A DNA stretch of 64,000 nt from positions 16,460,645-16,524,644 of the forward strand of contig OZ316893.1 of NCBI GenBank assembly GCA_973895155.1, read 5' to 3'. The position numbers were made by a program, and so were the translations under genes. Position 1 is the stretch's first letter. Each line of letters opens with the position of its first letter. The notes beneath the pieces were generated by a model. The model worked only from the letters and a program-made list of their open reading frames with translations. It searched no databases and was not told where the DNA came from. Below are positions 1-64,000 of the stretch, piece after piece. This stretch comes from Marsupella aquatica. Its lineage: Eukaryota > Plantae > Marchantiophyta.

Positions 1-2
1 TT

Positions 3-188
3 GATGGTGTTCCCCATGCCCATCTCTATGCAGGGAAAAGGGTCAAGTTTTTCAAAAGGAGAGATCAATTTGTTGATGACACCTTTTTGGAGGAAGATAC
101 TAGTGTTGTGCTAGATGATGAGAATGATTTTGAGGGTGATGAAAGTGATTCATCTAACGGTAAAGGTGATAGTGATGATGGAGATTGA
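3..188 (+). pseudogene. 3' end of Ty3/Gypsy pol (integrase C-terminus, acidic tail), truncated by the window start
   Basis: Frame 3 reads DGVPHAHLYAGKRVKFFKRR plus an acidic tail to TGA at 186-188. It is followed by purine-rich aagggtgga and an LTR start. Confidence 0.6.
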
Positions 189-239
189 CATTTGCGGTGT
201 GGAGCAGGCCAGAGGCTGCTCAGGTTTGGTAAGGGTGGA

Positions 240-2475
240 TGTCATGAGGTTTCCATCCTAAAGGAGGAATCCTCATGTTTTGTGAAGGAAGTTGAAACCA
301 ATTTTTGCTTCTAACTTGGGCAAGTTGACTTGACTTGAGCTAACTTGACCAATGTGAAGGAGGAAGTAGAGTTATGAGGGTCAAGGTAGGGATGAGGTCG
401 AGCCTACCCACCCTTGTTACTATTGTGGGGTATGTTTTTCATTTGTGACCAGCGATTAAGTTATCATTTGGCGGATTGGCGGAATGGAAGTTGCTTGCTC
501 AACAAGCAAGGTATCTAGGGTTTTGGCGACATGGTGACCAGGTTCATTGAATACATGGAGGAGGTGACCAGGTTCAAGGCATGTAAGAGGGTTTGGTCCA
601 AGTGCATCAGTTTTGTGAGATATGGACCAGATTCCTAGTTTTGTGAAATAAGGACTAGATTCATTGAACCTACATCAACGGTGGATCTTGGTTGAGTCAA
701 TGGATGAATGGATAGGATTGAGGATGAGGACGTGCCTTAGGGTTTGGAGGAGGTCGAGGTTTTTTCGAAAGTGCGAAGCCTCATTTGGTTACAAAGTTAC
801 AAAGGATGGTATTTTGGCTCATTTTTGACCCTTAGATCTTTTTGATGGATGATCAAGGGCTGAAAATTGTCGAGGACTTAAACCATAAGTGGAGGGCTTG
901 TGCCTTGCCCCAGGCCTTCCCACGAGAGTACTAAAGAGGAGAGTTCGAAGGGTGGGCTCTCTCTCACACTGTGATGCTGCTAAAGTGTTGCCGCTTTTGG
1001 CAGTTTTTGAGTCTTTGAGTAAGTTTTGAATAGGTAGGAGCGAACCTCTTGAGGGGAGCTCAAGCATGAGGCATGAGTGAAGGGGGAGCCCTCCTCCTTG
1101 GCCATGGCCTTAGGATTTTGAGGGTAGGAGATGTAGAGGCAATTTTGTGAAGAGATAGATGGAGTAGAAGCTTTGAATGTGAAGAGATTGAGTTTTGTGA
1201 CAATTTTTCTAAGGATTTGGAGAGAGGTTTCGAATGTAGGAGAGGCTGACTCGAAGCCTTAGGAAGGAGGTAGGATGTGAGTAGGAAGTATAAGGAGCTT
1301 GCATGAGAGATTGCCCACAAGATGGCATACTCGAATGTAGGTTTGTTGCTTCAAGTTTTGAGGAGAATGGACTTGTAGGAGATTTTCGAAAGCTTAGAGG
1401 AGATGTGACCTAATCTTGTTGAAGCTTGGGAGTCTTGCATTAGAGATGGCTCACTAAGAAGGCCTACTCTCTTGTAAACTCCTTGACTTGAAGCTTCGAA
1501 AGTAGATTTGGTTGAAAGAAGGAAGTATGAGAGAAGGAGACTAGGGTTTTGAAGCTTGGATAGGCTATGGAGGGATTTTGAATGCTTGGTTGATGATTAG
1601 ACTTGGTGATGATTCATTTTTGCTAGGAGGGTCTTGCTTGTGACCCATGTTTTTACTTGGAGGCCATGATGCTACATGTGCCTTCTTGCTATGCATTTAG
1701 AGGAGAGGTATCCTCGTTTTTGAGATGTGTGTTGATGCCTTGCTTTGGCTATGAGTGATGGAATGGTTAGAATGAATGTCTTCATGCCATTTTCGAATGT
1801 TGTTGTGAGCTTGAAGGTGTTTTTGAAAGTAGATGGGTTGAATGAAGGTACTTTCGAAAGTAGTTATTATGCATGAGGGAAGTTGCAAGAGTAAAGAGTG
1901 AAGGCATTTTCGATTGATGGAATGGGTAATTTGTGGATTATACTTGGTGGTTCTACTAGAGGAAGGGACCAAGGTCAATTCCATGTTTGTTAAGGAGTTT
2001 GTTGACCAACCCTAGGTCACTTTTCGAAAGTAGTTTCCCATGTTTTGAAAGTTGGATGTTTGAATGGTGCATAGAGATGCCTTGCATACCTTTGGATGTC
2101 CCACTTGTCTTAGCCACAACCAAGAGTGACCCTTAACTTGACCACATTGATGTATGCTTGAACTTGTGTACCTTAGAGGGTTGCAAGGGATTGTGTGCAA
2201 TCAAGTGTTGGAAAAGGAATGGTGACCAATTGAATGTTGGGCTTAGACTTGTGAGGATTACATTGGGAAGCTTGAACTAGTTATTTTGATTGTGATTGGA
2301 TATGAGTATGTAAATGGCTTGAGTTTCGAAAGCATGCTTGCTTGCTTGTGATGATGTGGATGAAAGGTTAGGGTAGATACTTTGTCTTGTTTGAAACCGT
2401 TTCCTATCTCAAGCAGCCATACACCCTGCGTGTCCCTTGAGGCCCTTTCCCACCTCTTTGCTTATCCTCAGGACA
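240..2475 (+). repeat. Gypsy LTR (family T, 2236 bp)
   Basis: Starts TGTCATGAGG and ends CCTCAGGACA (9/10 inverted termini). Preceded by a PPT-like tract and followed by a PBS. Confidence 0.75.
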
Positions 2476-2945
2476 AGTTGGCGACCATACTGGTGATAAT
2501 AGGTCTTGAGGCTTGAGATAGTAGCTATATTGTGAATTCTACTAACCATTATGCTAACAAGTTGCTAACCCTAATGTGGGATCTGGTTGCTTGTATGCAC
2601 TTTTATTAAGATTCAGAAGTTGGGATGATTGAACTATGAATAGATTTGCCTTGCTTGCCATTGGGTGTTCCACTTGCCTTGACAACAAACGAGGGTGACC
2701 CTGAACTTGACCACAAACGAATGTAAACCTGAACTTGTGCGCCTTCATTGGTAGCAAGGGATTGTGAGCAATCAAGTGCTGGAAAAGGGATGATGATCAA
2801 TCAAACGTTGGACTTGGGCTTGTGGGCATTCCATTGGGAATCTTGAACTAGATATTTTGGTATGAGAGAAGAGGTTGTATGTATTACTCCTTGATTGTGA
2901 AGTCTGGCCGATGGCTTTCAAGTATGCAGTTGGACTTGCCCTCCC
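2050..2945 (+). repeat. Diverged ~300-bp direct repeat (~2050-2345 and ~2617-2945)
   Basis: Shared blocks, e.g. gcaagggattgtg(t/a)gcaatcaagtg(t/c)tggaaaagg and cattgggaa(g/t)cttgaactag. Confidence 0.7.
2479..2496 (+). promoter_or_regulatory. Primer binding site (tRNA-Arg-like, Tat/Ogre-type)
   Basis: TGGCGACCATACTGGTGA lies 3 nt after the LTR end and resembles the TGGCGACTCCACTGGGGA-type PBS. Confidence 0.6.
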
Positions 2946-3532
2946 TTTGGGTTGCATGTTCCAGCATTATTGTGGTACTTGGAGTAATCTGAGCTAAGAT
3001 TGAGCATATTAAGGAGTAACTTGTCCATTGAGTGTATGAAAAAATGCTCTTTGTTTGATGGATTCTTGTTTGAGATACCCATGAGGAGATGCAGGTTCGA
3101 AAGTGGGACAAAATGGAGGCCAAAACCAGGTAGGAGGTCTTACTTTTTCCCTAGTTATTGTTATTTCGAATTATGATTGATGATTGTTGATGAAACCTGA
3201 GTTTGATACCCTAGAGCATGGAGAAAGTGATGTTTATGTTGTGTTTTTGAGAAGAGTGATTCAAAATCAGGTAAGAGCTCTTACTCTTGCCTTGGATGAG
3301 GTGTTCCTTGTTTCAATGCTTGTCGATCATTGCAAGCCTTGTGTTGTTGCTTGAAAGTTATGATGATGAAGATATATGAATGATTTGCTATTGGGAAGGG
3401 TCCTTGGCTGTTGTGGGGTGTTTGACCAGTCAAAAGGGTGGCATAGGGAGGTTATAGGAAGAGGATTCAGCCCGTGAGTTGTTAGGTCTTCCATAACTCG
3501 TATAGCTATCAAGAGACTAGACAGGAGCTACA

Positions 3533-4303
3533 ATGGCAAATGAAGAGGAGCCCACTAGTGGGTCAGTTAATATGAGGAGTGTTCAGGAGCTTTCTGATCT
3601 TTTCATAGCTATTCAATCAGCTTTAAGAAGGGATGAGAGTAGAAGAGAGGATGTTGGTAGAAGGGAAAAGAATGAAAAGGTTCTAGAGGATAGGGTTACT
3701 AAGTGTCTACAAGCTGTCCTTTCTAGTGAAGGAGAGTTCAAGGGCAAAGATGTAACCAGGTATTTGAGAGTATATTGGAGACAAGTTGAGGTTTTTAAAA
3801 TTGACCAAGCTACTGCTGTTTTGGAGTTTTCAACTCTTGTTGAGCCTGAGTTGAAGGATGTGGTTTCAAGGCTAGGGTTTGGCCTTGAAGAGGAGAATGA
3901 GTGGGAAGAGTTTGTTAAGAAGATGAAGCATCGATTTTTGATGTCTGATTCTGAGAGGATGACTGAGGGTACCTTTTTGGACTGGATTCGTGAGAGGAAC
4001 AAGGGGTTGGGGCCAGAGGAGCTTCTCTTGGAATTCAAGAGAAAACTTGGACAATTGCCTTCTACTGACCTTGAATTCCTTTCCCTGCAAAAGGTGTCCC
4101 TATTTTTGCGTTCAGCTGATAAGAGGCTTAGGGATGAACTTGAGTATGCAATTGACATTGTTAACCCTCGTAGAAGGTCTAAGGTAGATTGGAGTCATGT
4201 GGAAGAAGCTGTAGAGATCATTTCTGAGAGGCAAAGAGATAGAGCCTTGGATGATGAGGCTGTTGCAAAGCCAACAGCTGCTCCATCTAAGGCAGGTAAG
4301 GGG
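3533..4303 (+). pseudogene. gag: Gypsy gag, truncated at the junction with element A LTR
   Basis: ORF 3533-4513 lies downstream of the PBS with a capsid-like FKGKDVTRYL...W..F pattern. From 4304 the sequence is LTR-A DNA, so the ORF C-terminus is chimeric. Confidence 0.7.
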
Positions 4304-4536
4304 AACTTAAGGAAGCGGCCACTGACACGCGCTGACTCAGACCGGCGGAGTGGCCGGCACACCACAAGCGTGAGCGGTTCAGCCTATGGGCGTCGAGGAG
4401 ACATCGGGGGATCGACAAGCCCTCAAGGTATAAAAGGGGAGCCAACCCTTTGTAGTGCACCAGTCCATCAGTCCACGCGCCAGCTTCGACCCCAGCTCTC
4501 TCGTTCGCTCTAAGTCACCACTACTATCTCCTCTGA

Positions 4537-6593
4537 ATGTCGCACACGATCCTCTCCAGCTCGGCCATTCGATTCTGGACGCAGTTCCTATCTACCGGAA
4601 GGCACTTGGCCGACTCATTGAAACACGCCAACCCGCGCTGATACGAAATCGAACGCGAGTACGAGAGAGCCATCCGCCTAGCAGGACGACACCACTACAT
4701 CCTTAACTTTGACTACCCGTCTCAGAGCGAGCTTTACCGACCAGCACAGGTATCCGGGTACTTCTTCAACGGAGACAAATATATCGGGTTCTGGGAAGCA
4801 TTGCTTTGGCTTCCGGACGAGGATCCGGGTTACCGTTGGCCACGGTAGTCGTGGCCAAGGTGACGATGCACCGCATGGGGGAAAACGTTCACAAAAACAT
4901 CCTCCATCCCAAGCATGCGGTGTACCTGAAGACTCAGGGATTCGAGCACCTCGCCTCCCTCCCCTGGAACACTTGCAGGTACTACGGGGAGGACATGACG
5001 GAGTTCGTCAAGAATTATGACGACGAGCATCAACATACTCGGCTGTGGGGAAGGAGTATGTCCCTCACGGAAGAACGGCTCAGGATGATCTTCGGGTTAC
5101 CTGAAGGTGACCATCGAGTCGAATCACGGGCTCCCGGGGGCAAGGGAGCCAAGTACCAATCTTCAAGTTTTCCCTCAGAGGGAGCAGTGGACAACGGGTT
5201 CGTGATGAAGACCTGCCTCATCCCCGAGATAGCTGAGCGACTGGAGTTCCAGAGGTACGCCCTCCACATGATGGAACCCCGGGGGGAGATCTCCGCCGCC
5301 CAGGTTATCCAGGTCGAGAACTATCGACCTAGGAGGTGGGCATCGTACTTTGCTAAGAAATTCCATGAAGAGATGGAGCGGCGAAGGAAGACGCTGTACA
5401 TTGGCGGGAAGGCATATTTCGCTAGCCACATCGAGATCATTCTTGAGTGGTACGCCCGGTTTGATCGACAAACCCTTCCCCGTGTCAACGTTACAAAGTT
5501 GGTCCCAGCTAGGTGGGTTTTCCCGGCCTTGGAGAGACGGCCCCAACCCGAGGCCCGAAGTCCAGCAGACACGCCAGCTTCACCCACCCCACCTCCACAA
5601 GTAGCTATAGTCATAACCGAGGAGGTACCGGATGGGTCGGGTGTCGCAACCGTTGATGCGACCCAACAGGCCGGGCTAAGTACAGAAGTCGGTACGGCGG
5701 AGGTCTTACCCGAGCCCGGTTCTCCCAAAGACCCACCGGTGGCTATTCTGGAGAACCGGACATTGCTACAGGAGGATGCTTCAGCCCCTTCCAATGTTAC
5801 GTCCCCAGGGCTGGACGTCACTGCCCCAGCCCCCGCACGTGTTGACGTCTGCCCGTGCCCAACTCCGGACAGGCACAACCTGGACCACCCGGAACTCTTC
5901 GTACCGGGTACATTTCTGAAAGGGCTTCTGGGAGATTTCTCTCATCAAATTGCCCGGGATACCGGGGAGTTCATGGCCCGGAAGGTAGCCTATTTCTTCA
6001 ATCAGGAGTTGGTTGCCACAGTAAAGGCAGGTCGGGCCCAGTCAGAGGCCCTTCAGAGGATAGAGCGGTACTCGGTGGAGTCCGTGTACCTAAAGAACGA
6101 AGTTGCAGCTCAAGAGGCTGAGCTTTGGCAACTACGACCCAAGATTGCAGCCGCCGATGAGTTGTTAGCAAAGGCGCACACTCTTACCGCCCTTGTCAAA
6201 CAGGCCAAAGCTAGGAACGAGGCCGAGATTACACGACTCCAGAACCAGATTGACAGTTTGAAGAATCAAACTGTCACCTGGCAGAAAGACCTGGAGGAGG
6301 CCGAGGAACGGGCCCAACGGGACACGGCGGAGATAGCCACGCTGCAGGCCGAGGTGGCGCGGCTCCAAACCGAGGCCGAGAAGCAGGACCAGCTGGCGGG
6401 TAAACTGACAAGTGACGCCCAGCAGTTGGAGGAGGCTTGTCTAGAGGCAGCAGAGGAGACGGACGCGGCGAGGCGAGAGAACGAATCTCTACTGGACCAG
6501 GTCCAGCTCCTCAAGGCGGACAATGACAGGCTTCGAAGGCAGCGGGATGGCCGCTCCCATTCAGGCGGCTCTGGCAAGCGTGCCAGGCATTAG
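4537..6593 (+). pseudogene. LTR-A accessory ORF, 5'-LTR copy (plant-transposon-protein-like domain plus coiled coil)
   Basis: ATG at 4537, an early TGA and a frameshifting deletion at 4822/4823. The 3' part is open (ORF 4806-6593) and near-identical to 19440-21210. Confidence 0.8.
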
Positions 6594-7665
6594 CGGCGGA
6601 GTAGGAATAGATTAGGATTAGGACTAGCTTAGTCAGGCTCTTGGGATAGGCACCTGCCTTAGGTACAGCATCGCTGCCATGCTGTCCAGCCTGCGTAGAT
6701 TAGGATCTTCTAATAAGACACAGCCGTTTCCGGCCTGACTATCAGCTTAGTTAGGACCTTAGTCAGTGAATCTTCGGCGAGAGGACACCCCGTCCCTCGG
6801 CCCTTAGTATTTAGTGCACCCCTTGGTAGAGGCAGGGGTGGGTTTTAGTTGCAGAGTTGGGCGTCCGCGGTATGTGCGGGGAGTCCCGACCTCTGGGAAT
6901 GAAAGAGTACCAAGGGGAGGGGGTAGGACTAAGCTCGCCGGGTGAGTGTGGAGCCGGGCTCCATTGTAGTGTGCACCCTCAGCCTTGAACCTGTTCATTC
7001 CGGGGCTGTCGGGTCAACTAAGTGTACGCATATGTTCTCTTTGTAATAAAATCCTTTCCCATCATTTTCCTTTGTGTAAATCGAGATTGTATGCATGTGC
7101 GCGTGTATGTGTGTGGGTTTCTCGTATATGGGTGGCAGCGCCAGGCCGAACGCACTACCCAAGACGTGCACAGGGTGCAGCCTGCGGGTAAGTGGTTGCG
7201 AGCACGGGTTGAGGACCTGTATCATCGAATCCGAATCAAAGGCGGACAGCACGAAGGCTTAGAAGCCCTTAAGCCGGGGTCGATCCTGCTATCGACTAAG
7301 GTACGTTCTGACGGCGGAACACAAACCATACCTAGGAGGTGTCCGTATTTAGCAATATGCGCACTTAGCGCTAGTTTACGAGAATAAGGTGCATTACGTG
7401 TAATAGCTGTCTAAATTAGAAACTTAGAAATAATGAAAAACTTTTAAAAATTTTGTAGTTAGAAATAGATTAAACATAGCCAATTAATCTACTTTTAGAT
7501 ATAAGTAAGGTTAAGACTTAAGTTAGTCGGATTAATGGATAATATCCTGAGTAATTAGGTAGGGGTGAGACGAGCCAGAAGAAACTACTATCGATGTTCT
7601 CGAAGCACGGAAGGAAGATTGGTGCTGCCGCGTTTGACTGTGAGTTACACAGAGCGTATCGGTGT

Positions 7666-7753
7666 AAAGGCGCAACGGCGCTTTGGAGCAAAAGTGCAAC
7701 GACGTATTGGCAGAAAAGCGCAACAGCGCAATGGAGCAAAGGCGCAACAGCGG
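7666..7753 (+). repeat. 24-bp-period tandem repeat (AAAGGCGCAACGGCGC-like) x4; the motif recurs at 10625-10676 and ~50320
   Basis: aaaggcgcaacggcgc / aaaagtgcaacgacgt / aaaagcgcaacagcgc / aaaggcgcaacagcgg. Confidence 0.7.
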
Positions 7754-7814
7754 ATCACTTGGCATTGCTCTCTTCGGATCGATAGTTGGCGACAACGCCT
7801 TGTTTCTTGTTGCT

Positions 7815-10435
7815 ATGGCAGACAAAGGAGGAGAGATGACTGCGAGAGGAGTTCCTCTACCTAAGGCCGTCCCTATGACATACCCTACGATGAAAAGAAG
7901 CTTGCACGTTTTGAAGGAAGCACTGGCGGTCATGCACCTGAGTAAATTACTCACTCTGCCTTGGTCTGCAACTTCATTGAGTTTTCTGAAGGATTTCAGT
8001 GATGGGGCACGAATCGAAGTCGGTATGGTGGGAACTGCTCGGGCGAATCCAGAATTCTAGACTCTGCAATTTGTTGCTGATGCTTTCGACTGTCCTGCCA
8101 AAGGCGACAGCTTACACTCACGACAAGGAGAGACTGCGAGGCCTTATTTTTCTGGAACTCGAAACGTTCACCATGGATGGAAAATGGACCAGTGCACCGA
8201 TTATACTCTCAAAATCATTTTGGAATTTTTGATTCCAATTCTCCATCCCATCCGGCCACATATGATACCTATGTCACTTGCCAATACTATTGTGGCAAGT
8301 TGGAAGGGAGTTGCTCAGATAAATTGGGCCTTGTTGCTAAGACAGGTTATTTTATCTCAAGTAAAGAAGGTGAAAATGGACGAGTTCACTACTCTCCCTT
8401 CTTATCTTTGCCAGTTGTACTTTCATGGGAATTGCTTACTTCCAGGCGAACAAGAGGAGCGGACCAGACTGCTTGATGAATTTAATCTTAGTGAATCAGG
8501 AGACGAGGATACTGAAGGAGAAGATGCTGATGAAGTCCAACCGGAGGTTCCCCCACCTATCTGTTCAGAGGTTACCCCTCTTACCCATAGAGAACCACTT
8601 GTGGAACCCAGAAGCACCTCTTCACCAGTTCCTGATAACCCACTATCCCCTTTCGAAAATCTCAATCAGGATAGAAGACTTTACACCCCCCTCAATTCCA
8701 ATCTTGATGAGTATACATCCGAGCCAGAACCAGTAGAAACGTCTCCACCTTCTGTACCTGTAGTTGACATATCTATCCCTAATACTCTTCGATCACCCAC
8801 AGTCCCAACTCAGAATTTATCTGTAGATAGCTTGACCCCTTCTATGAGATCCGTAAGAGACCCTTCATGTTCAGCAAACCAACGGCTGATGAACTGAGAG
8901 TAGAATCTAATCAGCAAATTATTGATAAGTTAAGCAACTTATTGATCTGTGAACCTGAGGAGATAGTTGACTCTGTTGAGAGGTTAAGAGCAGCCTCTGT
9001 AACTCTGCCTGAACCTAGTAGTCCCGACTCTCTATACTCTCCAACCCAAGGTCCGACTCAGTTCTATCCCGAAGTGATGGAGCTATTTCGACCCACCTCC
9101 AATATTAGGGTTACAAATATTGCTGAAGCTGAACCAATGGAGGAAAATGATGCATCACCCAGGTTAGAGCTCCAACAGACACTATCTGCTTCCCCAGGTC
9201 ACTCTGCTGAACACTATCCTACTCTTATTAATAAAATGACTGACATGCTGGAGTGTGATGAGAGACACTTAATTGATGTCTTGGATGATCTTTTGCATAA
9301 GACATCAGCTTTACTTACCCGAGATCATCATCGAGAATATTGTGAGGATTTAGTCCATAGGCTTACACAGATTTTCGGATGCAACCCGAAGCAAGTCTAT
9401 TTTGCCGTCCGTTATCATACCTCAGCCTCTGGCTCTCCCATTTACTATTCTTCCCCTTCTTCCAGTCATTCACCCACCTCTCCTTACAGTCCTTCGAATC
9501 AACCAGACCAACTCTATCCTAGTTTTCCAGAACCTGAGATCACCCCTACAGGTGAACATCTTGCCACTTCTTATCCTGACACCCTTCCACCAGGTCAAGA
9601 TAAATCCTGTCAGGTTAATTTCATCCCTACACTGCATATTGACCCTAAGACCCCTCAGGAGAATATTACACAATTTGCTGAGTTTGTCAGAGTTTTAGAC
9701 CTTAGAACTCCTCCCATTTTAGAGTTTTGGCAATACTATCATAAGAAGAGAGTTGAATGTCTCTATATCCTGAAGCTTCATTTGAAGGATGTCACCCGCC
9801 TAGAGATAGCAGAGATGGATGAGATCTGGACAGAGGCTAAATATTTTCGCCCTATTCTTGCTGTCCTAATCCTAGTTGGACACATTGTATTGGAGAATGG
9901 AGATCTGGCCTTGGCATACTTCGGGAACTTACCTGCCTATGTCTTGGAATTCATCATCAACTTTTTGAGACAAACCAACAAACGATATCAGGTCAACCAT
10001 GGTGTCCTACCAGAGAAACCCTTTATTGTTCAACAATTTATATCACCAGTTGCTGAGAGTCAGAGAATCTGGAACAACATCACTTCCCAGCGATTGGCTG
10101 ATTACACCTTGAAGTGGCGGGAACTGTTACCTCGTGTCACCCCACTGCTATCACTTGCCAAGGACTCTGACACCTTCATCAACAAGTTTCCACGCAACCA
10201 CCATACTACTTGTTGTAGTTATGATTTGGTTGGCATCTATATGCAAGCTAGCAAGGTGAACACTATGTTTCACAGAAGACTACTCCCCATTCTAAATGCT
10301 GAACGACAAATCAGATCTCTTCCATTTGCTCGACATGATACACAGGCTATGGATTTCCTTCGAGAGGCGATTCAAACCGAGACATTCAGGAGTTTTCAAC
10401 AACCGGACCAGACAGCACTACTCCAACAAGATTAG
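7815..10435 (+). pseudogene. LTR-B accessory ORF (~870 codons; one stop, one frameshift)
   Basis: ATG 7815 is in frame with ORF 8184-8897 across TAG 8058-8060, then shifts into ORF 8867-10435. N-terminal domain LLTLPW...HGWKMDQC...LEFLIPILHP...NWA, followed by a P/S-rich linker and helical repeats. Confidence 0.7.
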
Positions 10436-12025
10436 TTCTCCTACAACAATAGTTAAGATCAGTCAATCTCTGCAATTTTAGTTAAATAGCTCAAGTAGTT
10501 AGAAAAGTCCCATACTTTTCCAGGAGGTAGTCCTTATGTAGCAGACCCTCCCCTGAAAGTATCGACTTAAACCGACATGTAGTTTAGAATATATGGCATT
10601 TTTAGTTTTGCTTAAGCGTAATTGCGCAAAGGCGCAACGGCGCTAGTGCTCCAAAGCGCAAAGGCGCAACGGCGCCTCCAACACTTAGAAAATTTTCCGG
10701 AAGAGTATATTTTATATCCGACAGCACTTTTCACCGATTTTATTAAGGCACTTAGACACCTCATAAAAGTCTAAAATTTTGCCAGCATGTAGCATGTATA
10801 TAAATCTTCCACCTAGGAAAGTTTCACCCCATTTTGACTTTTATGTTAGAAATTAAAATTCAGATAAACTCACTATTTATTAGTTTTACCACAAAAGTGC
10901 AAAAAACACTTTTACTCCAGTTTACACTAGGGATAACTTTTGGTTAGTTTTTCATTCCAACAACATTCTAGTGAACCTTGAGTACTCTTATAGCATATTT
11001 TCATACTTTTTACTTTAGTTTATGACCCTTAAGATATGAAAGGGCATGTCCTTTCATTATCTCTTTTCCCCTTTAGTTCCTGCCACCCTATATGTAGTTG
11101 AATTTATGTCACTTTTAGTGTGAAGAAATTTCATGAGCGCTCAGTTGCAAGATTGCAACTTTGTTACCTCCATTTGTAGCAAGCACTCCATTGCATATGA
11201 GTACTTAATACAAAGAAATTCTTTCCCCTTCAAGTCTAAAGGAATGAGAAGTTTGGACCCTTGAAGTAAAATTATTGTGATTGTTAAATCTTTTGAGTAT
11301 GTGGAAATAGATTCCTTGCTGGTGATGTTTCACATATTCCTTAGTTCTTGATGCATAGTTTTTGACGTGACATTGCTTGTGCACGGGATGTAAAGATTGT
11401 TACTTATCAATTACTTATGGCTTCAAATTTGATCATGATGGTGTCTCTTATTTGTGACACAAAGTACCGATTGGATACAGAAGTGATTGATTACTAGTCT
11501 CCACTCAGTACCTTGGAAGGAAAAGTTGAGACATGTTGACGGCATTTTAGTAATCATCCTAGTACCGTAATCCTTTCTAGAAATGTTCTTGCAGATATAC
11601 CACCTAAATCATATCAAATGAAGTTATGTTGAGGAGTCACCTTGGTTGTTTCCTAACTCCCTCACCATACCTCAAGATTTTCATTGTGTTTTATTAATTG
11701 TTTCCATTTGTTAATTTTATTTACAATGTCAAGCAGACATTTAAAACTATGCCTTGCTGAGCAACCATAGTAAAAGGCTCAACCTTTGTGTTTCTGTTAC
11801 CTTATTCATTCATAAGTGCTAAATCATAGAAAATCATTCCTTACATGTTCTTCCATGGGAACGAATACCGAGTTTTGGATCTTAAATGTTTATTTCTGTC
11901 CTTAGTGTGATACTACATTACGTGCTTCCCTTCCTGCCCGAACCCTCAGATTTACGAGGGATGTGCCCGTCTAAGCTGAAGTCTGAGTTAAGGCCGCAGC
12001 CGATGACGTGACATAGCCTTTGTTT

Positions 12026-12043
12026 TGGCGCTAGATGGAGGGG
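12026..12043 (+). promoter_or_regulatory. PBS of element A (tRNA-Asn-like)
   Basis: TGGCGCTAGATGGAGGGG resembles the TGGCGCTAGAAGG-type PBS and lies 12 nt after the LTR end. Confidence 0.65.
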
Positions 12044-12136
12044 GCACTCTACATATCGTAGAGGGGAGACATGTGCGTATTCACTTGGGCAGGATACATC
12101 AGGACGTAGTACTAACCATCGCATTTATATGAGTAA

Positions 12137-15100
12137 ATGCCCGTCACTCGTTCTCAAGCAGCTTACTTGAGGAGATTGACCAGCGAACGAGAAAGTGCAA
12201 CCACGACAAGTTCCGATTCTTCGGACTCGGAAGACTCGCACTCGCCCCGACGTATGAACATACCCCCAGGACCTTCAGGGTCCGGTTTGACCGGTCCTTC
12301 TGCGGTTCCACCACCACCACCACCACCACCACCTATGGCAGCCGCTCCACCGATGGCCCACGCTGCTCAAGCTCCTCCACAAATATTGCAACGATCGCAA
12401 TTTCATTATTGACCTTTCAAGGGGCGTCATGGGGATGATCCGGATGAATGGTTGGATGAGTTTGAAGCCACTGCTAAAGCTAATGGGGAAGATGCCATTA
12501 AGCTAACTGTCCTCCCGAGAGTGATGCGGGGAGAAGCTCGTCCATGGTACAACTCGTTGCCACCCGGGACTACATGGGCACAATTCCAAGCTGCATTGCT
12601 GCAGGAGTTTCGTGCCATTGGATCGGAACAGCGTTCTCTATTAAAGATTGGCCAGCTTCGCATGGGAAAGAAGGAGTCCCTGCGGAAGTTCATTTAGAAG
12701 TTTCAGAAACTTGCGGCCAAGATCCGGCCCAGGCCGGGAGACGTGCTCCAGCTTACATGGTTCCTTCATGGTTTGCCCACGAATATGCAATTCTGGGTAC
12801 GCCAGAATAATCCGATTTCAATGCAGGCGGCCATAGCGTGCGCCGAAAATTTCCGGGAGTCCACCTATAACTCCCGGCGGAGCCAGCGAGCACGCCGCAA
12901 GAAGGGTAAGTACGAGACCTTCAATGACAGTGACTCCGAATCGGACGAGAGGAAGAAGAAATGCAAGAAGAAAAAGAAACATCATTCGACCTCGTCCAGC
13001 TCGGAGATGGAATCCAGTTCGGATTCAGCTTCAAGCACCGGATCCTCTACCTCCAATTCATCAGGAAGTGACTCGGAGAGCGAAAGCCGGAGCAAAAAGA
13101 AGAAGAGACGAGTGAAGGAGGGGAAGATCAAACCCCGGGCGTGAAGAACGATACCAGATCCAAAGGCTGCCAAAGCAGACAAGCTGAACGAAATCACGAA
13201 TCGACTCAAAGCACTGTCAGTACATCTTGCGGAAAAGCCGGTGGAGAAGAAGAAGCCATCTGAGATTTGAGCTCATGCGTGGTGTTCAAAGTGCTTCCAA
13301 TCCGGCCATGTGGTGCAGGAATGCCCAAGGTGGAAGAATCGAGTTCACCAAGTAGAGCTGGATGATGTTGACAACCCGGGTCCCGAATCGGAGTCCACAG
13401 AGTATTTCTTTGAGGACCCTCCTGATTCCGTGTACCAGATTTCAACGGTAGGTCCGCGTAATTTAGCGGGTAGAACTGCGTACCCCTACCCAAACAATGG
13501 CCGGAGTTTCCAGGTTATCAGTAACCCAAGCATCCCTCCTAAGCCAGGGATTTGGCGATCCCCGGTTTGTTATAACTGTGAAAAGCCAGGACACTTTGCA
13601 AGGGAATGCACCGAACCAAGACGTCAGGGAGATGGCCGAGGCACCCCACTATGTCAAGTCTGCAAAACGGAGGCTCATTCCATGGCCAACTGTCCGTTGG
13701 TAATCGTTGCTCGAATGAGCGCAGCTAGACCGGCCCAGGCTGGACCGGCCACGAGCGATGCAGTCGTCCAAATGATTGCTGTAGAATGGCAAGATGACAA
13801 CACCGAGTGGGTGAATTTGGTGGACGTAGCAGAGCACCCTGATCCATTGGATGAGGCCGAGTGCTACCGAGTGTCGACAAGGGCCGAACGGAAGGAAGAG
13901 AAGACGGAGGAGAAACGAAGGAAAAAGCAAGATACTACTCCGGTGCAGCCAGCGATAGATATACCCCCAGAGAAGGACGAGGACTACCGACGGGATGACC
14001 CGAAGCTATTTTTCCCCCACATCGAAGAATTGGTAAAGAAACAGCTGGAGGCCTACGAAGCTCGGGAATACCAAAAGGCAATCGATAAGGACATCAAAGC
14101 AGCCGAGACCGCCCGGCGCCAAGAGCAAGAGGAGCAAGAAAATCAAGAGGAAGCCAAGCTGCAGCCGAAAGAGGATAAAAAGGAGAACTACAATATTAAG
14201 GAAGACGTGAAGAGTTGCCCGGTTACAACGACGGTGGGGCAACTGCTGCAGAACAACCCACAGTATAGACGGCAACTAAGGGAGTTGCTCGTGGGTCGCC
14301 GAAGGAGGAGACTACCTCGAGTTGGGATCGCGGACTGCAACATGATATGCGAGGACCTTGGAGCGCCGGACATCTCGATCGAAATTAATAATTGTACCAT
14401 CAAGATGGTTCTTGTAGACGGAGGAGCGGGAGTCAACATCATGACTGAAGAAACGTCAATCAAGTTAGGATACCTCACGTATCAACCCACAGCCCGAGCT
14501 ATCAGATTAGCAAACGGGGCAAGGGTCCTCCCATTAGGCACGCTCACACGAGTGCTCACTCTGGTGGGAGGGGTGGAGTTCTATCTCAACTTCCTAGTTA
14601 TGAGGCCGGTTTGTCCCTCCTCTTACCCGGTTCTTCTGGGCAGGCCGTGGCTGTACGGTGGCCGCGTAGTCAAGGATTGGGGAAAGAAGGAGCTACGGTT
14701 CGGGGAACCCACCGTACGGGTATCATGGGCAATGGACGATTATCAAGGAGAAACCCCACAAGGACCCGAGGAATATGATTTGGAGACCTTGGAGGAAGAG
14801 GAACTCAATATGATTGAACTCATCTCGTCCCTGTCCGAGGAAGATGTCTTTGGAGTTGAAGCAACCCGCGAAACACATCTCCTAAATTACCCGAGGGCTG
14901 CCATTGAGTCCACCCCAAGCACATCTACTACCGGGGATGAGGAAACGCACGAACAACTCGTCGAGACGGAGGACACGGCTCCAGCTAAGCAGGGAGCCGA
15001 GGCTGCTTCTACCGTTGCAGAGCCTCGTGACCATGAACCAGCCCAACAACCGCCCGAGGCCGAAAACTCGAGACCGAGACATAAGAAACGAGTCTCATGG

Positions 15101-18100
15101 GATCCGTCCATTCCGCAATTGGAGGAAGTAACTCCAATCCCGAGACCAATCCCGGTTCCACCCATGTACGGAGGAGTTCGGTTAGCCGAGCTTGATGCGA
15201 GCCTGGACCCGAGCCTGCGAAACCAAGTTGAAGTCATCAGGAAGGAGCACTACCGGAAGTACACCATTGGGATGGACAAATCTTTTAACCTGGGCCACGC
15301 TCTGACAGGGGAGGCTGAAAAATCCATCCAAGCTTTGCTCAAGGAATATGAAGATGTGTTTGCATGGAGTCATCATGATTTAACAGGCGTCTCCCCCGAG
15401 TTGGGAGAACACACGATCGATCTGAACCTAGGAGCCCATGCGGTAGGGCAGCGACAACGTCGCATGAACCCGAGGTACTCCATCTTAGTGAAGGAGGAAA
15501 TTGATCGTCTCCTCGCCGCCAATATCATCTACCCGGTAATGGCCAGCGACTGGGTCTCTCCCATTGTCATTGTACCAAAGAAGGGAGGTACGGATGGAAA
15601 ACCTAAGATTTGTATTTGTCAGGACTACCGTAAGCTGAACGACGCAACCCGCAAAGACCATTACCCATTACCATTCACGGATATGGTTCTAGATATGGTA
15701 GCCCGAAATGAAATCTATACATTTCTTGACGGGTATTCAGGTTATAACCAAATCTGGATTCGCCTCGCAGATCAGCTCAAAACAACTTTCACTATGGAGT
15801 GGGTGACTTTTGCATTTCGGAGGATGCCTTTCGGTCTGTGTAACGCCCCGGCCATGTTTCAGCGCCTGATGATGAATATCTTCCATGATTTCCTACGGGA
15901 ATTTCTGGAGATATTTATCGATGACTTTGCCATCTTCGGAACCGTTGCCATGCACCCCGAACACCTAAGACGAACGTTGCAACGATGCCGAGATGTCAAC
16001 CTCAAACTACATCCCGCCAAATGCTTCTTCGGGGTAGAGGAGGGGGTGTTACTCGGGCATCGTGTGTCCAAACGGGGCATTGAGGTGGACCAAGAGAAAG
16101 TTGCGGCCTGGATGGCAGTGGTGTTCCCCGTGGATCAAAAACCAGTACGATCCTTCTTGGGCTGCGTAGGGTATTACCGTCGGTTCATTAAAGATTTTGC
16201 TAAAATAGCTTTGCCCCTAACAGAGATGATGAAAAAGGATGCGGTGATCGAGGAGACCCCAAGGAGACGGGTTGCTTTCGAAGAACTCCGTAAAAGACTC
16301 ACCACCGCACCTATCATGGTCACTCCAGACTGGAACAAGGAGTTCCACGTGTATGTCGACGTGTCAGGGTTCTGTATCGGGTCTGTGCTTAGTCAGCTTG
16401 ATACAGACGGACACGATCACCCCATCTACTTCGCTAGTCGACAATTATTCACAGCCAAAAAAAATTATTCCCCCACGGATCGAGAGGCACTGGGCATAAT
16501 CTACTCATGTAAGAAGTTCCTGCACTATCTGCTCGGCTACAAGGTCATCTTCCACACGGATCACGACAGCCTGAAGTACATGGTCAACAAAGTAGACGTA
16601 ACGGGACGAATAGCCCGTTGGGTGCTACTTCTCCAGGAATTTAACTACGAAGTTCGGGTTCGGCCAGGAAAGGCACACCTCAATGTCGACTTCTTTTCAC
16701 GTCTGGACGGCGTACCAGTCGATCAGCCAATTGATGATATTTTTCCGGATGAGGAGTTGTTCCACGTAGGGGAGGGGACACCAACGTGGTACGGCTCGAT
16801 AATCACCTTCCTTTTAACAGGCCGCATCCCTGACGGCATCAATCAGGAGGCCGCCGCTGTGTTTCTACGGAAAGCCGGGCCTTACGTCATGGTACAGGGT
16901 CACCTACATAAGGAAGGAGTTAATGGGAAGTTACGACGCTGCTTGCTGCTTGGAGTATAAGGAGACGCTTATAGTGATGCGGGCCTTGCATGAAGAAGAA
17001 GCTGGAGGCCATTTCGCGGTGGTCACGACAGCCCGAAAGATTCTGGACTCGGGGTATTGGTGGCCGACGTTGCATCGGGATGTACAGCGCTTCATTAAGG
17101 GCTGTGACCTGTGTCAGCGGGCTGGGGCCCCGAGACAGGCTCATCATCACCCTCTCACATCTGTGCTTCCATTGGCACCATTCGAAAAATGGGGAATTGA
17201 TTATATCGGGCCGTTTACTCCGTTACCCGAAGGCGAAGATGCAGGTACATCCTACTAGCTATTGATTACTCCACCAAGTGGGTCGAAGCGCGGGCTACGG
17301 TAAAGGACGATGCCGCAACCAGTGCCAGATTCTTATACGAACAGATTTTCACCCGATTCGGCCCGCCCTTAGAATTGGTAAGCGATCGTGGAACCCACTT
17401 CCTCAATGACACCGTAGCCCAGCTTACGGAGCGTTACCTAGTCAAGCACCGCAAGACTACCCCGTATCATCCTAAAGCCAATGGGATGGCGGAGAGAGCA
17501 AATGGTATCATTGGGAAGATCCTCAACAAAACTGTAGCTGCGCACAAAACAGATTGGGATGATAAGTTGTACGCAGCGGTGTACTCGTATAATCTCGCTT
17601 ACAAAACTACTACGAGTCACAGCCCGTACTTTCTCGTGTTCAGCCAACATTCGTTGGTGCCCGTCGAGTTTGAAGTACACACTCCACGAGTCAGCATTCG
17701 GGATCGCTTACCTGAATCTGAAAGTTCGTCAGACCGAGCTTATCGGATTGAAGCCTTGGAAGAAGCACGGCTACTAGCAGCTCGACACGCCGTGAAGAAA
17801 CAGGCAACTTCAAAGAAGCAGCACGACAAAGGACTACGGAGGGTCGACGTCGTGGCAAGCGATCTAGTCCTTCTGTATGATAGTAGGTACATGTAGTTTC
17901 CAGGGAAGCTTCATACCCGGTGGTTAGGGCCCTTCCTTGTCAATCAGATCTACCGTAACGGATCTTTAGAGCTTGCGACGTATGCCGGCGATTTACTCCC
18001 CATGCGAATCAGCTACGATCGTGTAAAAAAGTACCACCATCAAGATGACGACGCCAAGAGTGATGTTTGCGAGGACGCTTCACAATTAAGCAGGGAGCTA

Positions 18101-18133
18101 TGTGACGCCGCCGGTACGGCGGTTAATGAGTGA
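12137..18133 (+). pseudogene. pol: Gag-Pol polyprotein of element A (Gag with 3 CCHC knuckles, PR, RT, RNase H, INT)
   Basis: ORFs 12137, 12452, 12743 and 13310 share one frame separated by stops. Motifs: CYNCEKPGHFAREC, PR VDGGAG, RT LDGYSGYNQ/MPFGLCNAP/FIDD, RH VDVSG...DREALG, INT GHF...CDLCQR/WGIDYIGP/SDRGTHF. Frameshifts near 16950 and 17220. Confidence 0.93.
18087..18100 (+). promoter_or_regulatory. Polypurine tract of element A
   Basis: aagcagggagcta lies immediately before TGTGACG; the homologous aagtagggggcta occurs in the minus-strand element at ~48157-48169. Confidence 0.7.
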
Positions 18134-18459
18134 TTCGGTCTAACTGCGCTCGGCACGCGCATTAGGAGTGTCTTAGACCACTATTATTAGCATAACGACA
18201 GTATTTAGGTAATCATTATGGGTAGGATATCATTAGGCAATAAGGGGGAATTCAGGTTCAGACTGGCGGTTGGTCGCTATTCGCACACCCAGGTTACAAG
18301 TGTGGAGGGGCCCCTCCCTCGGGTCCGTATAACAAACTTAAGGAAGCGGCCACTGACACGCACTGACTCAGACCGGCGGAGTGGCCGGCACACCACAAGC
18401 GTGAGCGATTCAGCCTATGGGAGTCGAGGAGACGTCGGGGGATCGACAAGCCCTCAAGG

Positions 18460-18466
18460 TATAAAA
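18460..18466 (+). promoter_or_regulatory. TATA box of LTR-A
   Basis: TATAAAAGG lies ~100 nt upstream of ATG 18568 and is conserved in the 5' LTR (~4429) and in the diverged minus copy (~35306-35312). Confidence 0.55.
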
Positions 18467-18567
18467 GGGGAGCCAACCCTTTGTAGTGCACCAGTCCATC
18501 AGTCCACGCGCCAGCTTCAACCCCAGCTCTCTCGTTCGCTCTAAGTTGCCACTACTATCTCCTCTGA

Positions 18568-21210
18568 ATGTCGCACATGATCCTCTCCAGCTCGGCCATT
18601 CGATTCTGGACGCAGTTCCTATCTACCGGAAGGCACTTGGCCGACTCATTGAAACACGCCAACCCGCGCAGATACGAAATCGAATGCGAGTACGAGAGAG
18701 CCATCCGCCTAACAGGACGACACCACTACATCCTTAACTTTGACTACCCGTCTCAGAGCGAGCTTTACCGACCAGCACAGGTATCCGGGTACTTCTTCAA
18801 CGGAGACAAATATATCGGGTTCTGGGAAGCATTGCTTTGGCTTCCGGACGAGGTCTTCAATATCCCGGGTACGATCGACTTGCAGCGACATCACTTCGAC
18901 CACATCCCTGCTCAGGTTCGGGCTATCATCAACAGTGAGTCCAGCACTACCCATTCGACAAGGTCGTCTGCACTCGCTTCGGAGAACTTCTACCAGCACC
19001 TACAGAGCTTCATAGGAACTCGGCCAGCAACCAACATGACCAACTCAGTCGTACCCGTACCCGTACCCGTACCCATACAACCTCAGGCTCAGCTTCAGCT
19101 TCAGCCTCAGCCGCAGCCTAGCCAAACCCCACCACCGATCGCCCAGCCAGCACAAGTACGCTCCGTCATCAACACTGTGGATCTTAGCGATGACGACGAG
19201 GCTACCCTACCCTTGACCAGGCGGCCCAGAGGAACAAGCGCTCAGGGGGCCGACACTATATCGTCCCCACCCCCTGCTCTGACCCCAGGAGCGGTCCCGG
19301 CAGACAACATGGTGACCGTGGCCGACCCGGGCCCGTTACTAACGGCAGTAGCACTACCCAGGCCCGATCGGGAGGATGGGGAGGTGTCACCTTCCCCAAG
19401 CCAGTCACGGGGGAAGAAGAGGAAGGAATCCGCCACTGCATCCGGGTTACCGTTGGCCACGGTAGCCGTGGCCAAGGTGATGATGCACCGCATGGGGGAA
19501 AACATTCACAAAAACATCCTCCATCCCAAGCATGCGGTGTACCTGAAGACTCAGGGATTCGAGCACCTCGCCTCCCTCCCCTGGAACACTTGCAGGTACT
19601 ACGGGGAGGACATGACGGAGTTCGTCAGGAATTATGACGACGAGCGTCAACATACTCGGCTGCGGGGAAGGAGTATGTCCCTCACGGAAGAACGGCTCAG
19701 GATGATCTTCGGGTTACCGGAAGGTGACCATCGAGTCGAATCACGGGCTCCCGGGGGCAAGGGAGCCAAGTACCAATCTTCAAGTTTTCCCTCAGAGGGA
19801 GCAGTGGACAACGGGTTCGTGATGAAGACCTGCCTCATCCCCGAGATAGCTGAGCGACTGGAGTTCCAGAGGTACGCCCTCCACATAATGGAACCCCGGG
19901 GGGAGATCTCCGCCGCCCAGGTTATCCAGGTCGAGAACTATCGACCTAGGAGGTGGGCATCGTACTTCGCTAAGAAATTCCATGAAGAGATGGAGCGGCG
20001 AAGGAAGACGCTGTACATTGGCGGGAAGGCGTATTTCGCTAGCCACATCGAGATCATTCTTGAGTGGTACGCCCGGTTTGATCGACGAACCCTTCCCCGT
20101 GTCAACGTTACAAAGCTGGTCCCAGCTAGGTGGGTTTTCCCGGCCTTGGAGAGACGGCCCCAACCCGAGGCCCGAAGTCCAGCGGACACGCCAGCTTCAC
20201 CCACCCCACCTCCACAAGTAGCTGTAGTCGTAACCGAGGAGGTACCGGATGGGTCGGGTGTCGCAACCATTGATGCGACCCAACAGGCCGAGCTAAGTAC
20301 AGAAGTCGGTACGGCGGAGGTCTTACCCGAGCCTGGTTCTCCCAAAGACCCACCGGTGGCTATTCCGGAGAACCGGACATTGCTACAGGAGGACGCTCCA
20401 GCCCCTTCCAACGTTACGTCCCCAGGGCTGGACGTCACTGCCCCGGCCCCCGCGCGTGTTGACGTCTGCCCGTGCCTAACTCTGGACAGGCACAACCTGG
20501 ACCACCCGGAACTCTTCGTACCGGGTACATTTCTGAATGGGCTTCTGGGAGATTTCTCTCATCAAATTGCCCGGGATACCGGGGAGTTCATGGCCCGGAA
20601 GGTAGCCTATTTCTTCAATGAGGAGTTGGTTGCCGCAGTAAAGGCAGGTCGGGCCCAGTCAGAGGCCCTTCAGAGGATAGAGCGGTACCGGGTGGAGTCC
20701 GTGTACCTAAAGAACGAAGTTGCGGCTCAAGAGGCTGAGCTTCGGCAACTATGACCCAAGGTTGCAGCCGCCGATGAGTTGTTAGCAAAGGCGCACGCTC
20801 TTACCGCCCTAGCCGAACAGGCCAAAGCTAGGAACGAGGCCGAGATTACACGACTCCGGAACCAGATTGACAGTTTGAAGAATCAAACTGTCACCTGGCA
20901 GAAAGACCTGGAGGAGGCCGAGGAACGGGCCCAACGGGACACGGCGGAGATAGCCACGCTGCAGGCCAAGGTGGCACGGCTCCAAACCGAGGCCGAGAAG
21001 TAGGACCAGCTGGCGGGTAAACTGACAAGTGACGCCCAGCAGTTGGAGGAGGCTTGTCAGGAGGCAACAGAGGAGACGGACGCGGCGAGGCGAGAGAACG
21101 AATCTCTACTGGACCAGGTCCAGCTCCTCAAGGCGGACAATGACAGGCTTCGAAGGCAGCGGGATGGCCGCTCCCATTCAGGCGGCTCTGGCAAGCGTGC
21201 CAGGCATTAG
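18568..21210 (+). pseudogene. LTR-A accessory ORF, 3'-LTR copy (880 aa when repaired)
   Basis: The 728-aa ORF continues in frame past TGA 20752 and TAG 21001 (CGA and CAG in the 5'-LTR copy). The EFVRNYD...RGRSMSLTEERLRMIFGLP segment resembles Athila-ORF/plant transposon protein domains; heptad coiled coil at the C-terminus. Confidence 0.85.
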
Positions 21211-22105
21211 CGGCGGAGTAGGAATAGATTAGGATTAGGACTAGCTTAGTCAGGCTCTTGGGACAGGCACCTGCCTTAGGTACAGCATCGCTGCCATGCT
21301 GTCCAGCCTGCATAGATTAGGATCTTCTAATAAGACACAGCCGTTTCCGGCCTGACTGTCAGCTTAGTTAGGACCTTAGTCAGTGAATCTTTGGCGAGAG
21401 GACACCCCGTCCCTCGGCCCTTAGTATTTAGTGCACCCCTTGGTAGAGGCAGGGGGGTTTTTAGTTGCAGAGTTGGGCGTCCGCGGTATGTGCGGGGAGT
21501 CCCGACCTCTGGGAATGAAAGAGTACCAAGGGGAGGGGGTAGGACTAAGCTCGCCGGGCGAGTGCGGAGCCGGGCTCCGTTGTAGTGTGCACCCTCGGCC
21601 TTGAACCTGTTTATTCCGGGGCTGTCGGGTCAACTAAGTGTACGCATATGTTCCCTTTGTAGTAAAAGCCTTTCCCATCATTTTCCTTCGTGTAAATCGA
21701 GATTGTATGCATGTGCGCGTGTATGTGTGTGGGTTTCTCGTATATGGGTGGCAGCGCCAGGCCGAACGCACTACCCGAGACGTGCATAGGGTGCAGCCTG
21801 CAGGTAAGTGGTTGCGAGCACAGGTTGAGGACCTGTATCATCGAATTTGGATCTAAGGCGGACAGCACGAAGGCTTAGAAGCCCTTAAGCCGGGGTCGAT
21901 CCTGCTATCGACTAAGGTACGTTCCGACGGCGGAACACAAACCATACCTAGGAGGTGTCCATATTTAGCAGTATGCGCACTTAGCGCTAGTTTATGAGAA
22001 TAAGGTGCATTACGTGCTTCCCTTCCTGCCCGAACCCTCAGATTTACGAGGGATGTGCCCGTCTAAGCTGAAGTCTGAGTTAAGGCCGCAGCCGATGACG
22101 TGACA

Positions 22106-24440
22106 CTGAGGTGGTTGATGTTGATGACTTCTACTTACTCCACCTATGCAAAAGATAGAGCCATGGAGTACGGGGAGATGTGTGGGGAACTTGCGCTCAG
22201 CATCTTTGGGGAGGAGTTGGAGCAAGGACCCTTTTTCCAGAGGGAGATGTTGGAGGAGCACCGATTAGAAGAAGCGGTGGCTTTGGAGAGAAGCAAGAAG
22301 GACGAGGTCATCCGGCGGCTTAGGGAGATGGAAGCCGAGGTGGAAGACCTGCAAACAGCCAAGAAAGCCCAAGATGAGCTGCGGATTAAGCGGCATGAGC
22401 TAAACATCATGCAAGGACAATTGGATGCCGCTCAGTCTGGCAATCAGATTATCAAAGATAAAGTGACTCGGACCCAAGGAAAGTTGGTCGGCGTTGTCAA
22501 GGATAGGGAAAAGTGGAAGCAGGAGCTGAGGGACGTAGAGGAGGCCCACATAACCACCAACAACCGGGCCATGGCGGAGACTCAAAGAAAGGAGAGGGCG
22601 TTGAAAGGAGAGCTCGAGGATATCCGCGGAGCCCTTGAGCAGAAGGAGGCCGAGTTAGGGAAATCCTATCAAGGGATTATTGCGCTACAACAAGAGCTTG
22701 CGTCCCTGACGGCCAGCTCGACCAGACTTATGCCAAGATGAATAAGATGGAGTCTGAGGTCGTAGCGGAGCTCGACAAGGAGCTAAGAGCAACCCAGGAG
22801 GAGAGGGCTACCTTAAAATTGGAATTGGAGGAAGCCAAAAAGGAGCTGCAGGAGGGACGGAAGGACCTAGAGGAAGCCTAGGAGGAGTTGGAGGAAACCA
22901 CTAGGAAGATGGAGAACTTACAGCGGCGGGCCGACAACCAAACGGAGCGGCTGAAGAAACAGGCCACAGTATTTAAGTGCTTAGCTTCATCTGGTCCAAC
23001 TCCAATTGTGGGAACTCCATTGGGTACTGGCCGAAAGACAAGCCGAGACACACGCCCCGGTGTCGGAGGTAGGTAGCAAGGGGAAGGGACCAGCTACCGA
23101 AATAGGGAAGAAGAAGAAGCGGAAACCTTCTGGGTCTAGGAGTTATACGGCTTACCAAGCCATTGTAACCCAGGAGGTCAATCCGGCACCAACCTCCAAC
23201 ATGGTCATGGCAATAGATCCACCTGTTGAAGAAGGTGGGGATGGCAAGGCCGAGGCCGGAACAGCTATTGATGAAGCCAAGGTACCGGATCCTCCACTAG
23301 AACATGACGGGGAGGCCGAAGCTGTATCGAAGGCCGTGACCGATGCTGAGGCCGAAGCCGAGGGTGGACCCAGTCAAGCCGATGAAGAGTTGACTCGGTT
23401 TGGGGCAGGTAATCTGTCAGAGGACGGACCGACGGCAGTGGCTGCGGGGGAAGCGTTGGGGGCGTCCATTGAGGATCCGCCATCGGTGTCGTGATGATGC
23501 AAGGGCGCTGTTCCTTTTAGGAAGGGTGGACGTGGAGGTAGGAGGCGTGAGTGGGCAGGGTGGGCTTAGATCTCCAAGTTTAGGATTAGGATCAAGACCA
23601 GGAGACGGCCCTGACACTTAGATTAGTGGGATGGCGGATCCACTGGTAGGAGCAACACTTGTGCTCCTGCCTCACTGTACAGTTAGGTAGATTACAGGTA
23701 GGATAGATTAAGCTTACGCAATGAAGTTCTGGACTATCCGCTGCCTGGATAAATACCTGGGCAGCGGGGAGTCCAGGGCCTCTTCTTTAGCAAGTTTTTA
23801 GTTGCACCAGCAGGGCTGGGATCAAGTAGTAAGAGAAGCTCTCGGTTAGTTATACAGTGACCCTTGTGTATATTCATGTTTCCTCATGCCTAAGAACTGA
23901 ATAGAGTTGGCCTCACGGCTTAGTTCGCAGAGCTTGTGTATGAGATGTACTGTTTGTATGGCAAGTGCCTGGTATAACTCAGTCAGAAGGAGTCATTTTG
24001 CTATTTGTGTGTCGCATTAACTTGTGTGAAGAGTGCCCACATCAATGAAGGGAAGTAGCAAGGGAGTGAGAGTTGGATGTGTCGAGCTAAGAGAGGTCTT
24101 AGCGGCTTAACCAAGCCAATTGGGGATCATTCCGGCGGCGGAATCCAAACATACCTAATGGAAGACCAGGAGAGGAATACAAGGGAAGGCCTAGAATAGG
24201 CCGGCTAAGTATCTCATGACCCGATGAAGGATCTGTCCAGTATATGTGTGTAAAATGTTAATAGTAGTAGAAGGAGAGTTAACAGCATCCCATGCCGCTA
24301 AGCCGCGGAAACGGCCTCGCCGAGGACAAAACCTGCAGGAATCGCCTTGAGCAAGGGGGTTTTCTTGGGTTTGGGGAGCCATGGGACGCACCACAGGGGT
24401 ACTAAGCATCGGACGTTGACGACCACTAGCAAAGACGTGA
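22106..24440 (+). mobile_element. Fragment of a related LTR family (C) with a decayed coiled-coil ORF; target of element A
   Basis: Coiled-coil ORF pieces at 22106-23494. Motif ttccggcggcggaatccaaacatacct (~24130) matches LTR-A ttccgacggcggaacacaaaccatacct. Possible end gacgtga at ~24440. Confidence 0.55.
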
Positions 24441-24980
24441 ACCAAAGCTTCGATCACCTACAAAATTCACTGGTATGTTCCGCAGTGCCACTGATTTATT
24501 CAGACTTGAATAGAAAGTTATTCCCGGTTGTTTCTTGGTTCTACATTTATTTTATCAGGTGGAATGTGCTTTGGCAAACAGGGCTTGTGTTTTTGAAGGT
24601 AAAGCATCATTTTTGTTCTGTCATTTCTGCTATAGATATAGGAATTGCTTGCAGGGCCCATCAAATTCAAGGAGACCATTGAGGAAGTGACTGACTCAAT
24701 GGAGACTGCTGGATTTCATCGCTGGCAGTCTAGCACTCTTTGAAGGAGAAGCAGGTTGCCTGTGAGGGGGGGGGGCCTTGGAACTGACACCCAATGGCAA
24801 TGAGTGCTTACAGCCATTGAGTCATACTTGTTGGGTGGTCCTGGTTAGGAGTTTTGGAATGAAGTTTGATCGATCCGAGTGTGTCTGTGAGTAAATTGGA
24901 GACTGTCCACCATACATGTTGAGGAGATTGATTTGAGTGTAGGGCCTAGCCCCGACTGCACATGGACCAAGCACATAGAG

Positions 24981-25054
24981 AAGCTTTGATCAATGGGACA
25001 AGCTTCAACGGGACAAGCTTTGATCAATGGGACAAGCTTCAATGGGACAAGCTT
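24981..25054 (+). repeat. Short tandem repeat (CAATGGGACAAGCTT x4, 15/19-bp units)
   Basis: Directly visible in the sequence. Confidence 0.8.
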
Positions 25055-25388
25055 AACTGACCATGTGCAGATCCCAATCTCTCTTGTGCTTACACTGAAA
25101 TTGGAGTCCTTGCATGCAAAGGGTACGACCCTTCCCACCCGAAAGGAGAAAGTTGCAATGGATCTTGAACTTGTCAATCATCACGAGAAATGGCCGGGAT
25201 GGGGCAAGGCCCTCGTGGGATTGGTCCAGTGAATGTGGTCTTGACAGGTGGGCTGCTTTAGGTCAGTCATGTTAGAAACCCCATTTCTGCCGTCACCACC
25301 AAGATCACAATCAAGCTATGTTTGTTGAAATCCTAGTTAATTACTCACTCCAAATTTCCCTGGCTTTAACAAGCTATGTTGGAGAGGC

Positions 25389-26111
25389 ATGCATACTGTT
25401 GCTCCAGACTCTTATGGCGCTGGGGACCTGCTTGAAGAGCTTAGGAGGCTTGATCCCAGTCTTATTTTGTGTATTGCTAAGATGATTTGTACACCCTGGG
25501 ACTTAAGTATATATAGCTTCCACCTCAATGAGGTAGAGCAGATGATTTATATCCGCTGGGACAGATATGTGAAGTACAGTAGGAATATCATCCTACTCCT
25601 ACTAAAGACCGGTGCTGTGAAGTGTTTCATTCTTCACTGTTGTCATGTGGTCGATGGGAGTCCATTATATGAACCCCACTTTTATGCCCAAAATAGAGCG
25701 GCAGCATTTGAGGAGATCCAGAGTGCCATTGAGGACCTCCCAAATCCGCTTGACACTGAATTCCTCATTGACATTGGCGGAAAATTATATTCCTATCAGA
25801 CTTGACAACTACCCCCTCGACCTGTATGTAGGTTCTTCCCCATGGTTTTTGTCTGGGGTCTATGGACCAGTTTAATTGCAAATGGGGAGGTGTGTATGTG
25901 TTGCATTAATGCCTACTGTGACATTCCATCACGCAGGTATTCAATAGCAGTAGTCGATGAGGATACCCATGAAGTGGAGTTTCATTGGTTATGGGCTTAT
26001 TCTCATAAGGTCACCCATATCCCACGATGGCCTAAGAAGCAGTTCAGGCTAAGGGATGTTGGGGAATCAGATGCAGATTGGGATAGTGAAAGTGAGGACG
26101 AGTTTTGGTAG
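25389..26111 (+). pseudogene. ~240-codon hypothetical protein with one internal stop
   Basis: ORFs 25389-25805 and 25842-26111 share a frame across one TGA; acidic C-terminus DADWDSESEDEFW. Confidence 0.45.
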
Positions 26112-26386
26112 AACTGTCCAAGAATGGACCTGAAGGATGTTTGTTGCATCCTACAATTTTGTAGATTTTGTAGTTTTGGATCAAAGATCAACATTTTGTA
26201 ATTTTTGTGACCAAAGTAAGGTAATCAATGAGACTCTGCTTGCTGGTCTACTTCAGATGTTAAATAACTTACTTTGGTGATTTCTAATCAAAATCATCAT
26301 AGTTTTTGAGTCGACGTTCATGCTCCTTTTGTCTTGTTTGCAGGCCTGTGGGAGGTGGATGTAGAGTGGTCAGAGTGTTTCACAAC

Positions 26387-29300
26387 ATGCCTTCTGCCAC
26401 TGTATTTCAAGTAGACTTAGAGTCCGGAGAACGAAAACCGGTGTCCTCATATAGTTATAGGAAAGGAGAAACCTTTGTAGATGCCAGACAGAAGTTGGTG
26501 GCACACTTTGATTTTGAGTTCCAATTCTTAGATGTCAATCTATCTAGTAGGATGCGCAAGTCATGGGAGGTAGTAAATTCCTTAGACGATTGTGGGGGGG
26601 AAGTAATCATCATCCCCAAAAACCCCAGAGATGCTGCAGACTTGCCTGTCCAGAGTAAGGCAGTTCTGTCACAACAAGTCCTTGGAAGCAGCAATGCCTC
26701 CAATGGGCCTGATATCACAGCCAATGATGATCGTGCTGGTTCTCCCATATTGGAAGAACCCCCACTTGAACAGTCAACACCAGATTTAGCTGGCCCATCA
26801 GAGGAAGCTCACTCCCAGGTCAGTTTGGGGTCAGAGTTAATGACCAATGAATTAAAGAGGACATGGTCTTCATGTGTAGACAAATTTAAGGATCATATGG
26901 AGTCAATACAATGTGCTCACCACAAGTGGAGGGTGAGAACCTAGGACAAAGACAATGTGCCATGTGGACACATTGAATGTTGTGAGTGTGACACTCGCCA
27001 TGGTGTGACAAGGGTTTGATGGATAAGACATCCGTCAATAATGCCTTCACAAATTTCAAAAAGAAGCATATGATTTCATCAAAGCATGCCGCTCGTGTGG
27101 CATCTAACAGGGGTGAGAGGCTACACTCTAAGGAGGTTGCACGGAGGGCCCAAGCAAATACATTGACTGATCAAGCCATACTTGAGCAGCACCTAAAGAT
27201 TGTGCAAAAGGTTAATGAATCTCAGACTGTCGGGAAAGAGACATTTACAGTTTTAGGCGATGTGGAGAAGGACCCCTTGGAGTTACACAAATTCAAACTT
27301 TTGTGCAATTTCTGTTCAGAACACCTTGTGCTCATTCCAAAACAACGGAATTTGGAGCCCAATCTTGAAAGTCATTGTAATAGCATCAGTCATCTAAATT
27401 ATGTCACAAGGAGTCAAATGCCTGCTAGAGGAGAACCTATTCTATTTGGACGGCCTGGAAGACCTCGCCAAGTGGATGCAAGGGATGTCAAACAAAGGAC
27501 CATCCAAGGCTTTTTAACTCGGAGGCCAAGTGGAGGGCCGTCTAGCAGTTCCTCTTGAGTGTCTGCAGAAGAAGAAAGAGGTGGGCACTTATCTCTGTTG
27601 TGTTGGGGTCTTTGGCGTGATGCGGTCAAGTATGGTTCAGAAACCAGGCCTATTAAGGGAATCTTAAATGATCAGCTTAAACTTGAGGGACTTTGGTTTG
27701 CAGAGCCCTTGGTTGTAGAAGATGTGTTCTGTGTAACTGGGCAGGAAACCTATCACATTGAAGGTCTCTTTAGGCACAAGCTTTGCAATAGATTATCAAA
27801 ACTAGGGGGTGGCTTTCAAGACTTGACATGTGAACATTGTTTTAGTATAAAAGGGGAACCCAACTTTAGGCTTAGGGTTGCTAGAGAATTCAAGCCTCTG
27901 AGAAAAGAGGAAGCAGGGGGACTGGGAAGGGTCGTAGGTTAGATTACCTCATGGTTCCCGAGGTCCAGCAACAAGCAAAGTGTTATAGGAATCGAGTTCT
28001 GAGAGAATGAAAGCTACAGAGAATTCTTAGTCATAGATTACTGATGGTTAAGGCCCGTGTCCCACCCATTGGGGAAGTCTGCCTTAATTACCAGGAACCA
28101 AATAAGGCCACAGTGCTGAAGTTTTGTCAATCCATAGTCTTGGCACACAAAAGGGGTGCCTTTGGAGGGAGAGGTGCCCTGTGGGATATGTTGTCAGACA
28201 TAGCTTCGAACCTAAACAAAGAGAAGCAGGGTTACCGATATAAGGCAGGAACAAAGCTTCTCTGCCAAACACTCTTTTTGCATGGTGGGAGGCGCGTTGT
28301 TGATTGCCTTTCCAGTAATGGAATAGGTCCTAGTTTGAACACCCTTTAACAAGATAGGAGAGGGATGGCTGTGTTCCGTGCAGGAATTCATGCGTCTCAA
28401 TTCAAGTTCATCGCCAAAGTGTACTCACAATTAAAGGATCGACTTGGCATATGTGGACCGATTCCCTGTTTTATGGCAGAGGATGAGACTGTAGTGAAAA
28501 AACCGTGAGGTAATTACTATCTCACTTCATAACCTTTGGGTTGATGTACCTGCTGTTGTATATTTGAATATGTACACCAAAAAGGCAGCAACCTAAAAAG
28601 TCCTTCACCTTACGTTTGCAGATGGCTGCCAAAACATGATACTCTTATTGGGTTTTGTGGGAAGAGAACTGAAGGCCACCAATGTGTAGCAGGCTTGGAG
28701 GTGAAGGTGGGGGAGGGAGAAGCTGGGCTGCCATCGTCGATTCTTTTGAGAATTTCCGTGTAGGGAACCTAGCAAGGTGTATCATGGTCAATCCATTGGT
28801 TGTAGGGCTTCCTCACTTGGCTGTAATGGGCGATATAACATGTAATAAGTTTGATGGCCCTTGGGTCAGGCGCCAGTGGGACAAAGTGGAATCTCTCTGG
28901 ACAACTCATTGCCTGGAATCGGTGGGCCCTCTATTGGGACATGCCAGTGATGGGGATTCACGAAGGAGAAAGCTTATGTTGGAGGATTATAGTGGGAGAG
29001 GGATTGAGGGGCCAAGGCAAAACCTGGGTTGGGAAGGTTGGCAGCTGACTCACTCGATTACGACTACTGCCCAGGCCTCTGGAGGCTATGTTGTAGGACT
29101 CCATGATCAGGATTATATCCATAATGGGAAGAAGCTAGTGAACCCACTTGATTCAAGTGCCAGGATTTTGAAACTAGGAGCAGGTGTTGCAACCATAAGT
29201 CACTTGATACACTTAGAGGAGTTATATGAGGTGGCTCAGCATGGCTTGAACAAAGAGGACATACGTCGCAGAGATCGGCAGAATTGGGCAAGTGCACAAC

Positions 29301-30970
29301 GACTTTGTAGTCGTAAAGTCAGTAATTCTTTGCGACTGCTACGAGACAGAGCAGATGCTAGGGTTGAGCTTACACTTGGAATAGAGGTGTACATTAGGAT
29401 ATGTGCGGATTATTTGGACATTTTTCTTAACACTCAGCTCAGTTTGCGCGAGAGGATTGTTCTCTATGGGAAGGTGGGATTCTTTTTCAGGCTTTGGCGT
29501 CTATGGTGTTTTCATGGGAACCACTCAGTTGGGGGTAACACACACCCTATCACCTTCACCCATAGCTGTATCCCCATGCAAACATTCCTTGACATTCAAA
29601 TGTCGGTGCATTTTGTTGTTCTTTTGATAATCCAATTCAGGGACAAATTCCGAGATCTACCTGTACCCTTGCATTTGACTGGGTCAGATTCTTGTGAGCA
29701 GTTTTTTTCCAAAGTTGGGGGCATGAGGGGCAATGAGCAAAGCTATGACATATCAGAATTGGTGGAATGTGCTACTAATCTGAACCGGTTGGCTGCAATG
29801 GATTTGACTGAAGGAATTATGGGTGTGGGGAAGAGTCATAAAAAACACTCAACCATTTGGATGGGACTGCACCCAATAGAAACTGGGGTTGATGCAATAG
29901 CAGATCAAGCAAATTATACAGGAATCAAAACAAATGCAGAGGTTATCATTGCTTTGCAGGATGGGTTGGTATTGGCCCAGAGTATTGCAACTGAGTGTCA
30001 AATGAACCCTTCCACATCGGCCAGGGACAAGGTGTGGTGGACTTCACCTTGGACGACTGAGGCGAAAGGGGCTAAGTATGGTGGATGGTGTGATGTGAAT
30101 GTTGAGTCATTAGTTGATGTGGATGAAGGTTTGGATGATGAACCACCACCATTAGTACAGCCTGTTGTCCCAATGGAACAGACTCCTGAGGAGATTGCCA
30201 TGTTTTTAGATCCAGAGGTAGTGGATGCTAGCGCTGCAATTGAGGTTACCATGGATGCAATGCATTCTGACTTGGTGTATGGTGCCCCTAGACAGGAGTT
30301 TAAACCAACGGTATCTTACAAAGACAGGAGTATCTACAAAAGTACCCTGGTGAGCCAATTAGTGGGCAACCCACACCTTAGTAAGGACCGTCTCACTCGA
30401 GTGAAGCAGAGTATCTATTTCAACAATTTAGTGGATAAACCAAATGTGCGTGAAGGATCTCCATCCATGTTTATGACAGTTGGAAGTGACTGTGGAGTAT
30501 TTTTTGTTGATGACACTCCTCAGGGTAGAACCACTCGAAATACAGAGGCCATAGCTCGAGCAATGAAAGGGAAGGGGCATGCCAAGAAGTCAACCGATTC
30601 TAAAAGGCCTAGAGGTGAAGCTGTCACAATGACTTCAGTTAGAGGAGTGAAATATAAGTGGTGGATTGGACGAGTCCAAAGCATCCACAGGAAATATGGG
30701 AACAAGATCGGAAGATCAAGGGAAGCATTGGATTTGCTTGATAGGCCTGGTACTGAATCATGTTGTGAAGTGAGGTTCAATTGGTTTACTCCAATCGGGG
30801 CAACTGGGTGTAAGTTTAAGTATGATATGTGCGATCCTAGCAGCATTCCGTTGGAGGCTATCATTTCAACAGTGAGCTTTACTGTAGATCCATTGTACCC
30901 AAAAATCTTCATATTACATCCTGATGATGTAATAGCTCTTGACGATTTTGTAAAGAATAGAATAGTTTAA
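26387..30970 (+). pseudogene. P-element-superfamily-like DDE transposase with N-terminal C2H2-like fingers and a C-terminal BAH-like region; intron 28510-28621
   Basis: Motifs in P-transposase order: AEDET (D1), GHASDGD (D2), QDYIHNGKK (DxxH..K), DRQNWASAQRL, GSDSCEQFFS (E). The GT...AG intron joins ...TVR|WLPKHDTLIGFCG. Several stops and frameshifts upstream of ORF 28682-30970. Confidence 0.7.
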
Positions 30971-32166
30971 TTCATTTTCGGTAAGCACTTACCTTTCATA
31001 CTTCTATCCGTTTGTTAATTATAGTTAGTCTGTTCTGTACATTTGAATGACATGTAGCTAGTGATATTTATGAGCCTCTTACTCAAGTACATATTACCCA
31101 TATGAGTGCTATTGCTATTGATATGTGTTTTGGGGATCTATTGTTGGGTCAGGTAAATCCAAATCATAGCGTGCAACATTGTACCAGCAGAGTTGGTGCA
31201 GCCCGGGTCTCAGGTTGTTGTGAAATCATGGGATCATCACAATTTTTCATGAGAAAGGTCCACATTAGGAGAGCTTACCCTCCTGTGCGGCCTTCAGTAC
31301 ATAGCAGAAGGCAGCCTATGATACTCCGAGACCTTAATGCAAGAATGAAGAGGACATCTGCCTCTGATCCTGGGATGAACTCAGTCAAGGAGGAAGTAGA
31401 AGTGCAGCTTGGTGATAATTCAGTGAAGAGCTCGACGAAGGGGAGCCGAATGCAGGGCCTCAATGGCAGTGTAGTCATGAGTTGTTGTGGTGATGATGTT
31501 TGTTTCTCAAGTGATCCTGTGAAGCCTGAGCAGGCGGCTGAATCCTGTCCAAAAATGAGTGCTTATGAAGTTGAGGAGTCCAATATTATGGCAGCAGGCG
31601 TGCCTGCTGCTTTTCTTGATTACATATTTTGGCCTGTATTGGGGCCTGTACAATATTATTCTATTCATGAAGCTGATGATTAGTGTTTTGAGTATTGTTT
31701 TGTGCCTATCAGTGTGCATAGGTTCCATGCCTCTTAGTGTAGCACCTGCTTAGCTCCAGTGTTTCTGAGGGGATTGCAATGGAGCTCTTAGCTATCCAAC
31801 CAGTATTATAGGTAGTAGTATAGGTAGTAACAAAAGTCCTCCATATATGAGGAAGGCATCAATTACACTTTTGTTATTGCCACAAGGCTGTATCCTAGTG
31901 GCAATAAGTATGCCACTAATAAAAACCCTACTCTCAGTACTTCAATCATGCGTTTGATGTATGGTGGCATTTTTTTTTACTAATGAATGAAGGGTGTTTA
32001 AAATTCATTTTTTCACTAAATTATAAGAATTCAAAGGGCTCAAATTATTCAGTGAAAACATAAATTTATAACTAACAAGGGAAATATGAAAAGTCCAAAA
32101 AATTCTAACAAGGGGTACTAGGGGGAGGCTTGATCTCAAGGGGGTTCACTTAATTTACTAGGAGTG

Positions 32167-35100
32167 AGGGCCCAGGGAGCTGACCCAAAAGCTCTTGAAT
32201 AAACAGGTCCAAGGCCGAGGGTGTACACTACAACGGAGCCCGGCTCCGCACTCGCCCAGCAAGCTTAGTCCTACCCCCTCCCCTTGGTACTCTTTCACTC
32301 GCAGAGGTCGGGACTCCCCGCACATACCGCGGATGTCCAACTCCGAGACTAAAAACCCCCTACCTCTACCAAGGGGTGCACTAAATACTAAGGGCTGAGG
32401 ACCGGAGCGGCCTCACGCCCGTAGATTTGCTAACTAAGATCCTAACTAAGCTGGCTGTCAGACTGGAAAATGGCTTGTCTTATTAGAAGATCCTAATCTA
32501 CGCAAGCTGGACAGTATGGCAGCGCCGCTTTAACTAGGGCAGGCGCTTGTCCCTATAGCCCGATTTAGCTACTCCTAACTCTATTTTAATCCTAATCCAC
32601 CACTAATGTGTGGCGCACTTGCCAGAGCTGCCCGAGTGGGAGCGGCTATCCCGCTGCCTCCTGAGCCTGTCAGTATCCTGCTTGAGTAGCTGGACCTGGT
32701 CCAGTAGAGATTCGTTCTCATGCTTTGCCGCGTCCGTCTCTTCCGCGGCTCCTGACATGCCTCCTCTAGTTGCTGGACATCGCTCGTCAGCTTATCCACC
32801 AACTGGGCCTGCTTTGTGGCCTCTCCCTGAAGCCGTGCTACCTCTGTCTTCAAGGTGTCAATCTTGGCTGCATCCCGTTGAGATCGAGAGTCAGCTTCCT
32901 CCAAATCCTTTTGCCAACTGACGGCTTGTCCCTTCAAACCGTCAATCTTGGTCCAGAGTCGTGCAATCTTGGAGTCCTTTCCGAGCCCGGCCTGCTCTGC
33001 TAAGGCTGCCCGGGCCCTGGCCTTGGCAACCTGATCCTTCGTGGCTGTTACCTGAGGTCGCAGTTGCTAGAGTTCAGTCTCCAAGGTTGTCACTTTGTCC
33101 TTCAAGTAGGCAGACTCAACCCGGTATCACTCTATTCTCTGCGCTATCTCCGCCTGCGCATGTCCTGCCTTCACAGCCGCAACCAACTCCTGGTTGAAGA
33201 AGTAGGCTACCTTCCGTGCCATGTATTCTCCGGTATCCCATGAGATCTGTTGCCAAAAATCTCCCAACAACCCGTTCAAAAATGTGCCCGACGCAAAGAG
33301 TTCCGGATGGTCCAGACTATGTCCATCTGGATTTGGGCACGGGCAGACCCCAGCCCGCAAGGGAGTAGGAGTGGAAACATCCAGCCCTTGAGGTAAGTTG
33401 GTCAAAGGGACTGGTTCCTCCGTGCGGTCCTCCTGCACGGCCGTGGGGGGTGGCGGAATCTCCTCAGCCACCGTAGTGTCGAGTACGGGTCCGGCCTCAG
33501 CCGGCCCGGCTTTGATTGCGTTGACCCGGTTGATCGCTTCCAAGGTCACGATAACTGCGTCCATGGGTACGCTTGGTGGGGCGGTAGTGGCTGGTTGCGG
33601 CACCGGAGAAGTAGGTCCTGCGGCTGCCAGGCTTTGTGCTTTGGGCTGTGGTTGCCTCTCCTGAGCTAGGAATACCCACTTTGACGGAGTCAATTCCGTC
33701 TTGTTGCAATGGGGAAGGCTACGGCGGTCAAAATGGGCGTACCATTCAATGATAATCTCGATGTGGCTCGCAAAGTATGCCTTTCCGCCAATGTACAAGG
33801 TCTTCCTTCTCCGCTCCATCTCTTCGTGGAACTTTTTAACGAAGAAGGATGCCCACTTCCTAGGCCAAAAGTTCTCTACTTGTATGACCTGGGCAGCGGA
33901 TATTTCGCCCCGTGGTTCCATCATATGGAGGGCATACCGCTGGAACTCCAGGCGTTCAGCTACCTCCGGGATGAGGCACGTCCTCATCAAGAATCCGTTG
34001 TCCATAGCCCCCCTTGGTCGGGAAGCTAGCAGACAAGCTAGCAGACTGGTATTTAGCTCCCTGCCCCCAGGAGCCCGCGACTCTACCTGGTTTATCCCCT
34101 CGGGTAGGCCAAAAATCACCTTCAAACGTGCCTCATTGAGACACATCACTCTCCTGTGCGCTTGGGTTTGTTGGCGGGCCTCGTCAAAGTTATGGATGAA
34201 CTCTGTCATATCCTACCCGTAGTACCTGCTTCCATTCCAAGGGAGAGAGGCGAGGTGTTCAAACCCTTGGGTCTTCAGATAGCATGCATGCTTGGGGTGG
34301 AGGATGTTCTTGTGAACATTCTCCCCCATGTGATGCATGGTCAGCTTGGCCACTGCAATCATGGCCAAAGGCAACCCCGATATAGCTGCGGGTTCCTTTC
34401 TCTTTCTACCCCGAGACTGATTCCCGGGGTGATTAGAAGAGGGGGACATCTCTCCTTCCTCCCGGTCAGGCAGTGGTAGTGCTACTGCCGTGAGTATTGG
34501 TGTCGGGGCCGCCAGAGTCACCGTGTTATCCCCTTGGGCTTGCCGGAGTGGCGCTGGGTTGCTTGGCGCCTGTTGAGTCATTCCCCGCGGCCATCAATTC
34601 AGAGGAGGGTGAGCTTCCTCGTCTTTGGAGCTAATATTTACCGCATTCACCACAGATTGTACTCGGAGAGGTGGTGCGACTAGTGGTGGGGATCGGCTTG
34701 GCTAAGGCCGAGGCGGTGTTGGTGCGGACACGGATTGGTGGGCGCCAGTTGCAGCTGGCGGAGGTGTCATTAGATTCAAGTAGTTCCTGGGGAAGTCGAG
34801 TGATGTTAGGATGGGAGTCTCACTTGTTTGAGCAGGCCAAACTGACAATTGATGGAGGCTTGAACCCGGGCGGGGATATGGTCGTAATGGTGTGGCTGCA
34901 AGTCTATTGTGCCCGGGAGATGGTAAACCTTGTCCGGAAGCCAAAGAAGGGCTTCCCAAAATCCAACGTATTTCTCATCGACAAAGAAGTATTCGCTGAT
35001 TTTGTCAACTCGGCAAAGCTCACTCTGGAAAGGGAGGGCGAAGTCGTGATTATAATGATTTCGACCGGCTAAATGAATGGCTCTCTCGTAAGCTTGTTCG

Positions 35101-35668
35101 ATCTCGTATCGGCGTGGGTTGACTTCGGCTAAGGACTTGGCTAAGTGACTTCCCACGGATAGGAATTGCAACCAAAATTGAAGGGCCAAACTGGACAATA
35201 TCATGACAAACATCCAGGAGTGACGGTGGGCTACTAAGGAGGAACAAAGTGGCAAAGCTGGCGCGCGGAATGGAGTGTGAGTGTAATGCAAGAGAATGGC
35301 CCTCCTTTTATACTCTGAGGGCTCATCGTCCGACCGGCCCCTCCTCTCTTCCCATAGGCCGAGCTTTTCACGCTCCCACTATACTGGCCACTTGCGGGTC
35401 CGGTTCAAAGCGTGTCAGCGGCCGCCTTCAAGAATTTTGTTATACGGACCCGAAGTGTCCCCTTACACGCTCGTAACCCGAGAGTACGAATGGCGCTCTG
35501 CCGCCATCCCAAACGTAAATGTCCCTTACTAACTAATGATTCCCTAGTCATAAGTACTACCTACTTAGTGTCGTTATGCTAATAACTATGGCCTACGGTG
35601 CCCCTAACAAGCGTGCTACGCACGGCTAGGCCGAATCAATCATTAACCGCCGTGCTGGTGGCGTCACA
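32167..35668 (-). mobile_element. Diverged LTR-A family copy (A'), 3'-truncated, inserted in the LINE
   Basis: Minus strand starts TGTGACGCCACCAGCACGGCGGTTAATG at 35668 and is colinear with 18101-~21630. No PPT upstream. Confidence 0.85.
32603..35213 (-). pseudogene. LTR-A' accessory ORF (frameshifted)
   Basis: Pieces 34806-35291, 34213-34581, 33127-34209 and 32581-32937 match the LTR-A protein (LKTQGFEHLASLPWN, RLEFQRYALHMMEPRGEISAAQV). Confidence 0.85.
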
Positions 35669-37748
35669 ACTACAATAGTGCATGCTCTGTCATAAAGATT
35701 CTATCTGTTTGGCACCAGACCTCAAAATCCTGTCGCATTCTCCTTCCAAGAGAGAAGTAGCACCAAGTAATTGAGTGTGTTTCCGGCTAGAGCCTACTGA
35801 AGCGATGACACCAAACAAGTGATCTAAAGTCTCACAGATAGCTGAAATTGGATTGAAGACATGCTTCCGAGCAAGATCAAAGGTCTGATCGTTCCTTGCT
35901 AGCCAGATGGATCAAAGAATCTCATATATCATAAATGCACGTAACGTACATAGAGGTGATCTCCATTGGAAGGACAGAATCAAGCCAACATATTAGTCAT
36001 AGTCTGGCCTATAAGCTACCCATTCAGCCATCCTCTTACCTCCTCCCAGCACCTGGTTGCATGCTTGCATTGAAAGAAGAGATGTGGAATGGTCTCCACC
36101 ACCCCACATTGTAGTACACAAAATCCATCAGACTTTGCAATCTGCAAGGCTGTAGAACTAGAGAAAAGGCCCTGTGCAATTATTCTCCAAATGAAAGTCT
36201 TTGCCCTAGAAGATAAATCCGAGGTCCACAATGCTTGCCAGACCTCACTCCATTCATGAATCGAACAAATAGGGATATGCTCCAGATCCTGTTGAGTCTA
36301 AGGTAATCAGATCCCTTACTACGCAATAATTCATAGATTCTGTGATTAGGTAGTGCAAACGATTTAAGCTGAGAATCTACATCATTCCAATGCCACTTCC
36401 TTGCAGGTGAATCTAAAGAGTTTTCATGGTAGGTAGTTCTATGAATTGCATCAAAAAAAGCTAGGCAATAAGTCCTATTGGTCTCATCTAATCCACGCAG
36501 ACGTTGCATCTTCTCAGTGAGGCTCTTCCAAGCATGAAGGGGAGAACACCAGAAGTCTCGGACCTTCTGAATGCCTAACCTGCCACATACCATAACAACT
36601 ACAGACTGTGTATCTTCTGAGAGGTCATAGAACCCTTGTAAGCAATGGAGCAAGTCCTCCACTCCCCAATGTCCCGGGATGCAACCTGTACCCGGGTAGA
36701 AGATCAGATGGCTCCTCACCTGCTCCCAGGCACACCAAATCTGTCCAGTGTAGGCGAGTTTACCAAAGGAACGAGGGGTGCTCAAAATTAGTTTATTCTA
36801 CAATGAGTAATAGTTCCTGCGTATAGTCTTGAAGTTGCGCCATTTTGTCAGTAGTAAATTGCAGCATACATCTTAGACCATTCAGCCTCTGGGTGATCCA
36901 AGGCTCCACTGAACCACTTACTCAATAAGGCATCAGAATGGCTCCTGAATATCTTCAGGCCAAGACCCCCATCCACCTTGGGTCTGCAAAGTGTGTGCCA
37001 TGCCACCAGTGGTATCCGCTTCCCTCCCTGCTTGTTCGTGCCCCACAAGAAGACATGACTTAGAGCAATCAATTTCTTAGCTAAAGAGGTAGGGGATTTG
37101 AGAAACATCATATGATAGATAGGGATCTCCTGTAAGACATGTTTAACCAACAATACCCGGCCCGTGAATGAAAGGAGCCGAGTAGCCCAGGATGAAAGTC
37201 TAGCACTAATATGGTCCAAGCAAAAACAATGTAGTTGTGCTTCCAAGAGGCCAGAGCCAAAAGGTGCCCCCAAATATTTGTGTACCTTGCCTTCCCTGCT
37301 GATCACACAACCCATGCATGTTCCGTAGCCAAACTGGGATCTCCTCCAAAGCAAGGGGCACCACAACTGACTTGCTCAGGTTGAGCTTAGCACCCGTTGC
37401 ACATTCATAGCAGCTGATAGCACACCAAGCTTGTTCAAAGGCCAATGAAGTGGCAGGGATGAAGAGACCTAGGTCATCAGCAAATAACCTATAGCAGATG
37501 TTTAGTGACGCAGAGACTTGAATTCCTTGTAATTGGCATGCTGCAATCTCAGCTTTGAGAAAATCCATAAGAGGCAGTGTTGAGATTGCAAAAAGTAGAG
37601 GGGAGAGAGGGCAACCTTGACGTACCCCTCTACGCATCTGAATGTCATCAGTCCATAAGCCATTCACAAGTGCCTTAGAGCAAGCATTGCTAATAAGAGA
37701 TCGCACCAGGAAGATAAAATGGGAGCCAATTCCTAATAAATACATTGT

Positions 37749-37932
37749 TGTTATAACCCCAAAGGGTTTAGTCTCCTAACCTTGGATTAATCTCCTAACC
37801 ACTATGTTAATCCCCTAATACTTAGGTGATTAACCCATAGGCAATTATACCAACCACCTGGATGTACCACCAGGCATGTACTTATATATCTTGGAGAAAC
37901 GAGGAAGAGTTGATGTTATGGTGTATTTAACA
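37749..37932 (+). repeat. Copia 5' LTR
   Basis: TGTTA...TAACA; 4 substitutions relative to the 3' LTR, counted by eye. Confidence 0.93.
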
Positions 37933-37945
37933 TGTTATCAGCACG
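37933..37945 (+). promoter_or_regulatory. PBS (half-tRNA-iMet type, as in Bianca-like Copia)
   Basis: TGTTATCAGCACG lies directly after the 5' LTR. Confidence 0.65.
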
Positions 37946-38511
37946 AGAGAACTCAAGGGATTTTTTTTACAAAGATTCTTCAGCCATCACCTCATAATTT
38001 TTAATCCCTACACAAGCAATTGAAGGAGAAGACATAGCCCCGATAGATTTCCCTGTCCCCTCCACCCTCAAACACTTTGCCAATTGGGATCCCAACCACG
38101 GGGAAAAAGAATTCCCAAATCACACACAGAAAGGCGGAACCCAAGAGATAAGGCGCGTGCGATCATAAGCCAACATTGATGTACCAGAAACCAAAAACAA
38201 AGCCCAATCCAATTGAGATAGACATCAAGTGAGAGGAACCGAGGCCAACATTAAAGCACACCATCAACAGCTGAGCAGGGGACGGGAAAGGAGAACGATC
38301 TGACAACGGCAAAACACCAAGAGACAATAGGACATACGAACAAATGCGGACCCAACCGGCCATAAGATTTGCATCCCTGAACCCATCTATCACTCTGCGA
38401 TTCTCAATTCAAATTCAAGATCCAATATACCAAACCGGGATTTATTAAATAAAACTCTAAGGAACAAACAGAGGGAGCAAGCATACGAGCCACCTCTGAA
38501 TTCAATCTGAA

Positions 38512-41500
38512 ATGGCAACTAATACCATAGAGAAACTCATTTACAGGCCTTAAGTATCGACGGCTCCAACTTCCTCTCCTGGGCACTGGATGCCGAAGCG
38601 CACTTAGCTGCCAAGAATTTACAAGACACTATCCTAACACATGCTGGCCCCTCCCTCCAAGATAAGGCAAAGGCCCTTATCCTTATCAGACACCACCTGA
38701 GTGATTCCCTTAAGCGACAATATATGAATGAGTATAATCCCATAATACTTTGGGACAACCTCCACTCCAGATTTGACCACACCCGAACGATCTTCCTGCC
38801 TACTGCACGCCATGACTGGGTGAACCTCCGAGTGCAAGATCACAAGTCCATAGCTGAATATAACAGCGAGCTCTTCAGAATAGTGGCCCAACTAGCCATA
38901 TGCAGACAACCCCTAACCGACGAAGAACAAATTGAGAAAACACTGTCCACCTTGCACTCCACAAACTTAGTATTATCAACTCAGTATAGGAATATGAGAT
39001 TTACCAAATACTCGGAGCTAATAGCACACATGCTATTAGCAGAAAAACACCAACTCCTACTACTCTAGAACACCCAACAGAGACCCCCTAGCACCATACA
39101 ACCTCGCCCAAACACATAAACATATTACAACAACTTTCGAGAGAGTACTTCCTCAAGGGGCAGCGGAAGGTTCAGGGGGAGAGGCTCCTTTAGAGGCCGC
39201 AGGGGGAGCTTCCCCCACCAGAACAGTCGAGAGCCCACATCTAGAAGCAGAGGCCATGACAGACCCCGTTTTGGAAGTACCAGAGGCAGCTGGAAAAGGG
39301 GAATTAACAATAGATCAGCCCCAAGACCCCAGTACCCTGGAAACCAACAAGAGAGGAGTGAGTACTCACCCACATGCTACAAATGTGGGACGAAGGGCCA
39401 CATCCAAAAGAATTGTAGAGCGGACCATTTTGATTCTTTCTGGCCATAATAGACACCTCATTGAAATGGTCTCAAGTATCACTTCTGTCCACAAGAGACT
39501 TAGTATTCCCAAGGATTTTAGCACACATAATGAAGTTGAAGGCCCAATTCCCCGAGAGCCCAATCAAAATACTGAGGGCCGAGAATGCGGGGGAATTTAC
39601 CTCGAAGACCTTTGATGATTTCTGCCTGGTTGCAGGCATTGATGTACAATACCCAGTGGCTTACGTCCACTTTCAGAATGGGATTGCTGAATCCCTTATA
39701 AAACGCCTGCAAACTATACCCGCCCACTACTTATGCAATCAAAACTACCAACCTCAGCATGGGGCCATGCAATCCTCCATGTAGCAGCACTACTAAACTA
39801 CCGACCATCAGCATATAACTCCACAAACCCACATCACCTAGTACTTGGCACTACTCCAAATATCTCACACCTCCAAACTTTTGGTTGTCAAGTACTAGTA
39901 CCAATTATGGGCCCAAAGAGAACTAAGATGGGTCCCCAGAGAAAGAAAGGAATATATGTAGGATTTGATTCTACAGCAATCATCGGGTACCTAGAACCGA
40001 CAACCACTGACGTATTCAAAGCCCGATTTGCTGATTGCCACTTTTACGAGGAGATCTTCCCAACAACAGGCACAGAACAAACGAAGGACAACCCAAAAAT
40101 GAAAGAACTACAATGGCAGATCCAGTCACAATTCTGGAATGACCCCAGAACGGGCCAAGCAGACACAGAGGTACAACAAATCATACACCTCACAAAAATG
40201 ATGGAGCAGCTCCCGGACTCATTTGCGGATGCAGCAAAAGTAACCCGCTCCCACATACCTGCTGCAAACGCACCATCAAGAATAGGAACAATGAACGAGC
40301 AACCTAGAGAGCAAGCACCCAGAGCAAAGAGAGGACGACCAGTCGGCTCCACGGACAAGCAACCAAGACAAAGAAGGTTGGCAACATTTACCACTCCTTC
40401 AGAAAATCCGGTAAGACCTACAACCGACACACATATAGCAGAGGAAAGAGAAGAGATATCCATCAACTACAATAATACACGACACATATGGGACAGAAAA
40501 TCAACAGAACCAGATGAACATTTTGCTTTACATATATCACAAGAAATCAGAGAACTAGAAGATCCAAAAACAATCAAAGAAGCACGCAATCAACTCTGAA
40601 TTAGACTCGCTCATATCAAGATAGGTCTTCGGATCAATAACACCTGCCCCACAAGACACTCACCTCACTGGATACAAATGGACATTTGTGAACAAAATGT
40701 AACACCAAAGGGGAAGTCATCAGACACAAGGCCAGACTAGTGGCAAAAGGCTTTACTCAAATACCAGGGAGAGACTACAATCTCACCTACTCACCTGTTA
40801 TGGACGTAATCACGTACAGATACCTTATAGCGTTCTCACTTTACCATAAACTCTCAATGCACCAACTAGATATTGTCACAACATACCTGTATGGATACCT
40901 GGATAAAACAATACACATGGAAGCTCCACCTGAGCTTATACAGAGAGCTGCATACCATAGCACGGACACATCAGTCCAACAAGACAAAAATCCACAAACG
41001 GAAGGCCCATTCGGCCATACAAACAAGACAATCCTACAGACTATGTCAAAAGCAATTGCACTAAAACAAGAAAATCAAAATGCCACAAAGCGGCGAATAC
41101 GATTCGCAATGCAAGTGCTTCGCTCACTTTATGTGTTGAAGCAGAGTGGTCAAACCTGGTATGAGAGGTTCAAGGCATAAATGATAGCATTAAACTTTGA
41201 AAATTCAGAAATAGCACCATGCCTCTTCATAAAAAGAGTAGGAGATGAAATGATCATAATTGCTATTTACTGCTATTTATGTGGACGATCTCAACCTATT
41301 CGGCACAAGTAAAATAATGCTGGAAACTATAACCATGCTCAAAAAGATTTTTGAAATGAGAGATCTTGGATACACTACATTCTGTCTTGGCCTACAATTT
41401 GAGCATCTGCCACAGGGAATTTTACTCCACCAGACCACATATACGAGAAAATTGTTGAAGCAATTCAACATGGACAAAGCCCAACCGGTAAAATCTCCCA

Positions 41501-42279
41501 TGGACATAAGGTCCCTCGACAGGGACAAAGACATATTCAGAAAGCGAAAAGAGCACAAACAAGCACTGGGTTCAGAGAAGCCATACCTATCTGCGTTAGG
41601 GGCCCTAATGTTCCTGGCAAACCAGACTCGCCCGGACATTGCTTTCCCTATAAATCTTTTAGCACGTCATAGTGCACAACCCATAGTTTGGCACTGGAAC
41701 GGGATAAAGAGGATTTTCCGCTACCTCTGTGGAACCACAGACTTGGGACTCCTCTACCATACAAATACTAACAACACCATGATAGGATACGCAGATGCAG
41801 GTTACCTGTCAGACACTGATGACGCAAAGTCCCAAACGGGGTATGTATTCTTGATGGGAAAAACCGCCATCTCATGGAAAAGCTCCAAATAGACGTTAAC
41901 AACAACGTCATCCAACCATTTGGAAATTATCGCTCTCTACGAGGCAAGTTGCGAATGCCTCTGGCTAAGAAATTTAATCAACCACATCCATAAACATACA
42001 GGTACGCCTACCCTAACATCACCCACTATGATCTATGAAGACAATAGACCTTGCATAGGTCAAATCCAAGCTGGATTTATTAAAGGCGATCGAACTAAAC
42101 ACATTGCCCCGAAGTTCTTTTTTGCACATGAACATCATGGAGACAACATCAACATTCAGTGGATAGCAAGCCAAGAAAATGTAGCAGACATGTTCCCAAA
42201 GTCATTACCACCAGCTATACACAAAATACATACTGATTCAATCGGAATGCACAGTCTATCCAACCTCACGCAGGAATGA
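38512..42279 (+). pseudogene. pol: Copia Gag-Pol; protease and integrase N-terminus missing
   Basis: Gag DGSNFLSWALDAE and CYKCGTKGHIQKNC, INT ENAGEF...QNGIAE, RT KGFTQ/YVDDL, RH GYADAGYLSD/YEDN/TKHI. Many stops and frameshifts. Confidence 0.9.
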
Positions 42280-42855
42280 AAGAAATTAGACAGGATGCAA
42301 TTCAGGGGGAGACGCATACCTCGACCAGACGAATCAAGAACCAAAACAGAGTCACCAGAGCAGAACCAGCGATGCAAAGACCAGCAGAAACGAAGACCAG
42401 CAGAACCAGCAATGCGAGGACCAGCAACAGAACATAACAACAACTCAAGCGCCACTATCTTCCCCGATACGATCAACAATTCACCTCAATGGAAAAGCGC
42501 ACGCCACCAGCGCAAGAACGCAAACATTCATAAGCCACCGTTCACTACATGAACTATGACTACACGACATGACGAACTTACCTCATGTTACTATTAGAAA
42601 AACAACTTACGATGACTATTATCACATTGTTACTTAACCCAACAATATGGAACCATAGGCTAAGACAATAAAAACCGGATGGTAATACTCTTTCCTCCCA
42701 CAAAAGAAAGTAGGGGAGGTTTTAAGGAGGTTACATCCCCCACAAACTTAGCATAAAAAATTCAGAACCTAGTAATATATAAACCAGATTAACCATTAGG
42801 AGACCTAATATGGGTGTACCATTTCCCCTCTAAAAATGACACACCCAAGGGGGAG

Positions 42856-43039
42856 TGTTATAACCCCAAAGGGTTTAGTCTCCTAACCTTGGATTAATCT
42901 CCAAACCACTATGTTAATCCCCTAATGCTTAGGTGATTAACCCATAGGCAGTTATACCAACCACCTGGATGTACCACCAGGCATGTACTTATATATCTTG
43001 GAGAAATGAGGAAGAGTTGATGTTATGGTGTATTTAACA
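42856..43039 (+). repeat. Copia 3' LTR
   Basis: Direct repeat of 37749-37932. Confidence 0.93.
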
Positions 43040-43900
43040 ATTGTTTCCCAGATATAGGAATGATCGACTCTATCAAAAGCCTTTTCAAAATTCAGTTTCA
43101 GAAAAAGCAAAGGAGTCCGAGTGCAGTGGATCCAGCCATTGGTAAGCCAGGTGAGTGAGATGTTTTTGAGAATGTGTCTGCCGGGTATGAATCCAGTCTG
43201 CTGGGGACTGATCAGCTTGGGCAGGAGCAGTTTCAAACATAGGGCCACCAATTTGGCCAGAAGCTTGTAAGTGATAGTTAGCATGGTTAATGCTCTCCAA
43301 TCGCCCAATCGACGCTTATCAGTTTTCTTTGGTATCAAGCGAATGACACCTTCCTTGATGCAAAAGGCCAGATTTCCAGTTCTCCAGAAATTGCAAATCA
43401 TTGCATGAAAATCAGTTTGTAAGAAATGCCAACATGCCCTGCAAACCTCAGCCGTCATCCCGTCCATGCCAGGAGCTTTGTCATTGGGGAGCAGCATCAA
43501 AGTCTCCTGTAGTTCATGAGTAGATGGAAGTTCTTCCAACATCCTTATCTCAGTGGCCGAGGGGGCAAAGTGGGTGGCTCCGGTCAGCACTCTTCGTGCA
43601 GCAAGTCGCTTCCTGAGGGCCACAGCATCCAAATCAGGGGGCAAGTATAGCTTCTTGCAAAATGTCTGTACTTCCTAAACAATCAATTTCTCATCGCGTA
43701 TTTTGCTTCCTCCTTCAGCAACAAGGTATTCCATTTTTTCCCTCTATCTCTTAGCTTTCACAGTAGCAAAGTAGAACTTGGAAGGTTTGTCCCCTTGCCC
43801 CAGCCATTTAATTCTAGAGAGTCTACGGCAATGATGAGCTTCTTCTAGCTCAAAACCCCTAACATTGCTCTCCGTGCTGGTAAAATCCTTTATGTTGTTA

Positions 43901-45031
43901 GTGGCCTCCACTTTAGTATGCTGTACACCCAATCATCCTGGGTATATAGTGTGGCCCAAATACTCAATCTGGTCTTGGAAGAACTTACACTTGCTAAGAT
44001 GGAGCTTCAACCCATGTGCTCTCAATCTCGCCAACATAGTCTGCAAGTGCTGTCGATGTTCTTCCACAGTAGAAGAATAGACCAAAATATCATCAATATA
44101 ACATCTGACAAAATCCAAACGTGCAAGGATTTGATCCATGACTCTTTGGAACTCAGCTGGTGCATTCTTCAACCCAAATGGTAAGAACAACCACTGATAC
44201 AAACAATCTTTGCCATAAGAATCAATCCCCCAAAATGTTGTCTTGGACCTGTCAGCGGGTATAGCGACGGAGATAGGAAACAGGTAAACAGGAAATGTTT
44301 TTTCTATTTTTAATATGCTGTTACCAGGAAAAAATCACTGTTACCAGGAAAAATGACAATTTAAAAATGTCTCCTAAAACATATTATTTAAAAAAAAAAT
44401 TAACAATGCAACATTTTTGGCTAGCTTTGGGCGCTACTATTAGCAGCGCCGGGCGCTAGCAAATAAAACTGGTCAACCAAAAAAAAAAACTTTTTTTTTC
44501 TCAAAAAAATAAATAAATAAAAAAATTCCACCCATTTTCCTGTTACCAGTTTTTTTTCCTGTTACCAGTTTCTGTTATTAAATCATGTTTCCTGTTTGTT
44601 GTCTTTTGTAAACACCTCCTGTCAGCATGCCTAATTGGAAGCTGATGGTACCCTGCCCTCAGATCCAATGAACTGAAAACCTTTGAATGCCCCATTACAT
44701 CAAAGATCTCCTCAGGTGTGGGCATGGCATATCAATCAGATTTTGTCTGGCGATTAATAGGTCTGTAATCACCACACATGCGTCTATCTGTGTGATTGTC
44801 ATGCACATCTTTCTTGGCTGGCATTACTGTGACATACTCCTCATATGAAATCTCCACCACTCCAGCCTCCAACAAATCTTGAGTTTTGCTTTGAATCAGA
44901 GCTCTCTCCATGTCACTATAACGGTATGGTCTATGAAAGATTGGTGCATCACTAGCCAATTCAATCTGAATACCAGGGCCCTTCAATGTCTCCAAATCCT
45001 TCATGTTGAATGCAAAACAATTGTCAAACAC
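43901..45031 (-). pseudogene. Ty3/Gypsy RT fragment, interrupted by a MITE-like insertion
   Basis: RMCGDYRPIN, LDLRAGYHQLPIRHADR|SKT, LPFGLKNAPAEFQ, YIDDILVYS, YLGH. Confidence 0.88.
44257..44618. mobile_element. 362-bp non-autonomous relative of the 52231-61400 element
   Basis: TSD CTGTCAGC at 44249-44256 and 44619-44626 (extendable to 9 bp). Left end GGGTATAG; both ends align with the large element. Two degenerate TAGCGCC-N-GGCGCTA motifs at 44422 and 44444. Confidence 0.85.
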
Positions 45032-45032
45032 T

Positions 45033-48000
45033 TGTCAAGGAGCTTAAGGGACTTTTCTCCTAAAAAACTACCTACTACCTGCTCCATGTCATACCAGGGT
45101 CACAAAGGATTGACAAAACTTCTGAAATGTGCTTACAATGTCTAATCACTCCATACATAAGTAGTTTCAACTCTCCACTTCTAGAGAGATAGTCCCCTTG
45201 ACTACTTTTTCACTCACACCCTTCCCCTCTCCTCTACTCCAAGGATCAGCAAGGGGGATCTCCATTCCAAGCTGTCACCTTAGAGTAGATTCTCACCCAA
45301 ACACCCAAGAACCCAAAGTATTTTCCTCTTCAAGCTTAAGTCTCCTCAAGACCCTCAAAGTAGTGTTACTCCTCAACCTTGCCCCCCTGGCGTTGGTTTG
45401 GGTCCACACATCCTCTTTGAGCTCTAGAGAACGCTCCTCTATCTAAGGACTCTTCCTCTTGTTCTCACTTCTTGTTAACACCACACACCAAGCAAAGTAC
45501 TTTCCACTCTCAAGCTATAATCCTTTCTAAGTCTCAAAGTAGTGCTCTACCTTAACCTTGCCTCCTTGGCCTTGGTTTTGTAATAGCACATCCCCTTTGA
45601 GCTTAGACCAAGATTACACCATAGCATGGACTCTTCTCTTGCTCTCATACACTTCAAATGCACTCACACTTAATGGTTACAATGAAGATTGAGAAGTATC
45701 ATTTTATTGTATCACCTTTACAACAAAAGTTCACTACACATTCTACACACTAAGCATGGACCACCTCTCCCTTCTCAAGCTTAGCCCTACCTTGGCAAGG
45801 TAGAGATTCCACTTAAGAGATGAGACTCACAGTCCCTAACAAATGAAAACTTATTTCTTATATACTATTCTCCTTCCACACCACACCAAGCTTGACCTGG
45901 GGTCCAACTACTCCTCCCCCAAGTCCTCCTAACACACAAAGTCCAACTCTATAGTTCGTAGCCCACCCTACAACCTATTGTTTGGCCTACTTCCAAGCCC
46001 TGGAATATGCCACCCATGAGTTGCATGCTTTGACCTCCAAACCTTCTCCTACTTATGGTCCTCCTCACCAGCTTTCCAACCCACTTGAAAGCTTGCAAAA
46101 AGAGTGAGTGAGTCTCAAGTTATGCTTAGTCAAAGTTGGCCTTATTTTACTTGTAACCCTTTTACTACCCTAAGTAAACTACCCCCTATATTTACTTTTC
46201 TTAACTTGATGGCCTTACACCTTTGACCAAAGGTAAGTACCCTTCCCTAGAGCCTAACTAAAGTGGTATGGATGCAAGAAAGGTCAGCCCCTAAATCTGG
46301 TATTCATTCCCCTATGCCAACTTTGGTTTGCAAGCCATCGGGACCCCCTTGTGGCCTCGGCTAAAAATATATTTGAGTGATTCTTTTTCTGGGTTTCCAC
46401 CTTCACCAAGGGGTGCCTTACCTTCCCCTAACTCAGCACAAAAAAATTTGGGCCCCAACATATACCCCTAGCCAAAGTTATGCCCATTCTCCCAAGGCCT
46501 ATTTTTGGTGTAAAGCGGGTGTAAGCAGCGACCCGATTATACTTACCTTATACGCCCCTTATGGAGATTCCAGGTGTCACCAGGGGAGAGTACTCTCATT
46601 ATACTCACGTTTCTTATGAAGAGTTTGATAAGGATATCAATTTTTGCAGCCATTTTCCTCTCTCTTGAATTCAATCTGAAACTGCATCATTCTCTGTTGG
46701 ATTCGAATGGCAGCAGGTCAATCTACAGCTCAACCAGGTTTGCAGCACCCTGCTCAGTCCACCTCCATAGCCATCCAGCCTTGCAAGTGATTCAAAATTG
46801 TAGCAGAATTTTGTAGCAGCCATAGCCCACCAATTCGTAGCTAGCCCTCTTAATTCCTTCCTTGCAACTGGTCCGTTTGCTACTACATTCAATCAATTTG
46901 CTAGCAGCCTAGCTCTATTCTCTAGCAGCCGGCCATAGCTCACCCTTCTCAACTTTGTAGCTAGCAGAGCAGCAACACTATTGAGCTTGCAGCATACTTA
47001 CTAATCAGCCAACACTCAACATCTCATGCTTGAAGCTAGCCCTTCTAATTCTGGTGCAGCAGTAAGTCTGATCAGCTGCCAGCCCTTCAATTTCATAGCC
47101 CACCATAGCTCATAGCCAGCCAGCTATCTCTTGATCAGCAGCAACCTATTTCTCCATAGCAAGCAGCTCTATTCCAATCAGCAGCATCAAGGCAGCCAGC
47201 CAATTCTGATCAGCATCCCATGCCTAAAGCTATAGCAGCTCAATTCAATTTCGTAGCTGCCTCTCGATCCCAATTCGAAGCAAGCATCTCATGTATTGAC
47301 CCTTATGGTGTTCCTGACCTCGTGCTTGAGTCGCCCTGGCCTCGTGCTTAAGTCGTGGTCGCCGCCGACGCGGTTGACACTTAGAAAAAATTTTGGATTT
47401 TTTTTGTTGGGAAAACAGTATTTCCAGGCCGTTTTGGACCGCCCCCAAAAAATCACACATGAGTCCAAAATGACTTTTGAGTAGATCTACAGATTCTCTA
47501 GACATATGACTATGTCATGGCTTACTAATATCTAAACAAAACCTTATAAAAGATTTTCTAAAATTAGATAAAGAGGGTTAATTATTATGTTTTCCAAAAT
47601 TCTTCTCAACTTTGAGATGCTCCCAAAAAGTAACCAAAAAGATAACCAAGTTTTACCACAAGTTTCCAGGGATAGAGTGGACTATATTTCACCCACTCCC
47701 AAACTTGGAACTCCTAAATTTACTCATCAGCTATTTTTCCCGGGACCCGCTATTTTGTTAATTTAAGTCGCACCAAAACACAAGGAAACCCTAGGTTGAG
47801 ACCCCACTTGACATCTAACTTTTTAGGGGTGCTCTAGGGACCTCCTAGCATCTATGGGAAAAATCTGAACCAAAACTAAGACTTCAAGTGTCGGGTTATT
47901 TTTTCTGCTCGGAATAGTCGCCTAGTCTAAATAAGGACGGAACGTTGTATGCCCCATCATAAAGACCTTTCTTATCCCTTGTCACTTGCTTACAACTCAG

Positions 48001-48156
48001 TAACCTTCCATTCCTCTATCTTTCCTATTCTACCTACTTAAGTTCCTAAAACCTAGTTACTCCAATAGCACTTAAAATGTCTTTCTTACTATTCCTTGTT
48101 CAAAAAACAAAAAAATGACAAGTTTCTTACATAAACCTATATCGAGCCATTCTACA
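45033..48156 (-). repeat. LTR-derived non-coding region including the 3' LTR start of Gypsy element D; internal boundaries unresolved
   Basis: Minus-strand TGTAGAATG starts at 48156 right after the PPT. Strand-biased low-complexity DNA; TGTCA boundary at 45033. Confidence 0.45.
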
Positions 48157-48189
48157 TAGCCCCCTACTTAAGTGTGCAGCGTCCTCGCA

Positions 48190-49827
48190 AACACACTCAT
48201 TCCTGATTATAATATCGTTTGAATCGATCATGGTGCACTCTAGTAGAAAACACCTCTCCTTCAAGAGTAGCAAGCTAAATTGACCCATTAGCATAAACCT
48301 GGTGAACAACAACCATCGAGTATGCAACTTGCCTGGAAAATGAGCATACCTACTATCATAGAGTAATACCAACTGTCCAGCAAGTAAAGAAGTCGGCTTC
48401 TTCAACTGCTTGTCATGATGTTTCTTCACTTGAGCTTGCTTCTTCTTCAGTTGCTGGCTTGCCTCTTCCCTGATTTCCTCCAACTCCTCCAGCTGGTAAG
48501 CTCTCTCCATCAGACTCTGGTCAGCCTCCATTCGCTCCTCCACACTCACCCTTAAAGTAGGTACTTCAAACTCAACAGGGACAAGTGAGTGCTGTCCAAA
48601 AACTAGGTAGAAAGGACTATGGCCAGTTGTGGTCTTGAAAGCAAGGTTGTAGGAGTACGCTGCTGAGTATAATTTGTCATCCCAATCAGTCTTGTGTGCG
48701 GTCACGGTTTTGTTCAAGATCTTGCCAATAATCCCATTAGCTCTCTCAATCAATCCATTTGCCTTGGGGTGATAGGGAGTGGTCTTCCTATGCTTAATCA
48801 AGTACTAAGTAGTGAGCTCCTCCATGACCTCATTCAAGAAGTGAGTCCCCCTATCACTAACCAATTCGAGAGGTGGCCCAAATCTGGTAAAAAGTTGCTG
48901 ATACATGAACCTTGCTACTGTGAGAGCATTGTCCTTGCTTGTTGGTCGTGCCTCTATCCACTTAGTAGCATAATCAGTTGCAAGAAGTATGTACCGATTC
49001 CTTCTAGACCTGGTCACAGGAGTGATGGGACCTATGAAATCTATACCCCATTTCTCAAAAGGTGCAAGAGGTAAAATGGTGGTAAGAGGGTGATGCCGAG
49101 AGTGAGTTGGTTTACCTGTCCTTTGGCAAGGGTCACATCCCCTCACAAAAAGACTTACATCCTTATGAAGTGTTGGCCACCAATACCCTGCATCAAGGAT
49201 CTTCCTTGCTGTTGTTGCACTTGCATAATGGCCACCAGCCTCCTCCTCATGCATAGCTCTCATCACAATGGAGATTTCCTTCTTCTCCAAACACCTCCTT
49301 AGTCTCCCATCAACTCCTTCCTTGTGAAGGACACCCTTCACCAATAAGTAGGGTCTGACTTTTTGCAGGAAAACAGCAGCCTCCTCTTGGTTCAAATCTC
49401 TTGGTAGCCGGGTTGTGAGAAGAAATTGGATGATATCCAAGTACCATGTATCCCCTCCACTTCCCACATGAAAGAGGTCTTCATCTGGAAACTGATCATC
49501 CACTTCCTTCAAGTCCTCTTCTCCTTCAATCCTTGAGAAGAAGTCTGCATTCCCATGCTTCTTACCAGGCCTGACCCGCACCTCATAATCAAACTCTTGG
49601 AGCAACAAGATCCACCTTGCCACTCTACCAGTTACATCAGGTTTATTCACCATATACTTGAGAGCATTGTGATCAGTATGGAAGACCACCTTATAGCCCA
49701 ACAAGTAGTGCCTAAACTTCTTACAAGAGTAGATGATGCCTAGAGCTTCTCTATCGGTTGGTGAGTAATTCTTTTCAGCGGGTGCTCAAAGTCTACTTGC
49801 AAAGTAGACAGGGTGATCCTTATTCTG
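48190..49827 (-). pseudogene. RNase H C-terminus and integrase of element D
   Basis: HTDHNALKY, GGHY...CDPCQR, WGIDFIGP, SDRGTHF, YHPKANG. Confidence 0.9.
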
Positions 49828-51577
49828 TGTAATACAGTACATTAGTTAGAAATGATAGAAAAATTATAAATTTTGAACTTTTTCTAAGTCAATGGTGCAA
49901 TATAGTTACTTTTTGTAGCAATTTAGATCAACTGAACACTTTACCTAATGTCATGCTACACTACACCGGAGACTACTTCCTGTTCTGGATATTGAACGAC
50001 AGCGGAAGTCTTTACCTTTCTATCGGCATTACACTCAAGACATGGATGTAATTCAAGAAGCTATGCAAGAGAATACCTACACAAGAGTTCAGCAACCAGA
50101 TCAGACAACACTATTCCAACAAGATTAGTTCTCCTACAACAATAGTTAAGATCAGCCGATCTCTACAATTTTAGTTAAATAGTTAAAGTAGTTAGAAAAG
50201 TCTCATACTTTTTCAGGAGATAGCCCTTATGTAGCAGACCCTCCCCTGAAAATATTAGCCAAAATCGACATGTTGTTTAGAAGTTATAGCATTTTTAGTT
50301 TTGCTTAAGTGTAAGTGCGCAAAGGCGCAACGGCGCTTCCGACACTTGGAAAATTTTCCAGAATAGTGTATTTTTTATCCGACAGCACTTTTCACCGATT
50401 TTATTAAGGCACTTAGACATCTCAAAAAAGTCTAAAATTTTGCAAGCATGTAGCATGTATATAAATCTTCCACCTAGGAAAGTTTCACCCTATTTTGACT
50501 TTTATGTTAGAAATTAAAATTCCGATAAATTCACTATTTATTAGTTTTACCACAAAAGTGCAAAAAACACTTTTACTCCAGTTTACACTAGGGATAACTT
50601 TTGGTTAGTTTTTCATTCCAACAACATTCTAGTGAACCTTGAGTACTCTTATAGCATATTTTCATACTTTTTACTTTAGTTTATGATCCTTAAGATGTGA
50701 CAGGGCATGTCCTTTCATTATCTTTTTTCCCCTTTAGTTTCTGCTAGCCTATATGTAGTAGAGTTTTTGCCACTTTTTGTGTGAAGAAATTTTATGAGCC
50801 CTCAGTTGCAAGATTGCAACTTTGTTACCTCCATTTGTAGCAAGCACTCCATTGCATATGAGTACTTAATACAAAGGAATTTTTCCCCCTTCAAGTCTAA
50901 ATGAATGAGAAGTTTGGACCCTTGAAGTAAAATTATTGTGATTGTTAAATCTTTTGAGTATGTGGAAATAGATTCCTTGTTGGTGATGTTTCACATATTC
51001 CTTAGTTCTTGATGCATAGTTTTTGACGTGACATTGCTTGTGCACGGGATGCAAAGATTGTTACTTACCAATTACTTATGGCTTCAAATTTGATTATGAT
51101 GGTGTCTCTTATTTGTGACACAAAGTACCGATTGGATACAGAAGTGATTGATTACTAGTCTCCACTCAGTACCTTGGAAGGAAAAGTTGAGACATGTTGA
51201 CGGCATTTTAGTAATCATCCTAGTACCGTAATCCTTTCCAAAAATGTTCTTGCGGATATACCACCTAAATCATATCAAATGAAGTTATGTTGAGGAGTCA
51301 CCTTGGTTGTTTCCTAACTCCCTCACCATACCTCAAGATTTTCATTGTGTTTTATTAATTGTTTCTATTTGTTAATTTTATTTTTAATGTCAAGCAGACA
51401 TTTAAAACTATGCCTTGCTGAGCAACCATAGTAAAAGGCTCAACTTTGTGTTTTTGTTACCTTATTCATTCATAAGTGCTAAATCATAGAAAATCATTCC
51501 TTAAATGTTCTTCCATGGGAACGAATACCAAGTTTTGGATCTTAAATGTTCATTTATGTCCCTAGTGTGATACTACA
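49828..51577 (+). mobile_element. Solo LTR, family B, short form (1750 bp)
   Basis: TGTAATA...TACTACA; TSD TTCTG at 49823-49827 and 51578-51582. Retains only the last ~56 codons of the LTR-B ORF. Confidence 0.92.
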
Positions 51578-51582
51578 TTCTG

Positions 51583-52230
51583 GTCATCAAGTTGACTGAG
51601 CACCACACCAATACAAAAACCAGACACATCCACATACACATGGAATTTTCTACTCCAATCAAGTGCTATCAAGATAGGAGCTTCAACCAACCTGTTCTTC
51701 AACTCCTGGAAACTTGCTAGCCTCTCAACTGAGGGTTCGACCTCAGCCCCGTTCTTAAGCATGCTGGTTAGGGGTAAAGCTACTTTAGCAAAGTCCTTAA
51801 TGAACCTTCTATAGTAGTTTAACATCCCAAGAATCCCCTCAACTCTGTTACTGAAGTTGGAAATTGGACAGCCATCCAAACAGCCACCTTTTCTTGATCC
51901 ACCTCGATGCCTTTCTTGGATACCTTGTGACCAAGTAGTATCCCTTCTTCCACACCAAAGAAGCACTTCCCTGGGTGAGCTTCAAACCAACTTTCCTACA
52001 TCTTTGGAAGGTCATCCTCAAATGTTCAACATGGTCCTTCCTCCTTCCAAAAACAGCAAAGTCATCTATGAATACTTCCAAGAACTTTCTCAAGTAGTCA
52101 TGAAAGATATTCATCATCAACCTTTGGAACATACCAGGGGCATTACAAAGACCAAAAGGCATCCTCCGAAAGGCATAAATCCCCCACTCAGTAGTAAAGG
52201 CTGTCTTCAACTGGTCCTCCTTCCTTATCC
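51583..52230 (-). pseudogene. RT/RNase H segment of element D
   Basis: KTAFTTEWG, MPFGLCNAP, FIDD, YYRRFIKDFA, VDVSG. Confidence 0.9.
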
Positions 52231-52269
52231 GGGTATAACCACCATGCTAGCAAACAGTAAATAGATATT

Positions 52270-52402
52270 CTCATACGAGCCAATTTTTTCTCGTACGAGT
52301 AAACAAGTTCCTCGTATGAGCATATCTATTTACTCGTACGAGTTTCTGTTTTCTTGTATGAGTTTCTGTTTTCTTGTATGAGTATTTTTTTTTCTTGTAT
52401 GC
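52270..52402. repeat. Subterminal array of the 10-bp palindrome CTCGTACGAG (~7 copies, 20-22-bp period, CpG-decayed)
   Basis: ctcatacgag, ctcgtacgag, ctcgtatgag, ctcgtacgag, cttgtatgag x2, cttgtatg. Confidence 0.8.
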
Positions 52403-52602
52403 ATTTTAGTTTCTTCTCTTCAGGGTATAGCGTCCATATATGCAATAATTGTGCGGACAATATTATGGTGGGTCCCACCATTGTACAACATCAGAGGAAA
52501 TTTCTTGACGATTTCACGCAAGGACTCCAATATATTGCCACAAAATATGAAGTCAAAACAAAGTCATACAATACTAGCGCCCTAGAGCAGTGTATAACTC
52601 AC

Positions 52603-54590
52603 CAGTCTTATGAAGTTCCCCCATTGTCTCCATCAGACAACCCACCAAGACAGCCACCCTTGCAGCATCCAAAGTTTGCCTGAGTGACAATTGCCAGACC
52701 TCCACCAGTCATCGATTTCCCTCGAGATTCGATATGCTTTCAAGAAAGTTGGTGCGTTCCGAAGACGATCCCACATCTCCTTGTGCTCTCCGTGCTTTCC
52801 ATCTTTCACACCTTCTTGGGAATGATGATGAAAAGATTGGAAAAATGAAAGGCATCTGATCTTTCTCGCTCTGGGTCGGGTACACCGTCAAAGAACACGT
52901 TTTGAACAATATTCCAACCAGCCTAAGCATTGTCCGCCATGAATCCCCAAATTGTAACATCCTGTAAACCATTTTCATCGGCAACCTCTAGCATCAAACG
53001 CCAAGCTCTCTCCAGAGATTTTGCATCTTCGGCCTTTAGCTCACAAGTGAATATGGTGCAAAGTGCCCGGTAATGATGATCATATACATGGGCACTGAAA
53101 GTAAGCCAATCTGCCGTGCTTCGATGCATCACGTCAAAACTTACCCATGAACCCTCTAACGACCCACCAGGTTTCATTCTTTGGAGCAGGTCCAGACCAC
53201 TCCCATCACCTTTTACGGTCATTTTAAAGATATGAGCACTCTCGTCCCGGCAGCCTTGACCAGGGAGCAAGAACCTATGAAGAAAAGGCAATCGGATACA
53301 CTTTTGCATCCTCACAAGAAATTCCAGTTCCCCTTTCCCCTTCTGATCTTGACGGACACTCCTTAACACGGATGCAAACTTCTGAGGAGATGCCATGACC
53401 ATCAGGGACTCCCAAATTTCCTTCTCTTCTTCGAGAGAGATTTCTTCAACAGAGGCCTCGCAAAATGTATTCGTCAGTGTCTCAATCGCAGAGTTTTTTA
53501 TCCCTGCTGGGGATGCCATGGGGTTTGCAATGAATCCCTTCTCCAGATGAGACCTTGCAACCTTTTTTGCCTCCCTCAAAAAGACCCGTCGACTGGGATG
53601 ATTGTGAAATCCCATATGAATAGCTAGTCGCGACATGTGGGCCAAAGACTTAACGTCAACTTTTGCACATGGATACATGTAGAACATTAGAGCAGGGCAG
53701 GCCTCAACACACATCGGAGGTTCGGAGCAATGGTGACAAACAACTCTACCTTCGGAGATCAACTCCCCAACTCGGAATGGGCCCAAAAGTTCTGGGGTTC
53801 TTGCCCACATCTCATTATTTTGAAACTTGTTGTCTTTCCACCACGGACAAGCATTATTTTGACACTGCAGCGATCCCGTACACTGGACTTTCCTGAAATC
53901 CCACATTTTCTTCGGAAGAACATTTGAAGACGTTTTCACAATCCGAGTCCAATAATAACAATCCTTACCACGATCCATATCTTTCAAACGTTCACCTTTT
54001 GCGTTCACACAGTCTACCGGGGGTAACTCAAAAACCACATTCCCATTGTAAGATGTGGGAAGACTAGGCACTACGTGATGAACAAAATCACTCCCCCTTA
54101 TAAATCGAGACAATTCACTATGACCTTTGGATTTCAAGATTGTATCCATTGCACTTTGCCGGTACGCAGTCAAAGGCACAATCTTTTCTCGATCCGCATT
54201 AGACTCCTTTTTAACCTCGGATGGGTAAACTGGAATCTTCTCTCTGAGAGTAGTTGTCGCTTGCTTATCATCTCCAGAACTTTCCGAGAGTTCGATGACA
54301 TCGAGTTCAGCCGCTATGGGAGGACGAGTACAGGAGGCCCCAGAATCTCTCAAAACAAAAACCTCATATTCTTTGTGAGCCTCCAGAGTCCAATATCTTT
54401 GATCATAGAAAATTGGAGTCTCCCCCAAACAAACCGATACTAACGATATTGCTAAAATAGACTCCTTGGCGACATCAAATCTCACTCCCAAATATTCCTC
54501 TAAAACACGCTTTGATTCAGATGATTCGAGGACGGGAATTGTGATTACATCCCGAGTGTCCTTTCTCGTGACAACGATATTTTGAGCCAT
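52603..54590 (-). pseudogene. MULE-type transposase with WRKY/GCM-like Zn module; 3' part decayed
   Basis: 555-aa ORF with CTGSLQC...C..C...C...C...HMGFHNH, then FDVMHR (D1) and GFMADNA (D2). Past the stop it reads AGWN...SDAFH (CxxH position) and a W-rich WLSWW segment ending at a GTGAG donor at 52602. The catalytic E and SWIM domain were not seen. Confidence 0.72.
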
Positions 54591-54765
54591 GGCTTCAAAC
54601 GAGGGATATGCCTTTGCCCCGCGCGAAATGAAATATGTTTATTATGAGATTCAAGTACGAGAAGTAAACGTTTCATTCTCACTATAGAGTCGTTATAGAT
54701 TTGGACGCACTCCATCAATGACGTTTTGTCGTCTTACCAACGACAGGATTTGGGTTCATAGTTAC

Positions 54766-54909
54766 TAGCGCCTGGCGCTACATCTAAGTGTAAAACACTC
54801 TTGGGTGAGGACTACGAATGCCAATAATAATAGCGCCTAGCGCTACCTCTGGGTGCAAACATTCTTGGGTGAGGAGTACGAAGACAATTAATAATAGCGC
54901 CTGGCGCTA
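54766..54909. repeat. ~64-bp tandem repeat upstream of the transposase, each unit starting with TAGCGCC-N-(G/A)GCGCTA
   Basis: Motifs at 54766, 54831 and 54895 with similar spacers (cttgggtgagga.tacgaa). Confidence 0.85.
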
Positions 54910-55312
54910 CCTATTTCAATGGACTTGAAAACATTCAATGGAAGGAAAAGTACGATAACGCGATACAGTACGAGTCATTAAGTTGACACGCTTGAAGATC
55001 TCCACTGGATCTTCTCGAATCCGATCCGCCCGGGTCCAAATGTGTCAGAAAGGAAGCATCTCCGAAAGTTCTCTCAGAGAGTCCTCTTCGAAGTGGGTAC
55101 CCGGGACCAAGTGCCAATTCTCCTTATATCTCATTGTTCTCATCCGATGTCCTCATTGTTGAGCCATTCTTCACTGAGTCGTAGTTGTGGCTCATCTTTT
55201 GAGCGCGTGGTTCTTGTTCTTGCTTTTGGGCCCAGTGGTTCTATTTCACTTTCGTGCGGGTTCTTGTTCTCGTTGTCGTCCTCGTTTTTCATTCTCATCC
55301 TAGTTTGCGCTC

Positions 55313-55786
55313 TTGTCCTCGTTCACATTCTTGTTTGCGCTTCTTGTTCTCGTCCTTGTCCTCACTTTCAATAGCACCTCACGAGGGAAGGCAAAGGAGG
55401 AGGCACTTGTCCCAAGCGACACCGACCGGGAGACCCCCACATCAAATAGCTTACCGCCTCGGCCGAATGCCGAGAGGATGACGGTTCCAATCTTGAAGAA
55501 GGGCAAACTCATCTCGAAGACGAAGAATGCCCCACCTGCGGGCCGCAATGAAGGATCCAGTCGGCCAAATCCGAGCGGCCCGACTTCTGTTCCCGCTAGG
55601 GATATCTCCCGCCGTCCCAGAGCTGACACTATCTGCACGGGTGTCTCTGAGCCTTCTTCATCCACTGAGAGTGATCGTTCTTTGAGCGGGGACTCATCAC
55701 CGAGCAGGCAAGGATTTGCGTGGTATGGATCGAGCGACTCAAATGACGACTCTGATGCGTACAAGCCAAGTTGGTGGGAAGACTAA
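55313..55786 (+). CDS. Possible low-complexity S/P/K-rich ORF inside the MULE-like element
   Basis: 157-aa ORF with a non-ATG start (KGKAKE..., ends DDSDAYKPSWWED). An equally long antisense ORF exists, so strand and reality are uncertain. Confidence 0.3.
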   Translation: MSSFTFLFALLVLVLVLTFNSTSRGKAKEEALVPSDTDRETPTSNSLPPRPNAERMTVPILKKGKLISKTKNAPPAGRNEGSSRPNPSGPTSVPARDISRRPRADTICTGVSEPSSSTESDRSLSGDSSPSRQGFAWYGSSDSNDDSDAYKPSWWED

Positions 55787-57085
55787 TTTCCCGTTGTCAG
55801 AGTGTATCGTTCGAGTGCTGGACAGACTTGGAGGATCCATCGAGGTTGATAGGATCTGTTTCCACTCATTTTTTCCGATAGAAAACGTATACTGTTCCTT
55901 CATCATATGCCGGATTTCTAGTGTACTGTAACATTTTGTATGTGAACGGCATAGCCGTTCATTTTTACCTCGATGTCAATGCTTTTGAATTCTAAATACC
56001 AAGCTTTAATTTCCGGTTCTACTCCTGTGCTTGCTTTGTATTTCTGAATGCGAGCCTGCTCAATTTCTTTGAAATTGTCGTAAACACTCGTTTGCTGTGA
56101 ATGTTTTTAGTAGCATTCGGCGCTATTATGAGAAACAAAGCGTCCTTAACAGTGTCGTGACATGTCTTATCTTTAAATTGTTTTGGATAGTGTTGGGCGC
56201 TATTAATTAAAGGAATCAAAAGTCAGACCCGTTAGGAGTTATTTTTTACTTTTATTCCAACAAATTCTGTTCAATTGATGTTTATTTTAATAGCGCCAGG
56301 CGCTATTGTAATTCATTGGAATATTCGTTGAATGAATGGGTGCATGTGGTCATGTTTGTTGTCATTGGACTCCAATTTCATCATTTATTTGAATACTAGC
56401 GCCGAGCGCTACTAAACTCGGCTTGTCGACACCCGCACAAAATTGGAAAATTTATAGACAGTAGTATTGATATTACTGCCCGTAGATACATGAAGACGGT
56501 TTTCCAGATACATTTGAAGGTATGTTTTATAATAGCGCCTGACGCTATCCACAACTACCGACACTGATGTGGTTCCAACGGTCACTTTCCAACAGTAATA
56601 TTACAGTAGATTGAGGTTCACGGAACCCTTTTTGATTTTTTCTGGGATGAAAGTCCAATTGGAGAATGCCATCTGTACTTGGGACCATTGTAATCGAATG
56701 GCTGGGTCCATTGTATCGGTGTATTAATACAAGGTGGAGATCGCTCATTTGGGATAATTTAGTCCGTCTAAGCGCTCAGACCTCGGACTGTACGAGTTTG
56801 TCAAGTGCGTATGTGCATCCTTTATTGGTCCCATACATTTTGAGACGTGATCGTGACAAGAACTGCACGGCGCGTACGACAGTGCCGGGTGGTCGCGTCG
56901 CTCTCCACGGCAACTTTTGGCTGGGTGATATGGGAATGGGGGAGGCTGATGGTGGTCATTCTGAGTCCTCTCAGTCTTTGTTTGCTGGTTCAGTATACAC
57001 CCGTCACGTCACTCGATCGACCGCATCCCTGTCAACTTCCGAAGCTAAATCTGCACAGCCCTTCCCGAGGTCGAGGAGAGGGAGA

Positions 57086-60000
57086 ATGGACCCTAAGGAG
57101 GTCTCCATGGGTGAAGTCAGTGACATAGGCTTATCGATGGATGAGGTAATATCAAAGCACGCATTGTCGTTCGGGAAGGATTTTCAAGGATTCGATAAGG
57201 AGCCACCTCGAATTCCTCTTTGTAGATTGCTCCCCATGGAGGTTGTTCGAACCTTACAGAAAGAAAGTGCATCGATCGAGAAGTTGAAAGAATCATTCTG
57301 GGTCACCGGGTACAACTCGCGCATTGGGATGCCTTTCTACGTTTAGCCTGCGAATGCCAATGGGGTTCCTCAAATATGCACCAGCGAGATCCGGGACTCT
57401 TGGGATCCAATCTGGGTCGCAGAGAACAACAAGTTTGAGGAAGAGTGTGCTGCGGACCCAGCGTTCCATATTCTAAAAGATAAAATGTTTTGTGTGTTTG
57501 ACGGAAATCATCGATTGTACTCCTGGTCAATCGTCACCAGGGAGAATCCGGACAACTTGAAGTATCATCCTCGTGTGATTTGCGTCATTTTCAATGGTGA
57601 CAGAGGTTCGCTAGTTGAGCTCGAGGCGGCAATGCACACCGTGAACTAGTAAGTTCTATTCATTAACTGTTGTTACCCTTGTCATTCATTTTGGACCAAA
57701 CAACGAAAGTGTTCATTCCCCAGTTTTTGCTAGCGCCCGGCGCTACTAATTCCTTTTCATTGCATCCAGGCTTGGACAAGCAGTCGTCGAGCCTTCCTGG
57801 ATTCTTGACGCGGACAGAATTTTCCAAATTTTGTCGCGTGATCTTGATCACTATAAGCCACTCATCGACAACGCAAACATGGCAAAGTTTGAGGCGATCC
57901 GAAAGAAGACGAGAAAGGGGTCTTGGTTTACACATAAAATGCCACAGGATGCTCTCATCTACATTCTGTGTGTGGACAAAATCAAGTCTTACTCAAATCA
58001 ATTTAAGTCTGATATGGCTTTAGCCAAAGCTCAAGGGGCTCCTTGGTCAAAAGAGGAGAACACAAAGAGGCATGAGGCAATGATGAAGGAGGCGACCAAA
58101 GATTGGTCGATCAAAGTGACGAAGATCACCCCTTTACTTCATCCGGATTTTGGAGATTATTTGGGAACCTGTGCTGAGATGTATCCCGTAACTGATAAGA
58201 ACAAACAGGAGAAGGCCAGACACAGTTGTATGCACAATGGATCGAGCCAGGTTGTTTACTACTGTTTCATACCTGGATCCAAAATTGAGGTGCACCCTTC
58301 TAGTAGCCCACTGCACTCCCGAGATTCAGAAACAGTTTTTCCATCCTGCAAGTGTCAACGACGAGCTTGTGAAGCAGTGGTGCCATACATGGCATACTTG
58401 GAATTCTGTGGAGGGAATTGCAACTGGAATGCTTCACACTTCCTTCAAACAGATTTCTAACCGAATGTCGGCTGACTGTCTCACAAAATCTGGGTGTGAG
58501 TCAATGGAGGCCATGCTTAAGATCATTCTTGATGAATTCAAAAACTTTGGGGATCTTGTAAAGGCAAAATTCTTCAACAACTTGTGGCCTTCCAAATATG
58601 CGGACAAGGAAGATTACACAAAGCGGAACCGGAAGAGAGCCAAACGATATCTATACCGGTTTTACATGTGGATGGAGCTTAGATCTCCAGACACACTGTG
58701 GGCATACCCGGCTGCATTTCAGAAATGGGTGTCTATCGAAGAGGGAGACGCTCTTGCCAACCTGTATTCGATGTACCCAGCAGAGGGAAAGTTTCCACCA
58801 CGTTCATTGTCGGAGTGGGAGAGACTTCACTGTCCGTGGTACCTCGACACAGACAAATGGGATTTACCGTTCGACGAAGCTGAGAAGGATGCCTTCATGA
58901 AGTTGCAGAAGTCCCAGATCCCCGCCAATTACGTGTCTGCAATGAAGCAAGGTCTCCAGTCTGATGTTGACGAATCTGCATCTGAGTTACAGAAGAATTG
59001 TGAGTCTCTTGTCATGCACGTTGACCGAAGCCGTAACCCAAGAGCAAAGGCGAAGAATGAGTCAGCTGCACCAAGTGACTCCACAAGGTCCTTCAAGAAA
59101 AGTGAGTAGTCTAAGCGCTTTTTGGTTACTTGTTGGCGCTGCTTATGCAGGAGTTTCATTTGGAAATTCCTTTGATTAATAGCGCCTGGCGCTAGTCTGA
59201 AAGGTTGGACTCATGCAAGTTTTTGTGCCTAACAGGAGGTCGAAAGTCCGACACGGAGGTCCCGGCTGCCGAAGGGAAGAATGATGCAACTCCTCAGGCA
59301 TCGGAGGCAAACACTGGAGCTCAAGAAACCCCGGATCAAGGGACCCCGGATGGTGCTGGCAAATCCATTGTCCCTGTTGACGCAACTAGCACGAAGAAAA
59401 AGAAAAAGAGAGGCACCGGTGAAGACAGAGGAGCATCATCTACTCGAGACGTTATTTCATGTGGACTCTAGAGAGATGTCGGAAATTTTAAGCGAAGGTG
59501 TTCTAGACACTGTTTTGTGGAGTCCAATTTAAATGAATTTTACGATTTGGTATTTAACAAGGGGATGAAGCCCATGTGGGTTACTAAAGTTGAGGCCTGG
59601 GGAAAGGAATTGGTAAAGTCAGGAGACAGAGAGAAGGGAGTAATGCATGGCGGAAAAGAGAGGGGCTTTGGTGTGGATGCTGGTTTCATCTACATTCCCA
59701 CTGGATTAAAACCAACACTTCTTGATCGGAAGGTTCCCAAGTGGAACCTTCAGGATTACACTATTCCCAGCTCTTTCTTTCGAGCCATGGAACCGTTCCT
59801 GGCAGACGATGGCCTACTTGCAATTTTACACAGAGGAGACTATGATCAGGTATCTGAAGTGATTGCGGCTTGCCAGGATTCAAAGTGTTTCCAGTGTATT
59901 TCAACCCACCATGTGGTCATGACTACACCAATGTATAGGCCCCGATCTGATACTCAGGTAACAATTCCTCTTGCACATACTAGCGCCCGACGCTACTATC

Positions 60001-60689
60001 AGCATTCGCTATATCTACAATTCACTTATCTTTCGTAAGGATGAAGGGTTGACTAGCGCCAAGCGCTAATATATGTGTCTGTTTTCTTATACTGCCTTCA
60101 TTGGGAAACTGTGTTGCAGATATTCACACTTACTCTTAATATATTTTGCCGCATTTTGACAAAGGGAAGGGTCCCGAAAGACCCCAAGTTCCGGCCACTA
60201 TCGAATGCAGAAGACCCTTCCGTCACTAACATTATTGGGTTTTCATTGCCGTGACATGACCCGACTCCTGAGCTCCAATTTGTAGGAAATTCACGCTTGC
60301 CTGTGGGTTTCATGCAAACTATTTTGGAATTGGTGACTCTTCCTGGAGATATCGTTATGGACTGGACAGTAGGTTCCGGTAGTACGTTTGTGGCTGGAAA
60401 TTATTCTGGTCGCTTTGTTGTTGGGCTGGAAAATTGGCCAGAGTTTGTTGATACTTCCGGTAAGGTCTTCCTCGATCTTTTACAGAACAAAGAAGTGGTT
60501 GCACCAACTCCTCCTAAGAAGATTCCTGGAAGTAAGAAGCAGGACAGGCTCCGTGTTGTTCTAAATTTTGATTCGGAAGACGAGGATGAGGGTGGCAATG
60601 CTTCTCAGCAATCTAAAGATGATGAGGTGTCGAAGAATGTGGTGGACCTTGGATCTGGAGATGAGGACAGTGAAGAGTCAGAAGAGTAA
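57086..60689 (+). pseudogene. ParB/Srx-like domain plus helical region plus beta-class N4C/N6A DNA-methyltransferase-like domain; introns 57649-57769, 59102-59235, 59958-60119
   Basis: IPLCRL..VR.L...L..SF...GY...FYV and VFDGNHRLYSW (57500-57514). Then VDAGFIYIPTG (motif IV position), FLADDGLLAIL, RLPVGFMQTILE (X), PGDIVMDWTVGSGST (I), GRFVVGLE (II). The three GT-AG introns preserve frame; several stops and one frameshift are present. Confidence 0.75.
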
Positions 60690-61400
60690 TTTTCTTTAGC
60701 TTTCTTTCTCTCATTGTATACTTTTTTCCAAAGAACTCCTATACTCCCTTTTGTCTAGAAAATTTGCCCGATTTCCCGACTTCGACTAAAGAACTCCAGT
60801 TCAAATTCTCAGGTCAGAGTGGAATCTTCGGAGGCGTTTTCAACTTCGAAGGAACGTCTCTAGGAACGTTGTACAGACCCCAGAGAAGCCATTTGTTCTC
60901 CCCTCTTATGCTGAAAAGGCGGCACAACGGGCAGATTCAGTCAGGACGCTTACTTGGGAGAGTAAGGGTCTTAGACTCAGGAGAGGCTCAGATAGAAAGT
61001 TTGTGCAGAATCACTTCGTAGATGATATTGCAAAATCCAAGTATGTGGACGACGAAGCAGAGTCCACTGATAGATCAGAAAGTAGCGGTTCTGAATCGGT
61101 CTCAGAGTCGAGTGGTGGTTGTGGAGAACGACGACACTAAATAAGAACGCAATTACGTGTCGTATTAGAGTAGCGCCCGACGCTATTACTGTAGCCGGTA
61201 GTTCAAAGAGGTTTTTATTCGGATGTTTTCCTTATAGCGCCCGGCGCTAGTATAAATGTACTCAATGGCCGCTTCAGGTCCAATATATGTGACAATATTT
61301 TCTTATCCTTCAGTGTCTTTTTTTGGGTGCACATTTGCTGGTATGAGTTTTGTTGTTTGTTGTTTGTTGTTTGCTATTTGATGTCACGGAGAGATCCCCC

Positions 61401-62231
61401 CCTTATCCAAATCTGGTTGTAACCTAAGTACCCATCTAGGAAGCTATACACTTCCCAACCAGCTACTAAGTCAAGTACCATATCAGTAAAGGGAATGGGA
61501 TAGTGGTCCCTCTTAGTGGCCTCATTGAGTTTCCTAAAGTCTTGGCAAACTCGGATCTTAGGCTTACCATCCAAGCCTGGTTTCTTTGGTACAATGACAA
61601 TTGGGGAAACCCACTCACTATTCAACACAGGATAGATGAAACCTGGTTCCAACAATTTGTCTATCTCTTCTTTCACCATCAAGGAGTACTTGGGATTCAT
61701 TTTATATTGCCTTTGTCTCACAGGTGAAGCTCCTAGCATCAAGTCAATTCTATGCTCACCGAGTTCAGGGTTTACACCAGTAAGATCCAAGTGACTCCAA
61801 GCAAACACATCCACATATTCTCCTGGTAAATCTTGGATAGTTTTCTCTTCACCTGATCCCAAGGCATTTCCCAAGTTGAAGGTCTTGTCTTGCTGGACAG
61901 AGATGGTTCTGTACTGCTCAGCTTGAATCACCTCCATCTTGTTCCTCATTGTGGAGTCAAAAGTGTCTTCAAGTTGTGCCAATCTCATGCCTCCATAGAC
62001 TGGTGCATTTTCAGCACTTAACTCCTCCTCCTTGCTTGAATGCTGGTCTTCATGAGTCTCATCCTCCTCTAAGTTTTCAGCCCCCAATTGGTCCTCCAGC
62101 TCCTTTATCTTGAGCTTCAACAAGGCCAAGTGTTTAGCCTTCACCCTCTGGTCATGAGTCCCCTTCTTAATCTCAACTTGGGGAGCACCCTTGCTGGTCT
62201 GATCAGCCTCCTGAGCCACTGTGACAGTGTC
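61401..62231 (-). pseudogene. RT N-terminal segment of element D
   Basis: DVFAWS, SEWVSPIVIVPKK, CQDFRKLN, LDGYLGYNQIWIR. Confidence 0.9.
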
Positions 62232-64000
62232 TGTAATAAAGTAGATTGGTTAGAAATGATAGAAAATTTATAAATTTTGAACTTTTTCTAACTCAAAAGC
62301 GCAGTATAGTTACCTTTTGTAGCAATTTAGATCAACTGAACACTTTACCTAATGCTATCCTTCATTGGAGGCTATTGTATTGGACAAGGATCGATAATAT
62401 AAATCCTTGCTCTTTACATGCTACCAAAAAAGAAGATTGGACATCATTGGAGAAGCAATGCAGGCTAGAAGATTCAAGAACCGGACTCCAAAACACTTCT
62501 TCAACAAGAATGAGCTCTGTATATAATTATCACAATCAGCCAATCTCTGCTATTTTAGTTAAATAGTTCTCACGGTCAGAAAAGTCTCATACTTTTTCAG
62601 GAGGTAGTAGTTGCATAGTAGAATCATCCCTTAAAGTTTCATCTCAAACCGACATGTGGTTTGAAAGTTAAAATTATTTTAGTTTAGCTATTTTTTGCAT
62701 AGCCACGACTTCGCCGACGCTTTGAGAAGCGTCCCTTGTATTTTTGGACGCTTTGAAAAGCGTCCACCCAAGACCACGACGCTTTGAGAAGCGTCCACAT
62801 GAGAAGCGACGCTTTCGGAAGTGTCCACCAAGTTTCGACGCTTTCTGAAGCATCCGCCACTCCAAAGGCGACATCGACACTGACGCTGACTGAAGCGTCG
62901 CACCCGAAGCCCAGAAGCCAGATGCTGCGACCAAAACCTCGAAATTCAGCCGACGCTTTCTGAAGCGTCCACAAAAGTCCTTTGTAGTTTTGGACGCTTT
63001 CTGAAGCGTCCACTATGTTCTCGACACTTAGAAATATTTTCATTTTTCGCACTTTTATAACACCACGCTGCTTTTATCGATTTATTTGAGGCACTTAGAG
63101 ATCTCAGAAAAGTCTGAAACTTTGTCAGCATAGAGATTATATGTAGTAGAGTACCCTTAGTTTAGAAGTTAAAATTAGATTAAGATCACTGTTTATTAAT
63201 TTTACTACAAACACCGACGCTTTGCAAAGCGTTCGCTCAAACCTCGACGCTTTGAGAAGCGTCCCCTACATTTTTGACACTTTCAGCAGTGTCCATTCAC
63301 TTTTCAAGGATGACCGTCATTAAGTTTATTCAAGACCCTTTAGATATGAAAGGGCATGTCCTTTTAGTCTCTCAGTCTCCTTGCGTTCCAGCTAGCCTAT
63401 ATGAAGTAGAATTTGTGTCATTTTCAAGTGTGAAGAAATAAAGTAGTGCCTGTGACATGTGCTGCAACATTGGAATCACCTTTGCAAAGCTTTCGTGTGT
63501 TTTCGTGTGGTATGGAGCTTGCAAATGCAAAGGAATTCTTCTCCCTTCCTTGGTCTGAATGATTGAGAGTTTAGATCATTGAAGTAAAATTATTTGTATG
63601 GAGTTGAATCTCAGAAGTATGAGGGAATAGATTCCTTAAGTGGTGACAACCCATCTTCTTGAGTTCTTGATGCATAGTTTTTGGCATGACATTGCTTGTG
63701 CACGGATGCAAAGATTGTTACTCACCAATTACCTGTGACTTCAATTTGATCATGATGGTGTTTATTATTCGTGACTCAGAGTACCGACTGGATATCGAAG
63801 TGATTGATTACTAGTTTCTTCTAAGTACCTTTGGAAGGAAAAGTTGAGACGTGTTGACGGCATTTTAGTAATCATCCTAGTATAGTAATCCCTTCCAGAA
63901 ATGTTCTTACGGATTTACCACCCAAATCACATCAAATAAAGTATTGATGAGAAGTTACCTTGGTGTTTTCCAGACTCCCTCATCATACCTCAAGATTTCA
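62232..64000 (+). mobile_element. LTR family B, diverged short form (B3), running off the window end
   Basis: Starts TGTAATAAAG. The first ~120 bp match 49828-49950 and the rest is colinear with B1/B2. Predicted TSD GTGTC. Confidence 0.85.
62716..63294. repeat. Array of ~11 18-bp palindromes GACGCTT-N4-AAGCGTC in LTR-B3
   Basis: gacgctttgagaagcgtc, gacgctttgaaaagcgtc, gacgctttctgaagcgtc and variants, irregularly spaced. Confidence 0.85.

Follow-up and report, generated by a model that had tools for sequence, protein, structure and literature searches.

A selected open reading frame with a predicted VANC-like fold resides in the LTR of a likely liverwort Ty3/Gypsy element

The window, the whole 64,000-nucleotide stretch of DNA analysed here, contains a retroelement (element A) whose 3' LTR (18101..22105, + strand) is 4005 bp long and bounded by TG..CA, with termini forming an inverted match at 7/9 nt. 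The same 5' end recurs in an independent insertion, A'. A PPT-like purine run, AAGCAGGGAG (18088..18097, +), precedes this LTR. The 5' LTR (4304..12013, +) is split into two parts (4304-7398 and 11923-12013) by a 4519-bp solo LTR, B, across which contigs were joined in three of four runs. It lacks its first 233 nt, has lost 586 nt corresponding to 18854-19439, and is 97.3% identical to the 3' LTR (K2P 0.0275). No target site duplication (TSD) of element A can be checked, because the 5' LTR is 5'-truncated and its outer end lost. A PBS-like sequence, TGGCGCTAGATGGAGGG (12026..12042, +), which may be of the tRNA-Asn type, is separated from the LTR end by 12 nt; an ARAGORN run detected no tRNA.

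Between the LTRs lies a decayed gag-PR-RT-RH-INT region (about 12137 to about 18040, +), in which Pfam places zf-CCHC, protease, RVT_1, RT_RNaseH and rve in that order. The Pfam search of pol matched neither an aRH nor a chromodomain, and integrase follows directly after a single RNase H. Integrase homology stops at ~18040, ~60 nt before the 3' LTR. Terminal TG..CA repeats, PBS, PPT and domain order are all those of Ty3/Gypsy elements. The nearest named relatives of the RT are from liverworts (70% identity), and an RT tree (28/89 rows usable, with neither an outgroup nor labelled REXdb references) groups element A with Calypogeia/Riccia rows and sets the angiosperm rows apart with support 100/100; the latter may be Athila. 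Element A is a non-chromovirus Ty3/Gypsy element, likely of a liverwort.

An open reading frame of 880 codons (18568..21210, +) lies wholly within the 3' LTR, 108 nt downstream of TATAAAA (18460..18466, +), the only canonical TATA found in LTR A. A 4-kb LTR encoding a protein of ~880 aa was the central claim of a preliminary description of this DNA, and it holds, as does the observation that the same ORF recurs, ~100 nt past a conserved TATA, in both LTRs of element A and in a third copy. This copy, A' (32178..35668, - strand), is a diverged, 3'-truncated LTR in which the TATA is kept and the ORF broken. It begins with the same TGTGACGCC as LTR A, next to an unrelated LINE in its flank, and is colinear with LTR A from the first LTR base through the ORF. 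The two copies within element A carry different lesions, as had been described: stops at codons 729 and 812 in the 3' LTR; a stop at codon 35, a frameshift and the 586-nt deletion in the 5' LTR. Conservation of globular blocks against divergence of linkers in A' is equally evident (64-76% vs 33-44% protein identity). The suggestion that the gene survives in every solo LTR was too strong, as the ORF is broken in every copy within the window and the short LTRs B2 and B3 retain only its last ~55 codons.

Comparison of A with A' over 839 codons gives dN/dS 0.18 (pN/pS 0.34, 95% CI 0.30-0.38) at dS about 1.4, far from the neutral value of ~1. The ratio is 0.14 for the N-terminal domain, 0.09 for the central domain and 0.15 for the coil, whereas shifted frames give 0.67-2.21 and non-coding parts 0.59-1.30. 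The LTR-resident ORF was thus under purifying selection. The 5' and 3' LTR copies of element A differ at dN/dS 0.73 (pN/pS CI 0.42-1.57), and the window copies, all of them broken, decay neutrally. No TIR pair surrounds the ORF; the best candidate arms measure 14-23 nt, and every one of them is internal. None of the 15 listed among 42 contig joints skips it (largest 633 nt). These data support a real, selected accessory gene that resides in the LTR and is not a separate insertion; neither outcome that the preliminary description had named as refuting, a dN/dS near 1 or a separately inserted ORF region, was obtained.

An N-terminal helical domain of the protein (aa 5-126; 18580..18945, +; pLDDT about 90) recurs in relatives P0165, P0168, P0177, P0145, P0160 and P0174; structure searches with the whole model gave no clear fold match for it. 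The central domain (aa 301-516; 19468..20115, +) is directly preceded by a basic motif, RGKKRK. A long helix and coiled coil (20518..21207, +) end in a basic KRARH tail that resembles an NLS. The protein has no transmembrane or hydrophobic segment (maximum KD19 1.27). The central domain has 42 database matches; of ten looked up, five have a named representative, in each case Calypogeia fissa. A natural relative of 906 aa matches the ORF protein end to end, and the alignment with P0165 spans aa 8-879 (28%, E 3e-89). Pfam finds no PMD, DUF1985 or Transposase_32 match in the ORF or in 41/42 relatives, the remaining one being an unrelated repeat protein; P0159, a repeat protein, was left out of alignments A1 and A2. 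PF03078 is likewise unmatched in the ORF. A profile search of PDB sequences and word-index protein searches (one covering only proteins of 1303-3720 aa) matched nothing, nor did hhalign of the domain profile with P0021, which holds only a short Transposase_32 piece.

The central domain is predicted to adopt the VANC21 (DUF1985/PMD-like) fold. Its AlphaFold model has pLDDT mostly >90, against 30 for single-sequence prediction. Searches with a 728-aa model place the VANC21-DNA complex first both in Foldseek against the PDB (E 0.05, probability 0.97; next E 2.9) and in VIA-align against 48,161 chains (Z 8.2, rmsd 4.0, 201 residues aligned; next 5.9), where nearly all lower rows cover the long helix only. 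A further comparison with VANC21 gave Z 8.8 over 216 aligned residues. At 10-11% identity and rmsd 4.0 the match is middling, Z near 7-8 often being reached by models with no true match. ESM Atlas features point the same way, with clusters DUF1985 (0.90) and PMD (0.89, on 14% of members). The PMD-type lead raised earlier holds at the level of models, VANC21 being related to PMD in published work: PMD is structurally like the DUF1985 of VANC, according to the accessible part of bioRxiv 2024.09.27.615353.

Solo LTR B (7399..11917, +; TG..CA; TSD TTACG) is dissimilar to LTR A in DNA, and the central domain recurs in its broken ORF (about 7815-10435): an HMM of external relatives gives this ORF 17.7 bits, and 2000 shuffles reach 3.9 at most. 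Repeats of AAAGGCGCAACGG lie on both sides of this ORF; of the 11 matches to the motif, against 0.73 expected, none falls outside B and B2. The only canonical TATA of family B, at 10797, lies downstream of the ORF and is retained in B2, a B-type solo LTR of 1750 bp (49828..51577, +; TSD TTCTG) with about 55 C-terminal ORF codons; in LTR A the sole canonical TATA lies upstream. A second short LTR, B3 (62232..64000, +), runs off the window and contains all ten copies of the palindrome GACGCTT-N4-AAGCGTC (0.10 expected). This array, in an LTR without the central domain, could be a site for a host transcription factor. Domain HMMs have no match in LTR C, region D or 43700-48130. In non-coding LTR A and A', k-mer and repeat searches found no significant repeated motif (in A, top 6-mer p 0.065, 10-mer p 0.83). 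Spaced palindromes are enriched in the non-coding 3' LTR of A (30 vs 11.4) but not in A' (10 vs 8.0), and no single one repeats.

The gag-pol region of element A retains CpG (o/e 0.9), with 0.90/0.89/0.98 in three homologous pol stretches vs 0.10/0.10/0.17 in window relatives; the CpG-poor stretches compared are few, and their LTRs lie only partly inside the window. The host does methylate this copy, CpG sites accounting for 46/72 LTR-LTR transitions of element A. CpG o/e is 0.52 in solo LTR B (ORF 0.42), where the domain is present, and 0.80 in region 52900-60700, where it is absent; CpG retention is not specific to domain-bearing elements.

We propose, with a probability of roughly 0.58, that the LTR-carried gene encodes a trans-acting nuclear factor of VANC/PMD-like fold that counters silencing of the family's own DNA in a sequence-specific manner. 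The preliminary description had assigned the gene no function. For its core the predicted fold is that of VANC, with which other plant transposons strip silencing marks from DNA, and the protein therefore likely helps its family to escape silencing. Similarity of fold does not in itself establish a function, and host PMD proteins, MAIN/MAIL1, help to silence TEs. Transcription of the ORF would start from the TATA at 18460 and end in polyadenylation inside the LTR, and an intact LTR, even a solo one, would therefore be a self-contained expression unit. The protein may oligomerise through its coiled coil, enter the nucleus by means of its basic motifs, and bind short family-specific motifs in non-coding LTR DNA, lowering methylation there. 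Acting in trans, it would thereby allow the gene-less variants B2 and B3 to ride along.

The strongest competitor, though clearly the less probable, is a PMD-like factor with another role: it could be a plain activator of LTR transcription, or could target integration or help to bring the pre-integration complex into the nucleus. Selection and fold fit it equally well, no target motif was found in LTR A, and such nuclear roles are proposed for aORFs by Vicient and Casacuberta (accessible sections of PMC7264820); alone, however, it leaves both the CpG contrast and the subfamily-specific B-type motif arrays unexplained. A self-repressor or MAIN/MAIL1-like factor limiting family activity, possibly kept for host benefit, is improbable. 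Host PMD proteins are required for TE silencing (PMC8616336, as far as its available text goes), and with the gene in the LTR its dose would follow the number of copies, as a brake on copy number requires; yet the carrier lineage is abundant (high summed contig depth) and CpG-rich, and MAIN/MAIL1 act against Polycomb silencing in what is accessible of bioRxiv 2024.09.27.615353. More doubtful still is a passively carried relic, left by the arrival in the LTR of a host gene or of a DNA transposon with VANC. VANC is a Mutator-like gene and B-type LTRs occur without most of the ORF, but the selection result, with domain dN/dS of 0.09-0.15, already largely refutes this reading; the lack of a bracketing TIR pair, colinearity with A' and the 15 listed contig joints, none of which skips the ORF, also stand against it. 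Ancient capture is possible as the origin of the ORF. An env-like or movement protein is the least credible: a coiled coil is present, and the label is given to some plant Gypsy extra ORFs (PMC7264820, in part), but the product has no hydrophobic segment, no meaningful match in a viral structure library (best E 0.006, TM 0.06), basic NLS-like motifs and a DNA-binding protein as its top fold match.

For the favoured reading, an anti-silencing factor, the closest known system is VANC of Arabidopsis VANDAL elements (Mutator-like; PMC5735166, in its accessible part; PDB 9LNJ/9LNK), which the central domain resembles in predicted fold. Other likenesses are the coiled coil, through which VANC is predicted to form oligomers (available text of PMC13547354), conserved domains separated by variable low-complexity linkers, and family-specific repeated non-coding motifs, here in B-type LTRs and not significant in A or A'. 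Unlike VANC, the gene lies inside a Gypsy LTR without TIRs, has an extra N-terminal domain, shares only 10-11% identity, lacks a recognised motif in A and probably belongs to a liverwort, VANC being described as dicot-specific in the portion of PMC13547354 available. No paper was found for the VANC21 structure in a literature search with subscription journals and Repbase outside its scope; the same search, with supplements (e.g. Neumann 2019, PMC13547354) also outside it, found no LTR-resident VANC/PMD-like gene described.

Element A shares with plant OTA Gypsy elements an accessory ORF, non-chromovirus affiliation, very long LTRs and, by prediction, a PMD-related fold. The extra ORFs of that group (Ogre PMD PF10536, Retand Transposase_28, Athila ORF-1 PF03078; accessible parts of PMC6317226 and PMC7264820) are there described in the internal region, in contrast to the LTR gene reported here. 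Element A differs from Tat/Ogre PMD-A in lacking aRH and a Pfam match in the ORF. It shares the absence of aRH and chromodomain with Athila, but has neither an extra ORF between pol and the 3' LTR nor a PF03078 match. Rice Retrosat2/RIRE3/RIRE8 ORF0, compared by description only, is likewise a selected extra ORF upstream of gag-pol in elements with LTRs >3 kb; in the available text of PMC3485330 it is treated as separate from the LTR and as grass-specific. PMD is described as angiosperm-only in the accessible part of PMC8616336, and element A would bring into the retroelements of liverworts a fold so far ascribed to angiosperms or dicots alone.

The location in the LTR matters because solo-LTR formation, the main route by which hosts remove retrotransposons, would not eliminate the gene. 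Among retroviral U3 ORFs, MMTV sag and HIV nef are accessory genes duplicated in both LTRs; they differ from the LTR A ORF, which is a candidate for a U3 position, in being much shorter, immune-related and of unrelated fold. Counter-silencing has been proposed (PMC8616336) for the PMD-like accessory ORFs that plant Gypsy elements carry, but the VANC proteins of DNA transposons are the one case in which it has been shown; the combination of VANC-like fold, LTR location, CpG retention and sister-family motif arrays makes the idea directly testable. It is tempting to speculate, at somewhat less than even odds, that this liverwort Gypsy lineage carries a complete VANC-like anti-silencing system in its LTR, where the gene would sit together with its promoter and with target motifs specific to the family. 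Each solo LTR that is intact would then be a trans-acting demethylation cassette that keeps the family, gene-less variants included, active. If so, no sequence-specific anti-silencer would have been known earlier from a plant retrotransposon, and the history of the VANC/PMD fold would reach back to retroelements of bryophytes; proteins of this type could provide new sequence-specific epigenome tools.

The TATA of family B, downstream of the ORF and surviving in B2, favours a U3 location. Genomic RNA starting at a promoter downstream of the ORF, with the gene in U3, is thus marginally preferred; a start at the ORF's own TATA is nearly as probable and would place the gene in R/U5, gag then needing splicing or re-initiation. 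A candidate polyadenylation region of LTR A (21661..21735, +) has AATAAA at 7045 in the 5' LTR and a variant in the 3' LTR, followed by a T/GT-rich tract. The candidate splice donor (21801..21809, +) reads CAG/GTAAGT in the 3' LTR only, the 5' LTR having CGG/GTAAGT, changed at -2. A sigma-70 promoter scan was set aside as irrelevant to a plant. Directly after the ORF stop codon lies a strand-specific TTAG-rich block (21211..21510, +; 11 copies vs a null mean of 2.1), present in A' and D too.

The 3' LTR of element A, a Ty3/Gypsy retrotransposon, contains an 880-codon ORF (18568–21210) with stop codons at positions 729 and 812, which, judged by its sequence, is a real gene. A TATAAAA box lies 108 nt upstream and is kept in A', a diverged, 3'-truncated LTR copy with the same ORF. 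Between A and A', dN/dS is 0.18 (839 codons; gapped and stop codons skipped), and not near 1, in line with the preliminary description of a conserved ORF. Values for the N-domain (aa 5–126), central domain (aa 301–516), and C-terminal coiled coil are 0.14, 0.09, and 0.15, respectively, and those for the linkers 0.35 and 0.50; the range is 0.67–2.21 in shifted frames and 0.59–1.30 in non-coding parts. The value between element A's own two LTRs is 0.73, indicating decay of the ORF after insertion.

No TIR pair bracketing the ORF was found in the element A LTR, which bears out its placement within the LTR rather than in a separate insertion, and none of the 15 contig joints listed, of 42, skips the ORF. 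Summed contig depth, which is not copy number, is several times higher for the ORF than for gag or integrase in the four runs compared (X1–X4), as fits an LTR-borne gene. At 21400–21630, non-coding sequence in the 3' part of the LTR is 88–91% identical between A and A', above the ORF's own identity, which points to a strong cis element or to RNA structure.

Window self-comparison and sequence place the 3' LTR at 18101–22105 (4005 bp, TG..CA) and the 5' LTR at 4304–7398 and 11923–12013; 83 of 3094 aligned sites differ (K2P 0.0275). The first 233 nt of the 5' LTR are missing, as are 586 nt internally; it is split by the solo LTR B (7399–11917, TTACG duplication), a junction spanned by contigs in three of four runs. 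A' (35668–32178, minus strand) starts with the same TGTGACGCC as the element A LTR, within LINE flank, fixing the 5' boundary independently. The gag-PR-RT-RH-INT region, assigned with Pfam, occupies about 12137–18040 and is followed by a PPT-like run (18088–18097); gag carries a long Ser/Lys-rich low-complexity insert (12820–13140) ahead of the zinc knuckles. The PBS-like sequence at 12026 is separated from the LTR end by 12 nt (12014–12025; 13 nt in many contigs), beyond the 0–5 nt window applied in PMC6317226, so standard pipelines could miss it. Upstream, element C (1–4303), a different long LTR with gag, G-rich and CpG-poor, runs straight into the truncated 5' LTR of A. The 3' flank (22106–24430) resembles the 3' portion of a further LTR, D, with coiled-coil ORF pieces (22079–23491) and a TTAG block; a 29-nt word is common to D and A (about 21922–21950; 86%, E 2e-4).

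We take element A to belong to a non-chromovirus lineage of bryophytes, likely of liverworts, that may stand close to Athila. Its closest named RT relatives are from Calypogeia fissa (65–70%) and Riccia sorocarpa (58–63%), with angiosperm elements mostly at 40–55%. In a midpoint-rooted RT tree of 28 of 89 usable rows, it falls among liverwort and unnamed rows and away from those of angiosperms. Pfam found no aRH or chromodomain match.

A phmmer search with the central 237 aa returned 42 proteins among 1.84 billion; 10 were looked up, and the five representatives carrying a species name are all Calypogeia fissa. P0165 (906 aa) has the whole architecture, aligning over aa 8–879 at 28%, and the N-domain is also present in P0168, P0177, P0145, P0160, and P0174. 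Pfam PMD, DUF1985, and Transposase_32 were detected in neither the ORF nor any of these relatives.

AlphaFold, given a 50-row alignment, predicts two confident domains (aa 5–126 and 301–505, pLDDT mostly above 90), with disordered linkers between them and a long helix following. The best Foldseek match of the central domain is the VANC21-DNA crystal structure (E 0.05, probability 0.97; next E 2.9), which also ranks first in an independent search of 48,161 chains (Z 8.2, RMSD 4.0, 201 residues; next 5.9). Re-alignment gives a Z score of 8.8 over 216 residues; identity is 10–11% and Z middling, with the match spanning the whole domain. The Atlas leads, DUF1985 and PMD, point the same way, and the predicted fold supports the earlier pointer to PMD-type families. 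According to published work, the PMD of MAIL1 resembles DUF1985 of VANC, with PMD-A retrotransposon-encoded (bioRxiv 2024.09.27.615353); VANC resembles MAIN and may oligomerize via coiled coils (PMC13547354), and its binding to short motifs that recur in non-coding DNA leads to hypomethylation (PMC5735166).

We favor, with a probability of about 0.58, a self-contained gene in the LTR, whose nuclear, oligomeric product would bind family motifs and counter silencing in trans. The unit would comprise a TATA at 18460, the ORF, a TTAG-rich 3' region, and a candidate poly(A) signal near 21661; a candidate splice donor follows at 21801–21809. Its location in U3 is favored by the layout of B, and in R/U5 by element A's single canonical TATA. 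Some other nuclear accessory role for the product is a less probable, though serious, alternative, and self-repression is unlikely. A passive relic is improbable beside the dN/dS between A and A', and an env-like product more so still.

The solo LTR B shows no DNA similarity to A. Its ORF scores 17.7 bits with an HMM built from external relatives only (best of 2000 shuffles, 3.9); of 1539 ORF pieces from the window, it was the sole match not belonging to A or A'. AAAGGCGCAACGG-type repeats flank this ORF on both sides, and a TATA lies downstream of it at 10797. B2 (49828–51577) and B3 (62232–64000) are short B-type LTRs with the last ~55 ORF codons only, each inserted into pol of related Gypsy elements; B2 retains the equivalent TATA. 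Contig depth at the B 3' end is several times that of its ORF. In B3, the palindrome GACGCTT-N4-AAGCGTC occurs 10 times (62716–63263; 0.10 expected); it differs from the B motif and lies mostly at the position of B's AAAGGCGCAACGG repeats. Differing motifs and gene-less short LTRs are what one would expect if a factor acted in trans on targets that change quickly, and the B-family motifs are putative targets of the ORF protein. No significant repeated motif was found in element A itself.

CpG o/e in three homologous pol stretches is 0.90, 0.89, and 0.98 in element A, versus 0.10, 0.10, and 0.17 in related Gypsy pieces in the window. CpG, about a quarter of C/G sites, accounts for 46 of 72 transitions between the two LTRs, indicating that this copy was methylated after insertion; the high pol CpG despite this suggests that the propagating lineage avoided CpG decay. 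Controls are few, and values of 0.52 for B, 0.71 for A', and 0.80 for an unrelated region argue against a simple link with the ORF.

Extra ORFs with PMD are already known in Ogre (PMC6317226). Reviews locate the aORFs of plant elements between the LTRs (PMC7264820), Retrosat2 ORF0 is treated as separate from its LTR (PMC3485330), PMD has been described as restricted to angiosperms (PMC8616336), and passages of PMC6431247, PMC12885004, PMC12859917, and PMC10398659 contain no further LTR-resident case. A search of the main texts of openly available literature found no description of an LTR-resident VANC/PMD-like gene.

Elsewhere in the window, a Copia element (37749–43039; 184-bp LTRs, 97.8% identical) is inserted in a LINE. 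Two regions with long ORFs and no Pfam match, 26300–31700 (765 aa at 28673) and 52900–60700 (571 aa at 52926, minus strand), are probably DNA-transposon-like; the latter has a CpG o/e of 0.80 and repeated TAGCGCCTGGCGCTA palindromes at 54766–54912, 59187, 56298, and 60061.

What the first reader, a model, noticed from the sequence alone, without database searches (positions are those of the whole stretch)
44257..44618. Miniature non-autonomous partner keeps the asymmetric ends and the 15-bp palindrome
Seen: left end GGGTATAGCGACGGAGATAGGAAACAGGTAAACAG versus GGGTATAACCACCATGCTAGCAAACAG-TAAATAG in the large element. The right ends share GACA(A/T)CAAA(C/T)AG(G/C)AAACA at the same offset (nt 16-33). 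The TSD is 8 bp, and two degenerate palindromes sit in the centre (44422, 44444). The subterminal repeats differ (CTGTTACCAG). Inference: the ends plus the palindrome are the minimal cis-elements, so the motif is likely functional.
Basis: partly seen in the sequence, partly recalled or inferred. Interest (0 to 1): 0.7.

Follow-up and report, generated by a model that had tools for sequence, protein, structure and literature searches.

The report
Miniature transposon keeps parS-like palindrome
A 362-base jumping element, found at many sites in a plant that is probably a liverwort or other bryophyte, keeps a 15-base palindrome that is also scattered through the non-coding DNA of a larger relative, whose predicted ParB-methyltransferase protein likely lands on that palindrome, so the tiny element would make a compact test of whether such proteins mark their own transposons.

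Summary
44257-44618 is a 362-bp non-autonomous DNA transposon with an 8-bp target duplication. Public runs show empty sites and many flanks at exactly these ends. Its ends match the 9.2-kb element at 52231-61400 (left 23/40, right 22/40; p about 1e-4). All 16 window copies of TAGCGCC-N-GGCGCTA lie in these two elements. The large element has a broken, probably Mutator-type transposase. Opposite it lies one gene with a likely ParB-type domain and an N6/N4 DNA-methylase domain, the layout reported for algal transposons (Ectocarpus Sola1-1; red-algal PAG genes). Corrections: the miniature is a sister-family derivative, not a deletion of this element; the ends are degenerate inverted repeats; family-specific subterminal repeats are also cis-elements; some copies keep only one palindrome. 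For function: the palindrome block varies little among copies, and a 14-bp version sits in the same intron of a diverged family (L001). Against: it lies about as far from the right end as in the large element, so it may hitchhike. Binding is untested.

The parts
44257..44618 (+). 362-bp non-autonomous DNA transposon (miniature, multi-copy family)
   Evidence: TSD; mixed flanks at both exact ends and empty-site joints of 370 bases in public runs
44249..44256 (+). left 8-bp target-site duplication CTGTCAGC
   Evidence: covers codons A-D-R of the host Gypsy RT
44619..44626 (+). right 8-bp target-site duplication CTGTCAGC
44257..44296 (+). left end, degenerate terminal inverted repeat with AAACAG at nt 22-27
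   Evidence: 23/40 to the large element's left end; 0 of 32 positions in 44257-88 with a listed variant
44579..44618 (-). right end, degenerate terminal inverted repeat with AAACAG at nt 22-27
   Evidence: 22/40 to the large element's right end
44318..44347 (+). two left subterminal CTGTTACCAG repeats (44318, 44338), each followed by GAAAA; likely transposase-binding sites
   Evidence: role inferred
44540..44568 (+). two right subterminal CTGTTACCAG repeats (44540, 44559), each preceded by TTTTC
   Evidence: 0 of 49 positions in 44530-78 with a listed variant
44422..44436 (.). palindrome 1, degenerate left half (TAGCTTT-G-GGCGCTA); the degenerate form is shared across copies
   Evidence: no listed variant
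44444..44458 (.). palindrome 2 (CAGCGCC-G-GGCGCTA), absent from some copies
   Evidence: one listed variant, 44449 C>T; single-palindrome contig in X10 and joints from 44436
52231..61400 (+). 9,170-bp related element, itself defective, TSD CCTTATCC (52223-30, 61401-08)
52597..54590 (-). broken transposase exon, probably Mutator-type: ubiquitin-like, GCM-fold and RNase H-like parts; D(FDVMH), D(FMADNA), DAFH
   Evidence: stops and frameshift
57086..57648 (+). likely ParB-type N-terminal domain (DGNHR) of the accessory gene, one internal stop
   Evidence: Atlas 0.95; phrog_1033 E 0.034; no Pfam hit
59472..60500 (+). beta-class N6/N4 DNA-methyltransferase-like domain of the same gene, split by an intron, one internal stop
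   Evidence: PF01555 E 9.7e-08 on the SAM-binding half; PDB DpnA, CcrM, PvuII; N-half only weak Atlas leads, 0.80-0.84; in-frame GT-AG introns
54766..61249 (.). 14 copies of TAGCGCC-N-GGCGCTA in the large element (54766, 54831, 54895, 56111, 56188, 56291, 56397, 56533, 57731, 59180, 59981, 60054, 61171, 61235), all outside the coding stretches, four of them in three introns; one more degenerate copy at about 52575
43800..45100 (-). reverse-transcriptase region of the Ty3/Gypsy element that hosts the miniature
   Evidence: the reading frames on either side overlap by the TSD

Best explanation
The 362-bp element is a multi-copy non-autonomous cut-and-paste transposon, probably of the Mutator superfamily, likely moved in trans by the transposase of an unseen sister family of the 9.2-kb element, and its central palindrome is likely a landing site for that clade's predicted ParB-methyltransferase accessory protein. 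Shown: exact ends, 8-bp TSD, many insertion sites, end similarity, confinement of the palindrome to non-coding element DNA, low variation of the palindrome block among copies, and a related palindrome in the same intron of a diverged family. Inferred: the transposase reads the AAAYAG boxes and the family-specific CT[CG]NTAN[CG]AG subterminal repeats; the accessory protein dimer reads the clade-wide palindrome, as bacterial ParB reads parS (recalled), and marks or shields element chromatin; the miniature profits from this but may need only one imperfect site. My split: real non-autonomous element 0.95; Mutator rather than hAT 0.8; palindrome is a functional protein site in the clade 0.75; the binder is the ParB-like protein 0.55; the site is required for the miniature's own movement 0.25.
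For: Ends, TSD and copies. Motif: 16 of 16 hits (3-bp spacer, up to 2 mismatches in the hexamers) lie in the two elements (9,532 bp), 0 in the other 54,468 bp; 14 of 14 in the large element avoid 6,452 coding bases of 9,170 (p about 4e-8, coding intervals my own). Among copies: 1 of 60 positions in 44404-63 has a listed variant, against 27 of 115 in 44289-44403 (Fisher p 4e-5); none of the four CpGs in the palindromes has a listed variant, while the host flanks are CpG-depleted (o/e 0.12-0.36). L001 (transposase 64% identical over its best segment) has three TAG(C/T)GC-(C/T)G-GCGCTA 14-mers in the intron that starts after 'IRL', the same intron that holds a degenerate copy in the window; that intron shows no other similarity to the window. 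Accessory gene. Precedent: ParB-like plus N4/N6 methyltransferase gene opposite the transposase in Ectocarpus Sola1-1 (PMC12477816); ParB gene with adjacent inverted repeats in red-algal Plavaka elements (10.1101/2025.02.11.637652).
Against: The motifs sit about as far from the right end as in the large element, so they could be kept passively. 10 variant rows were hidden (19): with 3 of them in the block p becomes 0.004 against the left interior and 0.11 against all other scored positions; with all 10, 0.28 and 0.88. The left end and right subterminal block are as invariant as the palindrome block. Palindrome 1 is degenerate in the family, and some copies lack palindrome 2. The ParB call rests on an Atlas score and a weak PHROG hit; Pfam and PDB sequence searches did not find it, the single-sequence model failed (pLDDT 38), and no homologue of the accessory gene was found. 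No HTH domain was identified. The place where DPPY/SPPY would lie reads YIPT (placed by eye), so the methylase may be inactive. No autonomous element with the miniature's own subterminal repeats was seen. L001 is a single 2-kb contig and does not show whether that family has the accessory gene.
Confidence: 0.55

Rival explanations
1. Hitchhiking: the miniature arose by internal deletion of a sister-family element and kept about 160 bp of the left end and about 200 bp of the right end. The palindrome came along because these elements carry copies 150-215 bp from the right end. It may work in full-length elements but is not needed by the miniature.
For: Motif ends lie 160/182 bp from the right end in the miniature and 151/215 bp in the large element. 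Palindrome 1 is degenerate family-wide; palindrome 2 is missing in some copies. Hidden variant rows could erase the conservation signal.
Against: The spacer between motif and end cannot be aligned between the two elements, yet the motif persists. Only 1 of 60 positions in the block has a listed variant, against 27 of 115 just left of it. The one contig that reaches it in a third organism code (X10) keeps palindrome 1.
Confidence: 0.27
2. The palindrome is bound by the transposase itself through its GCM-fold domain, to pair ends or to switch on its own element, and has nothing to do with the ParB-like gene.
For: The transposase has a GCM-fold domain (1odh: Foldseek probability 1.00, E 5e-3; Z 6.3). 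In L001 the palindromes lie in the transposase intron. AtMu1 transposase alone binds and hypomethylates its own copies and non-autonomous BRODYAGA2 (bioRxiv 2026.08.24.746577 section 7).
Against: A separate set of subterminal repeats, different in the two families, fits the transposase better. The palindromes are spread over 6.5 kb of internal non-coding DNA and through the accessory gene's introns, unlike the terminal peaks reported for AtMu1.
Confidence: 0.13
3. The palindrome acts as an RNA or single-strand hairpin, or is bound by a host factor.
For: The two central copies fold into a stem (-12.5 and -14.9 kcal/mol for 76 nt, no shuffle control). 12 of 15 departures from consensus are C>T or G>A in the inner arms, which G-T wobble tolerates.
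Against: The same changes are what methyl-cytosine decay gives. The L001 form has no central base, which suits a duplex site better than a short hairpin. Copies also lie between genes and in a miniature with no sign of coding. No copy lies outside the elements in this window.
Confidence: 0.05

Closest known systems
Sola1-1_Ec32 accessory gene of Ectocarpus (PMC12477816; passages read)
   Same: One gene on the strand opposite the transposase, with a ParB-like domain and an N4-cytosine/N6-adenine methyltransferase domain, proposed to bind and modify its own transposon.
   Different: Sola-1 element of 21.5 kb in a brown alga; here a probably Mutator-type element of 9.2 kb in a probable bryophyte, with a defined palindrome in its introns and a miniature relative that keeps it. 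The passages read name no target motif or miniature derivative.
Plavaka accessory genes PAG2/PAG3 of red algae, also on Mutator and Zisupton elements (10.1101/2025.02.11.637652; passages read)
   Same: PF01555 methylase and ParB-like domains carried by DNA transposons, with inverted repeats suggested as ParB sites.
   Different: There ParB is fused to a 2OG oxygenase and the methylase to SET, in two genes, and the repeats form tandem arrays next to PAG3. Here ParB and methylase share one gene and the palindromes are dispersed singly.
VANDAL/VANC of Arabidopsis (PMC5735166; passages read)
   Same: MULE with degenerate ends, an accessory gene, and a short motif concentrated in introns and intergenic DNA; an unrelated element that carries the motifs also responds (AT9TSD1).
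   Different: VANC motifs are non-palindromic 8-9-mers in same-orientation tandem repeats; no VANC-type family was hit in the Pfam scan. VANC binding is shown experimentally; here nothing is.
AtMu1 and non-autonomous BRODYAGA2 (bioRxiv 10.64898/2026.08.24.746577; abstract and section 7 read)
   Same: Non-autonomous MULE relatives share protein-binding motifs with an autonomous family.
   Different: There the binder is the transposase at the termini and no accessory gene exists.

Membership tests
Mutator-like elements (MULE) | TSD of 8-11 bp | tested here: met
   8 bp in both elements; range from PMC6446971
Mutator-like elements (MULE) | DDE transposase with D..D..(C/D)xxH..E | tested here: met
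   FDVMH, FMADNA and DAFH in the window and homologues, CxFH in P0011/P0154/P0049, xAESVH in L001 and P0013; the window's large element lacks the E exon. The signature itself is recalled.
Mutator-like elements (MULE) | WRKY/GCM-type N-terminal and SWIM C-terminal zinc domains | tested here: inconclusive
   GCM fold at Z 6.3, rmsd 4.4, 138 aligned; Foldseek probability 1.00 but E 5e-3. One homologue is named SWIM-type. No Pfam family passed its cut-off in 28 of 28 homologues scanned.
Mutator-like elements (MULE) | long terminal inverted repeats (absent in non-TIR MULEs) | tested here: not met
   left/right identity only 16/40 (miniature) and 20/40 (large); fits the non-TIR or degenerate-TIR subgroup described
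Mutator-like elements (MULE) | transposase groups with MULEs in a phylogeny | not tested
   no reference MULE or hAT transposases were on hand
hAT superfamily | 8-bp TSD and RNase H core like Hermes | tested here: met
   8-bp TSD; Hermes 8edg at Z 5.0, rmsd 5.4, 105 aligned, a middling score
hAT superfamily | BED finger and hAT dimerisation domain (recalled) | tested here: inconclusive
   no such Pfam hit in the window ORF or 28 homologues; a GCM fold is predicted instead
ParB-methyltransferase transposon accessory proteins (Sola1-1_Ec32/PAG type) | PF01555-type methyltransferase domain | tested here: met
   E 9.7e-08, 32.7 bits against cut-off 26.7, on the SAM-binding half; PDB hits DpnA, CcrM, PvuII
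ParB-methyltransferase transposon accessory proteins (Sola1-1_Ec32/PAG type) | ParB-like N-terminal domain | tested here: inconclusive
   Atlas first hits 0.95, second cluster 11% ParB_N, 10 of 10 family hits in one clan; phrog_1033 E 0.034; Pfam and PDB negative; model unusable
ParB-methyltransferase transposon accessory proteins (Sola1-1_Ec32/PAG type) | both domains in one gene opposite the transposase | tested here: met
   three GT-AG introns (57649-769, 59102-235, 59958-60119) are each in phase; this copy also has stops and one apparent frameshift near 58200-58400; no transcript evidence
ParB-methyltransferase transposon accessory proteins (Sola1-1_Ec32/PAG type) | catalytic DPPY/SPPY motif | tested here: inconclusive
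   the candidate position reads YIPT, placed by eye; no homologues were found to check it
ParB-methyltransferase transposon accessory proteins (Sola1-1_Ec32/PAG type) | binds or modifies its own element | not testable with these tools
   only proposed in the passages read as well
VANDAL/VANC | motif enriched in non-coding element DNA | tested here: met
VANDAL/VANC | motifs in same-orientation tandem arrays | tested here: not met
   dispersed single palindromes with unrelated flanks
VANDAL/VANC | VANC-type protein | tested here: not met
   the accessory gene hits a DNA methylase, and no other Pfam family above cut-off

The most novel reading that the evidence does not exclude
A land-plant Mutator clade runs a bacterial-type parS/ParB system on its own DNA: a ParB-methyltransferase clamp loads at 14-15-bp palindromes and marks the element against silencing, and miniature elements parasitise this twice, borrowing the transposase through their ends and the epigenetic protection through one retained parS-like site.
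Probability: 0.3. Interest if true: 0.8.

Novelty: new variant of a known kind. Interest (0 to 1): 0.5.

Why it matters
[quoted passage not shown] This case gives a precise candidate site, a diverged family with a one-base-shorter site, and a 362-bp multi-copy element with natural one-site and two-site forms. That makes the proposal testable by binding assays and by methylome comparison among copies. It would extend the system to a land plant; liverworts include Marchantia, which uses a prokaryote-like 4mC methyltransferase in sperm. A miniature relative of a larger transposon is in itself ordinary.

Tried and rejected
No genome is held, so the genome-wide census could not be done; public contigs were the substitute. 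A pattern scan for the miniature's left end found 0 matches in JGI metagenomes. The transposase scan found 1 relative among 72 candidates there and 0 of 91 in viral contigs. Homologue searches with two accessory-gene pieces, limited to longer proteins, found none, which is weak evidence. PDB sequence searches with the ParB-like and N-half methylase pieces gave only chance-level hits (galectin, PurR). The single-sequence model of the ParB-like piece was unusable and was not searched. Foldseek gave no transposase match at E<=0.001 and VIA none at Z>=8. The Atlas did not complete for the transposase. No RNA holder listed. Contig depth drops from palindrome 1 to 2, but depth is not copy number and the drop adjoins a skipped repeat, so I drew no frequency from it. 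Rejected: 9-bp TSD; miniature as a deletion of the 52231-61400 element; decay of palindrome 1 in this copy only. Searches that showed no listing of a land-plant ParB-methylase transposon or of a miniature keeping such a site: (listings only, except papers named as read). The supplements of the Bostrychia preprint (closed) and the Ectocarpus paper (not opened) and Iyer et al. 2011 (seen only as a reference) could bear on novelty.

Full report
Observation. The element spans 44257-44618 (362 bp) between two copies of CTGTCAGC. It interrupts the reverse transcriptase of a Ty3/Gypsy element, whose frames on either side overlap by the duplicated bases. The large element spans 52231-61400 between two copies of CCTTATCC, also in a Gypsy RT. 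Over 40 ungapped bases the left ends match at 23 and the right ends at 22 positions; 9 and 16 of 127,922 window positions reach these values. Left against right gives 16/40 in the miniature and 20/40 in the large element, and all four ends have AAAYAG at nt 22-27. The ends are therefore degenerate inverted repeats with diverged outer bases. The palindromes at 44422 and 44444 are present.

It is a real multi-copy family. No genome was held. 14 public runs hold part of the region; I laid 6 of them. Joints that skip exactly 370 bases (element plus one TSD) occur in 3 of 4 runs. Contigs with unrelated flanks stop at 44257 (15 in X2, 11 in X4) and 44618 (12 and 9), which fixes both ends and the 8-bp TSD. 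A third organism code (X10) holds 11 matching contigs; X14 holds none.

Relation to the large element. blastn finds nothing shared but ends and motif; the best hit is 34 bp around palindrome 2 against the intron copy at 57731. Subterminal repeats share the form CT[CG]-N-TA-N-[CG]AG, but read CTGTTACCAG (4 copies) in the miniature and CTCRTAYGAG or close variants (7 copies) in the large element. The large element's transposase exon has a stop at 52923, a frameshift and a further stop, and the exon that carries xAESVH in L001 is missing. So the miniature descends from a sister family, and the large element cannot itself be the active helper.

Superfamily and host. The transposase has 307 homologues at E<=0.001 and no Pfam family. 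Of 20 homologues that I picked for look-up, 10 carry a species name, all liverworts (8 Riccia sorocarpa, 2 Calypogeia fissa). The closest ones are unnamed, so 'bryophyte, probably liverwort' is an inference. The model (pLDDT 81) has a ubiquitin-like part, a GCM-fold part (1odh, Z 6.3) and an RNase H-like part nearest Hermes (Z 5.0); these scores are middling. With D..D..(C/D)xxH..E, a homologue named SWIM-type and an 8-bp TSD (8-11 bp in MULEs, PMC6446971 passages), Mutator is likelier than hAT. That GCM/WRKY folds are tied to MULE transposases is recalled. No tree was built.

The palindrome. All 16 window hits of TAGCGC-N3-GCGCTA (up to 2 mismatches) lie in the two elements and none in the other 54,468 bp. 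The 14 in the large element all avoid coding stretches as I defined them; four lie in three GT-AG introns that join the accessory-gene frames in phase. L001, a metagenome contig with a transposase 64% identical over its best segment, has three 14-bp versions without the central base, in the intron that begins after 'IRL'. The window's element has a degenerate copy in that same intron, and the L001 intron otherwise does not align to the window. This is the best independent sign that the motif is maintained. Among miniature copies, 34 positions have listed variants: 27 of 115 in 44289-44403, 1 of 60 in the palindrome block (44449 C>T, 10-13% of depth), 0 of 32 at the left end, 0 of 49 in the right subterminal block, 5 of 40 at the right end, and 44464. 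Fisher p is 4e-5 against the left interior and 0.004 against all other scored positions. Ten rows were hidden; if 3 fell in the block these become 0.004 and 0.11, and if all 10 did, 0.28 and 0.88. 44473-44529 was not scored.

Results against a strict requirement. Palindrome 1 is degenerate across copies, not only here. One X10 contig continues from 44436 with the sequence that follows palindrome 2, so it has a single palindrome; joints from 44435-36 to 44554 or 44595 occur in all four runs. The motif ends lie 160 and 182 bp from the miniature's right end and 151 and 215 bp from the large element's, so a deletion derivative would inherit them without selection.

The likely binder. Opposite the transposase lies one intron-containing gene. 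Its 3' part hits PF01555 above cut-off and beta-class N6/N4 methylases in PDB, PHROGs and 255 phage records. Its 5' part has DGNHR and scores 0.95 to ParB_N-clan clusters in the Atlas, with only weak support elsewhere. No homologue was found, and the catalytic motif looks altered (YIPT, by eye). The same two-domain layout opposite a transposase is described for Ectocarpus Sola1-1 (PMC12477816 passages). Red-algal Plavaka, Mutator and Zisupton elements carry ParB and PF01555 genes, with inverted-repeat arrays beside the ParB gene in Plavaka (Bostrychia preprint passages). Both papers propose self-binding in the passages read; neither passage shows it. VANC proteins are the tested precedent for motifs in non-coding element DNA (PMC5735166 passages). 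AtMu1 shows that a transposase alone can play this part (abstract and section 7). PMC4738411 (passages) describes ParB-HTH-methylase fusions in chlorophytes and chytrids. Two earlier unchecked notes of this scan describe ParB-like genes with intronic palindromes in other genomes; I saw them after reaching this reading and do not count them as support.

Verdict. Observation confirmed; interpretation partly supported. The miniature is a non-autonomous, probably Mutator-type element of a sister family. The palindrome is probably a functional site of the clade, most likely for the ParB-methylase protein; whether the miniature needs it is open. The kind of system is in print for algae; my searches listed no land-plant case and no miniature that keeps the site. 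New variant of a known kind, interest 0.5.

Noticed in passing
44249-44256 and 52223-52230: Both elements sit in the RT of two different Gypsy families, in the same orientation and about 11 nt apart in homologous position (YHQLPIRHADR against YNQIWIRKED). Other copies have mixed flanks, so any preference is not exclusive; n = 2.
   Followed up: partly
L001 1077-1395: Transposase intron of a related family with three near-perfect palindromes TATTGC-TAG(C/T)GC(C/T)GGCGCTA-GCAATA, one base shorter at the centre than the window's motif.
   Followed up: yes
52240-52596: The large element lacks the transposase's second exon (catalytic E region) and so looks internally deleted near its left end. A second GGGTATAGCG, identical to the miniature's first 10 bases, lies at 52423.
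   Followed up: partly
62716-63299: Eight or more copies of another spaced palindrome, GACGCTTT-N-(A/G)AAGCGTC, in an LTR-like repeat (families D12 and D17).
   Followed up: no
7653-7759 and 10615-10673: Short tandem units around AAAGGCGCAACGGCGC (family D13).
   Followed up: no
55300-56106: Long open frames on both strands between the transposase and the accessory gene; may be a third gene or an upstream exon. No Pfam family above cut-off for the plus-strand frame; the minus-strand frame was not scanned.
   Followed up: no
44618 to 44430 in run X4: Two contig forms join the miniature's right end, through six other letters, to the middle of palindrome 1; possibly insertions next to a palindrome or tandem copies (table 5c). 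Unexplained.
   Followed up: no
52231-61400 against flanks: CpG observed/expected is 0.81 in the large element and 0.68 in the miniature (6 CpGs), against 0.05-0.36 in the host retroelements: younger age or protection from methylation, not separable here.
   Followed up: partly

Follow-up and report, generated by a model that had tools for sequence, protein, structure and literature searches.

The window analyzed here, a 64,000-nucleotide stretch of contig OZ316893.1 of Marsupella aquatica, contains a DNA transposon with two divergent genes, a transposase-like gene on the minus strand and a gene for a predicted ParB-methyltransferase protein (gene 2) on the plus strand, together with short palindromes. 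A small relative lies elsewhere in the window. The features are as follows, with positions counted from the first letter of the window.

44257 to 44618: 362-bp nonautonomous relative, target-site duplication (TSD) CTGTCAGC (8 bp exact, 9 bp also exact), GGGTATA left end as in the element
52223 to 52230, plus strand: left TSD CCTTATCC, 8 bp exact (9 bp with one mismatch)
52231 to 61400, no strand: non-TIR MULE-like DNA transposon, 9,170 bp, ends GGG...CCC, within a Ty3/gypsy RT
52256 to 52412, no strand: left subterminal repeats, 34-nt inverted arms (85%) and 20-bp direct repeats
52603 to 54590, minus strand: MULE-like transposase core exon, with a conserved Cys/His N-terminal set, D486 (FDVMHR), and D553 (FMAD)
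54766 to 54909: three palindromes in a 64- to 65-bp repeat upstream of the transposase (starts 54766, 54831, 54895)
56111 to 56547: palindromes upstream of gene 2, exact at 56291, 56397, and 56533, with one mismatch at 56111 and 56188
56930 to 57648, plus strand: gene 2 exon 1, low-complexity leader and predicted ParB/Srx-fold domain (VR..., DGNHR, ...N)
57649 to 57769, plus strand: gene 2 intron 1
57731 to 57745: palindrome in intron 1
57770 to 59101, plus strand: gene 2 exon 2, helical middle region, 26% identical to Riccia sorocarpa P0168
59102 to 59235, plus strand: gene 2 intron 2
59180 to 59194: palindrome in intron 2
59236 to 59957, plus strand: gene 2 exon 3, linker and N-terminal half of the methyltransferase-like domain
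59691 to 59702, plus strand: presumed motif IV, YIPT, within exon 3
59958 to 60119, plus strand: gene 2 intron 3
59981 to 60068: two palindromes in intron 3 (starts 59981, 60054)
60120 to 60685, plus strand: gene 2 exon 4, motifs X-I-II and acidic tail (PF01555 profile positions 165 to 218, E = 1e-7)
60686 to 60812, plus strand: probable gene 2 intron 4, GT-AG
60813 to 61140, plus strand: probable gene 2 exon 5, in frame after intron 4
61171 to 61249: two palindromes near the right end (starts 61171, 61235)
61401 to 61408, plus strand: right TSD CCTTATCC

When compared with another RT copy in the window, the sequences on either side of the element form a contiguous Ty3/gypsy RT, and public contigs from two of four runs (X2 and X3) carry the empty site, with position 52222 joined to 61401, 9,178 bases skipped, and 8 letters shared. 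The exact 8-bp duplication and this empty site bear out the initial annotation, which had proposed a TSD-bounded unit of 9.2 kb. MULEs usually duplicate 9 to 11 bp of their target, and non-TIR MULEs lack long terminal inverted repeats and have G...C ends. The non-TIR assignment also stood: when the two 300-bp ends were compared in inverted orientation, the best match spanned 9 nt (E = 0.26), and the reading as a TIR element was dropped. At the left end, the direct repeats and inverted arms lie around CTCGTAYGAG-like words and are candidate transposase sites.

The transposase-like ORF opens at ATG 54590 and has three lesions, a TAG (52923), a TGA (52633), and between these a frameshift near 52840. 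Among the homologues compared, D486 and D553 are invariant, as are ten Cys/His residues in the N-terminal half, a region that may resemble GCM/WRKY domains. The last exon of a relative on a metagenome contig (L001), with a likely Glu, was not detected in the window copy. A profile of the transposase alignment retrieved nothing meaningful from PDB sequences, and the atlas neighbors, MULE/ZSWIM RNase-H-like families at 0.76 to 0.82, serve as a lead only. A transposase-like gene does lie on this strand, as claimed earlier for a MULE-type transposase; no Pfam MULE match was found in the window protein or seven homologues.

Gene 2 has about 1,220 codons from a probable start at 56930, placed from homologue lengths, and its four large exons are all colinear with the 1,207-amino-acid P0168. 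Along the gene, DGNHR is followed by YIPT and a C-terminal D-x-x-x-G-x-G. If intron 4 is retained, the gene stops at 60687; exon 5 is similar to Riccia C-terminal tails (P0181, E = 0.002), and this stretch could alternatively be a separate small gene. These limits, with four probable introns, replace the roughly 1,000 codons and three introns first proposed. The window copy is pseudogenized, as first suspected, by four stops (an in-frame TAG at 57344 in exon 1, a stop at the exon 1-exon 2 junction at 57647, a TAG at 59469 in exon 3, and a TGA at 60252 in exon 4) and one frameshift near 58238 in exon 2, and its transposase is also broken. Other copies have a C at 57647 and 59469, where the window copy has stops.

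Predicted ParB/Srx fold and palindromic sites

The fold of the N-terminal domain was predicted on a Riccia homologue, P0165, standing in for the window protein. Residues 11 to 170 were modeled at a block pLDDT of 80 to 98, and the top 5 of 48,161 PDB chains were all ParB/Srx proteins (KorB, PadC, pNOB8 ParB, sulfiredoxin, and SerK), as were the best 24 realigned chains throughout. The matches to KorB (Z 7.2, rmsd 2.8, 93 residues) and ParB-CDP (Z 7.9, rmsd 2.7, 95 residues) lie in a Z range of 7 to 8 that the structure-comparison tool's own note grades as middling. Foldseek returned E values of 0.23 or worse against the PDB and, against viral structures, a ParB-like phage protein as the best match (E = 0.0086; none at E ≤ 0.001). 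Some structure alignments extended toward a putative ParB-like HTH, as far as model residues 360 to 395, but with rmsd values of about 6 to 12.

The GxxR phosphate-binding motif (Box II) is present as DGNHR in the window and as [DE]GNHR in 96 of 150 matches; its pocket neighbors, an upstream Arg and a downstream Asn, are 84% and 87% conserved. Among 139 family members, none matched Pfam ParBc, three matched the DndB profile (best E = 0.028), and weak matches were seen to DGQHR TIGR03187 (four members) and the ParB-like phrog_1033 (three members). A ParB alignment profile found nothing meaningful among PDB sequences. On the structural matches, we predict that the gene 2 N terminus folds like ParB/KorB, in line with the ParB/Srx-like domain of the initial annotation. 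According to a survey of ParB-fold proteins, these are often not clamps (e.g., sulfiredoxin and SerK), 17 of 28 tested did not bind NTP, and the nucleotide used cannot be told from the sequence (10.1101/2025.10.10.680097).

The element has palindromic sites of its own, as had been claimed. Exact TAGCG-N5-CGCTA occurs 12 times within it and not once in the remaining 54.8 kb of the window, and 300 Markov simulations of the element yielded none. None of the 12 sites lies in coding DNA, which made up 56% of the element in this test (P about 5e-5), giving a VANDAL-like dense motif in noncoding DNA. The 362-bp relative has two one-mismatch palindromes (44422 and 44444), and L001, at 2,078 bp the sole flanked locus found in the metagenome search, has three half-site palindromes in its transposase intron, with a 2-nt core versus the 3-nt core of the window element. 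When viral contigs were scanned for the palindrome, 54 loci matched but not one had a homologue, and we took these as chance; in homologous proteins, translated palindromes were no more frequent than in shuffled sequences.

Our preferred reading, to which we assign a probability of roughly 0.4, is a decayed multicopy non-TIR transposon whose predicted ParB-fold/methyltransferase-like protein regulates the element by binding its palindromes and, in this lineage, probably does not methylate DNA. By analogy with ParB, Noc, and KorB on 13- to 16-bp palindromes, the gene 2 protein would recognize TAGCGC-N3-GCGCTA as a dimer. With NTP at the DGNHR pocket, it would load at the palindromes and spread over the element, and the methyltransferase-like domain, its SAM-binding motif kept and its catalytic motif lost, would act as a DNA- or SAM-binding module. 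The net effect would be that family members stay active despite host silencing, as VANC does for VANDAL.

It is also conceivable, if unlikely, that the transposase, through its Cys/His N-terminal domain, binds the palindromes and thereby activates or assembles the element, and that the ParB-methyltransferase works independently of the sites, e.g., as a cofactor in transposition or a chromatin protein of general function. The palindromes in the L001 transposase intron and in the 362-bp element, which has no coding capacity, fit transposase binding equally well, and the ten invariant Cys/His residues favor it. For AtMu1, the transposase by itself is reported to bind motifs and to activate cognate copies (10.64898/2026.08.24.746577), but it was bound at TIRs, whereas most palindromes here are distant from the ends, in promoters and the three gene 2 introns. 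Moreover, the different subterminal repeat at the left end could serve the transposase.

Methyltransferase-like domain and motif IV

The gene 2 C terminus matches Pfam N6_N4_Mtase (PF01555, E = 1e-7). Its closest PDB sequences are the beta-class enzymes DpnA, CcrM, PvuII, MboIIA, and RsrI (E = 0.003 to 0.95), a PADLOC type II methyltransferase profile matches P0168 residues 1000 to 1166 (E = 1e-4), and the SAM-binding motif I pattern is present in 23 homologues. These matches, which span mostly the SAM-binding end, agree with the initial assignment of an amino-methyltransferase C terminus in beta order. The methyltransferase alignment profile found nothing meaningful among PDB sequences, and the domain model (pLDDT 36) was left unused.

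Motif IV, which falls outside profile and model coverage, was assigned by position and pattern. The window lineage has YIPT in nearly all copies compared, a motif that lacks the aromatic residue as well as the Asp; across four runs, the Asp position reads Tyr, with a single minor His variant, and never Asp. This multicopy comparison overturns the notion that YIPT is a lesion of the window copy, and copy-specific decay was ruled out. The motif reads D[LM][PS][ST] in 18 Riccia homologues and DVPF in one fern protein (P0089); the canonical (D/N/S)PP(Y/F/W) occurs in none of these 19, the homologues caught by the search pattern. Nucleotide changes around YIPT among copies are mostly at third codon positions, which, with the open codons at 57647 and 59469 elsewhere, is consistent with selection on the protein.

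Since YIPT is the normal motif of its lineage and Riccia has D[LM][PS][ST], it is doubtful that liverwort-like members methylate actively, and the earlier idea of self-marking by this route is weakened. An active DNA amino-methyltransferase, delivered by the ParB domain to place 6mA or 4mC on the element that encodes it, would explain the profile and PDB matches and the Asp that all 19 matched homologues retain. It also has precedents in ParB-N6_N4 fusions, which phages commonly carry according to the survey (10.1101/2025.10.10.680097), and in retrotransposon-borne C5 methyltransferases described as active (PMC5890265). We nevertheless consider it improbable, given the noncanonical motifs, the Tyr of the window lineage, the concentration of profile matches at the SAM-binding end, and the report that bdelloid N4CMT is inactive once the first and last SPPY residues are replaced (PMC8885841). 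Going by the motif, methylation may persist in fern members with DVPF.

Family, distribution, and origin of gene 2

A HMMER search found 226 clusters related to gene 2 at E ≤ 1e-3; a word-based search before it had found no longer relatives of the ParB exon among 301 candidates. The 29 cluster representatives that were looked up comprise 12 from R. sorocarpa, 4 from Adiantum, and 13 with unnamed or hypothetical entries only, placing relatives in a liverwort and in ferns. The R. sorocarpa copies lie on at least 8 different long contigs, which indicates transposon-like spread. Together with the 226 clusters, this rejects a one-off capture, a possibility that the initial annotation had raised, and leaves gene 2 as a conserved multicopy family. 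Neither of the two outcomes that the initial annotation named as refuting, a lack of ParB/Srx or methyltransferase matches and a one-off capture, was thus obtained. Among 108 aligned relatives, 86 end within 60 residues of the conserved Asn, the position of intron 1 in the window.

That gene 2 is Pack-MULE-like passenger cargo, amplified with the transposon and of no use to it, would suit the lesions of the window copy, the many split or partial Riccia gene models, and a linkage to the transposase seen in this window only, but is very improbable for a full-length gene whose conservation spans liverwort and ferns and extends to the position of an intron, and that keeps its pocket residues, has open codons in other copies, and has no single-copy host donor among the named matches.

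From domain affinities, we infer a prokaryotic origin of parts of gene 2. Neither a full-length prokaryotic or phage homologue nor a flanked gene 2 locus was found in the viral contigs and prokaryote genomes searched. A quick family tree of 99 of 140 rows (rows covering <115 of 148 positions were left out) gives no donor because it has no outgroup.

Relation to known systems

VANDAL/VANC, as described in PMC5735166, resembles the element in combining a DNA transposon, an accessory gene, and many short motifs confined to noncoding DNA, with sites in introns and in tandem repeats upstream of the transposase and with a motif that differs among relatives (here, the 2-nt versus 3-nt core). Unlike VANC, which has DUF1985/DUF287 and 8- to 9-bp asymmetric motifs, gene 2 has predicted ParB-fold and methyltransferase-like domains and 15-bp palindromes; no Pfam match to DUF1985/DUF287 was found in window ORFs or homologues. 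Regulation by a palindrome-binding gene 2 protein, our preferred reading, would offer a second molecular route to transposon anti-silencing, unrelated to VANC.

Phage and prophage ParB-N6_N4 fusions also place a ParB fold before a PF01555-type methyltransferase on mobile DNA, as the survey describes them (10.1101/2025.10.10.680097), whereas gene 2 is eukaryotic, has introns, encodes about 1,200 amino acids with a helical middle, and has a noncanonical motif IV. The survey names sulfiredoxin as its eukaryotic ParB-fold example, and "plant" and "transpos" are absent from its main text; the literature that we searched held no description of a ParB-methyltransferase gene on a plant DNA transposon. 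In the model, the clamps of the KorB/OB, Noc/NBS, and ParB/parS systems are the closest structural matches of the gene 2 N-terminal domain, the likeness being one of predicted NTP-domain fold, while gene 2 differs in its GNHR Box II and fused methyltransferase-like domain. KorB is reported to regulate its own mobile element from dispersed palindromes, and its OB oligonucleotide contains TTTAGCGGCTAAA, which has TAGCG in common with the element sites, possibly by chance (10.1101/2024.02.16.579611).

Marchantia DN4MT1 and bdelloid N4CMT are likewise bacterial-type amino-methyltransferases in eukaryotes, one of them a liverwort, but are described as host genes; N4CMT combines SPPY with a chromodomain, and the Marchantia enzyme lacks extra domains (10.1101/2021.02.12.428880, PMC8885841); gene 2 is multicopy transposon cargo with a predicted ParB fold and no SPPY. 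Methyltransferase domains on eukaryotic transposable elements are also reported for DIRS1 (N6A; PMC4738411) and Copia/DIRS (C5; PMC5890265). Those of DIRS1, described as likely inactive, parallel the degenerate motif IV of gene 2 (PMC4738411), yet these cases, as presented there, are retrotransposons with other methyltransferase classes and without a ParB NTP-binding fold or palindrome array. Some of the 6mA/4mC signals in seed-free plants could stem from transposon cargo.

ParB-type nucleotide switches are studied in bacteria, plasmids, and phages, and a ParB-methyltransferase gene with its own palindromes would allow a direct test of clamp loading and sliding on eukaryotic chromatin. A bolder version, which we put forward as speculation and think unlikely as a whole, is that liverwort and fern transposons adopted a ParB/parS-style machine: an NTP-dependent clamp would load at the element's palindromes and slide over plant chromatin, and a methyltransferase-derived domain, active in some ferns and a reader in liverworts, would mark or shield the element. 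ParB-fold proteins would then be a recurring accessory of eukaryotic mobile elements, with DUF3723 perhaps a parallel case.

DUF3723 (PF12520), described as conserved cargo of fungal Starships, is likewise an accessory gene carried on eukaryotic mobile DNA, although Starships use a tyrosine recombinase (10.1101/2021.12.13.472469). Pfam DUF3723 is absent from the matches of the 139 family members. By language-model features, which serve as a lead and involve no alignment, the clusters nearest to P0168 residues 150 to 420 are fungal DUF3723 proteins (score 0.96), and DUF3723 thereby gains a testable fold hypothesis.

Boundaries, copies, and transposase of the large element

The large element, a 9,170-bp transposon at 52231-61400, has CCTTATCC on either side as a target-site duplication (TSD), and contigs from two of four public sequencing runs preserve the empty site, connecting 52222 to 61401 with 8 letters shared. 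Its flanks, each compared with another copy within the window, are continuous Ty3/gypsy reverse transcriptase. No terminal inverted repeats (TIRs) were found at its ends. These observations bear out the initial annotation, which had described a TSD-bounded, non-TIR unit of ∼9.2 kb.

The public runs suggest other copies. Runs X1 to X3 each yielded 1,673 to 2,937 contigs that together covered all 30 bins of the element, although these pieces are short, their summed depth does not equal copy number, and X3 or X4 may derive from the window's own source; 137 to 366 contigs per run are <90% alike, and diverged pieces fall in both genes. A run of a third organism, X6, reached 28 of the 30 bins. From this coverage and divergence, we infer a multicopy family with subfamilies.

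Further features of the family in the window
44257-44618: nonautonomous AT-rich relative, 362 bp, with an exact 8-bp TSD and terminal base C
54590 (start), minus strand: MULE-like transposase gene with two stops and one frameshift

The 362-bp relative sits inside another reverse transcriptase fragment. Among 127,296 45-mers, its left end ranks first in similarity to that of the large element, its right end matches weakly (10 others are equally good), and a window scan placed the only two near-perfect copies of the palindrome TAGCG-N5-CGCTA outside the large element within it. Given its TSD, left end, and palindromes, the family inserted at least twice within the window. The first 10 bases of the relative, GGGTATAGCG, also occur inside the large element at 52423-52432, 192 bases in from the left end, and at 52427 short insertions are present in other copies.

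The transposase was initially annotated as MULE type. The Asp residues of FDVMHR and FMAD are invariant, as are ten Cys/His residues, and the language-model neighbors, which score as leads only, belong to MULE and ZSWIM RNase-H-like families, but a Pfam search gave no match; MULE-like is the best label for this putative family member. Among 11 relatives at E ≤ 1e-3, one is a partial Riccia sorocarpa protein and the other ten are unnamed or hypothetical. Compared with the window copy, others have one additional base at 52840. The transposase on metagenome contig L001 is 64% identical in the best segment and has an additional exon downstream of its intron, which was not detected in the window copy. 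Between the two genes, 55304-55786 (+) is a 160-codon low-complexity stretch without stops and with no credible Pfam match.

Gene 2 and its N-terminal domain

Exons of gene 2, placed by splice sites, phase, and homology
56930-57648, plus strand: exon 1
57770-59101, plus strand: exon 2
59236-59957, plus strand: exon 3
60120-60685, plus strand: exon 4
60813-61140, plus strand: probable exon 5

Gene 2 was initially read as ∼1,000 codons with three introns. It does bear introns, but GT-AG sites, phase, and homology indicate ∼1,220 codons and a probable fifth exon. The four large exons align in the same order along P0168, a 1,207-aa R. sorocarpa protein. Exon 1 matched 226 clusters among 1.84 billion proteins; the named ones, every one annotated as hypothetical, belong to R. 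sorocarpa and two Adiantum ferns, and the C-terminal domain has matches in another 26 R. sorocarpa proteins. Since 86 of 108 homologous fragments stop at the intron 1 position, the family is eukaryotic and intron bearing. A quick tree of 99 of 140 rows, with no outgroup, gave three groups: ferns, Riccia plus the window (support 92 for a set of 34 rows that takes in the window together with 9 of the 10 Riccia rows), and one more. This placement makes a liverwort the likely host. Many Riccia members (P0166, P0168, P0169, and others) carry the UniRef name "Trimethylguanosine synthase," probably an automatic mislabel.

Profile matches of the N-terminal domain (DndB, DGQHR, and a ParB-like phage family, all one superfamily) are hints only. 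In the structure model of the Riccia homolog P0165, this domain is predicted with confidence, and an unbiased comparison with 48,161 chains ranked KorB, PadC, pNOB8 ParB, sulfiredoxin, and SerK highest. Foldseek's own E values were not significant; after realignment, its top 24 matches all had the ParB/Srx fold. The model thus supports the ParB/Srx-like N terminus proposed initially. The domain conserves GNHR together with one Arg upstream and one Asn downstream; judged by order, these would correspond to Boxes I to III. An HTH following the domain was not established.

Palindromes and a possible regulator

All twelve exact copies of the 15-bp palindrome lie in noncoding parts of the large element: upstream of both genes, in introns 1 to 3 of gene 2, and near the right end. 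In L001, three sites at 1107-1303, in the transposase intron, share the half-site and have a core of 2 nt (14 bp); thus, the site moves with the transposon family and differs between relatives, as VANC motifs are described to do (PMC5735166).

KorB, a clamp with CTPase activity, loads at a palindrome and controls its plasmid at a distance (10.1101/2024.02.16.579611). The large element resembles this system in pairing a predicted ParB-fold protein with dispersed 15-bp palindromes on mobile DNA. By analogy, the gene 2 protein would recognize the element's own palindromes and, once bound, regulate the element, its methyltransferase-like domain acting without catalysis; we give this reading a probability of about 0.42. 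That the transposase is instead the palindrome binder, for which work on the AtMu1 transposase can be cited (10.64898/2026.08.24.746577), seems unlikely.

Active self-methylation by the gene 2 protein is somewhat less probable still. The amino-methyltransferase assignment of the C terminus stands insofar as exon 4 matches PF01555 above the family cutoff, beta-class enzymes in PDB, and 255 phage records (mostly DNA methyltransferases among those listed), and motif I is retained; its weak point is the presumed motif IV. The reading YIPT in place of (D/S/N)PPY was confirmed, but not as a trait of a single copy: the window's lineage shows it in four runs, where a single minor variant has His and none has Asp, and four of six variable places in the surrounding 91 bases are third codon positions. 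Among 206 proteins scanned, 19 match the motif IV pattern (18 Riccia D[LM][PS][ST] and one fern DVPF). N4CMT activity is reportedly abolished when the first and fourth motif residues are lost (PMC8885841), which argues that the C-terminal domain, though it looks conserved, is likely inactive in the window lineage, like the DIRS1 methyltransferase domains described as likely inactive (PMC4738411). Least probable is that gene 2 is passenger cargo. Regulation through the palindromes remains our preferred reading.

Origin of gene 2 and neighboring repeats

The ParB-methyltransferase domain pair is described as typical of phages (10.1101/2025.10.10.680097), but no full-length gene 2 homolog was found among prokaryote and phage sequences. 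The language-model clusters closest to P0168 residues 150-420 are fungal DUF3723, reported as a conserved cargo gene of Starship elements (10.1101/2021.12.13.472469). That proximity suggests that DUF3723 may contain a ParB-like domain, a connection for which a literature search found no report. Transposon, accessory regulator, and cis motifs form a known organization; the component parts are new to it. We found no published description of the large element in passages of abstracts and main texts on ParB, methyltransferases, and eukaryotic transposons, including those of 10.1101/2021.02.12.428880, PMC4738411, PMC12344493, and PMC5890265; proteins of this kind may be listed in the supporting files of PMC4738411 and of the ParB survey.

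Elsewhere in the window, a 765-aa open frame at 28673-30970 (+), with no Pfam match and with ORFs at 25341-27558, gives the impression of possibly being another DNA element's transposase. At 62716-63263, ten copies (≤1 mismatch) of another palindrome, GACGCTT-N4-AAGCGTC, absent from the rest of the window, lie in a repeat that has relatives at 10271-11919 and 49964-51579.

Follow-up and report, generated by a model that had tools for sequence, protein, structure and literature searches.

To our knowledge, recognition and protection of the element that encodes it is a property of few transposon proteins (VANC, TnpA and the Mutator transposases). VANC binds motifs in introns, intergenic stretches and non-coding terminal parts (PMC5735166). 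In red-algal Plavaka (EnSpm) transposons, inverted-repeat arrays adjoin the ParB-like PAG3, for which self-binding has been proposed (10.1101/2025.02.11.637652). The accessory protein of Sola1-1_Ec32 from Ectocarpus fuses a ParB-like part to an N4C/N6A methyltransferase (PMC12477816, whose main text contains 0 occurrences of "palindrom"). The idea of ParB-like self-binding is already in print for algal transposons; the available parts of those papers raise it without a defined site (their supplements may detail the repeats further), whereas the locus described here offers an exact 15-mer.

This 15-bp palindrome, TAGCGCCNGGCGCTA, recurs along a Mutator-like element in the window, by which we mean the whole 64-kb stretch of DNA that was analysed. 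We tentatively interpret the palindromes, with confidence a little short of even, as a cis-element that is conserved in a family of Mutator-like transposons and likely serves as loading sites for the family's own ParB-like accessory protein. The element and its non-coding landmarks are as follows.

52231..61400, no strand: the element as a whole, a Mutator-like DNA transposon of 9,170 bp that lacks terminal inverted repeats and sits within the RT gene of a Ty3-type retrotransposon
52223..52230, + strand: left target-site duplication CCTTATCC, 8 bp, with the right copy at 61401-61408
52270..52403, no strand: subterminal repeats CTCGTACGAG and variants, four close copies and three looser, with one variant at 61338
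52575..52581, + strand: TAGCGCC, a half-site located 21 nt into the transposase intron
52603..54590, - strand: transposase exon 1, disrupted by stops and a frameshift, the exon(s) downstream of it being absent
54766..54909, no strand: three copies of the motif, at 54766, 54831 and 54895, within a tandem unit of 64-65 bp on the upstream side of the transposase
54936..55786, + strand: putative third ORF region, low-complexity and motif-free, start uncertain, with a stop-free frame at 55304-55783
56111..56547, no strand: five copies of the motif (56111, 56188, 56291, 56397, 56533) on the accessory gene's upstream side
61171..61249, no strand: the motif twice, at 61171 and 61235, close to the right end of the element
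44257..44618, no strand: 362-bp non-autonomous relative, gene-less, with an 8- or 9-bp target duplication and similar termini
44422 and 44444, no strand: motif copies at the centre of the 362-bp relative

The empty site is represented by public contigs that join 52222 to 61401 with 8 shared letters (three of four runs). The duplications of the element (8 bp) and of the 362-bp relative (8 or 9 bp) fall within the 8-11 bp described for MULEs (PMC6446971). The element's ends have only GGG in common, and no end-to-end pair occurs among the 25 longest inverted repeats listed; this lack of long terminal inverted repeats fits the non-TIR subgroup of MULEs. The copy in the window is broken, with decayed genes and an interrupted transposase, and related contigs differ at 55373 and 55379 within the low-complexity ORF region. 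Transposase exon 1 is predicted to comprise a ubiquitin-like N-terminus, which dominated the fold search, a GCM-like zinc region with a weak structural match to a GCM domain (1odh, E 0.077), and a DDE core. Its top Atlas clusters are MULE (0.94; PF10551 in 61%). A D..D..DxxH pattern is visible, PF10551 matches 0 of 11 members, and the window lacks the exon holding the third acidic residue. The subterminal repeats are candidate transposase sites and differ from the 15-bp motif.

A scan of the 64 kb for the palindrome with at most two mismatches gave 13 matches, 12 at 54766-61249 (six perfect, six with one mismatch) and one at 44444; shuffled windows averaged 0.06 matches, the largest count being 1, and 0 of 100 shuffles reached 13. 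Three-mismatch copies lie at 56111 and 56188 in the element and at 44422 in the relative, and a stray, isolated one at 14107 is without the outer TAGCG/CGCTA. A relaxed scan (TAGCG-N4/5-CGCTA, at most one mismatch across the outer 10 bases) returned 16 sites: 14 in the element, two in the relative and 0 elsewhere in the window. Each of the 14 copies listed in an earlier note on this DNA was found where it had been placed (12 with at most one mismatch, two with three), as was the half-site at 52575, and the note's remark that it noticed further full copies only in the 362-bp relative agrees with the relaxed scan.

The motif is confined to non-coding sequence in both the element and its gene-less derivative. 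The exons hold 0 copies, as the note had claimed, and all three introns of the accessory gene carry one or two; its further claim that each intron is occupied holds for these three and fails for the transposase intron, which has the half-site alone. Full copies occupy six of the element's seven non-coding compartments, the seventh being the left end with the cut-off transposase intron. Given that 33% of the element is non-coding, confinement has p ~1e-3 when the copies are counted as six independent clusters. The half-site is probably the remnant of a former full copy; one contig, joining 56415 to 52581, has a full motif 13 letters before 52581. Two other accounts of the placement were ruled out: a mobile mini-unit or introner, since the introns have nothing in common beyond the motif, and exclusion from exons by the TAG stop, since two of three frames are open.

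The motif extends beyond this copy. The 362-bp relative has little internal sequence in common with the element except the motif (best blastn match 34 nt around 57731, E 3e-6), and its subterminal repeats, CTGTTACCAG, are unlike the element's; the common motif is therefore not the end-repeat. In a distant relative, L001, whose transposase is 56% identical to the element's in the best tblastx segment, the matching transposase intron contains three copies of TAGCGCC-GGCGCTA (0 of 200 shuffles have any). Their spacer is 1 nt shorter and their flanks are unrelated to those in the element, and a full copy stands 32 nt inside the same intron that holds the half-site at 52575. The L001 sequence ends short of any accessory gene, so it provides no evidence of motif-protein co-variation.

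These intron copies are also compatible with binding by the transposase, which through its GCM-like zinc domain could act as its own transcriptional activator. We consider this quite unlikely. The AtMu1 transposase does activate and hypomethylate its own copies, but its peaks fall at terminal repeats, not introns (10.64898/2026.08.24.746577, available text). The GCM match and the L001 copies in the transposase intron speak for such a binder, whereas the separate subterminal repeats differ between the element and the 362-bp relative and the 15-mer is common to both.

The pattern of conservation resembles a protein site. Across 28 half-sites, TAG is kept in 28, each base of CG in 27 and each inner C in 23, and A at -2 occurs symmetrically in 21 of 28 against a background of 0.29. 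Pairing between the -1/+1 flanks occurs in just 3 of 14 copies, with 0 compensatory changes seen; conservation of the letters but not of pairing fits base reading by a dimer. It also bears on the proposal of a host transcription-factor site, or of an RNA or single-strand hairpin signal, whose copy number rose through local duplication and template switching. Three copies do lie in a tandem unit, a stem of 5-8 bp forms on either strand of most copies, one L001 copy centres a perfect inverted repeat with arms of ~31 bp, and a changed spacer length would suit a loop. However, pairing is not what is kept, G-to-A variants break pairs in two sense-strand intron copies, the introns are without common sequence outside the motif, and ~54 kb of other repeats in the window contain 0 copies, making this origin improbable. 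Among related copies, one of 38 listed variable places falls inside motifs against 5.9 expected (p=0.013), a lenient test in that 40 of 42 rows were covered (p ~0.1 by hand estimate if the remaining two lay in motifs) and many contigs end within motifs, where differences go unlisted. That single place reflects decay in the window copy.

The putative binder is encoded by the accessory gene, which is laid out as follows.

56930..57648, + strand: exon 1, ParB-like N-terminal domain with the DGNHR box, start codon approximate
57649..57769, + strand: intron 1 (GT..AG), motif at 57731; alignments to homologs break off at 57646 and pick up again at 57780
57770..59101, + strand: exon 2, helical region, one frameshift near 58210-58274
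59102..59235, + strand: intron 2 (GT..AG), motif at 59180; boundaries placed solely by splice signals and frame
59236..59957, + strand: exon 3, encoding a linker followed by the first half of an amino-methyltransferase of permuted order, with YIPT as motif IV
59958..60119, + strand: intron 3 (GT..AG), motifs at 59981 and 60054, its donor coinciding with the end of homolog P0167
60120..60689, + strand: exon 4, SAM-binding motif I, Pfam N6_N4_Mtase PF01555 (E 9.7e-8, 32.7 bits versus a cut-off of 26.7)

A HMMER search found 228 homologs of the accessory protein; four unrelated repeat proteins among the matches listed (P0064, P0129, P0136, P0156) were left out of the alignments. A word-index search for long homologs returned none. 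The protein modelled was the Riccia homolog P0040, 34% identical to the window protein in the ParB part. Its pLDDT is mostly >85 over about residues 140-560, and the best ten Foldseek rows are all ParB/Noc-family, at weak E-values (0.5-1.2). VIA aligned the N-terminal domain against 7bm8 with Z 8.8 and rmsd 2.4 over 99 residues. In rows that take in the DNA-binding domain as well, Z is 8.6-8.7 and rmsd 6.5-6.7 over 193-194 residues, and the best unrelated row has Z 4.4. The ParB DNA-binding domain aligns with the model as far as about residue 515, at a high rmsd of 6.5-7.2, and exon 2 includes the corresponding part of the window protein. The homolog alignment has G-N-H-R in 59-68 of 70 rows and a later Asn in 66 of 70. 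This liverwort homolog is thus predicted to fold like ParB/Noc with the DGNHR box kept. At the sequence level, no ParB domain was matched in Pfam or the PDB (12 ORF pieces of the element, with 23 homologs scanned against Pfam); the Pfam scans likewise gave no ParA ATPase partner among the 12 ORF pieces and no VANC-family match among these or the 23 homologs. A homodimer prediction for residues 133-610 of the Riccia homolog, run without an alignment, gave no verdict either way (score 0.00).

The search for related loci gave one from metagenome contigs, with none in viral contigs (either alignment) or prokaryote genomes. Phage tblastn yielded weak methyltransferase matches only (E 0.004-0.5) and none to the ParB part, and so makes no case for phage origin. 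A separate scan of viral contigs for the motif itself gave 85 stretches, with one site apiece in the 80 listed.

We regard the ParB-like accessory protein as the fairly probable binder. It would bind the palindromes as a dimer, as ParB does parS, load at each site and spread along the DNA as a CTP-gated clamp. With sites every 0.8-2.2 kb, wherever coding allows, such loading could coat the whole element. The 1-nt shorter spacer in L001 counts against one fixed dimer, which would not easily accept it. The pay-off would most likely be VANC-like, namely less silencing of the element's own copies and of gene-less derivatives that keep the sites; a ParB-like binder and an anti-silencing effect together seem possible, if somewhat less than probable. 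The same binder could instead serve transposition, its clamps condensing the element or joining two dissimilar ends in place of terminal inverted repeats. ParB bridges and condenses DNA, the element is without such repeats, and the 362-bp mobile derivative retains two central copies. On the other hand, copies are scattered across the interior and introns, and the left end has a half-site only and yet a clean target duplication, although the loss may postdate insertion; a transposition role appears unlikely.

Loading by a ParB-like dimer leaves the methyltransferase domain to be considered. Its order is permuted (catalytic motif in exon 3 before the SAM-binding motif in exon 4), with PF01555 above its cut-off. 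Amino-methyltransferases of this class read sites far shorter than 15 bp. The beta-class N4C/N6A catalytic motif is (D/N/S)PP(Y/F/W) (PMC8885841), and it is absent from all six family members covering motif IV, which reads YIPT in the window, YLPT in P0167, DLPT in P0165 and P0166, DMPS in P0030 and DVPF in the fern P0086. The domain thus probably acts without catalysis, as far as its sequence indicates. The motif might still be the substrate of this enzyme, with methylation at GCGC or CCNGG blocking host 5mC, an idea also put forward for Sola1-1_Ec32 (PMC12477816, available text). The SAM-binding motif is intact, and the CpGs of the motif are preserved: 54 of their 56 bases are unchanged, compared with 46 of 56 for the inner CC (Fisher p=0.029), bearing out the note on this point. 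Considering the eroded motif IV and the length of the site, however, we judge this very improbable. The CpG observed/expected ratio in the element is 0.65-0.86 by distance from the motif, against 0.26 and 0.53 in the host flanks. It is no sign of protection, since other elements in the window reach 0.8-0.97, and when CpG and CHG ratios are arranged by their distance to the motif, the trend is slight and not specific. The note's suggestion of parS-like or VANC-type dyad sites finds indirect support in the predicted ParB fold, in retention by the minimal derivative and the distant relative, and in the protein-site-like logo, whereas its proposal of the GCGC core as the methylated sequence is weak at best, as the catalytic motif is eroded family-wide, beyond this dead copy.

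What is new is the land-plant Mutator case, the position of the sites intron by intron, their persistence in a minimal derivative and a link to DUF3723 at the level of features. A literature search, with subscription papers and Repbase outside it, returned no description of the land-plant family or the motif, and no paper with both DUF3723 and ParB. The natural spacer variant and the 362-bp minimal carrier of the 15-mer make direct testing possible. If the interpretation is true, eukaryotic chromatin would carry a sliding clamp of ParB type, a different solution to self-protection that would account for the coverage of a 9-kb target by one protein from a few short sites.

Compared with described systems, as far as the available texts of the cited papers describe them, the element combines traits that are found separately elsewhere. 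Sola1-1_Ec32 has the same type of fusion (~1,100 aa, encoded on the opposite strand to its transposase), but differs in transposase superfamily and host, and the catalytic motif is lost in the element here. Arabidopsis VANDAL elements with VANC are likewise Mutator-like and often without terminal inverted repeats, with a short motif confined to non-coding sequence, introns included, and multiplied by tandem repeats; the VANC motif, however, is a 9-bp non-palindrome in same-orientation arrays that varies between close families (PMC5735166, PMC10398659), whereas the dyad in the present element spans 15 bp, persists across ~56% transposase identity and accompanies a ParB-like accessory protein. 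PAG3 is also a transposon accessory gene with a ParB-like N-terminus and inverted repeats on its element. It differs in that its partner domain is a 2OG-oxygenase and its repeats form tandem arrays next to the gene, whereas in the present element an eroded amino-methyltransferase takes the partner's place and the sites are scattered into each accessory-gene intron. Its host element is a red-algal Plavaka (EnSpm) transposon, that described here being Mutator-like and probably of an early-diverging land plant.

ParB, Noc and KorB act on parS, NBS and OB palindromes, respectively, the length of parS being 16 bp. The bacterial proteins (7bm8, 7bnk, 6sdk, 7ol9, 8qa9) share with the accessory protein the predicted N-terminal fold, the G-N-H-R box, a helical domain behind it and palindromes of similar length; here, by contrast, the gene is eukaryotic and intron-containing, with long helical insertions, a C-terminal methyltransferase-like domain and no ParA partner seen. 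DUF3723 (PF12520) is an auxiliary gene of fungal Starships whose function is unexplained (10.1101/2021.12.13.472469, 10.1101/2025.02.28.640899, available text). Its clusters are the nearest in the Atlas to the Riccia ParB-plus-helical region (0.96-0.97; 179-199 of 256 features); PF12520 matched 0 of 23 homologs scanned, and the likeness is that of a mobile-element gene linked through language-model features only. If this link holds, it would suggest a possible function for a conserved Starship gene. More speculatively, and with appreciably less than even confidence, eukaryotic transposons may repeatedly have adopted the bacterial ParB/parS clamp-and-site module for self-recognition, in which a ParB-type protein of the element would load at palindromes in each intron and spacer and spread from there, with the land-plant Mutator family as one branch and Starship DUF3723 as another.

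The 15-bp palindrome TAGCGCC-N-GGCGCTA is genuine and is conserved as a cis-element in what is probably a Mutator-like family of land plants. A scan allowing up to two mismatches recovered 13 matches in the 64-kb window (shuffles: mean 0.06, maximum 1), of which 12 lie at 54766-61249, at the positions listed in the earlier note, and one at 44444. The degenerate copies at 56111 and 56188 and the half-site at 52575, also noted earlier, are present in the sequence, as is a second small-element copy at 44422. A looser search based on the outer arms gave 16 sites, 14 in the large element and two in the small one, and none elsewhere in the window, in agreement with the earlier statement that full copies occur elsewhere only in the 362-bp relative; the neighbouring repeats within the window, about 54 kb, serve as the background for these frequencies. 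The features of the window are as follows.

52231-61400: large element, a 9,170-bp, probably Mutator-like transposon
54340-54590, minus strand: residues 1-85 of its transposase
about 54936-55786: low-complexity third ORF that the element may contain
56930-57648, 57770-59101, 59236-59957 and 60120-60689, plus strand: four exons of its accessory gene
60790-61140: motif-free segment, possibly a fourth small ORF (stop-free over 116 codons, with an acidic, serine-rich tail at its end; no credible Pfam match)
44257-44618: small element, 362 bp, gene-less
4304-7135, 18335-21751 and, inverted, 32178-35668: three copies of a GC-rich repeat that carries long stop-free frames, of 626 and 728 aa in two of them (no Pfam match to these)
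25341-30967 and 8061-10432: apparent repeat or gene relics, with stop-free frames of up to 765 and 534 aa (zero Pfam matches)
10271-11919, 49964-51579 and 62232-63998: three related LTR-like copies, in a region of nested RT fragments of Ty3, Ty1 and LINE type

The large element has inserted into a Ty3-type retrotransposon, within the RT gene, with CCTTATCC on each flank, and contigs from three of four public runs carry the empty site, joining 52222 to 61401 with 8 shared letters. Between 1,068 and 3,226 contigs per run align to the stretch at 80-100% identity, indicating that many related copies exist. No inverted repeat beyond GGG was found at the element ends. The left terminus of the small element recurs exactly in the large one, where GGGTATAGCG stands at 52423-52432, some 190 bp in from the left end.

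The transposase, encoded on the minus strand, has 11 homologs. Atlas grouped a homolog with MULE transposases (score 0.94), a Pfam scan gave no MULE assignment, and a fold search returned a weak GCM-domain match. Residues 1-85 have a predicted ubiquitin-like fold (best Z 6.7), a kind of N-terminus not known from Mutator transposases. The gene is broken, with the later exon or exons lost past an intron beginning at 52602. In L001, a metagenome contig with a related transposase, exons continue beyond that intron, and no similarity was found between 52231-52602 and the L001 downstream exon. This copy thus looks like an internal-deletion derivative, one covered by related contigs as well.

All 14 large-element copies fall in non-coding DNA (2,988 of 9,170 bp, 33%; p about 1e-3, counted as six independent clusters), which upholds the earlier claim that no exon carries the motif. 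The three accessory-gene introns alone (417 of the gene's 3,760 bp) give p about 1e-3, introns 1 and 3 being backed by homolog break points and intron 2 by splice signals and frame. These introns share no sequence except the motif. The motif had been said to occupy nearly every non-coding compartment; a full copy occurs in six of seven and is absent from the seventh. Two of three reading frames stay open through the motif, so stop codons alone cannot account for exon avoidance and were rejected as its sole cause.

Comparison with relatives revealed conservation of the motif. The small element, flanked by an 8- or 9-bp target duplication and similar to the large element at its termini, retains two copies despite differing subterminal repeats (CTGTTACCAG versus CTCGTACGAG in the large element), and its best match to the latter is 34 nt around the intron-1 copy. 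L001, 56% identical to the large element in the best translated segment, has the motif three times in the corresponding transposase intron, with a 0-nt spacer (none in any of 200 shuffles). Among related copies over 56090-56570, one of 38 distinct variable places listed falls within the 75 motif bases (5.9 expected, p=0.013), in a lenient test with 40 of 42 rows listed and many contigs ending inside motifs; this single place is an intact CpG in the family, decayed in the window copy.

Across the 28 half-sites, whose counts are descriptive as copies are not independent, TAG is invariant, the C and G of CG are each kept in 27, bearing out the observation that most copies keep their CpGs, the inner CC bases are each kept in 23, and A occupies position -2 in 21. 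A symmetric protein that reads specific bases would explain this pattern better than a hairpin: the motif stems do fold, and one L001 copy lies within a long perfect inverted repeat, but pairing of the adjacent flanks is seen in only 3 of 14 copies and compensatory changes are absent. The L001 inverted repeat occupies 1163-1232, has arms of about 31 bp and is centred on the middle copy. In each of the three L001 copies the palindrome reaches out to ATTGC...GCAAT, possibly through template-switch growth.

Stops and one frameshift interrupt the accessory gene. It is collinear with proteins of 1,191-1,207 aa from the liverwort Riccia sorocarpa and has homologs also in two Adiantum ferns, which makes a seed-free land plant the probable host. 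For the Riccia homolog P0040, an AlphaFold model has high confidence at about residues 140-560, and ParB/Noc-family entries fill all ten of its best Foldseek rows, though the E-values are weak. VIA alignments gave Z 8.8 for the N-terminal domain (rmsd 2.4, 99 residues) and 8.6-8.7 for the N-terminal plus DNA-binding domains (rmsd 6.5-6.7, 193-194 residues); the top unrelated row reached 4.4. A G-N-H-R box and a later Asn, near-invariant across 70 aligned rows, presumably correspond to the ParB CTP pocket. The Atlas clusters closest to the ParB-like region are DUF3723. DUF3723 has been described as an auxiliary gene of Starships with no assigned function (10.1101/2021.12.13.472469, 10.1101/2025.02.28.640899). 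At its C-terminus the accessory protein has a permuted amino-methyltransferase domain whose SAM-binding motif is intact. Six sequences cover the catalytic motif, which reads YIPT, YLPT, DLPT, DMPS or DVPF, making catalysis doubtful across the family.

The palindromes are most likely parS-like sites for the accessory protein, which would load on them as a dimer, spread from sites 0.8-2.2 kb apart and coat the element. The likeliest benefit would be protection against silencing like that conferred by VANC, the anti-silencing protein of Arabidopsis VANDAL elements, since VANC sites avoid exons likewise (PMC5735166). Rival explanations of the motif are a role in end synapsis, binding by the transposase, a target for methylation, and a host or RNA signal. 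The large-element CpG ratio (0.65-0.86) exceeds that of host flanks; it was rejected as a sign of protection because other window elements equal it.

In the literature searched, no description of this plant transposon family or motif was found. Self-binding has been proposed for ParB-like accessory proteins of Plavaka elements in red algae, where arrays of inverted repeats lie alongside (10.1101/2025.02.11.637652), and for that of a Sola element in Ectocarpus, a fusion of ParB and methyltransferase parts (PMC12477816). The large element resembles VANDAL/VANC in layout but is not a member of that group. Relative to ParB/parS, it has both parts of the pair, without ParA.
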